From Fibrobacter succinogenes subsp. succinogenes S85 (GTDB taxonomy: Bacteria; Fibrobacterota; Fibrobacteria; Fibrobacterales; Fibrobacteraceae): a stretch of DNA of 32,000 bases. A program made the translations under genes and the position numbers. The notes under the pieces are model-generated. The model was not told where the DNA came from and did no database searches. It worked only from the letters and a program-made list of their open reading frames with translations. This document shows, piece after piece, positions 1 to 32,000 of this stretch (position 1 is its first letter; every line of letters begins with the position of its first letter). Location: NCBI RefSeq assembly GCF_000146505.1, contig NC_017448.1, forward strand, positions 60,001 to 92,000, in the 5' to 3' direction.

Positions 1-104
1 TTCGCGAACATAGTTTGTTTGTGCGATTCAAGAAAAACGGAGTTGAATATCGCTATCATTTGACTGGGCGAAAACAGTAGAATTGGAGCTGTCTGGAGTT
101 TTTA

Positions 105-128
105 AAGTGGGCTTATGCCCACTTTTTT
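105..128 (+). terminator. Intrinsic terminator of a gene lying upstream of the window
   Basis: AAGTGGGC-TTAT-GCCCACTT stem-loop followed directly by a T-run. Confidence 0.6.
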
Positions 129-142
129 GCTAAATTATTCAT

Positions 143-2512
143 GTGAACTCTATACGCTTTTTTAAACTATATCTTTTGGCTGTCTTGGCTGTGTTCCTCG
201 TTGCCTGTTCCGATGACGATGATGGGGCCGAATTCATGTTTGATAGGGAAATTTCCGAAGTATCCGTTCTTTATGAATGCGATTCGGATACGGCAAGCGA
301 ACCTTGCTTTAAAATCAGGTACCGCTATCCGTATCGTCTTGACGATTATGCGGGTCTGTGCCTTTGGTTCGATACGACAATTGTTAACGACACTTCTAAG
401 GCGGTAAGCGATAAGCAGATTCGGCTTGCTCACGATACCACAAATGAGGAAACTTATTTCCACGAGTACAAGAAGTCGGGCCGTTATTACGACACAATTG
501 ATGTGTCTAAAATGGTTGCGCCGTATATCAAAGATGGTTATGATTCTCTTCAGGTTGCGATGTTTAGTGAATATACTGATGGTGGCGACCCTGGTGCCGT
601 GCAACGTGCAGTGCTTCGCTTTAAGGATAATGAGCCTCCTTCTGTCGTTGTGCCAGAAGACTCTGTTTGGTCTAAAGGTGTGATGCTTTCTTGGGATCGT
701 CCAATAGACCAGACCAATTTGCAGGGGGTCGGGAACGGCAAAATCTTAGGTTATAATATTGTCATTTATGCGATTGATCGTCCGGATGAGGATATTCGCG
801 ATTTGAAGGTTTCTTTGCAAACTCCGGCTGGCCTTGACTACACGGGGGGCAAGTACTATAAGCGCAGCGCTCAGATAGTCCGTAATACGGACTCCGTCTA
901 TATTCAAGAAATAAAGTCTAGCGATAAGGATAAAAACTATCTGCGCTTGGTCGTTCTGGATGGTGGGGCTTACGATAGCAAGAATCCTTCGAATAACCAC
1001 TTCCGCATGTTTATCGAAGGCCTCCGTACGCGTTCCAATACTGAAGATTACGAGTACAAGGTGGGATTCTCGTCTTGGGATATCGTCGGCAATCGTAGTG
1101 GCTCGCAGGGCGATACCAAGGTCAGTCCCAAAGACTGGCGTGGATTCATGACAACGGATTCCATTGCTCCTCTGATGTCTAGAAAAATTTTCACAGAAGA
1201 GGATTCGCTTTTCCCGGGCTATGCAAAGCTTGATAGCAACAACAGAGTCCGCATTTTCTGGAGCCGTAGTGTAGACCCGCTCCAGTTCAAACATGGAATT
1301 GAAGTTGATTCCGAATTGGTCATTCCGAGAGGCTGCAACATTCATGAATGTTACAGGGCTGTGACTAGTTATACCGTTGAGTATTATAATAAGCTGGACA
1401 AATCCTGGAACCTGTATCAAGATAACGAGAATATTGCTGGAACCCGCTATATTAAGGGTAAAGATGGTAGCTTCAGTGTCGATGCCTTAGATACGGCTAG
1501 TTTTGTGGGCTATACCATTCGCAGGGTTGCTCCTGGTGATACGCTGATTTTGCGCATCCTTTCTGTTGACAGTTCGGGCTATAAATCAAAGGTTTTGCAG
1601 GATTCAATTTTAGTTTCACCGGGGACTCTCGCGTCGGAACTCCAGTGTCCAGAAGGCTATGTCGCTGTTTCCACGTCTGATACGACTTCGTTCTGCATGG
1701 AACGGTTTGAGCATCGTGATGCAAAAGGCAATTTCATGACAAACGTTCTGCATTCTGAAGCTATGGCTGCTTGCGAGGCTGTCTCTGCGAGCGGTTTTGA
1801 AGTGTCGCTTTGTCGTGAACGCGATTGGGAGCTCGTATGCCTGTCGGGAGGGTCTTTGTCTTATGGTGTTATCGAAGAGGAAGATTCACAGGCTTCGGAC
1901 TACTTGTTCTCTGTATGCAATGTGAGTACAAACGATTCTGCAAGTGCCGCTAATATTGCAAAACGCGATCCGCACTGCATGAACCCGATGGGTGTTCATG
2001 ATTTGCCTGGCCAGTATCAGGAATGGGTGAGGGGGCGTTCCGATGATACCATCGCTATTTTGAAAGGCTCCAGCTATAAGGTGTTCCAGGGAATTGACCG
2101 CGAATCTATTGCCTATTGCACGAACCGCGCATTCCCGTTCTATACGCGTCCGGGGTACACGCAGGATACTGTTTACCTCTACCGCGAAGGAACTCAAGTG
2201 GATACGGTTTACGCTGCTGATACGACTAGAATTTTGCACAAAATATTGACGAAAAACGATTTCAAGGATACGCTTCAGTTCTATGACGTCGTTGATGCTA
2301 ATGGCAAGGTGATAGGCAAGGATTATTCGCTTTATTCTGAATACAAGAAGGGGGGCAACGCATGGCTTGATTCTATTGCTAACGGACTTAAGTATAAGCC
2401 CACTAGCAAGGAACCTGTATTCCTCACAGGTGAAATGATTTCTTATCGTCATGCATCATCGTTCTACAAGTCAACTGCTATTGGCTTCCGCTGCTGCGCG
2501 TACAAGAAATAA
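143..2512 (+). CDS. Large secreted lipoprotein with a C-terminal FGE/SUMF1-like (sulfatase-modifying-factor-like) domain
   Basis: GTG start. The N-terminus MNSIRFFKLYLLAVLAVFLVAC is a lipoprotein signal with lipobox LVAC followed by DDDD. The C-terminal part has FCMERFEH and ends ...AIGFRCCAYKK, resembling FGE-sulfatase domains (FCIDKYEV...GFRC). The 789-codon ORF has coherent codon usage. Confidence 0.7.
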   Translation: MNSIRFFKLYLLAVLAVFLVACSDDDDGAEFMFDREISEVSVLYECDSDTASEPCFKIRYRYPYRLDDYAGLCLWFDTTIVNDTSKAVSDKQIRLAHDTTNEETYFHEYKKSGRYYDTIDVSKMVAPYIKDGYDSLQVAMFSEYTDGGDPGAVQRAVLRFKDNEPPSVVVPEDSVWSKGVMLSWDRPIDQTNLQGVGNGKILGYNIVIYAIDRPDEDIRDLKVSLQTPAGLDYTGGKYYKRSAQIVRNTDSVYIQEIKSSDKDKNYLRLVVLDGGAYDSKNPSNNHFRMFIEGLRTRSNTEDYEYKVGFSSWDIVGNRSGSQGDTKVSPKDWRGFMTTDSIAPLMSRKIFTEEDSLFPGYAKLDSNNRVRIFWSRSVDPLQFKHGIEVDSELVIPRGCNIHECYRAVTSYTVEYYNKLDKSWNLYQDNENIAGTRYIKGKDGSFSVDALDTASFVGYTIRRVAPGDTLILRILSVDSSGYKSKVLQDSILVSPGTLASELQCPEGYVAVSTSDTTSFCMERFEHRDAKGNFMTNVLHSEAMAACEAVSASGFEVSLCRERDWELVCLSGGSLSYGVIEEEDSQASDYLFSVCNVSTNDSASAANIAKRDPHCMNPMGVHDLPGQYQEWVRGRSDDTIAILKGSSYKVFQGIDRESIAYCTNRAFPFYTRPGYTQDTVYLYREGTQVDTVYAADTTRILHKILTKNDFKDTLQFYDVVDANGKVIGKDYSLYSEYKKGGNAWLDSIANGLKYKPTSKEPVFLTGEMISYRHASSFYKSTAIGFRCCAYKK

Positions 2513-2516
2513 GTAA

Positions 2517-2589
2517 TTAGAACTTAGAACTTAGAACTTAGAACATTGCTTTATCTCTAAGTTCTAAGAGCGAAGCGGTCTAAGTTCTG
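2517..2589 (+). repeat. Four tandem TTAGAAC heptamers (2517-2544) plus two downstream inverted copies (TAAGTTCTAAG 2558-2568, CTAAGTTCT 2580-2588)
   Basis: Direct reading of the sequence. The inverted copies can pair with the array in several registers. Confidence 0.9.
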
Positions 2590-2605
2590 CCAACTATAAT
2601 CTATT

Positions 2606-3394
2606 ATGTCAGACCTTAACGAATTTCTTTCTGTCGCAAAGGAACTTGCTCTTAAAGCAGGCGACCTTTGCCTTGAACTCCAGAACAACCTTGGCGATGT
2701 CCGCTACAAGACTGTCAAAGACGTTGTGACTATCGCTGATGTCTCCAGCGAAAAACTCATTGTTGAAGGGCTTCGTGCTGCTTTCCCGACGCACTCCATT
2801 CGCACCGAAGAAGCGGGCGTCATTGAAGGCTCGGATCCGCGCTATCGCTGGATTATCGACCCGGTCGATGGAACGGTGAATTTTAGCCGAGGCATTCCGC
2901 TGTGGGGCATTTCTATTGCGCTCCATTTTGAAGGCAAACCGCTAGTGGCGGTTGTTAATTTACCCAAACTCGGTGAACTCTACACCGCAGCAAAAGGCAT
3001 GGGTGCGTTCATGAATGGCAAACAAATTCACGTGAGCCGCGAATCGAATCCGACACATGCGATTGTTTCGAATGGCGATTTCAACGTGGGCGATGCCGCA
3101 AAAATTAATGCGCAGAATTCGCACAATTTTGCTCGCGAAGCTGAAACGTTTGAACGCGTAAAGTGCTTGGGCTCTGCGGTGATTGAAGGCTGCTTCACGG
3201 CCTGCGGTCGCATTGATTGCTTTGTGATGACCATGAGCTATCCGTGGGACATTGCTGCGATTGCGCTCCTCGTCGAAGAAGCGGGTGGCAAGTCTACACA
3301 CATTGACGGGTCTCCTATGCAATTTGTCGATGCCGAACAGGTCATCTTCACGAACGGACTTTTGCACGAAACCCTCGTGAAAACCCTCGCTTAA
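2606..3394 (+). CDS. Inositol monophosphatase family protein (SuhB/CysQ-like)
   Basis: Motifs WIIDPVDGTVNF and YPWDIAAIALLVEEAGG are typical of the IMPase fold. Length is 262 aa. Confidence 0.85.
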   Translation: MSDLNEFLSVAKELALKAGDLCLELQNNLGDVRYKTVKDVVTIADVSSEKLIVEGLRAAFPTHSIRTEEAGVIEGSDPRYRWIIDPVDGTVNFSRGIPLWGISIALHFEGKPLVAVVNLPKLGELYTAAKGMGAFMNGKQIHVSRESNPTHAIVSNGDFNVGDAAKINAQNSHNFAREAETFERVKCLGSAVIEGCFTACGRIDCFVMTMSYPWDIAAIALLVEEAGGKSTHIDGSPMQFVDAEQVIFTNGLLHETLVKTLA

Positions 3395-3421
3395 AGAACA
3401 CTTTCGTAACGTACCCTTATT

Positions 3422-3450
3422 GTCATTCCCGCCTCCGTGCGGGAATCTCC
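3422..3450 (+). repeat. Hairpin repeat family A copy (GTCATTCCCGC-loop-GCGGGAATCTCC)
   Basis: The ATTCCCGC/GCGGGAAT stem has the same flanks (..GAATCTCCTT..TTAATAA) as the copy at 16931-16957. A related copy lies at 10157-10184. Confidence 0.8.
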
Positions 3451-3505
3451 TTTAATAATACAGAATGGCTGTTTTGTCAACGATGAACCTGCTATAAAAA
3501 AAACA

Positions 3506-3537
3506 TCCCGATTCCGCGACGGAATCGGGACATTTTT
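3506..3537. terminator. Bidirectional intrinsic terminator between convergent genes
   Basis: Perfect 11-bp stem TCCCGATTCCG-CGA-CGGAATCGGGA, with an A-run upstream and a T-run downstream. Confidence 0.8.
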
Positions 3538-3562
3538 ATTTGCGATAAACTTAGACTAAAAA

Positions 3563-3614
3563 CTCGTCTCTCGTCTTTCGTCTAAAGCCACGAAGTGGCG
3601 TTCTTTCGTCTGAA
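3563..3614 (+). repeat. Repeat family B copy: 3x (C/T)TCGTCT heptamers, a GCCAC-GAA-GTGGC hairpin, then GTTCTTTCGTCT
   Basis: Shares the architecture (hairpin with GAA loop + GTTCTTTCGTCT(G/A)A) with 13510-13551. It abuts the stop codon of the minus-strand carboxyltransferase gene. Confidence 0.75.
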
Positions 3615-5156
3615 TTACAGCGGAATATTTCCGTGCTTCTTCCAAAGCACAGCCTTCTTCTTGTTCTTCAAGTTTTCGAATGCAGAAACAAGGCGGTCAC
3701 GAACGCTCTTCGGTTCAATGACTTCGTCGATGAATCCGTTGCCAGCGGCAATGTACGGGTTCAAGTACTTTTCTTCGTACTGAGCGATGTACTGTTCGCG
3801 GAGCTTGGCCGGTTCTGCAGAAGCGGCGATTTCCTTTCTGCGGAGAATGTCGACAGCGCCTTCTGCACCCATCACAGCAATCTGAGCGATCGGGAGGGCG
3901 AACACGCAGTCTGCACCGAGGTTCTTGCTGTTCATGGCGATGTATGCGCCACCGTAAGCCTTGCGGAGGATGAGCGTCACGCGCGGCACTGTTGCTTCGG
4001 CGTATGCAAAGAGGAGCTTTGCACCGTGGCGGATAATGCCGTTGTGTTCCTGCTTCGTGCCCGGCATGTAACCCGGAACGTCTTCGAGCGTAAGGATAGG
4101 AATGTTGAAGCTATCGCAGAAGCGGACAAAGCGTGCTGCCTTATCGCTGGCGTCCACGTCCAAAGAACCGGCGAGGTACTTCGGCTGGTTAGCGACAACG
4201 CCAATCACGTTACCGTCGAGGCGGATAAAGCCGATGACAACGTTCTTTGCAAATTCCGGCTGGATTTCAAGGAAGGAATCCTTGTCGGCAAAGCAGTTGA
4301 GCACGTCGCGAACATCGTAAGCGCGCTTGAAGTTGTCCGGAATGATTTCTTCGATATCGGCGGACTTGTCCACGATTGTACCGGCCTGAGCGACAGACTT
4401 GTCTGTGTTGCTCTGCGGGAGGTACTTGAGCAAGTTACGCACGCCTTCGAGGCATTCCTTGTCGTCCTTGTACACGAAGTGTGCAACACCGGATTTGGAA
4501 GAATGAACGCCTGCGCCACCGAGCTGATCCGGGGTCACGACTTCAGCAGTCACAGCCTTCACGACAGCCGGGCCCGTGATGAACATCTGGCTCGTCTTTT
4601 CGGTCATGAAGATAAAGTCTGTAATAGCCGGGGAGTAGCAAGCACCACCTGCGCACGGTCCGAGAATCACGGAAATCTGCGGAATCACGCCGCTTGCCCA
4701 AGTGTTACGGGCAAAAATGCCACTGTAACCGTCGAGGGAGCTAACGCCTTCTTCGATACGTGCGCCACCGCCATCGTTGATGCTGATGAACGGCACCATG
4801 GAATCAAGGGCGAGGTCCATCACGTGGCAAATCTTTTTGGCGTGTGCGGAACCGAGAGAACCGCCGCTCACCGTGAAGTCCTGGGAGCAAGCGTAAACCG
4901 GGCGGCCATTGATCTTGCCGTAACCCGTCACGACACCGTCACCGTAAATGCGCTTGGATTCCGGGAGCTCGATGCTCTGGGATAGGCGCATAGCACCGAT
5001 TTCCTTGAACGTTCCCTTGTCAAAAAGGATTTCAAGGCGTTCTCGAGCGGTGAGCTTGCCCTGGGAATGCTGCTTTTCTACACGAGCGGCGCCACCACCG
5101 GCCTGTGCCTTGGCGTTGCGTTCGCTCAACTTTTCTAAATACGATTTATCCCACAT
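3615..5156 (-). CDS. Acyl-CoA carboxylase carboxyltransferase subunit (PccB/MmdA/AccD5-like fused CT)
   Basis: 513 aa. Typical blocks include SQDFTVSGGSLG, FISINDGGGARIEEG, ILGPCAGGACYSPA, FITGPAVV and RKAYGGAYIAM. Confidence 0.9.
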   Translation of the reverse strand: MWDKSYLEKLSERNAKAQAGGGAARVEKQHSQGKLTARERLEILFDKGTFKEIGAMRLSQSIELPESKRIYGDGVVTGYGKINGRPVYACSQDFTVSGGSLGSAHAKKICHVMDLALDSMVPFISINDGGGARIEEGVSSLDGYSGIFARNTWASGVIPQISVILGPCAGGACYSPAITDFIFMTEKTSQMFITGPAVVKAVTAEVVTPDQLGGAGVHSSKSGVAHFVYKDDKECLEGVRNLLKYLPQSNTDKSVAQAGTIVDKSADIEEIIPDNFKRAYDVRDVLNCFADKDSFLEIQPEFAKNVVIGFIRLDGNVIGVVANQPKYLAGSLDVDASDKAARFVRFCDSFNIPILTLEDVPGYMPGTKQEHNGIIRHGAKLLFAYAEATVPRVTLILRKAYGGAYIAMNSKNLGADCVFALPIAQIAVMGAEGAVDILRRKEIAASAEPAKLREQYIAQYEEKYLNPYIAAGNGFIDEVIEPKSVRDRLVSAFENLKNKKKAVLWKKHGNIPL

Positions 5157-5177
5157 AGTATTCCTGTGTGTTTGCGC

Positions 5178-6026
5178 TTACTTCTGAATGCGCTTGATAA
5201 GGTTGGTAAGGACTTCGCCGGGGCCAAGTTCCTTAAATTCCGTGGCACCGTCTGCAATCATGTTCTTGACCGTCTGTGTCCAACGGACGGGGGAGGTGAG
5301 CTGAGTGAGAAGGTTTGCCTTAATTTCGTTCGGGTCTGTATGCGGCTTGGCGTCTACGTTTTGGTAGACCGGGCAGACCGGAGTCGAAAATTCAGTTTCT
5401 TCGATAGCCTTGGCGAGTTCTGCACGAGCGCTTTCCATGAGCGGGGAGTGGAATGCACCACCGACCTGCAGCGGAACGACACGCTTCACCTTACCGGTGA
5501 GATATGCAGCGACTTGATCGATACCGGCCTTTTCGCCAGAAATCACGACCTGTCCCGGGCTGTTGAAGTTTGCCGGAACAACTGCTGCGTCCTTGACCTG
5601 TGCGCAAGCTTCTTCGACGAGTTCGTCAGAACCGCCGAGAACTGCTGCCATCGTACCCGGGCGGAGCTCGCATGCCTTCTGCATGGCTTCGGCACGCTTT
5701 GCAACGAGCTTGAGACCAGCTTCAAAAGTGATGGCGCCCGTAGCCGTGAGTGCGGAGAATTCGCCGAGCGAATGACCAGCGGCCATATCCGGCTTACCAC
5801 CCTGAACCTTAGCCATAGCAACGGAGAGCAGGAACACTGCCGGCTGCGTGACTTTCGTCTGCTTGAGGTCTTCTGCGGTGCCATTGAACATCACGTCAGT
5901 GATGTTGAAGCCGAGAATTTCGTTTGCCTTGAGGAACATCGACTTTACGTCGGCGTTCGATTCGAATAAATCTTTGCCCATTCCTGGGAACTGAGAACCC
6001 TGACCGGGAAATACGTATGAAATCAT
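5178..6026 (-). CDS. fabD: Malonyl-CoA:ACP transacylase
   Basis: N-terminus MISYVFPGQGSQ, active-site GHSLGEFSAL, and VGGAFHSPLM. Length is 282 aa. Confidence 0.93.
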   Translation of the reverse strand: MISYVFPGQGSQFPGMGKDLFESNADVKSMFLKANEILGFNITDVMFNGTAEDLKQTKVTQPAVFLLSVAMAKVQGGKPDMAAGHSLGEFSALTATGAITFEAGLKLVAKRAEAMQKACELRPGTMAAVLGGSDELVEEACAQVKDAAVVPANFNSPGQVVISGEKAGIDQVAAYLTGKVKRVVPLQVGGAFHSPLMESARAELAKAIEETEFSTPVCPVYQNVDAKPHTDPNEIKANLLTQLTSPVRWTQTVKNMIADGATEFKELGPGEVLTNLIKRIQK

Positions 6027-6030
6027 GGCT

Positions 6031-6058
6031 CAAATTTAGTAAATAATATTACTGTAAA
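6031..6058 (-). promoter_or_regulatory. Candidate FCB-type promoter of fabD: TTTACA-N14-TAAATTTG, ending 4 nt before the ATG
   Basis: The minus-strand reading is TTTACAGTAATATTATTTACTAAATTTGAGCC-ATG. The bipartite pattern is the same as at 6208-6235 and 18943-18969. Confidence 0.4.
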
Positions 6059-6207
6059 TGGTATTTATATATTACAGAAAACATACTTTTTAAAAAAAGT
6101 TTACAATACGCATTTTGCCCTAAACACACTAACTAATATAGGTGTGATAAGCGTTTACCATTTATCCTCGAAAACTGCATTTTGTACGTTTTTTATGAAA
6201 ACGGCAA

Positions 6208-6235
6208 TTTACGAAAGAATATTTTTCTATCTTTG
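6208..6235 (+). promoter_or_regulatory. Candidate FCB-type promoter of the ACP operon: TTTACG-N14-TATCTTTG
   Basis: TATCTTTG matches the TAnnTTTG (-7) element described for Bacteroides. The flank TTTCTATCTTTG(G)CAC is shared with 18958-18973. The SD-like AAGAGGA at 6253-6259 lies 9 nt before the ATG. Confidence 0.45.
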
Positions 6236-6268
6236 CACTAAAATTTTATCAAAAGAGGATACAAAAAT

Positions 6269-6514
6269 ATGGCAAACGAAGAAATCAAGAGCAAACTCAA
6301 GGCATTCTTTATGTCCGATCTCGGCGTAGACGGCGATGTCCTGAATTACGATACTCCGCTTTTCGGCGAAGAAATCGGTCTTGACTCCGTGGACTCCCTT
6401 GAAATCATCTCCTTCGTCGATGACAACTTCGGCGTTTCTATGACTGGCGTTGCTAAGGAAAACTTCCAGAGCATCGATACCATCGCCGCTTTCATCGAAA
6501 AGAACAAGGCTTAA
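6269..6514 (+). CDS. Acyl carrier protein (dedicated, non-canonical)
   Basis: 81 aa and acidic. The phosphopantetheine-site motif is GLDSVDSLEIISFV (DS-L/V), rather than the GADSLDTVELV of housekeeping AcpP. Confidence 0.85.
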   Translation: MANEEIKSKLKAFFMSDLGVDGDVLNYDTPLFGEEIGLDSVDSLEIISFVDDNFGVSMTGVAKENFQSIDTIAAFIEKNKA

Positions 6515-6550
6515 TCAAGCCTTTTTATTTGAGTATTGTTTGGAATTTCT

Positions 6551-8944
6551 ATGACTTCTAATAATCGTCGCTGTGTTGTTTCTGGCCTTGGCGTTATCTG
6601 CGCCGTAGGCAACAATGTTGAAGAAACCTGGAAAAACGCCCTGAATTCCGTCTCCGGTATTCACAAGACTACTTCGCTCGATACCAAGAACTGCTATGCA
6701 GACCTCGCTGCCGAAGTGAACTGTGATACGCTGGACGATATCGAATGCCCGGACGAAAAGGACCGCGCCTCCAAGCTCTGCATCAAGGCTATGAAAGAAG
6801 CCCTGAACGATGCAGGTCTCGGTGACTTTGCCGATAGCAGCCGCGTAAGCGTCATCATCGGTAGCTGCGTGGGTGGAGTCCTCAGCATTGAACAGTACCA
6901 CCGCCACGGTAAGAACGTCAACGAAATTCCGAAGATGCCCATTGCCGCAATCGCCTCCCAGGTGGCAGAAGCTTGCCATGCGGGCGGCATTGTCACGAAC
7001 GTGGGCAACGCTTGCGCTGCCGGTACGATTTCCATTGCTCTTGCTTGCGACCTTATCCGCGCAGGCAAGGCTGATGTCGTGATCGCCGGTGGCTCCGACT
7101 CCTTTGCTTCTGTTCCGTATTCCGGCTTCCTTTCTCTCCATGCCTTGGACGAAAATGGTTGCTCTCCGTTCAACCACTGCAACGGCATCACCCTCGGTGA
7201 AGGCGCTGGCATCGTGATTGTCGAATCTCTGGAACATGCCGAAAAGCGTAACGCCAAACGTTATTGCGAAGTTCTCGGCGCAGGTGTCACAAGCGACGCT
7301 CACCACATTACGGCTCCTCGCGAAGATGGCGTCTGCCTCCTCGAAGCGATGGACCGCGCTGTCAAGAATTCTGGCATCAAGAAGTCTGACATCGGTTATC
7401 TGAACGCTCATGGTACGGGTACGGGCAAGAACGACAATGCAGAAATCAATGCATTCCACAAGTTCTTCGACGAAGAAAATCCGACCTTGAGTGTCAGTTC
7501 GACCAAGGTAATGACGGGCCACTGCCTCGGCGCTGCCGGTGCAATCGAAGCCGTGTTCAGCATCAAGGCTCTCACGACGAATACCGTTTTGCCGACGCTC
7601 CATTACACTGCCGAAGATTCCGAAGCCCTCAAGGCCAAGGTCGGCACGATGGACTATGTGCAGAACACCCCGCGTGCCAAGGAACTCGAATGCGTCATGA
7701 GCAACAACGTCGCTTTCGGCGGCACGAACGCAAGTATCGTGTTCAGCAAGAAGCCGGGCGATGTGCAGAGCCAGGTCGCTAAGGATAAGAAGATTGCTGT
7801 GACAGGTATTGGCATTGTAAGCCCGATCGGTAACAGCAAGGAAATATACCTTGACGCCGTCAAGAACGGTAAGCTCCCGGAATCCGCTTCCATTTGCTCT
7901 ACCGTCACGAACGACGACTACAAGGAACTCGGCATCAAGATGGCCTTCTACCGCAAGCTCGACAATCTGGGCCAGCTCCAGACCGTGTCCGGCATGCGCG
8001 CCCTCAAGGATGCAAACTTTACGGTCACTGAAGACAACGCCAAGCAGATTGGTATCATCGTGGGTACTAGCGAAGGCGGCCTCGGTGCCACTTACGATTT
8101 CGAGGAACTCATTGCCGAAGCCGGTAATGCAGGCGGTAGCGCCTTCAAGTTCCCTCACACAGTTTATAATGCCGCCGGTGGTTACCTCTCGATTCTCTCT
8201 GGAATCAAGGGCTACGGCGTCACCATCACGACGGGTCCGCTCTCCGGTCTCGATAGCATCGGCTACTCCATGAATGTCATCCACGACGGTCAGGAAGAGG
8301 CTATGATGGCTACGGGTACGGACGAAAACCTCCCGATCATCACCGAACTTTGCCAGAAGATGAACGTCGCCGCCGACAAAGTGGTGGAACCGTATTCCAA
8401 CTCCAATGGCTTTGTGGTGGGCGATGGCTCCGTTTCTATCATCATGGAAACCGAAGACTACGCCAAGTCCCGTGGTGCAAAGGTTTACTGCTACGCCCTC
8501 GGTTACGGCAACGGCCGCAAGAACGTGAAGTTCGGCCACATCTCCGGTTCTGACGAAGCTCTTGACCTTGCTATCAAGGATGCTCTCAACGATGCAGGCG
8601 TGAGCATTGACGAAATTGACGCTGTCTGCGGTTTTGCAAACGGCTTCAAGAAGATTGACGATATCGAAAAGGGTGCATACGCACGCGTGTTTGGCGACAA
8701 GCTTGCAAGCCTCCCGCTCTTCCAGGTGAAGGAACGCGTGGGCGAAGGCCGTGCCGCTTCCGCGACACTCGCCGCTGCCGAAGCTGCTCTCATGCTCGGT
8801 GGTGAACTTGCCGAAGAAAACGCCTACTTTATCGCAAATGGCGAAGTGTCCAAGAAGAAGGTCGCAACAGCGGGCTTCAAGAAGATCTTGGTCACTTCCT
8901 TTGCAACGGGTGGTTCTTACAGCGCCGTCGTTCTCGGTAAATAA
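6551..8944 (+). CDS. Fused beta-ketoacyl synthase (KS) and KS-like chain-length-factor-like domain
   Basis: The N-half has the Cys-His-His triad (GNACAAG, DAHHITAP, NAHGTGT) plus KVMTGHCLGAAG. The C-half starts like a KS (IAVTGIGIVSPIG) but has TGPLSGLDS where the Cys belongs and CGFANGF where the second His motif belongs. The ORF is open from TTG 6536, but the ATG at 6551 (MTSNNRRCVVSGLG) is preferred. Confidence 0.85.
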   Translation: MTSNNRRCVVSGLGVICAVGNNVEETWKNALNSVSGIHKTTSLDTKNCYADLAAEVNCDTLDDIECPDEKDRASKLCIKAMKEALNDAGLGDFADSSRVSVIIGSCVGGVLSIEQYHRHGKNVNEIPKMPIAAIASQVAEACHAGGIVTNVGNACAAGTISIALACDLIRAGKADVVIAGGSDSFASVPYSGFLSLHALDENGCSPFNHCNGITLGEGAGIVIVESLEHAEKRNAKRYCEVLGAGVTSDAHHITAPREDGVCLLEAMDRAVKNSGIKKSDIGYLNAHGTGTGKNDNAEINAFHKFFDEENPTLSVSSTKVMTGHCLGAAGAIEAVFSIKALTTNTVLPTLHYTAEDSEALKAKVGTMDYVQNTPRAKELECVMSNNVAFGGTNASIVFSKKPGDVQSQVAKDKKIAVTGIGIVSPIGNSKEIYLDAVKNGKLPESASICSTVTNDDYKELGIKMAFYRKLDNLGQLQTVSGMRALKDANFTVTEDNAKQIGIIVGTSEGGLGATYDFEELIAEAGNAGGSAFKFPHTVYNAAGGYLSILSGIKGYGVTITTGPLSGLDSIGYSMNVIHDGQEEAMMATGTDENLPIITELCQKMNVAADKVVEPYSNSNGFVVGDGSVSIIMETEDYAKSRGAKVYCYALGYGNGRKNVKFGHISGSDEALDLAIKDALNDAGVSIDEIDAVCGFANGFKKIDDIEKGAYARVFGDKLASLPLFQVKERVGEGRAASATLAAAEAALMLGGELAEENAYFIANGEVSKKKVATAGFKKILVTSFATGGSYSAVVLGK

Positions 8945-8965
8945 TTTTTTGAAGGAGAATTTATA

Positions 8966-9697
8966 ATGAAAGTTGCAATCGTTACTGGTTCTTCTAAGGG
9001 GATTGGCAAGGCTTGTGCCTTGCGCCTCGCTCGTGACGGCTACACGGTCGTCGTAAACTACTCCAGCTCTGATGAAGCTGCACTCCAGACGCTTGAACAA
9101 ATTAAGGCTGAAGGTGGCGATGGCATGGTCTACAAGGCTAACGTCGCTGTTCTTGCCGAAGTCAAGCAGATGGTGCGCGATGTTTTCAAGGCTTATGGCC
9201 GTATCGATGTTCTTGTGAACAACGCCGGTATCGTCCGTGACGAATATCTTTTGATGATGAACCCGGATACGCTCGACAAGTGCTTTGACTTGAACGTGAA
9301 GGGCTACTTCTACTGCGCACAGCAGGTCGCTGTCAAGATGTACAAGCAGAAGTCTGGCGTTATCATCAACATGTCTTCTGTTTCTTCTAAGTTTGCTCTC
9401 GCAGGCCAGGCCGTTTACAGTGCCACGAAGGGCGCCGTGAACTCCTTTACGCAGACGCTCGCCAAGGAACTTGGCGGTTACGGCATCCGCGTGAACGCTG
9501 TCGCTCCGGGCTTTGTCGCTACTGAAATGATTGAAGCTATTCCGGAAGAAACCCGCAAGGGCTACCTTGAAAAGGTGCCACTCAAGCGCTTTGCCTCTGC
9601 TGACGAAGTCGCAAACGTCGTTTCCGCTCTCGCTTCTGACCAGTTCGCCTATGTGACGGGTCAGGTCATCGTTTTGGATGGAGGCCTTTCCCTGTGA
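8966..9697 (+). CDS. fabG: 3-oxoacyl-ACP reductase (SDR)
   Basis: Motifs TGSSKGIGKA, VNNAGI and the catalytic YSATKGAV. The SD GAAGGAGAA lies upstream. Length is 243 aa. Confidence 0.9.
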   Translation: MKVAIVTGSSKGIGKACALRLARDGYTVVVNYSSSDEAALQTLEQIKAEGGDGMVYKANVAVLAEVKQMVRDVFKAYGRIDVLVNNAGIVRDEYLLMMNPDTLDKCFDLNVKGYFYCAQQVAVKMYKQKSGVIINMSSVSSKFALAGQAVYSATKGAVNSFTQTLAKELGGYGIRVNAVAPGFVATEMIEAIPEETRKGYLEKVPLKRFASADEVANVVSALASDQFAYVTGQVIVLDGGLSL

Positions 9698-10140
9698 TGA
9701 ACATTTACCAGATCAGCGAAAAAATTGCCCAGCGTCCGCCTTTCCAGATGATTGAAAAGGTCACGGAACTCGTTCCGAACGAATCTGCAACGGGCATCAA
9801 GAATGTCTCTGTAAACGAACCGTACTTCATGGGCCACTTCCCGGGCACCCCGATTATGCCGGGCGTCCTCATTTGCGAAGCTTGCGCCCAGCTCTGCTCT
9901 CTCGTTATCGAGAAGCCGGCTGAAGACCTCGAAAAAAACTTGTACGTTCTTTTGAAGATTGACGGTTTCAAGTTCGTGAAGCCTGTGATTCCGGGCGACC
10001 AGCTCGAAATCTCCGTCAACAAGACGAAGGGCGGTGGAGTCATCGTCGGTTTTGACTGCGTTGTCAAGGTGAACGGCAATGTCCATGCCAAGGGCTCCCT
10101 TACGTTTACGTCTATTCCCAAAGAATCTCTGGGCAAATAA
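9697..10140 (+). CDS. fabZ: 3-hydroxyacyl-ACP dehydratase
   Basis: HFPGTPIMPGVLICEACAQ carries the FabZ His/Glu motif. The ATG at 9697 overlaps the fabG stop (TGATG); a GTG at 9694 is an alternative start. Confidence 0.9.
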   Translation: MNIYQISEKIAQRPPFQMIEKVTELVPNESATGIKNVSVNEPYFMGHFPGTPIMPGVLICEACAQLCSLVIEKPAEDLEKNLYVLLKIDGFKFVKPVIPGDQLEISVNKTKGGGVIVGFDCVVKVNGNVHAKGSLTFTSIPKESLGK

Positions 10141-10156
10141 ATTAATTGTCCTTCGT

Positions 10157-10184
10157 GTCTTCCCGGCCTTGTGCCGGGATCGCC
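10157..10184 (+). repeat. Hairpin repeat family A-like copy inside the operon (GTCTTCCCGGC-CTTGT-GCCGGGATCGCC)
   Basis: 7-bp stem TCCCGGC/GCCGGGA with GTC..TTCCCG / CGGGA.TC.CC flanks resembling 3422-3450. There is no T-run. Confidence 0.55.
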
Positions 10185-10197
10185 TTATATACAGTTG

Positions 10198-10908
10198 ATG
10201 ATTGAGAAAGCGAAAAATATAATTGCTGGTTTGTTTTGGAAGTTTGTGCTCTTCCTCGTTGTTTACGGGGTGCGCACTTACTTGTTAGTCGTTTATCGTC
10301 CCAAGATGACGTTCTTAGGGTCTGTCAAGTCGACTGACCTTAAGGAACCGATGATTATTATTGCTAACCACACGAGCATGCTCGATCCCTTGATGGTGCA
10401 GTCCCTGTTCTTCCACAAGCGCAGTATCGTTGTGGCTAAGGACCAGGTCGAAGACCCGCATTTCAGCTGGGCTTTGAAGCGTTTCAAGAACGTCATTCCT
10501 TGCGACCGCTTTAATCTTGATACCGAATGGGCGCTCCTTGCCAAGAAGGAACTTGAAAAGGGCAATTCCGTTATTATCTTCCCGGAAGGCAAGTGCCGTT
10601 ATGATGGCCTCTTGAATGAGTTCAAGACGGGTTTTGCATTCCTCGCTCGCAGTACGGGTTATCCGGTCCTTTCTCTCGGCATTGACGGCATTTACAAGAT
10701 GGGGCACCGCACGCAGATTTTGGTGGACGAACCCGAAAAGATTGAACGCGTCAAGGGCATTCCGTCTTCCAAGCATCTTGCAGAACGCAGCGAATATTTC
10801 CGCCAGAAGGTTTGGGAACTCAAGCAGCGCGCTTTGGGCCAGACGGGGGCTATTCTCCCTGTGGCTACCGAAACTCCTGCAGAAGTTTTGCCCGAGGAGA
10901 GCAAGTAA
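10198..10908 (+). CDS. Lysophospholipid/1-acyl-sn-glycerol-3-phosphate acyltransferase family protein (PlsC-like), membrane anchored
   Basis: NHTSMLDP (H-x4-D) and IFPEGKC motifs, with an N-terminal hydrophobic helix. The ORF is open from GTG 10171, but that extension reads through the hairpin, so the ATG at 10198 (MIEKAKN) is preferred. Confidence 0.8.
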   Translation: MIEKAKNIIAGLFWKFVLFLVVYGVRTYLLVVYRPKMTFLGSVKSTDLKEPMIIIANHTSMLDPLMVQSLFFHKRSIVVAKDQVEDPHFSWALKRFKNVIPCDRFNLDTEWALLAKKELEKGNSVIIFPEGKCRYDGLLNEFKTGFAFLARSTGYPVLSLGIDGIYKMGHRTQILVDEPEKIERVKGIPSSKHLAERSEYFRQKVWELKQRALGQTGAILPVATETPAEVLPEESK

Positions 10909-11756
10909 TGAAGATTGGCTTGGCTCTAGAAGGCGGTTCGCGTCAGACGATATTCTCGGCAGGCGTTTTGGACGCTTGGCTTGATGAAGGTGTTTATTTC
11001 CCGTATATTTCGGGCGTAAGTGCCGGTTGCCATGCGGCCATGAACTTTGTCACGCGCCAGCGCGGCCGTTTCCGCTATATTATCCAGCCGACCAAAATCC
11101 AGCAGGGTAGGGATAAGGCTCACCGCATTTTTGATGGAATCCAGAAGGAATGCTATGCGCTCCATTACAATGCTGCGTATGGTGATATGCCGTTCGATTT
11201 CCACCTGTTCTTTGGTTCGGGCGTGGAATGCGAATTTGGCCTTACCTGTTTGGAAACCGGCCGTTCGGAATTCTTCCAGGAATACATGAGCGAAAAGCGC
11301 TTGCTCGATATCGTGAACGCGAGCAGTGCCCTCCCGATGCTTTTCCCGATTGCGCAGATTGACGGCAAGCATTATGCAGACGGCTGCGTGACCTCTCCGA
11401 TTCCGTACCAGCGTGCATTCGAGAAGGGCTGCGACAAGGTCGTTGTAGTTTCGACGCATTACCCTGGCGAAATCGTGACGGACTTCCGCAAGTACCGTGT
11501 GATTTTGAATCCGATGTTCAAGCGCAAGTATCCGGATTTCTTCCGTGCGCTCATGTTGCGTTACAAGCGTTACGAGAAGATGTTTGCCGAGATGGAAAAG
11601 CTCGAAAAATCTGGCAAGCTCTTGATTTTCCGCCCGGAAAAGGAAGTTTGCGACCTCTTTGCGACGGATCGTAACGAACTCGACGAATCCTACAACATGG
11701 GGCTTGAATACGCCAAGCGCCGCATGGGTGACCTCAAAGCCTTCATGGAAATTTAA
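10908..11756 (+). CDS. Patatin-like phospholipase
   Basis: GGSRQTIFSAGVLD forms the oxyanion hole, GVSAG is the G-x-S-x-G nucleophile, and YADGCV carries the Asp of the dyad. The start ATG overlaps the upstream stop (TAATG). The ORF-track extension from 10812 overlaps the previous gene and was rejected. Confidence 0.8.
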   Translation: MKIGLALEGGSRQTIFSAGVLDAWLDEGVYFPYISGVSAGCHAAMNFVTRQRGRFRYIIQPTKIQQGRDKAHRIFDGIQKECYALHYNAAYGDMPFDFHLFFGSGVECEFGLTCLETGRSEFFQEYMSEKRLLDIVNASSALPMLFPIAQIDGKHYADGCVTSPIPYQRAFEKGCDKVVVVSTHYPGEIVTDFRKYRVILNPMFKRKYPDFFRALMLRYKRYEKMFAEMEKLEKSGKLLIFRPEKEVCDLFATDRNELDESYNMGLEYAKRRMGDLKAFMEI

Positions 11757-11769
11757 ATGAAATTTGTAA

Positions 11770-11796
11770 AGTCCGCTTTCGAGCGGGCTTTTTTTT
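11770..11796 (+). terminator. Intrinsic terminator ending the ACP-to-patatin operon
   Basis: AGTCCGC-TTTCGA-GCGGGCT stem-loop followed by T8. Confidence 0.75.
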
Positions 11797-11897
11797 GCAT
11801 TGTTACTCCGGTCTCTGTACCGGGGGCGCCTTCTTTTATAAAGAAAAACATTGTTATAAATGTAAAACTTTGTTTACTAAATTCTACAAAATGCATA

Positions 11898-11915
11898 AAC
11901 TTACAAAAATGTAAG
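11898..11915. promoter_or_regulatory. Palindromic 18-mer AACTTACAAAAATGTAAG (copy 1), candidate operator upstream of gdhA
   Basis: An identical 18-mer recurs at 11980-11997. The core is CTTACA-AAAA-TGTAAG. Confidence 0.5.
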
Positions 11916-11979
11916 TGTTTGCTTTGTGTACCCTCGTTTTTTTGCGAAAAAAAGCAATTGGTAAAACTGATGAAAAACT

Positions 11980-11997
11980 AACTTACAAAAATGTAAG
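11980..11997. promoter_or_regulatory. Palindromic 18-mer AACTTACAAAAATGTAAG (copy 2)
   Basis: Identical to 11898-11915, 82 bp away and about 100 bp upstream of the gdhA ATG. Confidence 0.5.
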
Positions 11998-12045
11998 AAA
12001 TTGAAGATTTTTACCCATTTTTCACTTTTTCGGAGCACCCTTTAC

Positions 12046-12053
12046 TATCTTTA
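12046..12053 (+). promoter_or_regulatory. Possible -7 element TATCTTTA for gdhA
   Basis: Near match to TAnnTTTG in the context CTATCTTT, shared with two other upstream regions in the window. Confidence 0.3.
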
Positions 12054-12097
12054 CAGGCGTTAAAACATTAACAATCAAATTCTCAACGGAGATATAA

Positions 12098-13450
<1,353 letters not shown>

Positions 13451-13477
13451 TTTCTAAAAGAAGTTACCACTCTAAAA

Positions 13478-13508
13478 AGTCTCCGGTCAAAAGCCGGAGG
13501 CTTTTTTT
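13478..13508 (+). terminator. Intrinsic terminator of gdhA
   Basis: 9-bp stem AGTCTCCGG-TCAAAAG-CCGGAGGCT followed by T7. Confidence 0.8.
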
Positions 13509-13509
13509 G

Positions 13510-13551
13510 TCTCTAGTCTGTAGGCCGAAGGCCGTTCTTTCGTCTAATAAC
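13510..13551 (+). repeat. Repeat family B copy (TCTCTAGTCT.., GGCC-GAA-GGCC hairpin, GTTCTTTCGTCTAA) flanked by a 17-nt direct duplication
   Basis: GCCGGAGGCTTTTTTTG occurs at 13493-13509 and again at 13552-13568 and brackets the element. The element's architecture matches 3563-3614. Confidence 0.75.
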
Positions 13552-13744
13552 GCCGGAGGCTTTTTTTGCCGTAAATATTTACGGACGTTTACATTACGGA
13601 AAGATGACTTTTTACATACGGGTGATGGTGCAGGGGAGTGTCTTCGTAAATTTTTGACCGGGTTTTTTTAGGAAATTGGAATCACTTGTGGGTGTTTTTG
13701 GGTATTTTTCGGAACGAATTGGACCATCTGACAGATGTTTGAAA

Positions 13745-13760
13745 TGTGATGTATCTCACA
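13745..13760. promoter_or_regulatory. CRP/FNR-type palindrome TGTGATGTATCTCACA
   Basis: Perfect TGTGA-N6-TCACA in the context AAATGTGA...TCACAAAT, about 290 bp upstream of the GGDEF/EAL gene. Confidence 0.35.
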
Positions 13761-13933
13761 AATCCTAGTGTTTATCGGTGTTGAAAGCTAGTTGAAATTA
13801 GTTTGTCAAAATGTTAAAAATTATTTTATATAAAATGAACTTTTTCAGTATTTTAAGCCTATATTCAATGATAGAGAACATGGATACTTGCAAATTTTGA
13901 CCTGTAGGTATCCATGCCAATTAACACAATTAA

Positions 13934-13950
13934 TATTCCAAGTTGGAATA
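13934..13950. promoter_or_regulatory. Perfect 8-1-8 palindrome TATTCCAA-G-TTGGAATA
   Basis: Read directly from the sequence. It lies about 100 bp upstream of the ATG at 14049, and an extra half-site-like AGTTGGA follows. Confidence 0.35.
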
Positions 13951-14048
13951 CTAGAAGTTGGAGTAAATAAATCATTACAAAATTCTTTCGGGGTGTTCTA
14001 TTTTGAAATATTCTGCTTATTTTAGGTGTAAAATAGGATTGGGTTGAC

Positions 14049-16052
14049 ATGAGACTTTTCGATGAACATGTAGTCTTGCGCTTTGCGCTATTGTTAGCGT
14101 GTTTTCTGTTTGCAGAATCTATACCGGATATTCTGAATTTTACGGAGCACGTCTATAATTTTATACCATATTTTTTGGCGATAGTTTTTTTGGCGTATGT
14201 CGCCTTATTCTATAAATTCCCGATGGACGGCCGGAAAATTCGCAATGATGTGGAAATCCCTGAACCGAAGGTGGTTGAGCCGATTCGTGATCTCCGTAAG
14301 GATCTTTTAGAAAAAGATGAAATGTTCCAGATGATGATTGATGTTTCGTCGGATGGTTTCTGGACGTTTGATGTCGCATCAGGGAAAGTTTATTGGTCGA
14401 ATCGGATTGCCAAGTTGCTTGCCACCGATAGCGCAAGCCTAGAAGATTCCTTTGAACCTTTGAAAAAGCGCGTGATTGAAAGCGACTGGAACGCTTTCCG
14501 TGAACAGCTGAATGCCGCATTGCAGACCTCTGGAACATTCTCTTGCACCCTGACGTTGCTTGACGCTTCTAAGAAGAACATGAAACTTGTGATTAGCGGT
14601 CGCGTCCAGAGCAATAATCTTGGTCGCCCGATTCGCGTAATTGGTTCTTTGACAGAAGCTCTTGACCGCAAGTCTGTTGAACGCGAACATTACAACTATG
14701 TTTATCAGGATGCGCTTACAGGCGTTTATAACCGCAAGTATTTCCTTGAAAAGTTAAAGACGGATGTTGATATTGCGGCGAAGCGTCCGGACTATGTTTT
14801 TGCAGTCGCTCTTTTGGATATCGATAGCTTTGGGGCCATTAACGCTTCTTATTCTATCAAGATTGGGGATAATGTTCTCCGTACGATTGCAGACCGCTTA
14901 AAATCGATTGCTCGCCCCGATGATTGTGTGGCTCGTATTGGACCGGATGTTTTTGCCGTTATTTTGCACAACATCCAGAGTCGTGATCCGAATGACGATT
15001 TGATTCCGCTTGTCCGTAATATTCATAACAAAGTTAAGTCTCCGATTTCGCTGGAAGGCAAGGACTTGTACATCAGTGTTTCGATGTCGATTGTCGTGAA
15101 CCAGGATGTCGATTGCGTCGAAGATATTCTCGCCAATGCAAATGCAAGCCTTCGCGATATGAAGAAGGGCATTAACCATGGCGGTATCCAGTTCTTTAGC
15201 GGTGGCATTCGCGAAAAGGCGATGAAGCTTTACAAGCTCGAATTCGAAATCCGCAGGGCTATTCAGGCACAAGAATTTGTGCTGATGTACCAGCCGATTG
15301 TCGATATTCAGGCGGGCAACAAGATTGTGGGCTTTGAAGCGCTTGTGCGCTGGAACCAGTCGGAACGAGGCATTATCTCGCCGGCTGAATTTATCCCGAT
15401 TGCCGAAGAAACGGGCCTTATTGTGCCGATGGGGGCGCTCATCTTGCGCATGGCTTGTAAGCAGACCAAGCAATGGGTGGACATGGGCTATAAGGATATC
15501 CAGGTGGCGGTGAACTTCTCGGCAAAGCAGTTCTCGATGGATTCCATGGTTGACGATGTGCGCCGTGTGCTGACCGAAACGAACTTGAATCCGCGCAATT
15601 TGAAGCTTGAAATTACGGAATACACTGCTATGTGCGAAGCGGACAAGACGATTGAAATCATGCGTGCGCTTTCGAATATGGGCATCCAGATTTCGATTGA
15701 TGACTTTGGAACGGGTTACAGCTCTCTGTCTTACCTGAAGCGCTATCCAGTGCATACGCTCAAGATGGACAAGTACTTTGTGGATCATGTGGCGGATAAC
15801 GAAGAAGATGCTTCGTTTGCCCGCATGGTGATTGGCATTGCGAAGTCCTTGAATTTGGATCTCATCGCCGAAGGCGTTGAAACGAAGGAACAGCTCGACT
15901 TCTTGTACCGCGAAGGCTGCCACTTGATTCAGGGCTTCTACTTTAGTAGACCGCTCAATACGGATATGGCGCTAGAGTACATGAAGGAACATTACAATGT
16001 TCCGACGCAGGGATCCAGCTTCGAAACGGAACCGGAAGCCGTTAAAGCTTAA
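14049..16052 (+). CDS. Membrane PAS / degenerate-GGDEF / EAL protein (probable c-di-GMP phosphodiesterase)
   Basis: Two N-terminal hydrophobic helices and a PAS-like region (DVSSDGFWTFDVASGKVYWSNR). The GGDEF position reads GPDVF (14940-14954), with RPDD exactly 5 residues upstream (I-site RxxD). The EAL signature set is intact: EALVRW, EITE, DDFGTGYSSL, KMDK, EGVE, QGFYFSRP. Confidence 0.9.
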   Translation: MRLFDEHVVLRFALLLACFLFAESIPDILNFTEHVYNFIPYFLAIVFLAYVALFYKFPMDGRKIRNDVEIPEPKVVEPIRDLRKDLLEKDEMFQMMIDVSSDGFWTFDVASGKVYWSNRIAKLLATDSASLEDSFEPLKKRVIESDWNAFREQLNAALQTSGTFSCTLTLLDASKKNMKLVISGRVQSNNLGRPIRVIGSLTEALDRKSVEREHYNYVYQDALTGVYNRKYFLEKLKTDVDIAAKRPDYVFAVALLDIDSFGAINASYSIKIGDNVLRTIADRLKSIARPDDCVARIGPDVFAVILHNIQSRDPNDDLIPLVRNIHNKVKSPISLEGKDLYISVSMSIVVNQDVDCVEDILANANASLRDMKKGINHGGIQFFSGGIREKAMKLYKLEFEIRRAIQAQEFVLMYQPIVDIQAGNKIVGFEALVRWNQSERGIISPAEFIPIAEETGLIVPMGALILRMACKQTKQWVDMGYKDIQVAVNFSAKQFSMDSMVDDVRRVLTETNLNPRNLKLEITEYTAMCEADKTIEIMRALSNMGIQISIDDFGTGYSSLSYLKRYPVHTLKMDKYFVDHVADNEEDASFARMVIGIAKSLNLDLIAEGVETKEQLDFLYREGCHLIQGFYFSRPLNTDMALEYMKEHYNVPTQGSSFETEPEAVKA

Positions 16053-16882
16053 ATTCCGTAACACGTTCTAGTGTTTTCGCGACAGTGATGGTAGAGTTCT
16101 TCTACCGTCACATTTTTTATTTCGGCGAGTTTGTCGGCGATAAACGGGATGTAGCCGGAGTGGCAAGGCTTGCCGCGGAAGGGGACGGGCGCCATGTAAG
16201 GGGCGTCGGTCTCCAAAAGCATCTGGTCGAGCGGTACGAGTGCTGCTGCATCCCGGACGTTTTGCGCGTTGTTGAACGTGACGATTCCCGTGAATCCGAC
16301 GAAGATGTTTGCGTCTAGCTGAAGGAGTTGTTCAACGAATTCGGACGTTCCTGTAAAGCAATGAACGTGAACGTTGCGGTCGTGTAAGTTCGCGGTGCGG
16401 AGCACGGCGAGGGCGTCGTCATCGGCTTCGCGGAGGTGGAGTACTAGAGGCTTGCCGCTTTCGATGCCGAGCTGCAAATGGCGCTCGAAGAGCTTGACTT
16501 GGGCTGCCTTTGTTTCGGCGCCGTAATGGTAGTCGAGACCGAATTCACCGCAGGCGACGCACTTGGGGTGGGCGAGGAATTCAAGGAGTCGGGCTTCGTC
16601 TTCGGCGGTCTCTGTTTCAACGTACTCGGGATGAATGCCATAAGCGGAGTAGACGAATGGATACTTTTCGCTGAGTTCGCGAGCGCGGTCAAAGTCTGCC
16701 GGGTCGCAGGCGACATGGATAAATGCTTCTGGCTGTGCTATTTTGGATGCGACCGCTTTTTCCTTGGCGGAACTGCGTTCGGTCGTGAAACTTGCGGATT
16801 GGAATCTCTCTAAAAGCGCGTCAAAGGATTCGCCTGCATGGCGCTCGTAAGAATCAATATGACAATGAGTATCGATGAACAT
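16049..16882 (-). CDS. tatD: TatD-family metal-dependent hydrolase/DNase
   Basis: The N-terminus MFIDTHCHID is the HxH metal motif, with further His/Asp motifs (LVLHLREA, VHVHCFTG, LLETDAPY). Length is 277 aa. Confidence 0.85.
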   Translation of the reverse strand: MFIDTHCHIDSYERHAGESFDALLERFQSASFTTERSSAKEKAVASKIAQPEAFIHVACDPADFDRARELSEKYPFVYSAYGIHPEYVETETAEDEARLLEFLAHPKCVACGEFGLDYHYGAETKAAQVKLFERHLQLGIESGKPLVLHLREADDDALAVLRTANLHDRNVHVHCFTGTSEFVEQLLQLDANIFVGFTGIVTFNNAQNVRDAAALVPLDQMLLETDAPYMAPVPFRGKPCHSGYIPFIADKLAEIKNVTVEELYHHCRENTRTCYGI

Positions 16883-16886
16883 GATT

Positions 16887-16921
16887 TAGTAGACAGTAGG
16901 AAGTAGGCGGTAGGAAGTAGA
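16887..16921 (+). repeat. Five tandem heptamers NRGTAGR (TAGTAGA CAGTAGG AAGTAGG CGGTAGG AAGTAGA)
   Basis: Direct reading. The array starts 5 nt upstream of the tatD start codon. Confidence 0.85.
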
Positions 16922-16930
16922 AACTGGGCT

Positions 16931-16957
16931 GTTATTCCCGCGAAAGTGGGAATCTCC
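16931..16957 (+). repeat. Hairpin repeat family A copy (GTTATTCCCGC-GAAA-GTGGGAATCTCC)
   Basis: Same stem and 3' flank (GGGAATCTCCTT..TTTAATAA) as 3422-3461. Confidence 0.8.
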
Positions 16958-16978
16958 TTCTTTAATAAAGAAATGGAG

Positions 16979-17000
16979 ATGCCCGTTCGGGGACGGGCAT
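16979..17000 (-). terminator. Probable intrinsic terminator of greA
   Basis: ATGCCCGT/ACGGGCAT stem 8 nt past the greA stop. A T-rich tract follows on the minus strand (CTCCATTTCTTTATT). Confidence 0.6.
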
Positions 17001-17007
17001 GACATGT

Positions 17008-17475
17008 TTAATAATTAACTTCCAGAATCTCGTAAACAATTTTTCCGCGGGGGGCTTGGACTTCGACGGTGTCGCCGGCTTTCTTGCCTTGGAGCGCTTC
17101 ACCGATGGGGGACTTCATGCTGATGCGACCCTGGAGCGGGTCGATTTCCTTGTCGCCGACGATGCTGTAAATTTTTTCGCGTTTGGTCTTCTTGTCAATC
17201 ATTTTGACGGTGGCGCCAAAGCGGATGGAACCGTCCTTGGTGGCGGCATTTTCAACAATCTGTGCGCCATCCAAAATGCGGTCGAGTTCACGCAAGCGGC
17301 GGTCGATTTCGCGCACGCGCATACGCCCGTATGTGTAGGCGGCGTTTTCACTGCGGTCGCCTTCGGCAGCGGCGGCTTGCACCTGGTTGATCATTGCCGG
17401 GCGTTCGACATATTTGAGATGTTCCCATTCTGCCTTGAATTTTTCAAAGCCTTCTTTCGAAATCAAGTGTTTCAT
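17008..17475 (-). CDS. greA: Transcript cleavage factor GreA
   Basis: MKHLISKEGFEKFKAEWEHLK..., then the coiled-coil region AAAEGDRSENAAY and a C-terminal domain with ISMKSPIGEALQGKKAGD. I start at the internal ATG 17475 (155 aa, normal Gre length) rather than the ORF-track 17520. Confidence 0.9.
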   Translation of the reverse strand: MKHLISKEGFEKFKAEWEHLKYVERPAMINQVQAAAAEGDRSENAAYTYGRMRVREIDRRLRELDRILDGAQIVENAATKDGSIRFGATVKMIDKKTKREKIYSIVGDKEIDPLQGRISMKSPIGEALQGKKAGDTVEVQAPRGKIVYEILEVNY

Positions 17476-17531
17476 GCGGTAAAAATTAAAAAATTTGCTG
17501 TTTATGGTTTGTAACATCAAAAAACTTTAAT

Positions 17532-17566
17532 CGTCATTCTGAGGGGCTTGCCCCGAAGAATCCAGT
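17532..17566 (+). repeat. Hairpin repeat family A' copy (CGTCATTCTGAG-GGGCTTGCCCCG-AAGAATCCAGT)
   Basis: Imperfect palindrome. Its conserved flanks CGTCATTCTGAG / GAAGAATCCAGT are shared with the in-CDS copies at 17879 and 18101. A partial inverted copy GTCAGAATGAC lies at 17618-17628. Confidence 0.8.
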
Positions 17567-17658
17567 AAAGTCTTTTAATGCGTAAACAAGAATTGACCGG
17601 TTTCTTCCGCCTTTGGCGTCAGAATGACATAAGGATACGACTACTCAATCAAATAAAT

Positions 17659-17666
17659 TATATTTG
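17659..17666 (+). promoter_or_regulatory. Candidate -7 promoter element TATATTTG
   Basis: Exact TAnnTTTG, 27 nt upstream of the ATG at 17693. Confidence 0.35.
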
Positions 17667-17692
17667 TTAAAAACTTTATATCAGAGAATCTT

Positions 17693-18892
17693 ATGTTGTT
17701 GAAGAATTTATGGTGTGGAAAGATGTCTTTGCGTGGGTGCGTGGTTTCTGCGGCTGTTTCTGGTTTGCTTTTGCTTGCTGCTTGTGATGAAGATAGCGGT
17801 ACTAGCGCTCCAAATGACAATGGAATTTCTAGTTCTGAAGAAATTCAGAGTTCTTCTAGCAGTCTAAAAGTTGAATCGTCGTCCAGCGTCATTCTGAGTG
17901 GTGATGGCCACGAAGAATCTAGTCGCAGTTCATCATCGAACTTGAAGACCATTTCGTCCTCTAGCAAGCAATTGAATTCATCTTCAAGTTATAAACCTAG
18001 TTCATCATCGAGCTTGATAGTTTCGTCCTCTAGCAAGCAGATGAGTAGCTCTTCGAGTCTGATATCTAGCTCGTCTTCTAGTAGCCAAAAAGTTGGATTA
18101 TCGTCCAGCGTCATTCTGAGTGGTGATAGCCACGAAGAATCCAGTAGCAGTTTATCAGCTGAATTGAATTGTTCGATGCGTTTAGAATGGGGGACAGACA
18201 GAAGTTGGAATTTTCCTAAAGAATGTCGCTTTAATTCAGAAATAGCTTACGACTCCATAACAGATTCTCGCGATGGTCAAATTTACAAGATTGTGAAAAT
18301 TGGTAATCAAGTGTGGATGGCCGAAAACTTGAATTATGCGGACAGTGCCACAACATTGAGTTTAAAGGACAGGAGCTGGTGCTATGGCAACAATCCAGAA
18401 AACTGTGCTCTGGCGGGTCGCCTTTATACTTGGGCGGCAGCGATTGACTCAGTGAAACTTGCTACCGATAAAGATAACCCGCAGGATTGTGGTTATGAAA
18501 AAAGTTGTGCATTGCCCGATACGGTGTACGGAATTTGCCCACCGGGTTGGCACTTGCCGAAATACCAGGAATGGAAAACGTTGTTTAACGAGGTCGGTGG
18601 AGATTCTATTGCCGCCAAGATGTTGAAGTCGCAGGCTGGCTGGCGTTATAATAATTACAATAATGGTTCTAGCGGAAATGGTACAGACGCGTTTGGTTTT
18701 TCCGCGTTGCCCGCTGGTGGCAGGTACTACGATGGCAATTTCGACCGCGATGGCAACAACGCCCATTTCTGGACATCCACGGAATATGATAGCTATAATG
18801 CCTATGACGTGCTCTTGCTTTATGAATACGACAATGTGTACCGAAGCCTCAACAAATATGAAGGTTTTTCAATCCGTTGTTTAAAGAACTAA
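17693..18892 (+). CDS. Lipoprotein with a Ser-rich linker and a C-terminal Fibrobacter succinogenes major paralogous (FISUMP, TIGR02145-like) domain
   Basis: Signal/lipobox ...LLLLAAC. The linker is about 120 aa of poly-Ser. The C-terminal domain motifs are DSRDGQIYKIVKIGNQVWMAENLNY, GRLYTWAAA, GICPPGWHLPKYQEW, FGFSALPAGGRY, AHFWTSTE and GFSIRCLKN. The start could also be M11 (17723). Confidence 0.88.
   Translation: MLLKNLWCGKMSLRGCVVSAAVSGLLLLAACDEDSGTSAPNDNGISSSEEIQSSSSSLKVESSSSVILSGDGHEESSRSSSSNLKTISSSSKQLNSSSSYKPSSSSSLIVSSSSKQMSSSSSLISSSSSSSQKVGLSSSVILSGDSHEESSSSLSAELNCSMRLEWGTDRSWNFPKECRFNSEIAYDSITDSRDGQIYKIVKIGNQVWMAENLNYADSATTLSLKDRSWCYGNNPENCALAGRLYTWAAAIDSVKLATDKDNPQDCGYEKSCALPDTVYGICPPGWHLPKYQEWKTLFNEVGGDSIAAKMLKSQAGWRYNNYNNGSSGNGTDAFGFSALPAGGRYYDGNFDRDGNNAHFWTSTEYDSYNAYDVLLLYEYDNVYRSLNKYEGFSIRCLKN
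17879..17923 (+). repeat. In-frame copy 1 of hairpin family A' inside the lipoprotein CDS (encodes SSSVILSGDGHEESS)
   Basis: TCGTCCAGCGTCATTCTGAGTGGTGATGGCCACGAAGAATCTAGT is 43/45 identical to 18101-18145 and shares flanks with intergenic 17532-17566. Confidence 0.85.
18101..18145 (+). repeat. In-frame copy 2 of hairpin family A' inside the lipoprotein CDS (encodes SSSVILSGDSHEESS)
   Basis: TCGTCCAGCGTCATTCTGAGTGGTGATAGCCACGAAGAATCCAGT, in the same codon phase as copy 1 and 222 nt downstream. Confidence 0.85.
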
Positions 18893-18942
18893 ACTTGTGC
18901 ACTAAGTCATATCTTTTTTCTTGATTCATTGAAAAACTTGAT

Positions 18943-18969
18943 TTTACAGTGCGAAAATTTCTATCTTTG
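18943..18969 (+). promoter_or_regulatory. Candidate FCB-type promoter: TTTACA-N13-TATCTTTG
   Basis: Same bipartite pattern and the same TTTCTATCTTTG context as the ACP operon promoter candidate. The SD AGAGGTGA lies just before the ATG at 18993. Confidence 0.45.
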
Positions 18970-18992
18970 GCACGATAAATTCAAGAGGTGAT

Positions 18993-20819
18993 ATGGTTAA
19001 ATTGAGAAGGAACGAATCGAAGTACAAGCGCTTAAGCCGTATTTATTACAATAGGATGTTTCCGAGGCGTCAGGATGCCATGCGTGTGGCGTGGTCTGTG
19101 GCGGCGGGGGTCTTTATTGGTATTTGGCCGACGATTGGGGTTGCCATTATTTTGACGGTTGCGTTCTGTGCCTTGTTCCGCCTTCCTAAGGTTCCGGGGA
19201 TTGTCTCGTCGTTTGTGGCAAACCCGCTGACTCAGTTCGGATTTTTCTACCCGACGGGTTATATGCTCGGGTGTAAGATTGTCCATCCGGAGGCGATTAA
19301 GTTTGATTTTTTGGAAGAATTCCAGGGGCTTTCGTTCAAAAATTTCACGACGGTGATTGGGCATTTGTGGAATGATGCTGCGGACCACCTGTTGGCGTTC
19401 ATGATTGGCATTACAATTGTCGCTGCTATTGGCGGCGCCATCTTCTTTTTTCTAGCTTATTTCATCGTAAGTTACAGGAAGAAAAAATGGATTGAGGCAA
19501 AGACGGGTTATATCCATAACTTGATTGCCGAAGACGAAGTTTTAATCAAAGAAGCACACAAAGGAAAGAAACCTATGATGCACATCTATCCGTTCAAGGC
19601 TTTGCGTCCGGTGAACCCGGCTGAAGCTGAGACTATCTCTGCGCTCCCTTACGACGTGATGAATCGCGCCGAAGCCAAAGCTATGGCTGAGGGCCTTCCG
19701 CACTCCTACTTGCGCGTGACGCGTGCCGAACTCGAACTTCCGGATTCTGTCGACGCTTACGATCCGAAGGTTTATGCCCACGCTCGTGAAAATCTCGACA
19801 AGATGATCGAAGACGGCGTGATCGCTTTCGACCAGAAGCCGTGCCTCTACGTTTATCGCCAGACGATGAACGGTCGCGAACAGTACGGTCTTGTGTGCTG
19901 CGTTCCGGCTGCCGACTACTTCAACGGCACCATCAAGAAGCACGAACTTACCCGCGCTGACAAGGAAGAAGACCGTTTGCGCCATGTGCTCGCCACGAAC
20001 GCCAATACGGGTCCGGTATTCCTCACTTACCGCGACAACGGCCAGTTTGATATCTTCGGTGCCGTGACCAAGCGCAAGCCTGTTTACGACTTCGTGAGCA
20101 AGGGCGACGGCTTTGGCCATACCGTCTGGATTATCGACGACGATGCAGAAATCGAAGCTATCCGCAAGTCCTTTGAATCTGTTCCGGTAAGCTACATCGC
20201 TGACGGTCACCACCGCAGTGCTGCTGGTGCTCGTGCTGCCAGCTACCGCGCCGAACAGAATCCGAAGAACACGGGCGACGAAGAATACAACCGTTACCTC
20301 GCTATCCTCTTCCCGAGCACCCAGCTCAAGATTTTGGACTACAACCGCGTGCTTAAGGACTTGAACGGCCGCACGCCGGAACAGCTCATGGAAGAAATGA
20401 AGCTTGTGTTCGATATCGAAGAATTGCCGAGCATGCAGAGCCCGGCTAAGCAGAACCAGGTGAACTTCTACATGGGCGGCAAGTGGTATGCTTGCACATT
20501 CAAGGACAAGTTCCTCAAGAATCTTGGCCCGGTCGACAGCCTCGACGTGGCACTCCTCCAGAAGCTCATCTTGAAGCCGCTCTTTGACATTGACGATCCG
20601 CGTACTTCCAAGCGCATCGACTTTGTCGGTGGCATCCGTGGTCTCGGCGAACTCGTAAAGCGCGTCGATAGCGGTGAATGCGCTTGCGCATTTGCAATGT
20701 ACCCGACCACGCTCGATCAGCTCATGAGCATAGCCGATGCTGGCGAAATCATGCCGCCGAAGAGCACTTGGTTTGAACCGAAGCTCCGCGACGGTCTCTT
20801 GGTCCACACGCTCGACTAA
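18993..20819 (+). CDS. DUF2062-like membrane domain fused in frame to a DUF1015-family protein
   Basis: Residues 1-170 are basic at the N-terminus and have hydrophobic helices (VAWSVAAGVFIGIWPTIGVAIILTVAF.., IVAAIGGAIFFFLAYFIV), resembling DUF2062. From M195 (ATG 19575, preceded by AAGGAAAG), MMHIYPFKALRPV...YIADGHHRSAA is a typical DUF1015 sequence. No stop codon separates the two parts. Confidence 0.7.
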   Translation: MVKLRRNESKYKRLSRIYYNRMFPRRQDAMRVAWSVAAGVFIGIWPTIGVAIILTVAFCALFRLPKVPGIVSSFVANPLTQFGFFYPTGYMLGCKIVHPEAIKFDFLEEFQGLSFKNFTTVIGHLWNDAADHLLAFMIGITIVAAIGGAIFFFLAYFIVSYRKKKWIEAKTGYIHNLIAEDEVLIKEAHKGKKPMMHIYPFKALRPVNPAEAETISALPYDVMNRAEAKAMAEGLPHSYLRVTRAELELPDSVDAYDPKVYAHARENLDKMIEDGVIAFDQKPCLYVYRQTMNGREQYGLVCCVPAADYFNGTIKKHELTRADKEEDRLRHVLATNANTGPVFLTYRDNGQFDIFGAVTKRKPVYDFVSKGDGFGHTVWIIDDDAEIEAIRKSFESVPVSYIADGHHRSAAGARAASYRAEQNPKNTGDEEYNRYLAILFPSTQLKILDYNRVLKDLNGRTPEQLMEEMKLVFDIEELPSMQSPAKQNQVNFYMGGKWYACTFKDKFLKNLGPVDSLDVALLQKLILKPLFDIDDPRTSKRIDFVGGIRGLGELVKRVDSGECACAFAMYPTTLDQLMSIADAGEIMPPKSTWFEPKLRDGLLVHTLD

Positions 20820-20870
20820 TTAGTGGATTGCGCGCGTGATGCGCGGACATCGCTAAAACAGAATTGCAGA

Positions 20871-20895
20871 ACGCACCCGGCTCGGGTGCGTTTTT
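20871..20895 (+). terminator. Intrinsic terminator
   Basis: ACGCACCCG-GCT-CGGGTGCGT stem followed by T5. Confidence 0.75.
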
Positions 20896-21105
20896 GCGTT
20901 TGATACGCAATGCTTTTATTTTTGCGTTCCTGCAAACGGTTGATTGCAAAATGAGTCAATAATTCGTTTTTGTTGTGCCAGAATTCTACATTTCCCGCCG
21001 GTGATGTTTAATATGGTGTGTGGAATATGGATTTAAGTCAAAAGCACAAGTGGATGCATGTTTTGCATCTTACCGGTTTAATTGTTCTGTTGAAACTTAA
21101 ACGAT

Positions 21106-22080
21106 TTAAGTTTTGGTAGCTGATTTCTTTTTAGAATCTTTTTTCGGCTTTTCGGTTTTCTTCTTTTGTGTTTTTTTCAAAAGAGAACGGATTGAATTCT
21201 GAAGCTCGAAAATGCGGTTGTCTATTTTGTTCTGAATTTTGTTGGCTGTTTTGTTGGCGCGACCGATAAGACGGTTTTTGGTAAAATAGCCGATTTCTCT
21301 AGAGTCTGCACAATGATTGGATTTTTCGCAGACGAGATAGTAGCAGTCTTCAGGAACAACGTAAAAAGAAATCTTTGAAGAGTCGTTGGCGTTGTATAAT
21401 TCACGCTTGATGTGGATGGGCGTGTTGCCTGGCTCTGCAAGGAATATTTGAAGCTCAACGAGGAATCTGTCTTGCCAGGGCATGTAGTCAATTTCTTGCA
21501 GACTCACAAGGCGGTTTCCGAGCTTTGTGGAACCGATGCGTTCTAGAGGCATTTCGCGGTTGCCTTGCCAAAGGCTGGACTTGATGTAGATTTTCTCGTT
21601 TTGCTCGTGCATGAGAGCGATCAAGTAGTCTTGTTCAACGTCGTTTAGCTGGTCAAAGCGGAGTGTATCGCCTTTGCGCGGAACATAGATGCTGCGCGTT
21701 TCGATAAATGCGTCTTCGCCTTTCCATTTGAAGTTGCGGTGCGGTGTGTAGACCTTGCCGTTGTTTGTGATGGTGATGGAGTCTCCTGGAACGCCGAGAA
21801 CTTTGCGCACCATATTGTCTTGGTTGCGCATGACTCCCCAGACGAAATCGCCATCCACAATTTTTTCTGTACAGCTCGGGAGCTTGCACATCCACATCAC
21901 ACCGTTTTTTTTGAATTTGGGGTATAGCGAATTGTCTTGTAAGCGGACGGGTTCAAAAATATAAGTGCGTACACCGACCATGATTGTCAGCACTATGCCG
22001 AGAATAAAGACTAGGAAAAACACGTGCGCCCTGGAGTGGCGTCGTTGCAATGACCTGACTTTACGATCGAGTGCTGACAT
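21106..22080 (-). CDS. lepB: Signal peptidase I (S26 family) with a Lys-rich C-terminal tail
   Basis: N-terminal TM helix. The Ser box reads DNSLYPKF (canonical SMxPTL), the Lys box MVRKVLGVPGDSITI, and box E ADSREIGYF. It lies immediately downstream of lepA, the classic lepA-lepB arrangement. Confidence 0.75.
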   Translation of the reverse strand: MSALDRKVRSLQRRHSRAHVFFLVFILGIVLTIMVGVRTYIFEPVRLQDNSLYPKFKKNGVMWMCKLPSCTEKIVDGDFVWGVMRNQDNMVRKVLGVPGDSITITNNGKVYTPHRNFKWKGEDAFIETRSIYVPRKGDTLRFDQLNDVEQDYLIALMHEQNEKIYIKSSLWQGNREMPLERIGSTKLGNRLVSLQEIDYMPWQDRFLVELQIFLAEPGNTPIHIKRELYNANDSSKISFYVVPEDCYYLVCEKSNHCADSREIGYFTKNRLIGRANKTANKIQNKIDNRIFELQNSIRSLLKKTQKKKTEKPKKDSKKKSATKT

Positions 22081-22094
22081 GGTTCGGATTACGA

Positions 22095-23915
22095 TTAGTC
22101 GTTGCTGCCGGTAGAGTCGTCGCTGAGCGAGAGGACTGCGAGGAATGCCTTCTGCGGCACTTCCACGGAGCCGATGCTCTTCATGCGCTTCTTACCTTCC
22201 TTCTGCTTTTCGAGGAGCTTGCGCTTACGGGTGATGTCACCGCCGTAGCACTTGGCAAGCACGTCCTTGCGGACTGCCTTCACAGTGGAGCGGCTGATAA
22301 TCTTTCCGCCGATAGCGCCCTGGATGGCGACGTCAAACTGCTGGCGCGGAATGAGGTCCTTGAGCTTGACGCAGATGGCGTTAGCGTAGGTGTTTGCCTT
22401 GTCGCGGTGGATAATCACGGAGAAGGCGTCGACCGGGTCACCGTTCAAGAGAATGTCGAGCTTGACGAGGTTGTTGCGCTTGTATTCGCTCGGCGTGTAG
22501 TCGAGACCTGCGTAACCACGGCTGAGAGACTTGAGGCGGTCGTAGAAGTCAAACATGATTTCGGCAAGCGGAAGGTCGTACTTGAGGATGACCTTTGTTT
22601 CGTCGATGTATTCCATCGTTTCGAATGTGCCGCGCTTTTCTTCGCAAAGCGTCATCATGGCGCCGACGTATTCCTTCGGCGTAAAGATCTGTGCCTTCAC
22701 GTAAGGTTCTTCAATGTAGTCGTAGCGGCTAGCGTCGGGGAGCTTGGACGGGCTTTCAATTTTCACCATGGAACCGTCGCTCATGTAAACGTGGTATTCC
22801 ACGTTCGGTACGGTCGTGATGATGTCCACGTTGAATTCGCGGTCCAAGCGTTCCTGCACGATTTCCATGTGCAAAAGTCCGAGGAAGCCCGTGCGGAAAC
22901 CAAAGCCGAGCGCTTCGGAAGTTTCCGGTTCCCAGCAAAGGGCGGAGTCGTTGAGGCGGAGCTTTTCGAGGGCTTCGCGCAAATCCTTGTAGTCTTCCGG
23001 GTCGATGGGGTAGATACCCGAGTAAATCATCGGGAGCACGTCCTTGTAACCCGGGAGCGGTTCTTCGGCCGGATTGGCGGCGTCCGTGAGCGTGTCACCG
23101 ATTTTCACGTCGCTAATCGTCTTCACGTTGGCGAGCACGTAGCCGACCATGCCTTCGGTCAGTTCCGGGCGCGGGTCGCGGCGCATGCTGAATGTACCGA
23201 CTTCCGTGACGACGTATTCGCCACCCGTCTTCATCATGCGGATCTTCATGCCTGCCTTGAGCGTGCCTTCGACAATGCGGATGTAGTTGATCACGCCGCG
23301 GTAGGAATCGTAAACGGAGTCAAAGATGAGTGCCTTGAGCGGCTTGCCGGAATCGCCCTTCGGGGCCGGGATTTCGTCGACAATCTTGTCAAGCACCTGT
23401 TCCACGTTAAGGCCAGTCTTGGCGGAAATGCGCGGAATCTTGTCCGGATCGTAGCCGAGCAGGTCACCGACGAGCTGTGCCACGTGATCGGGCTGAGCAC
23501 CCGGAAGGTCTACTTTGTTCAAAACCGGGATTATAGTAAGATCGTTTTCAATCGCGAGGTAAAGGTTTGAAAGCGTCTGGGCTTCGATGCCCTGGCTTGC
23601 GTCCACCACGAGAATGGCTCCTTCGCAAGCGGCGAGGGAACGGCTGACTTCGTAGGTGAAGTCCACATGCCCCGGCGTATCGATCATGTTCAAAATGTAT
23701 TCTTCGCCGTCTTTTTCGTAGACCATGCGGATGGCATGAGCCTTGATCGTAATGCCGCGTTCGCGTTCCAGGTCCATGTCGTCCAGGAGCTGGTTCATCA
23801 TTTCGTTCTTGGAAACGGTCTTGGTCAGTTCAATCATTCTGTCGGCCAAGGTGGATTTGCCGTGATCGATGTGGGCGATAATGCTAAAATTGCGGATATT
23901 GTTGTTTTGCGGCAT
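22095..23915 (-). CDS. lepA: Elongation factor 4 (LepA)
   Basis: [26 protein letters not shown] and NKVD are GTPase motifs. Length is 606 aa, with a LepA-type C-terminal domain. Confidence 0.95.
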
Positions 23916-23940
23916 ATTAAGATGTTGAAGAGTTTTTGCA

Positions 23941-23948
23941 TAAATATA
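23941..23948 (-). promoter_or_regulatory. Possible -7 element TATATTTA for lepA
   Basis: The minus-strand context GATTTCTATATTTATGC resembles the TTTCTATCTTTG contexts elsewhere. It lies 25 nt upstream of the ATG. Confidence 0.3.
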
Positions 23949-24074
23949 GAAATCTTGTGCCTGTTTATTGGTATTCGCTGTGAACCCTTTAAAAAAAAAC
24001 TATATTCTAGGTTAACAATTTGGCTTTAAGGAACGATAATCCTTAAAGAGCAATTTAACTACGGAAGTTCTGCT

Positions 24075-24599
24075 TTGTTAAAAAAGTTTATTATTTGCAG
24101 TGCCTTGTGCCTTGCCGCGAATGCTTTTGCAGCGGGGAAGGTTTTCAACAAGGATTACACGGGTACGACCCAGATTCTTGCCGAGATAACAACTCATGAG
24201 GGTAAAATCGTTGTGGACTTGAACTTCAAGGCCGCTCCGAATACCGTAGCGAACTTTGTTGAACTCGCCAATTCCGGGTTTTATAATGGCCTTCTCTTCC
24301 ATCGTGTCATTCCTGGCTTTATGATCCAGGGTGGCGACCCGAATGGCGATGGAACGGGTGGTCCTGGTTATACCATCGACGATGAAGCGAATGATCTCAA
24401 GCATGAAACTGGCGTGATTTCTATGGCAAATAGAGGCCCGAATACGGGTGGCTCGCAGTTCTTCATTACGCACCTTCCGCAGCCGCATTTGGATGGCAAG
24501 CATACGGTGTTTGGCAAGGTCATTGAGGGACACGACGTTGTGTGCCGCATTGACCCGAACGATCCGATTTTGAACATTAAAATTGTGGAAAAGAAGTAA
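24075..24599 (+). CDS. Secreted cyclophilin-type peptidyl-prolyl cis-trans isomerase
   Basis: TTG start. The signal peptide is [19 protein letters not shown]. Cyclophilin motifs are [35 protein letters not shown] and HTVFGKV. Confidence 0.88.
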
Positions 24600-24601
24600 A
24601 T

Positions 24602-25651
24602 ATGAGTTCCAAAAAAACGACATCTAAGGCGCCTGCAAAGGCTAGTACTTCTGAAAAGAAATCTGCAAAACCGGCACCAGCCAAGAAGCCCGCTGCAAAG
24701 GTTGCTCCGGCACCGGCAAAGAAGGCTGCCTCTGCTAAGGCTCCGGCTAAGCCCGCTGTTGCCGCCAAGAAGCCTGCTGCAAAGGCTGCACCTGCCCCTG
24801 CAAAAAAGGCCGCTCCGGTAAAAGCAGCTCCTGCAAAGCCCGCACCGGCAAAGAAGCCTGCCGCCAAAAAGGAAGAACCTGCAAAGAAAGAAACCACAAA
24901 GGTGGTGAAGGCCGCTCCTGCTCCAGCAAAGAAGACTGCTCCCGAAAAGAAGGTTGAACCGGCAGTCGAGGCCAAGGCTGTTGCAAAGAAAACTCCTGAA
25001 AAGGAAGTTGAAAAGAAGGTCGTGAAAGAACCGGTCAAGGAAGCTGAAAAGGCTCCTGAAAAAGCACCAGAAAAGGTTGTTGAAAAACTCCCGAAAAAGT
25101 TGAAGTCGTGGAAAAATCTGAATCGAAAAAAGTCTACCGTGAAGTCTGATTATCCGTATGCTGTTTTGCTTGAAGGCGGCAAGAAGCCTTGCAAGTTCAT
25201 TATGTTTGTTGAAATTGACGAGCAGGAAGAACGCGCCAACAAGAAGAAGGTGACTTCTGAAATGAAGAACCTCGAAAAGAAGCCGACTTCTGCCATCCGT
25301 CACAAGATTTCTCTTGCTGAAGAAACTCAGGAAGAATTGACGGAACGTATTTTGAAGGAACTTGAAGAACAGAACGCAGCCTTCACGCGTGAAGCTGCAA
25401 CGCAGATTTGCACGCGCTGCAACAAGAACCTTGTTTCTCCGGAATTCTGGGTCGACAAGCATCTCGGTTACTGCGAAGAATGTGCCGCTATTTTGCACTT
25501 GGGTCAGTCCAAGGAAGCTCGCAAGGTGGAATACCAGTTGGGCGCCATGGGCGGAGACTCTCTTGACGAAGTGGAGGACGATGATATCGAAGGACCGGAC
25601 GCAGCAGACTTGAAGGAAGCTGAAGAAGAACTTGCCGATTTTGACGATTAA
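24602..25651 (+). CDS. Histone-H1-like Ala/Lys/Pro-repeat protein with a C-terminal C4 zinc finger (DksA/TraR spacing) and an acidic tail
   Basis: About 165 N-terminal residues are PAKKPAAK-type repeats. CTRC-x17-CEEC lies at 25409-25483. The protein ends DDDIEGPDAADLKEAEEELADFDD. The start is 2 nt after the PPIase stop. Confidence 0.75.
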   Translation: MSSKKTTSKAPAKASTSEKKSAKPAPAKKPAAKVAPAPAKKAASAKAPAKPAVAAKKPAAKAAPAPAKKAAPVKAAPAKPAPAKKPAAKKEEPAKKETTKVVKAAPAPAKKTAPEKKVEPAVEAKAVAKKTPEKEVEKKVVKEPVKEAEKAPEKAPEKVVEKLPKKLKSWKNLNRKKSTVKSDYPYAVLLEGGKKPCKFIMFVEIDEQEERANKKKVTSEMKNLEKKPTSAIRHKISLAEETQEELTERILKELEEQNAAFTREAATQICTRCNKNLVSPEFWVDKHLGYCEECAAILHLGQSKEARKVEYQLGAMGGDSLDEVEDDDIEGPDAADLKEAEEELADFDD

Positions 25652-25746
25652 TTTATTGTAAGTTAATCGTCATCCTTGATGCGAAGCGTAGGGGAACCTT
25701 TATTTCTCGTATCTTCGTTTGTGACGGAATCCAAAGAATAAAAAAG

Positions 25747-25772
25747 CCGAGGCGTTGAACCTCGGTTTTTTT
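25747..25772. terminator. Bidirectional intrinsic terminator between convergent genes
   Basis: CCGAGG-CGTTGAA-CCTCGG stem, with an A-run upstream and T7 downstream. Confidence 0.75.
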
Positions 25773-25794
25773 GTGTGAAGACTTTAGGGGAGGA

Positions 25795-26448
25795 TTAGTT
25801 GACTTTTCTCATGACGCCGATGACGCGGCCTGCAATTGAGAAGTCTTTTCTGTTGTTCACGATGATCGGTTTGTACTTCGGGTTTGCCGGGCGGAGTTCC
25901 ACATGGTCTGCGCTCGGGTGATAGTACTTGACTGTAGCTTCGTTATCAATTTGGGCTACGACGATTTCACCAAGATCTGCGGTTTTTTGCTGACGAGCGA
26001 AAATCAAGTCTCCATCGAAAATGCCTGCGTTAATCATGGAATCTCCCTTGACACGGAGTGCAAACACATCGCTACGGCAGGCGAGGAAGTCTCTGTCGAT
26101 GGTGACGGTACCTTCGAGGTTCTGCACGGCAAGAATCGGCGTACCAGCGGCGACGCGGCCGACTATAGGAATTTCGATGGTGTTGCTTGCAACTTCCTTG
26201 CTTGATTCCTTGTCATCGCTCAAAATTTCGATACCGCGGCTGAGGCGCGGAGAACGGTTGATATAGCCTTTCTTGATGAGGGCTGCAAGGATAGAACGCA
26301 CACCGTTCGTAGAAGAAATGTCAAAGTGGTTGCCGATTTCGCGAACGGTTGGCGGCATGTGATTTTCTTTAGAATACTTCTTGATGTATTCATAAATCTC
26401 TTCTTGTCTTGCCGTCATTTCTTTGCGTTTTTCATTTGTATTTTCCAT
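25795..26448 (-). CDS. lexA: LexA repressor
   Basis: The winged-helix N-domain is [33 protein letters not shown]. The cleavage site is VAAG, with catalytic VKGDSM and a downstream Lys region. The start is taken at ATG 26448 (MENTNEK, 217 aa) behind GAGAGG. The ORF-track extension to 26514 would run through the promoter/operator. Confidence 0.92.
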
Positions 26449-26492
26449 GGTTTGCCTCTCGTCATAAAGGGTTCTGGAATTTCTATGTATAA

Positions 26493-26521
26493 AATATAAT
26501 GCACAACTGGGCAAATGTCAA
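26493..26521 (-). promoter_or_regulatory. lexA promoter TTGACA-N17-TATATT with a LexA-box-like palindrome TGCCCAGTTGTGCA (26500-26513) in the spacer
   Basis: The minus strand reads TTGACATTTGCCCAGTTGTGCATTATATT. The palindrome fits TGCNC-N4-GTGCA. Confidence 0.65.
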
Positions 26522-26613
26522 TATTTTCACTGCACAAAAGTAAAGTTTTTTGTAAAAAAATGATTTTGTTGAAAAAAAACAATCGTAATGTTCAAAAATA
26601 GGGCTTTTTTTGT

Positions 26614-26621
26614 TATATTTG
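26614..26621 (+). promoter_or_regulatory. Candidate -7 promoter element TATATTTG for tRNA-Pro
   Basis: Exact TAnnTTTG ending 8 nt before the mature tRNA 5' end. Confidence 0.4.
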
Positions 26622-26629
26622 GAGCACTT

Positions 26630-26703
26630 CGGGGTGTAGCTCAGCCTGGTAGAGCGTCTGCTTTGGGAGCAGAATGTCGTCAGTTCGAATCTGGCTACCC
26701 CGA
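26630..26703 (+). tRNA. tRNA-Pro (anticodon TGG)
   Basis: Hand-folded cloverleaf: acceptor CGGGGTG/TACCCCG, D arm GCTC/GAGC, anticodon arm TCTGC-TTTGGGA-GCAGA (TGG, with G37), T arm GTCAG-TTCGAAT-CTGGC, discriminator A. It is 74 nt and CCA is not encoded. Confidence 0.93.
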
Positions 26704-26745
26704 TACACAAAGAGCCGCCCCGCAGGGGTGGCTCTTTGTGTATTT
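26704..26745 (+). terminator. Strong hairpin/terminator immediately after tRNA-Pro
   Basis: 18-bp stem TACACAAAGAGCCGCCCC-GCA-GGGGTGGCTCTTTGTGTA (one G:T pair) followed by TTTGG. Confidence 0.7.
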
Positions 26746-26888
26746 GGTGGGGTGCCAGAGGAACTGACGAAGTCAGTTCGATTAAAACCGGCGAGAGCGT
26801 AGCGAACACAGCCGGTTTTAAGCCTTGACTTGAGCGTAGCTCAAGCAAGCCCGGAGGGCAAAACACGAAATGAAATGAGTGTTTTGGC

Positions 26889-27021
26889 AATCTGGCTACT
26901 CCGATGCTCAATCGGGAAGCCAGCGCAGCCAATCTGGCAACCCCGCGATGCGTAAGCATCGGCGTAGCCGAATAGGGGCGAGGACAATCTGGCTACCCCA
27001 AAGCATTATCTGGCTACCCCA
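26889..27021 (+). repeat. Four degenerate direct copies of the tRNA-Pro 3' end (AATCTGGCTACCCCGA)
   Basis: Copies are 26889-26904 AATCTGGCTACTCCGA, 26931-26948 AATCTGGCAACCCCGCGA, 26986-27000 AATCTGGCTACCCCA and 27008-27021 ATCTGGCTACCCCA. The tRNA segment itself is 26688-26703. Confidence 0.85.
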
Positions 27022-27044
27022 GCATCTTGCGCATTTCAGCAAAA

Positions 27045-27079
27045 AAAAATCTACGCAGCCAACAGCTACGTAGATTTTT
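27045..27079. terminator. Bidirectional terminator-like hairpin
   Basis: AAAAATCTACG-(13 nt)-CGTAGATTTTT, flanked by an A-run and a T-run. Confidence 0.6.
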
Positions 27080-27188
27080 GTTGTTTGGGGGATATGTCCC
27101 TAATATAACTATTCAACCCCTTTATAATATTACTTTTTGCTTCACCAAATAATATGACTGTATTGATTGTATTTGTTTCGTTTCTTTA

Positions 27189-27875
27189 TTACTTTCTCAA
27201 AAAATATTTATCCATCGGGAAAAAATCAATAAGAAACGACCCCTGATAAACAGTGTAAAATTCAGTTCCGATATCCATTGCTAAATAAGTGCGCTTGCTA
27301 ACCGTTATGCTTGATTTGCTACTGAATATAAGGTCGTAATGCATCCCTGATTTCGTTGTCCAGGTATCTTTATTAATAAGGATTTCTTTTTTGAGTATTG
27401 GCTTTTTTGTGAACCTTGCAGGAAGCTCGATAACTTCTGAAATTGAAACGCCAATGGCGAGTATTAGCAGAAGGATGAATTCAGTAATAAAATTTTTTGT
27501 AGATGGTTCTTTGTTGTCTTTTCTTGGAGGCAATACTTTAAAGATATGTAAAATAATGCCCAAACCAAAGCTTATAAAGAACGCTAATGAAATTCTAAGC
27601 AATGTTCTGTATAGCTCACGTTCGGCGAGTTTGTTCAAAAAAGTTTCGTCGATGATATAGCCGAGATCAAACGAATGTGTTTTTGCTCTTAGAAGGAAAA
27701 ATATTGCAGTGAAACATACTTCTAATACGAATAAAATAATTAGAATCTTATTTCTTGGTGAAAGTTTTTTAGTAGAAATTGTCACTTTGATTTTGGAGGG
27801 TGGGAGAGGTTGATTCTCCATCATTTGACTCTCCATCATCATGAGTTTTCTGCGTCTTTTGGCTGCTCTGGACAT
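27189..27875 (-). CDS. Hypothetical membrane protein (3 predicted TM helices), AT-rich gene
   Basis: ORF with a basic N-terminus MSRAAKRRRK, hydrophobic segments (ILIILFVLEVCFTAIFFLL, LAFFISFGLGIILHIF, FILLLILAIGVSI) and a C-terminal soluble part. I recognise no family. The start is chosen at ATG 27875, just past the upstream terminator; the ORF-track start 28013 overlaps the preceding gene. Confidence 0.55.
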   Translation of the reverse strand: MSRAAKRRRKLMMMESQMMENQPLPPSKIKVTISTKKLSPRNKILIILFVLEVCFTAIFFLLRAKTHSFDLGYIIDETFLNKLAERELYRTLLRISLAFFISFGLGIILHIFKVLPPRKDNKEPSTKNFITEFILLLILAIGVSISEVIELPARFTKKPILKKEILINKDTWTTKSGMHYDLIFSSKSSITVSKRTYLAMDIGTEFYTVYQGSFLIDFFPMDKYFLRK

Positions 27876-27885
27876 AATCCTAATA

Positions 27886-27911
27886 TAAAAAATCCCCGCG
27901 TTGCTGCGGGG
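27886..27911 (-). terminator. Intrinsic terminator of the CotH-like gene
   Basis: CCCCGC-AGCAAC-GCGGGG on the minus strand followed by ATTTTTT. Confidence 0.75.
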
Positions 27912-27934
27912 AAGGAGGATAGAACTTAAATATT

Positions 27935-30214
27935 TTATCTGAACTGCGCCGTGATGGTCGTACCCGCTGTCGGCGTAACCTTGTGCGGGTTTTCGGTCGA
28001 ACCGTCGGACCATCCCGTGAATACGGCACCTGCGCTAGCGACTGCCGTCAATTGCAATTCGTTGTTCGTAAAGAATTTGCATTGGTAGTTGTTGCTCGGG
28101 AGCTTCATGCCGTCAACCTGAACGGAGCCGTTTCCGCTTGCGCCGATGGTCACTGTGACTTCGTCTTCGAGGTCAAAGCGTTCAACCATTTCTTGCTTGA
28201 GCTTTTCACCGCGATTCTTGGCGAAAGCGATAAGCGTGTTGCCTGTCGGATCCCACTTGAAGTTGCTCTGGTTACGCGGCCAGCGCTGTTCGTCGCGCTG
28301 CTGTTCCGAAGATGGAATCGTTGCCATCATGGACTGCACTGTGCTCTGCACCTTTTCGTAGGCCAAGTAGCTGTTGAGGAGAATGCAAGCGTTGTTGATG
28401 AAGAGTCGCTTGAAGTCCGGATTCTCAAGGAGTTTTTTGAGCATTCCGCCCGGAGCCCTGCTGTCAACAGAAGTTCCGCCAAAACCGCCTCCAAAGCCGC
28501 CACCGAAGCCGCCCCACATGCCGCCATTGTTTCCGCCCTGATTGCTCGTCTGTTTTGCGCCAAGCACCCAGGTGAACATGTTTTCGTTTTCTTCGTCAAA
28601 GCCGCTGATGCCCGGCGTGAATCCAAAGCCGTGGTCGGTATCGAATGCGACAAACTTGAACGGATGACCGTTGCCGCCCCAGGCGCGCACGTTGTTGTTC
28701 GGCCAGTCGCCATTGTGGTAGTACATTTCGGCGAACATGTATTGCGCAAAGCTATTGACGTTGATTTTGCTCTTAATCTGTTCGTACTGTGCGTTATTTT
28801 CGCCTGCAAAATTGGCACTGGAAATGCTATTTACAAGTTGTTTGTAATCTTCCGTCGATGCGCCGTTTGTACCGCTAGCTTCGTAGCTGGAACCGGTGAT
28901 TTTAATCATGTTGATGGACTTGGAATCAATGCCGTAATTTGTTTCGACATAGCTCCTGTTCAGGCGTTCGCGCATATCGTGGATGCCGAAGTATTCACCG
29001 TTGTAGAACACGACGACCTGGCGGCTACGCTGGTAATCGACTTCTGTACCTTCCATGAGCGAGGTCATCATGGCATCGCCAACATAGTCCGTCCAGAAAC
29101 GGTTTCCGTTGTTGCGCAAGTTGAAGCTCTTGAATTTCTTGGCTTCGGGGCGCGTTTTGAACAAAGAATATTTGAGTGTCTTGTCGCCGTAATTGTCGTT
29201 ATCCATTTTGATGGCAACGCTCTTCTTGGGCTTGTAACGGCTGTAATTTCCGATGATAGAAATACCTGCGTCAATTTCCCAAGTCTTTTCTGTGGTGGAA
29301 CTTCCTTTTTCGAAGTATTCCACATGGACGGGGAGCTCTGTATCTTTCCAAAAATTCGCCTGCTTGCAAGGCTCGGTGCATTTCGGGTTGTTGTTGTCGG
29401 TAACGTTTGCGCCGCCGCCAAAGTCCCACATGCCGCCACCCATGCCACCGCCAGTGAGGTTTCCGGTAGCGTAGAGACCGTCGGTGGAGTCGAACATATC
29501 GTGGTGATTTACCGTGAGGGCTACCACCGGCATCGAGACGCTTTCGTTAATGAAATATGTTTGCGTTGTAGTATCGGCGGCCATGCCGTTTACAAATTCA
29601 GAACAACGTACAACCGAGTTCTCGGTGATTTGCTTTGCCACTGTGATTTGCTCGGAAGAGACCGTCGGGAAGGAACCGTCAAATGTGCAACGGATTTCGC
29701 CACCTTTTTGCGGTGTGAGCGGTTCAATCGTTAAACTTCTGTAGAAGCCCGCTTTCGGGAGGAATGTGGCTTTTGCCTTGTGATTGTCATCGTATTCAGC
29801 AAGCCCGCTAGACGAAGAAAAACTTGTCGAGATGGTGGAGCTCGAAATAGCGATAGCGCTCGATGAAAGTGCCGGAATTTGGGCGGGTGTTGAACTGCTT
29901 GCCGGTGCTACCGCAGAGCTCGAAAGCGGAGCGGGCGAGGAGGAACTTTCAGGAGCTTCTGCGCTCGTGTCGGCGCTTGAGTTTGTGTCCGCGCTAGAAT
30001 TCGCATTGGAATCCGCGCTGCCCGAAGCGGGCGCTTCTTGTTTTGCAGATGAAGAAGATTCTTCAGACTCGACAGATGAAGACGATTCTTCCGTAGAAGA
30101 CTCTTCTTCGCCGATTTCAGGCGCAATAGAATCAAATGCAGCCGAATTGTCGTCTGCACACCCATAAAAACATGTACCCGCAATAGCGAGTGACCAAACC
30201 AACAGTTTTTTCAT
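27935..30214 (-). CDS. CotH-family secreted lipoprotein with a chitobiase-C-like domain and a C-terminal InlB-B-repeat-like domain
   Basis: The start MKKLLVWSLAIAGTCFYGC is a lipoprotein signal, followed by a Ser-rich linker. GGEIRCTFDGSFPTVSS resembles chitobiase/hexosaminidase C-terminal domains. CotH-like blocks are FNLRNNGNRFWTDYVGDAM, VVFYNGEYFGIHDMRERL, FAEMYYHNGDWPNNNVRAW and FVAFDTDHGFG. The C-terminal AGAVFTGWSDGS is typical of InlB B-repeat modules. Confidence 0.7.
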   Translation of the reverse strand: MKKLLVWSLAIAGTCFYGCADDNSAAFDSIAPEIGEEESSTEESSSSVESEESSSSAKQEAPASGSADSNANSSADTNSSADTSAEAPESSSSPAPLSSSAVAPASSSTPAQIPALSSSAIAISSSTISTSFSSSSGLAEYDDNHKAKATFLPKAGFYRSLTIEPLTPQKGGEIRCTFDGSFPTVSSEQITVAKQITENSVVRCSEFVNGMAADTTTQTYFINESVSMPVVALTVNHHDMFDSTDGLYATGNLTGGGMGGGMWDFGGGANVTDNNNPKCTEPCKQANFWKDTELPVHVEYFEKGSSTTEKTWEIDAGISIIGNYSRYKPKKSVAIKMDNDNYGDKTLKYSLFKTRPEAKKFKSFNLRNNGNRFWTDYVGDAMMTSLMEGTEVDYQRSRQVVVFYNGEYFGIHDMRERLNRSYVETNYGIDSKSINMIKITGSSYEASGTNGASTEDYKQLVNSISSANFAGENNAQYEQIKSKINVNSFAQYMFAEMYYHNGDWPNNNVRAWGGNGHPFKFVAFDTDHGFGFTPGISGFDEENENMFTWVLGAKQTSNQGGNNGGMWGGFGGGFGGGFGGTSVDSRAPGGMLKKLLENPDFKRLFINNACILLNSYLAYEKVQSTVQSMMATIPSSEQQRDEQRWPRNQSNFKWDPTGNTLIAFAKNRGEKLKQEMVERFDLEDEVTVTIGASGNGSVQVDGMKLPSNNYQCKFFTNNELQLTAVASAGAVFTGWSDGSTENPHKVTPTAGTTITAQFR

Positions 30215-30411
30215 TATTATCTCATCCCTTGAAAAAACTAAACCCACACGTTCTATAATGGAATATATAGCGGTTTTCTATATAATAGACCGCTTTTATT
30301 TGTTTTTTTTATTTACTGTTGTAAACGTTGAGAAGTTTTTTAGGGGGATGGGGCGAAATGGCACAAAAAAAAGGAATTTGTGACTAATTTGTGCTGTTAT
30401 TTTTCTGTCAT

Positions 30412-31248
30412 TTATTTATGCATGAAGAAGACCGTGGCGTGGTCGCCGTAGCCTTTTTTGTTTGCTTCGGCCATTTTTTTATCGATGTCGATGATTTCGC
30501 TTTTGGTGAAATACTTGAAAATTTCCTTCGGGTCCTGCTTCCAGAACGTGATGCCCTTGGTGTACAGGTAGCTCCTCAAAATGGCAGAGTTGTTGGAGTC
30601 GAAAATCATCTGCACAATCTTGAAGCCGTGCTGGTTGGCGAGTAGTTTTAGGCTGTTGATGGAGTGCAAAAAGATGTGGCGCGGGGCGTCGAGCTGGTAC
30701 CAGTTCTCTTTGTATTTTTCAAACGCAATATTGGGGTAGATGGGGAGTGTCATCTTGATGGTTCCGCCATTTGCCAAAAGGCGCTTGAGGATGTCCATGG
30801 TCTCGTGCGGGTCGGTCATGTGTTCGAACGAATCGTTGAGCATGATGACGTCGAATTCGCCCGTCATTTCGTGGACTGTCTTCTTGAAAATTTGAACGCC
30901 GTTTTCGTACGAGATATCTTTCTCGATGAACGGGTCGCAACCGATGAGGCTCTCGATGCCTGATGTTGCCGCCATGCTACAGAGCAATGCGCCTGCGCCA
31001 CAACCTACGTCAAGTACGCGTTTGTTGTACTGCGTCTTTGCGCGGGTGACGGTGTCGGCGGGCTTGTTGTAACTGTAGTAATTGGGGCCGTAGTATTCAC
31101 TCAAGTTTTCGGGAACGCTATTGATTTGCAAACACTTGCAGTGCGGGCATTCAAAATATTCAAAATGCCCTGCGTTTAAGTACATCATTTCCTTAGCAAA
31201 GTAAGATTTCGCTTCGGATGTTTCGCCACAAATTCTGCAAGTTTTCAT
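30412..31248 (-). CDS. Class I SAM-dependent methyltransferase with an N-terminal Cys4 zinc ribbon
   Basis: The ribbon is MKTCRICGE...CPHCKC, followed by the SAM motif I VLDVGCGAGALL. The start ATG at 31248 overlaps the upstream stop (ATGA). Confidence 0.8.
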   Translation of the reverse strand: MKTCRICGETSEAKSYFAKEMMYLNAGHFEYFECPHCKCLQINSVPENLSEYYGPNYYSYNKPADTVTRAKTQYNKRVLDVGCGAGALLCSMAATSGIESLIGCDPFIEKDISYENGVQIFKKTVHEMTGEFDVIMLNDSFEHMTDPHETMDILKRLLANGGTIKMTLPIYPNIAFEKYKENWYQLDAPRHIFLHSINSLKLLANQHGFKIVQMIFDSNNSAILRSYLYTKGITFWKQDPKEIFKYFTKSEIIDIDKKMAEANKKGYGDHATVFFMHK

Positions 31249-31766
31249 AAAAGTCCCCAAATGATAAGTCCAACGCCAATAAGGCCAAGAATGCTTATGA
31301 TGAACCAAAAATCCCGAGGGTGGTCTTCTCTTGTTCTTACTGCAGTCAAATCTCTTACGTACAGTCTTATTTGACCATCAAACAGACAGCCTAGTACAAA
31401 TACTAAAAGGCCTAGTCCACATGTAATAAAATTAAAGGGTGTGTACTGATTTGATGTATTGTCAGAGAATCCAATGCCTACAAAAATTAAGACCAAACCT
31501 CCGATTTTGAATGTAAAAGAACCAAGAGTTGTTTTATTTAGATATTTCTCGTTGAGTTTTTGGCTGTATTGCGGCATTGGCAAAATAGAATCTTTGTCGC
31601 CGGTGAGTTCTATAATGCGTTTCTCGATAATTCTGATTCGTTCTGGAGAATCGTCTGCTTGAAAGCCATGATCACGAATTTGGCTTAAAATATCGTAGAG
31701 CTCCTCGACGGGGAGCTCACGAATTTTTTTTTCGTAATCTTTGAGATATTCTTCAGAAAACGCCAT
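31245..31766 (-). CDS. Hypothetical membrane protein (soluble helical N-domain + 3 TM helices)
   Basis: 173-aa ORF translationally coupled to the methyltransferase. Hydrophobic segments are LVLIFVGIGF, ITCGLGLLVFVLGCLF and FIISILGLIGVGLIIWGLL. I recognise no family. Confidence 0.6.
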   Translation of the reverse strand: MAFSEEYLKDYEKKIRELPVEELYDILSQIRDHGFQADDSPERIRIIEKRIIELTGDKDSILPMPQYSQKLNEKYLNKTTLGSFTFKIGGLVLIFVGIGFSDNTSNQYTPFNFITCGLGLLVFVLGCLFDGQIRLYVRDLTAVRTREDHPRDFWFIISILGLIGVGLIIWGLL

Positions 31767-31839
31767 GTGCAGAATATACTAAAGAAATGACGTGCCGAAA
31801 CCCGTCATTGTGATTTTATTTGAGTGTAATGGAATTTTT

Positions 31840-32000
31840 TTAGCAGAAGAAATCTTTCCAGATTTGATTGCCGAGTTCATTTAGGCGAATCTGGACTTTT
31901 TCAATTTGTTCGTGAAGCCCCTGGTCGATGATTTCTTCGATGGTCGTGAACGCGATGTCGGAACGCAGCTTGCCCAGGAGGCGGATGGATTCTGCCTTGC
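31840..32000 (-). CDS. 3' end of a CDS truncated by the window edge (unknown product)
   Basis: The open frame runs to the window end and reads ...KAESIRLLGKLRSDIAFTTIEEIIDQGLHEQIEKVQIRLNELGNQIWKDFFC*. The hairpin AATGACG..CGTCATT (31786-31809) follows on the minus strand. Confidence 0.45.
   Translation of the reverse strand, partial: KAESIRLLGKLRSDIAFTTIEEIIDQGLHEQIEKVQIRLNELGNQIWKDFFC

Follow-up and report, generated by a model that had tools for sequence, protein, structure and literature searches.

The six plus-strand genes at 6269–11756 of the window (the whole 32-kb stretch of Fibrobacter succinogenes DNA analysed here) encode an ACP, a ketosynthase fused in a single chain to a chain-length-factor-like half (KS-CLF), a ketoreductase (KR), a dehydratase (DH), a PlsC-type acyltransferase and a patatin. 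The reading we favour, with a probability of about one half, is that these genes form an accessory type II assembly line, derived from FAS and centred on a CylI-type KS-CLF with an ACP of its own, and that it produces an unsaturated chain esterified to a glycerolipid. FabD would load the dedicated ACP with malonate, drawing on malonyl-CoA made by the adjoining carboxyltransferase together with biotin carboxylase components encoded elsewhere. The active N-terminal KS, in a pseudo-heterodimer with the dead C-terminal CLF-like half, would then extend a starter acyl chain repeatedly, with the cassette KR and DH converting each new keto group to a 2-enoyl group. Because the operon supplies no enoyl reductase, the chain would most likely keep its double bonds and end (poly)unsaturated, like granadaene and the aryl polyenes. 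Finally, the membrane-bound acyltransferase would transfer the completed chain from its carrier to a lyso-glycerolipid, an acceptor probably made by the coupled patatin through removal of an ordinary acyl chain, the two acting as a deacylation–reacylation (Lands-type) pair.

Pfam and NCBIfam profile searches of the window confirmed the eight genes of the preliminary description in both position and identity, and its picture of a tightly packed operon is borne out by the two junctions on which it relied. The DH start overlaps the KR stop in TGATG (9695–9699), and acyltransferase and patatin meet in TAATG (10906–10910). Remaining intergenic gaps are 21–36 nt, or 57 nt if the acyltransferase, whose start codon is uncertain (GTG 10171 or ATG 10198), begins at the ATG. 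The genes for FabD and the carboxyltransferase do diverge from an AT-rich control region, a spacer of 242 nt and 26% GC (6027–6268) defined by sequence and motif search, in which no Rfam match and no notable repeats were found. A promoter previously placed at 6208–6235 fared less evenly, since a sigma-70 scan returned no match within this spacer, whereas a Bacteroidota-type −7 motif, TAnnTTTG (TATCTTTG), does occur at 6228–6235 on the plus strand, 33 nt 5' of the ACP start; the promoter upstream of the ACP thus stands as a candidate only. A second TAnnTTTG motif lies on the minus strand around 6038, facing fabD. Within the operon, a small plus-strand hairpin across the ACP stop codon (6506–6523; 7-bp stem, three GC pairs), followed by TTTATTTG, may serve as an attenuator tuning the ratio of ACP to enzymes. 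The expected terminator after the patatin gene was also found (11768–11800, plus strand), its 10-bp stem with five GC pairs being followed by TTTTTTGCATT, with stem and T-run spanning 11768–11791.

The condensing enzyme (6551–8944, plus strand, 797 aa) contains two pairs of ketoacyl-synt and Ketoacyl-synt_C domains. Cys155, His287 and His324 are intact in its N-terminal half, and the equivalent positions of the C-terminal half are occupied by Pro563, Ala696 and Glu732. These residues identify the former as a predicted active FabF-like ketosynthase and the latter as a catalytically dead, CLF-like partner, in agreement with the original description of a KS fused to an inactive KS-like half. Identity is 78–97% across Fibrobacter and Hallerella, 62% to the E. 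eligens protein, and 33% over 91% of the length to a CylI-like protein of B. thuringiensis pMC319, which is annotated '3-oxoacyl-ACP synthase / Chain length factor' and sits in a full cyl-like operon. The N-terminal half is closer to that of the B. thuringiensis protein (39%, 263 bits) than to the FabF of Fibrobacter itself (32.5%, 198 bits). In a tree of the separate halves, all C-terminal halves are monophyletic (bootstrap 100) and the fused N-terminal halves separate from FabF (bootstrap 85), placing the enzyme, as judged from sequence, in one family with the CylI-type synthases of granadaene-type polyene operons. The Fibrobacter and gut Firmicute proteins form a well-supported, so far uncharacterised subclade within this family (bootstraps 95 and 100), and support for placing it as sister to the CylI clade in particular is weak (41 and 12).

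Firmicutes carrying the cassette comprise E. eligens, Lachnospiraceae, Ruminococcus, Oscillospiraceae and Erysipelotrichaceae, and they share with Fibrobacter a collinear ACP–KSCLF–KR–DH core at 56–72% identity, compared with 41–47% for FabF between the same phyla. Genes for a PlsC acyltransferase, a lipase, malonyl supply and an Fe-S flavodoxin-like protein recur alongside the core in this subclade. The cassette is found in no fewer than five genomic contexts and is modular, with the DH absent from some lineages and both acyltransferase and patatin from others.

This distribution bears directly on whether the cassette might simply be the housekeeping type II FAS of Fibrobacter, providing the main ACP, KS, KR and DH alongside PlsC. 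The conservation of KS-CLF across the genus would suit such a role, as would a FabD at equivalog level and a DH that passes one FabZ model (NF000582, 136 bits against a cut-off of 113). We nonetheless regard it as very improbable. A separate stand-alone FabF passes the NCBI equivalog (550 bits, cut-off 493.75), is conserved across Fibrobacteraceae in synteny with RNase T, PBP and Lgt, and shares a contig with the cassette in relatives L007–9 and L099, upholding the earlier view of a specialised set; the fused KS itself scores below the NCBIfam fabF cut-off. Similarly, the ACP (6269–6514, plus strand, 81 aa) matches only the general PP-binding profile (PF00550, 32 bits) and fails every AcpP cut-off, as anticipated, with about 33 bits against AcpP models that require 66–92 and best NCBIfam scores of 30–38 bits against cut-offs of 65–130. 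Its phosphopantetheine site lies in GLDSVDS, with the DS present, and it is 82–90% identical in all Fibrobacter loci and 64% identical to the E. eligens ACP. No FabH or enoyl reductase is present, and the multiple contexts, the absence of individual genes in some lineages and the cross-phylum identities exceeding those of FabF also speak against a housekeeping set.

The KR (8966–9697, plus strand, 243 aa) is a FabG-like 3-oxoacyl-ACP reductase with a YSATK motif, 72% identical to that of the E. eligens cluster, and it falls short of both TIGR01830 (264 bits, cut-off 298) and FlxB (231 bits, cut-off 340). The FabZ/ApeI-like DH (9697–10140, plus strand; PF07977) carries HFPGTPIMPG, and its orthologues match the ApeI-like PF22818. 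The DH is missing from the cassette in L007–9 and L012, and L012 has neither KR nor DH, so that in these lineages housekeeping FabG and FabZ must reach the cassette ACP; FabI might reach it as well. As previously described for the block, no enoyl reductase, FabH or thioesterase is encoded in the full window, and the same profile searches found no PPTase or exporter. FabI, FabK, FabL and FabV are likewise missing from the window and from the 12 Fibrobacteraceae arrangements, and orthologous operons, where fabI or fabH would have weakened the preliminary reading, never contain either.

The step from a missing reductase to a polyene is less secure, however, as relatives usually add a possible reductase, the Fe-S flavodoxin-like protein (CxxCxxCx6-7C) encoded immediately 3' of the DH in each of the six Firmicute loci and, in Fibrobacter HC4, after the patatin. 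We know of no enoyl-ACP reductase of flavodoxin-like fold, but this protein could be a non-canonical one, and the native product would then be saturated. The cassette may then be a specialised elongase comparable to AcpXL systems, in which KS-CLF and its dedicated carrier dictate an unusual chain length, enoyl reduction occurs in trans by the flavoprotein or a housekeeping reductase, and the acyltransferase places a saturated or 3-hydroxy chain into lipids. The dispensability of KR and DH would fit such servicing by housekeeping enzymes, and in three Firmicutes (L013, L016 and E. eligens, whose cluster includes PlsX) the cassette adjoins housekeeping fab, acc or plsX genes, a siting more in keeping with bulk membrane lipid than with a pigment. 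Yet the window and 11 of the 12 Fibrobacter arrangements lack the flavoprotein, whose nearest relatives of known structure are quinone reductases of the NQO1/NQO2 type (with weak E-values, around 1e-5). The acyltransferase is not of the LpxXL type, and those fused KS-CLF enzymes that have been characterised make polyenes; we consider a saturated-chain elongase unlikely, though deserving some weight.

Delivery of the chain to a membrane lipid, as in the preferred polyene-lipid reading, had been proposed at the outset and gains support from the recurrence of acyltransferase and patatin together in two phyla. The acyltransferase (10171–10908, plus strand; PF01553, 75 bits) has an N-terminal TM helix and the catalytic motifs HX4D and FPEG, its best NCBIfam match being the acyltransferase domain of Aas-type acyl-[ACP]-phospholipid O-acyltransferase (E = 1e-17) and its only PDB sequence match T. 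maritima PlsC (5kym). The patatin-like phospholipase (10908–11756, plus strand, 282 aa; PF01734, with a C-terminal DUF6363, PF19890) retains the GVSAG serine and DG aspartate. It is adjacent to or overlaps the 3' end of the acyltransferase gene in 9 of 12 Fibrobacteraceae arrangements, and L014 (Lachnospiraceae) and L017 (Ruminococcus) likewise have a patatin close to the cassette. Fibrobacter HC4 encodes an LplT-Aas-type protein for lysophospholipid re-acylation directly upstream of the cassette.

Hydrolases could instead serve to release the product, with the patatin, or a 4HBT thioesterase or esterase in relatives, freeing a small metabolite such as a polyene or hydroxy acid, and membrane lipid being at most a transient carrier. 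Such enzymes do recur near the cassette: besides patatin, Hallerella and L001 have a 4HBT thioesterase, L014 has an acyl-ACP thioesterase, and the lipase of E. eligens is an HSL-type esterase. The L. reuteri pks cluster, with a similar core and a dedicated ACC and FabD, makes a diffusible pigment with antimicrobial activity that also activates AhR (PMC6498181, PMC13235161). Against a released product stand the lack of a transporter in the operon, the conserved membrane-anchored acyltransferase translationally coupled to patatin, and PlsX in the E. eligens cluster, making it a rather doubtful outcome.

Malonyl supply is a looser association than first proposed. The carboxyltransferase of the PccB/MmdA type (3615–5156, minus strand, 513 aa; PF01039, 608 bits) reaches 730 bits with TIGR01117, below the cut-off of 998.8, and is a probable supplier of malonyl-CoA. 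It adjoins the cassette in L006, L007–9, L011, L097 and L099 but is absent from five genomic contexts (L001, L004, L095, L096, L098), being a neighbour in many Fibrobacter though not in all. FabD (5178–6026, minus strand, 282 aa) passes the TIGR00128 equivalog (329 bits, cut-off 260.9). It has relatives at 79–82% identity in only a few Fibrobacter, the next best being Bacteroidales FabD at 67–70%; identity to the FabD of the E. eligens cluster is 39%. The gene is missing between carboxyltransferase and ACP in L006, L011 and L099. It looks like a lineage-specific, Bacteroidales-derived insertion, and its link to the system, confined to one subclade, is not conserved.

Among known systems, the rhizobial acpXL-lpxXL cassette proved a poor analogue, as its acyltransferase is of the LpxL type whereas that of Fibrobacter belongs to PF01553. 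The single-chain KS-CLF, part of a combination not initially recognised as a described system, is not new: granadaene cyl operons encode a CylI-type enzyme of the same architecture, and two comparable synthases, of 798 aa and 688 aa, belong to the L. reuteri fun/pks clusters (PMC6498181). The Fibrobacter cassette is not accompanied by genes for a starter unit, a PPTase or export, which counts against a polyene lipid, and our literature search turned up no account of pigment in Fibrobacter. The cassette does follow the logic of the cyl, fun/pks and APE clusters, for which published models have ACP, KS, KR and DH acting without an enoyl reductase to give a polyene, anchored to lipid in the APE model by a lysophospholipid acyltransferase (LPLAT) (PMC6985545, PMC6498181, PMC8253772). 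Relatives of this KS-CLF make polyene pigments, and the Fibrobacter product is putatively an unsaturated or polyene chain.

On the plus strand, the cassette (6269–11756) opens with an 81-residue acyl carrier protein (ACP, 6269–6514), followed by a protein with two ketosynthase (KS) domains (6551–8944, with ATG 6551 as its best start), a FabG-like ketoreductase (KR, 8966–9697), a FabZ-like dehydratase (DH, 9697–10140), a PF01553 acyltransferase (AT, 10171–10908) with its HX4D and FPEG motifs, and a protein combining patatin and DUF6363 (10908–11756). Diverging from it on the minus strand are a carboxyltransferase of the PccB/MmdA type (3615–5156) and FabD (5178–6026), the latter passing its NCBI equivalog at 329 bits against a cut-off of 260.9. 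The eight genes of the preliminary description were borne out in place by the ORF listing together with profile searches, and KR, DH, AT, patatin, ACP and the N half of the KS all keep their catalytic motifs. Stop and start codons overlap, as had been claimed, where KR meets DH (TGATG) and where AT runs into patatin (TAATG); the divergent AT-rich spacer is indeed 242 nt long (26% GC), with both an Rfam scan and a repeat scan of it returning empty, and a terminator scan places a strong terminator at 11768–11791, closing the operon. The proposed promoter fared less well, since no sigma-70 match was found, and it stands as a candidate only on the strength of an FCB-type −7 motif (TAnnTTTG, 6228–6235) lying within it; Shine-Dalgarno-like sequences are present. 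A small plus-strand hairpin over the ACP stop codon (6506–6523), followed by a T-rich run just 5′ of the KS gene, may be a partial terminator yielding surplus ACP transcript. No enoyl reductase (ER), FabH or thioesterase, whose absence had originally been noted for the block itself, is encoded anywhere in the 32-kb window, nor is a PPTase or an exporter. In the part of an F. succinogenes S85 transcriptome supplement that was searched, no annotations matched the operon, the sole patatin entry belonging to an unrelated neighborhood. Elsewhere in the window lie a 789-aa ORF without Pfam or NCBIfam match (143–2512, plus strand), kept beside an inositol-monophosphatase-family gene in Fibrobacter sp. 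UWR2 (783 aa there), a Fib_succ_major-domain protein (17693–18892, plus strand), a DUF2062–DUF1015 fusion protein (18993–20819, plus strand), and a 770-aa CotH-kinase-domain protein with a chitobiase C-terminal domain and InlB-like repeat domains (27935–30247, minus strand). The Fib_succ_major-domain protein and the protein hits jointly assign the window to Fibrobacter.

The condensing enzyme is, as first described, a KS fused to a dead KS-like half, with C155/H287/H324 in the N half and P563/A696/E732 at the equivalent positions of the C half. Across 17 diverse members of this family the N-half triad is invariant (17/17) and the C half never carries it, and in none of them is the C-half Cys-equivalent position a Gln, the residue typical of chain-length factors (CLFs) of aromatic polyketide synthases. 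Such KS-KS proteins of ~800 aa are common: grouped at 50% identity, those found in a whole-library search make up more than 100 clusters, drawn from Firmicutes, Actinobacteria, Proteobacteria, Planctomycetes and others, so that the fused KS-CLF reaches far beyond the pigment operons. The type is that of CylI, condensing enzyme of the cyl operon of Streptococcus agalactiae and of cyl-like operons in Bacillus, Streptomyces and other Gram-positives. When annotated plasmids were searched by tblastn, two matches to the KS-CLF proved informative, one on the megaplasmid of E. eligens ATCC 27750 (62% identity, full length) and one on pMC319 of B. thuringiensis MC28 (33% identity over 91% of the length), the latter annotated as ‘3-oxoacyl-ACP synthase / Chain length factor’. 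In a neighbor-joining tree of the fused proteins, split into halves and combined with ten FabFs, all C halves were monophyletic (bootstrap 100) and all fused N halves stood apart from FabF (bootstrap 85), while Fibrobacter and gut Firmicutes formed a subclade with bootstraps of 95 (N halves) and 100 (C halves). Two finer placements, the gut subclade as sister to CylI and Fibrobacter as sister to E. eligens, were without support (bootstrap 12–45%).

A single-chain KS-CLF is already the architecture of CylI in cyl operons and of the fun/pks synthases; that these share the design makes it a known, if rarely discussed, arrangement. A literature search turned up no paper on fused KS-CLF proteins and none on PDB entry 9s5h. 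That entry, named only ‘3-oxoacyl-ACP synthase’, is a KS/CLF-like heterodimer in which the N half finds its match in chain B (240 bits) and the C half in chain C (96 bits). KS and CLF-like proteins also occur as adjacent separate genes (loci L036, L039, L061 and L085), in Planctomycetes, Syntrophaceae, an anammox MAG and a deltaproteobacterium. Dozens of plasmids of the B. cereus group and Priestia carry KS-CLF homologues.

Could this set simply be the housekeeping fatty acid synthase of the organism? The fused KS scored 474 bits against the FabF equivalog TIGR03150, summed over two stretches and below the cut-off of 493.75, and the cassette ACP reached at best 30–38 bits against AcpP-type models with cut-offs of 65–130. 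In close relatives whose cassette KS is 83–88% identical (loci L007–9 and L099), a stand-alone 409-aa KS located 5–6 kb away on the same contig passed the same FabF equivalog (550 bits against 493.75). This FabF is kept at 62–98% identity across Fibrobacteraceae, F. intestinalis included, in a constant neighborhood of RNase T, a PBP and Lgt. The expectation that the cassette is not the sole ACP/KS set of its lineage was therefore confirmed, as judged from its relatives, and the separate, genus-wide FabF effectively excludes the housekeeping model.

The cassette itself is modular, unlike the constant FabF neighborhood. Among 12 distinct Fibrobacteraceae arrangements, ACP and KS-CLF are present in all and KR in 11, whereas DH occurs in nine (missing from the GCA_900141705.1 type and from L012), as do AT and patatin (missing from UWR2, L011 and L012); genomes without a cassette DH or AT must hold housekeeping copies elsewhere. 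A dedicated branch for anaerobic unsaturated fatty acids, resembling FabN/FabO, is unlikely given that DH is missing in some lineages, that the distribution across Clostridia is patchy, and that such a branch would need neither a dedicated ACP nor a CLF. Within Fibrobacteraceae the cassette is found in at least five unrelated genomic contexts, which suggests mobility. In one of them, locus L096, a phage-type integrase (11151–12044) lies immediately 3′ of the patatin gene.

A collinear ACP–KS-CLF–KR–DH block is common to Fibrobacter, E. eligens and five rumen or gut Firmicute MAGs (Erysipelotrichaceae, Lachnospiraceae, Clostridia, Oscillospiraceae and Ruminococcus). Between the window and E. 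eligens, identities are 64% for ACP, 69% for the KS half, 56% for the CLF half, 72% for KR and 67% for DH, whereas Fibrobacter and Firmicute FabFs share only 41–47%; the higher conservation of the cassette across phyla argues for its horizontal transfer. Its surroundings vary. In E. eligens, where the cluster is EUBELI_RS11645–RS11605, the order is TetR, an HSL-type esterase, ACP, KS-CLF, KR, FabZ, FabD, AccD, a flavodoxin-family protein and PlsX, so that the esterase takes the place among lipase/hydrolase partners held by patatin in the Lachnospiraceae locus L014 and the Ruminococcus locus L017, and FabD, AccD and PlsX are the partners for malonyl supply and phospholipid synthesis, as AccB, AccC and AccD are in L013. 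A PF01553 acyltransferase accompanies the cassette in L014 and L015; L014 further has an acyl-ACP thioesterase, Hallerella and L001 have a thioesterase of the 4HBT type, and in L016 a full FabH-FabK-FabD-FabG-FabF-FabZ set lies directly downstream.

Two further partners recur. All six Firmicute loci encode a flavoprotein of 211–257 aa (FMN_red/Flavodoxin_2, motif CxxCxxCx6-7C; L091 15289–16011, L013 4123–4866, L014 13722–14495, L015 14069–14779, L016 13045–13782, L017 3401–4036), which is also found 3′ of patatin in Fibrobacter sp. HC4 (L095, 11245–11997), a carrier of the full cassette, and is absent from the 32-kb window. Its nearest solved relatives, at a weak match, are quinone reductases of the NQO1/2 type, and it could be a reductase. 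Directly 5′ of ACP in five arrangements from Fibrobacter and Hallerella, with or without a YbgC/FadM-type 4HBT thioesterase, lies a ~360-aa protein with a weak match to the Omp85 superfamily (L004 8079–9182, L001 8093–9184, L012 8484–9614, L096 4532–5596, and probably L098 4484–5560, assigned from position and size), likewise absent from the window, which may be an outer-membrane partner. Directly upstream of the HC4 cassette (L095, 1249–4680) is a 1143-aa protein joining MFS, acyltransferase and AMP-binding regions; proteins of its type, LplT-Aas, transport lysophospholipids and re-acylate them.

The divergent fabD and carboxyltransferase had been proposed as suppliers of malonyl units. Their arrangement is real and makes functional sense in that role, but the carboxyltransferase adjoins the cassette within just a single family of contexts, and fabD in a smaller subclade still (the window, L097 and L007–9), being missing at the same position in Fibrobacter loci of the same context (L006, L011, L099). 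Relatives of this fabD at 79–82% occur in few Fibrobacter only, the next best being FabDs of Bacteroidales (67–70%), and it shares only 39% identity with the FabD of the E. eligens cluster. This fabD looks like a cross-phylum acquisition inserted between carboxyltransferase and ACP; the pair is a recent local addition and not a defining part of the system.

With gene identities, motifs, operon structure and conservation in hand, the reading with most support is that of an accessory type II assembly line, for which we infer iteration, absence of reduction and the nature of the acceptor. FabD would form malonyl-ACP, and the KS half would extend the chain iteratively, using the dead CLF half as its scaffold, with KR and DH processing every round. 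Since the operon supplies no reductase, the chain would by default end up as a 2-enoyl or a polyene, the pattern of cyl, fun/pks and aryl-polyene (APE) systems; a literature search for yellow pigment in Fibrobacter found no link between the genus and pigment. The main caveat to a polyene is the flavoprotein of relatives, which, along with the fact that some lineages dispense with the cassette KR and DH, makes a saturated chain of special length another possible product. The assembly line would end at the membrane, where the PlsC-type enzyme, which among profiles best matches the acyltransferase domain of acyl-[ACP]-phospholipid O-acyltransferase, would pass the chain from ACP to a lyso-glycerolipid, and the translationally coupled patatin would supply the lyso-acceptor or trim the product; a released metabolite is another possible outcome. 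In its fullest form, the proposal is of a horizontally shared, previously undescribed membrane-lipid pathway of strictly anaerobic gut bacteria from two phyla, represented by Fibrobacter and by Clostridia such as E. eligens, in which a CylI-type KS-CLF with its own ACP would build an unusual chain, a polyene or another, patatin and the PlsC-type enzyme would swap this chain into phospholipids, and the Fe-S flavodoxin-like partner would carry out a reduction of a new kind and might represent an enoyl-ACP reductase class not seen before. We hold this tentatively, at a probability of roughly three in ten.

Fibrobacter is a principal cellulose degrader of the rumen and E. eligens a common human gut commensal, and an accessory lipid pathway conserved between the two would be a sign of an unrecognized envelope lipid of anaerobic gut bacteria, with possible roles in protection from oxidative stress, in the formation of membrane vesicles or in host signaling. 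Cassettes without DH, without AT and patatin, or with the flavoprotein offer natural ‘knock-out’ variants for comparison, and interest would be greater still if the product were a new membrane lipid or the flavoprotein a new reductase class. The literature search returned no paper describing this cassette, in keeping with the original impression that its exact gene combination is not a described system.

Among known systems, the rhizobial acpXL-fabZXL-fabF2XL-fabF1XL-lpxXL cassette shares a dedicated ACP, a FabZ paralogue, two KS-like units and an acyltransferase, which in rhizobia puts the product into an envelope lipid. The analogy, raised in the preliminary description, was rejected because the acyltransferase families differ, the one here being PF01553 (PlsC family, matching PlsC structure 5kym) and the rhizobial one of LpxL type; the present cassette also has its own KR and a fused KS-CLF, and the rhizobial system uses the housekeeping ER and makes a saturated chain. 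The output end resembles Aas/LplT and Lands-type deacylation–reacylation, in that a phospholipase is coupled to an acyltransferase whose best profile match is the Aas acyltransferase domain, and an LplT-Aas fusion adjoins the cassette in HC4. Unlike Aas, it has no acyl-ACP synthetase domain, and its donor would arise de novo on the cassette ACP.

The APE set comprises the KS-CLF pair ApeO/ApeC, ACP ApeE, KR ApeQ, DHs ApeI/P, the lysophospholipid acyltransferase (LPLAT) ApeD and the 4HBT thioesterase ApeK. Resemblance to APE, xanthomonadin and flexirubin systems was upheld for the KS with inactive partner, the own ACP, KR and ApeI-like DH, and the LPLAT-type PF01553 enzyme, which in APE anchors the chain to lipid; a 4HBT thioesterase is present in Hallerella-type cassettes. 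It failed for aryl starter and export genes: the cassette lacks the ApeH aryl-starter ligase, the initiating KS ApeR, methyltransferase, glycosyltransferase and Lol/RND export, and the window holds no AMP-binding protein, no third KS and no Lol-like or RND export genes (ApeL/M/N), some relatives having the Omp85-like gene upstream instead. KS and CLF are separate proteins in APE and fused here, and the solved ApeO/ApeC (6smo) is a weaker match to the KS-CLF halves than FabF.

Related in architecture are the cyl operons, whose product granadaene is a cytolysin. Granadaene is a polyene made by CylD, CylG, AcpC, CylZ and CylI without an ER (PMC4315905, PMC6985545). The likeness extends to a single polypeptide of ~800 aa in which a dead CLF-like KS comes after an active one, in one monophyletic fused family with the pMC319 homologue, and to a dedicated ACP, FabG-like KR, FabZ-like DH, FabD and no ER. 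The pMC319 operon encodes a thioesterase, malonyl transacylase, KR, ACP, DH, ‘beta-hemolysin’ (CylE), glycosyltransferase, aminomethyltransferase, KS/CLF and dTDP-rhamnose genes, and this region of the conjugative Bacillus plasmid (L092, 207594–227822) represents a complete cyl-like operon. In contrast, neither the window nor any Fibrobacter locus holds the N-acyltransferase CylE, the aminomethyltransferase CylF, the glycosyltransferase CylJ or the exporter CylAB, and rhamnose genes are likewise lacking from the cassette, which has a PlsC-type O-acyltransferase and patatin instead, forms a separate subclade (bootstrap 95 and 100), and resides in a Gram-negative rather than a Gram-positive host. 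The fun/pks clusters of L. reuteri follow the same logic, with KS proteins of 798 and 688 aa and dedicated ACC and FabD, and the L. reuteri cluster related to the cassette activates the aryl hydrocarbon receptor (PMC6498181, PMC13235161). By description they share with the cassette long single-chain KS proteins, ACP, KR and DH, dedicated FabD and acetyl-CoA carboxylase genes, the lack of ER and the gut habitat, but differ in having a PPTase, MBL-fold enzyme or aminotransferase and no PlsC-type acyltransferase or patatin. The cassette thus belongs with the FAS-like type II systems built on a KS-CLF and a dedicated ACP (cyl, APE, fun/pks), and within that kind it is a distinct, uncharacterized subclade, set apart from cyl, APE and fun/pks by an output end of PlsC-type AT, patatin and Fe-S flavoprotein without amino-acid, sugar or aryl decoration, and by an unusual distribution spanning Fibrobacteraceae and gut Clostridia.

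Follow-up and report, generated by a model that had tools for sequence, protein, structure and literature searches.

Direct repeats of part of a tRNA gene are familiar as the attL and attR ends of integrase islands, and CIME-like remnants carry such repeats without an integrase. Small gene-less hairpin repeats are likewise well described, among them REP/BIME and the miniature elements derived from IS200/IS605. A further system, the tRNA-linked repeats (TLRs) of Escherichia coli, combines copies of a tRNA tail with a position directly behind the tRNA gene. [quoted passage not shown] They are transcribed by read-through and then processed (PMC8144298). Their history, including the 178-bp repeats of tyrT and the rtT RNA (Egan and Landy, 1978; Bosl and Kersten, 1991; Rudd, 1999), was summarised by Stenum and others, according to whom no TLR function is known after more than 40 years and an early link to the stringent response has been withdrawn (PMC8144298).

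The locus described here lies in a 32,000-nt stretch of the chromosome of Fibrobacter succinogenes subsp. succinogenes S85, hereafter the window. A preliminary description of this DNA had noticed degenerate copies of the 3′ end of tRNA-Pro stacked behind the gene, and had read them as scars of integrated islands that lost their cargo, as tandem decoy or secondary att sites, or as tRNA mimics within a non-coding RNA. Judged from sequence comparison, the copies are very probably the ends of small, gene-less, hairpin-rich units, and the array a set of divergent Fibrobacter TLRs. The structural definition of TLRs (PMC8144298) applies to the Fibrobacter array at every point.

The array behind tRNA-Pro(TGG)

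The tRNA-Pro(TGG) gene occupies positions 26630–26703 of the plus strand (Rfam tRNA, 63.7 bits; ARAGORN gives 26629–26704), does not encode its CCA, and is preceded by a promoter-like site at 26591–26619 in the promoter scan. Divergently upstream lies lexA (25795–26448, minus strand), which has a strong promoter-like site at 26521–26493. The last 16 nt of the tRNA gene, AATCTGGCTACCCCGA (26688–26703), recur on the same strand at 26889, 26931, 26986 and 27007 with one, two, one and three mismatches (15/16, 14/16, 15/16 and 13/16 identical nucleotides), all within 320 nt. These five matches compare with 0.22 expected, a count of five being reached in none of 100 shuffles, and the recurrence reported earlier is thus real. 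Its details hold as well: a T directly follows the copy at 26889, a C precedes the copies at 26889, 26931 and 26986 where the tRNA has a G, and the G before the final A is missing in the last two copies (26986 and 27007). The sole other match to the 13-mer core in the 3.84-Mb genome, a sixth at C1:269505, was discarded as chance, lying in a coding region with no tRNA nearby.

Directly behind the tRNA gene stands its intrinsic terminator (26704–26745, plus strand), found by sequence, folding and terminator scan; its hairpin, TACACAAAGAGCCGCCCC-GCA-GGGGTGGCTCTTTGTGTA at 26704–26742, is followed by TTT, and an analogous hairpin stands before every complete unit in related species. The complete unit, designated type A, extends from 26746 to 26904 on the plus strand and begins 43 nt past tRNA-Pro; it forms a fold-back of about 160 nt, supported by covariation and by a score of 188.3 bits with the covariance model R1 introduced below. 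The promoter scan detected no promoter-like site ahead of it. Three decayed units follow on the same strand. The first is a 5′-truncated 42-nt module (26905–26946) ending in tail copy 3 (26931–26946), and it corresponds to the 3′ end of “type B” units, which are complete in loci L015 and L017. The second, also 5′-truncated, is a 55-nt module (26947–27001) ending in tail copy 4 (26986–27001) and corresponding to the 3′ end of “type C” units, complete in L023–L025 and again in L017. The third is a 21-nt remnant (27002–27022) that ends in tail copy 5 (27007–27022) and joins the conserved right flank. The array is closed by a bidirectional terminator hairpin at 27045–27079, conserved in relatives of the S85 group, which also serves a convergent gene (27189–28013, minus strand), so that the terminator scan brackets the array between two terminators. 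A search for contigs encoding the product of that convergent gene found none.

Within the complete unit, the elements follow in a fixed order: a 5′ arm, a hairpin made from the T-stem, GTTCGA as the first half of the T-loop, a cassette of GNA-triloop hairpins and, at the end, the tRNA tail. The 5′ arm, GGGGTGCCAGA (26749–26759), is complementary in sequence to the tail copy that ends the unit. Hairpin A (AACTGAC-GAA-GTCAGTT, 26762–26778) is made from the T-stem, and its end plus CGA forms a copy of the T-arm, GTCAGTTCGA (26772–26781), comprising the 5′ strand of the T-stem and the first five bases of the T-loop. The cassette consists of hairpin B with loop GAGAGCGTAGCGAACACA (26782–26821), hairpin C (26824–26849), the segment CCCGGAGGG (26850–26858) and hairpin D with loop GAAATGAAATGA (26859–26886), all on the plus strand. 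The 3′ arm is tail copy 2 (26889–26904), and the unit ends in ATCTGGCTACTCCGA. When GTCAGTTCGA and ATCTGGCTAC(T/C)CCGA are joined, the last 25 nt of the tRNA are rebuilt. The unit is therefore a copy of the 3′ part of the tRNA in which a hairpin cassette splits the T-loop after A58 (58/59), and in front of which its own inverted complement stands.

With an inverted copy of the tail at its 5′ side, the unit closes in a helix of 11–12 bp and one bulge, a mimic of the acceptor and T-stems combined. The duplex of the two arms of the window unit has an energy of −18.6 kcal/mol, compared with −11.6 kcal/mol when arms of other tRNA types are used, and the T-G wobble of the tRNA T-stem is replaced by a C-G pair in the 5′ arm. 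Among the readings offered earlier, a mimic of the tRNA 3′ end inside a non-coding RNA comes closest to this structure; the mimicry is borne out by the pairing of the 5′ arm with the tail copy, and the RNA itself is taken up in the last section.

A unit family linked to tRNA genes

The covariance model R1 was built from six complete units. A MAFFT alignment (A1) analysed with RNAalifold had preferred the tRNA-like T-stem pairing and missed several stems through misalignment, and it was replaced by a hand-set structure and realignment with Infernal. BLAST against relatives revealed a modular region, pieces of which also occur behind tRNA-Pro(CGG) and tRNA-Ser(CGA). In S85 the tail copies outside tRNA genes sit behind Pro-TGG, Pro-CGG, Ser-CGA and Gly-GCC, and R1 gave five matches, all directly behind tRNA genes (Pro-TGG, Ser-CGA, Pro-CGG, and Gly-GCC twice), with none away from a tRNA gene anywhere in the S85 genome. 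The sister units, located at 717919–718110, 2837156–2837307, 3053105–3053271 and 3053778–3053944 of the S85 chromosome (G000:C1), lie behind tRNA-Pro(CGG), tRNA-Ser(CGA) and the tRNA-Gly(GCC) array. R1 matches were obtained in all 41 Fibrobacter genomes searched and in 15 of 24 other genomes of the family, with 1–11 units per genome, and in none of 56 genomes from other families of the class.

The 3′ arm of each R1 unit is a copy of the tail of its upstream tRNA, and all units are co-oriented with their tRNA, an orientation on which the idea of DNA inversion between the inverted arms was dropped. The arms are matched to each tRNA: duplexes of a unit’s own arms average −13.3 kcal/mol, against −8.2 kcal/mol for arms swapped between tRNA types. 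Here the closing helix was judged by duplex energies, as the bulges differ between units and no single register applies. Relatives carry one to five repeats per locus, the window having one complete and three partial ones. In a tree of the cassette cores, units from one tRNA locus mostly group together and at least two label changes are forced, which points to a descent that was mainly vertical with occasional exchange.

When 45 units were realigned to R1, 94.4% of the cells at paired positions were paired, compared with 67.5% in shuffled controls and 22%–44% after sliding the partners, and compensatory changes on both sides were present in 35 of 41 pairs, although these figures overstate the case, the alignment having been fitted to the model and the sequences being related. 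The stems of hairpins B, C and D differ widely in sequence between units while their loops are constant. It had been suggested earlier that a block strictly conserved in all relatives with compensatory changes would indicate a functional RNA rather than scars; compensatory changes were found, and modules vary between strains.

The comparison with E. coli reveals a shared architecture. In both systems one to five units stand at a locus, immediately downstream of a tRNA gene, and end in the tRNA tail from the middle of the T-loop to the end, which amounts to 18–19 nt with encoded CCA in E. coli and 15–16 nt without CCA here. Both also follow the order 5′ arm, GAGAAC, T-stem hairpin, GTTCGAyT, GAGCGWAGCGA, hairpin, CCCGAAGGG, GCGAAGCGA and tRNA tail. 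In the tyrT-tyrV spacer of E. coli and the three repeats after tyrV (NC_000913; rttR repeats), this order is realised as 5′ arm GGGGAAGGAT, GAGAAC, T-stem hairpin, GTTCGAyT, GAGCGAAAGCGA, hairpin, CCCGAAGGG, GAGCGAAGCGA and the tail of tRNA-Tyr. The rrn TLRs of E. coli share with the Fibrobacter array a position between two terminators. There are differences too. The organisms belong to different phyla, and the E. coli units measure about 130 nt compared with 150–170 nt in Fibrobacter, where the B and D motifs tip long covarying stems that the E. coli units lack. Each complete Fibrobacter unit has its own intrinsic terminator before it, whereas the tyrT units of E. coli are co-transcribed without one.

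In a 2.2-kb search with filters off, R1 matched exactly the four E. coli units (E-values 3e-5 to 8e-4). Against the whole E. coli chromosome with strict filters it recovered no RtT unit, and on this ground the sequence similarity is weak at genome scale. Conversely, the Rfam family RtT (RF00391), which scores the E. coli units at 133–137 bits, aligned over its full length (1–130) to the sibling Fibrobacter tRNA-Ser unit as the top family by far, with 30.6 bits and an E-value of 1.8e-4, although this score lies below the 45-bit gathering score. RF00391 did not match the window’s own unit at E ≤ 10, and Rfam applied to the region gave only the tRNA and noise. As far as these sequences tell, the relation to the E. 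coli TLRs is real in architecture and reciprocal in search, but weak.

Scanning one genome of each species for the motif order TGAGAAS…GTTCGA…CCCGAAGGG yielded 103 matches, distributed over 80 loci. Since about 46 chance matches were estimated for the bare pattern, only matches with tRNA context count: 73 have a same-strand tRNA at most 900 nt upstream, and 59 end in that tRNA’s last 13 nt. The matches include genomes of Kangiella, Alcanivorax, Pseudomonadales, Chromatiales and deltaproteobacteria; those in Actinomycetota and Archaea are without tRNA context. TLRs thus appear, by their motifs, to be far more widespread than the published enterobacterial range. In non-enteric Proteobacteria, the motif order together with the upstream tRNA’s tail was observed behind Arg, Ser, Lys, Gln, Glu, Val, Phe and Tyr tRNAs, often in tandem (L085–L164).

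Strain variation and the search for islands

Close relatives of S85 were taken to be contigs encoding an identical LexA, and three states of the array were found among them: that of S85, one without the 55-nt module (L058), and one without the 42-nt module (L063–L065). In each case the missing module runs exactly from copy to copy. The next species (G018, L008) has a unit core 98%–100% identical to that of S85 while the terminator and the 5′ arm (window 26704–26760) differ, and the distal end of its array carries another insert. By this comparison the array is a mosaic in sequence. Given the copy-to-copy loss of modules and the mosaic differences between S85 and G018, the tail copies therefore act as recombination junctions. 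The module-sized differences between strains show that the stack grows and shrinks by recombination or slippage between the direct repeats of 13–16 nt that end each unit. Such repeats, placed 21–55 nt apart, could slip or exchange unequally without a dedicated enzyme, so that no integrase need be assumed.

This result touches the interpretation put forward at first, in which the copies are stacked attL/attR scars of tyrosine-recombinase islands that integrated at tRNA-Pro and lost nearly all their cargo. Part of that interpretation stands, namely that the copies mark recombination junctions, with one module missing in each relative. An alignment of strains had been proposed as the way to find filled sites between the copies, and the 42-nt and 55-nt modules are indeed present or absent there, but they are non-coding and not islands. 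A reading as scars agrees further with the direct repeats of the tRNA 3′ end and with the fresh tail and terminator that each complete module brings, as islands do. A likeness to attL/attR repeats and to CIME-like integrase-less remnants is accordingly plain in the direct repeats, the restored tail plus terminator and the tandem accretion. One species even has a gene inside such an array: in L077 the 5′ half of one unit of a tRNA-Pro array has given way to a 207-aa open reading frame (680–1303, plus strand) that bears a signal of the lipoprotein type (…FTVYLSSC). Neither a recombinase nearby nor flanking repeats were seen for this small gene.

The likeness ends with the interior of the units, where an inverted 5′ arm, a split T-loop and a conserved cassette are found, none of which is a feature of att sites. 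The segments between copies form a conserved, structured and covarying family and not random remnants, and the same cassette occurs at four tRNAs with four different cores. Because the units stand behind four tRNAs with arms matched to each, one integrase with one att core cannot explain them. The search for recombinases was equally unproductive. As had been stated, the window contains no integrase; the neighbours of the array are lexA, lepA, a hypothetical gene and a gene with a CotH domain. None was found beside any inspected array either, and S85 has only three PF00589 recombinases, short proteins of about 283–303 aa, all of them distant.

Mobile elements carrying the core were also sought. 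In IMG/VR, a 21-mer of the core occurs in 13 contigs, in 12 of them inside a called tRNA-Pro(TGG) gene and mostly within phage tRNA arrays; in the remaining contig (L051) it lies in a tRNA array in which no tRNA-Pro was called. The core had no match in a phage collection, and R1 had none in viral contigs below an E-value of 0.05. The suggestion that some phage or conjugative element might carry the att core was thus not borne out in these viral and phage sequences, the viral contigs having it in tRNA arrays and not as a partial attP copy. A 15.5-kb candidate “filled site” in G010 proved to hold prfC, rpiA and other housekeeping genes and is no island; the distal copy there falls within open reading frames without assigned identity and was taken as a chance match in coding sequence, like that of S85. 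With no recombinase found near the array, no cargo, and no attP in the viral and phage sequences searched, island scars with lost cargo are a very improbable explanation of the array, and the identification as TLR units is preferred.

The same variability bears on another proposal, in which the units are duplicates of the tRNA 3′ region without a function, made and removed by unequal crossing-over, which persist only because they are harmless. Three of the four window units are truncated, variable between strains and not individually constrained, and four decades of work have assigned TLRs no function (PMC8144298). Set against this are the compensatory changes that preserve four hairpins across the 45 units, the loop motifs conserved between Fibrobacter and E. 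coli, and the presence of units in 41/41 genomes of the genus, which make a neutral by-product quite unlikely. The strong covariation of the stems, together with loops conserved across phyla, indicates instead that the units are under constraint or spreading actively.

Read-through RNA or folded DNA

Taken as a whole, the locus is probably best explained as a Fibrobacter TLR array of the RtT class, together with an account of its RNA that follows E. coli. By this analogy, some tRNA-Pro transcripts would continue past the first terminator. Guided by the tRNA-like helix and by the repeated tail, the enzymes of tRNA end processing would then cut out a stable structured RNA some 160 nt long, whose putative binding surface would be the conserved purine-rich loops GAGCGWAGCGA, CCCGNAGGG and GAAAYGAARTGA. 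Read-through transcription followed by tRNA-type processing is, by this analogy, the best-supported account of how the units would work. The strong intrinsic terminator between tRNA-Pro and the complete unit speaks against an RNA of this kind, as does the lack of a promoter-like site ahead of the unit.

The character of the stems speaks against it too. Pairing is almost purely Watson-Crick: of 1484 cells only 23 are G-T or T-G and 13 are A-C or C-A, with little strand asymmetry and, once one column is set aside, no excess of G-T over A-C. The loops are mostly C-GNA-G triloops (GAA, GTA, GGA, GCA). Triloops of the GNA type with a closing C-G pair are known above all from very stable DNA mini-hairpins, and G-U pairs are usually more frequent in structured RNAs. 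The Watson-Crick stems, the C-GNA-G triloops and the corrected wobble are explained no less well by a DNA-level or templated origin than by an RNA, and they keep a DNA-level reading in play. This signature counts against the RNA mechanism, whose main rival is a DNA-level element. The cassette would then be a small non-autonomous hairpin element, mobile or recombinogenic, which acts in the form of folded single-stranded DNA and has the T-loop DNA of tRNA genes as its target, at GTTCGA^ATC; its fold-back arms would rebuild the target duplex, and any RNA would be incidental.

An element of this type would find further agreement in the arms, which are perfect inverted copies apart from the corrected tRNA wobble pair, and in the insertion point, which the Pro-TGG, Pro-CGG, Ser and Gly units share with one another and with E. 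coli Tyr. Strains differ by the presence or absence of entire modules, and cassettes of related subtypes were found at different tRNA loci, at least two label changes being forced by the tree. In addition, tRNA-Pro genes interrupted at exactly this point were found. Of 101 Fibrobacter genomes, 10 have a tRNA-Pro(TGG) whose body passes from GTTCGA directly into a cassette. Seven such loci were inspected. In three of them (L077, L081 and L082) the tRNA-Pro gene is complete and has its usual promoter, its T-loop is interrupted by a cassette of about 108 nt, and an intact tRNA-Pro gene follows just downstream; the interrupted gene of L077 (G098:C37) lies at about 1500–1900 on the minus strand. In L080 the 5′ half is decayed, and in L079, L083 and L084 it is truncated. 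Removal of the insert in silico restores a callable tRNA-Pro. The interrupted genes can be read as insertions into the T-loop, as the outcome of a tRNA-terminator-unit arrangement that lost the DNA between its two GTCAGTTCGA repeats, or as genes for a tRNA-scaffolded RNA.

Two further features of these loci were observed. A second insert of about 75 nt is present in the anticodon-loop region of an interrupted tRNA-Pro pseudogene upstream of the remnant in L079 and L083. Right after the tail of the interrupted gene, in L077, L079 and L081–L084, a conserved hairpin GGTCC-GTNA-GGACC overlaps the discriminator position; its third loop base varies (A, C, T or G) and its stem is constant.

Several observations weigh against the DNA element. 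S85, whose genome is 99.99% complete, has no Y1/HUH transposase (PF01797) and no RAYT; besides the three short tyrosine recombinases it has one reverse transcriptase, a single RVT_1 match in an 838-aa frame at C1:2050503–2050922, and none of these is adjacent to an array. No copy lies away from a tRNA gene, the mostly locus-wise clustering of cassettes agrees with vertical descent, and the interrupted tRNA genes could also have arisen by deletion between the two GTCAGTTCGA repeats. The units resemble REP/BIME and IS200/IS605-derived hairpin elements in being small and gene-less, with Watson-Crick stems and conserved loops; they differ in being confined to positions behind tRNA genes rather than dispersed, and in having arms that copy the host tRNA. 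Other origins were considered and dropped, namely retron msDNA or reverse transcription of the mature tRNA, given that the copies are without CCA, and integron attC sites, as no R″/R′ cores were seen by eye. A mobile or recombinogenic DNA element is therefore judged unlikely, though it deserves to be kept beside the favoured read-through RNA.

Going beyond the genus, it may tentatively be proposed that the TLR cassettes are one ancient, cross-phylum family of inserts at the sole permissive point of the T-loop (58/59), using the top half of the tRNA as a scaffold. They would be either a conserved structured RNA whose GNA-hairpin loops are bound by a partner, or a mobile DNA that has no known transposase and retailors its arms to each host tRNA. 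If this were true, the cassettes within complete, promoter-driven tRNA-Pro genes of some Fibrobacter would be natural “tRNA-scaffolded” RNAs.

For the annotation of bacterial genomes, the locus carries a warning that stacked partial-tRNA repeats need not be integration scars. Knowledge of TLRs in E. coli goes back to 1978, and both the published work and Rfam treat them as enterobacterial; their architecture is universal in Fibrobacter, as judged by the 41/41 genomes searched. With its complete unit, strain variants that lack single modules and sister species with the cassette in a whole tRNA gene, S85 offers a testable TLR system outside E. coli, and one in which the units would be under constraint or actively spreading, and not a local accident of the tyrT operon.
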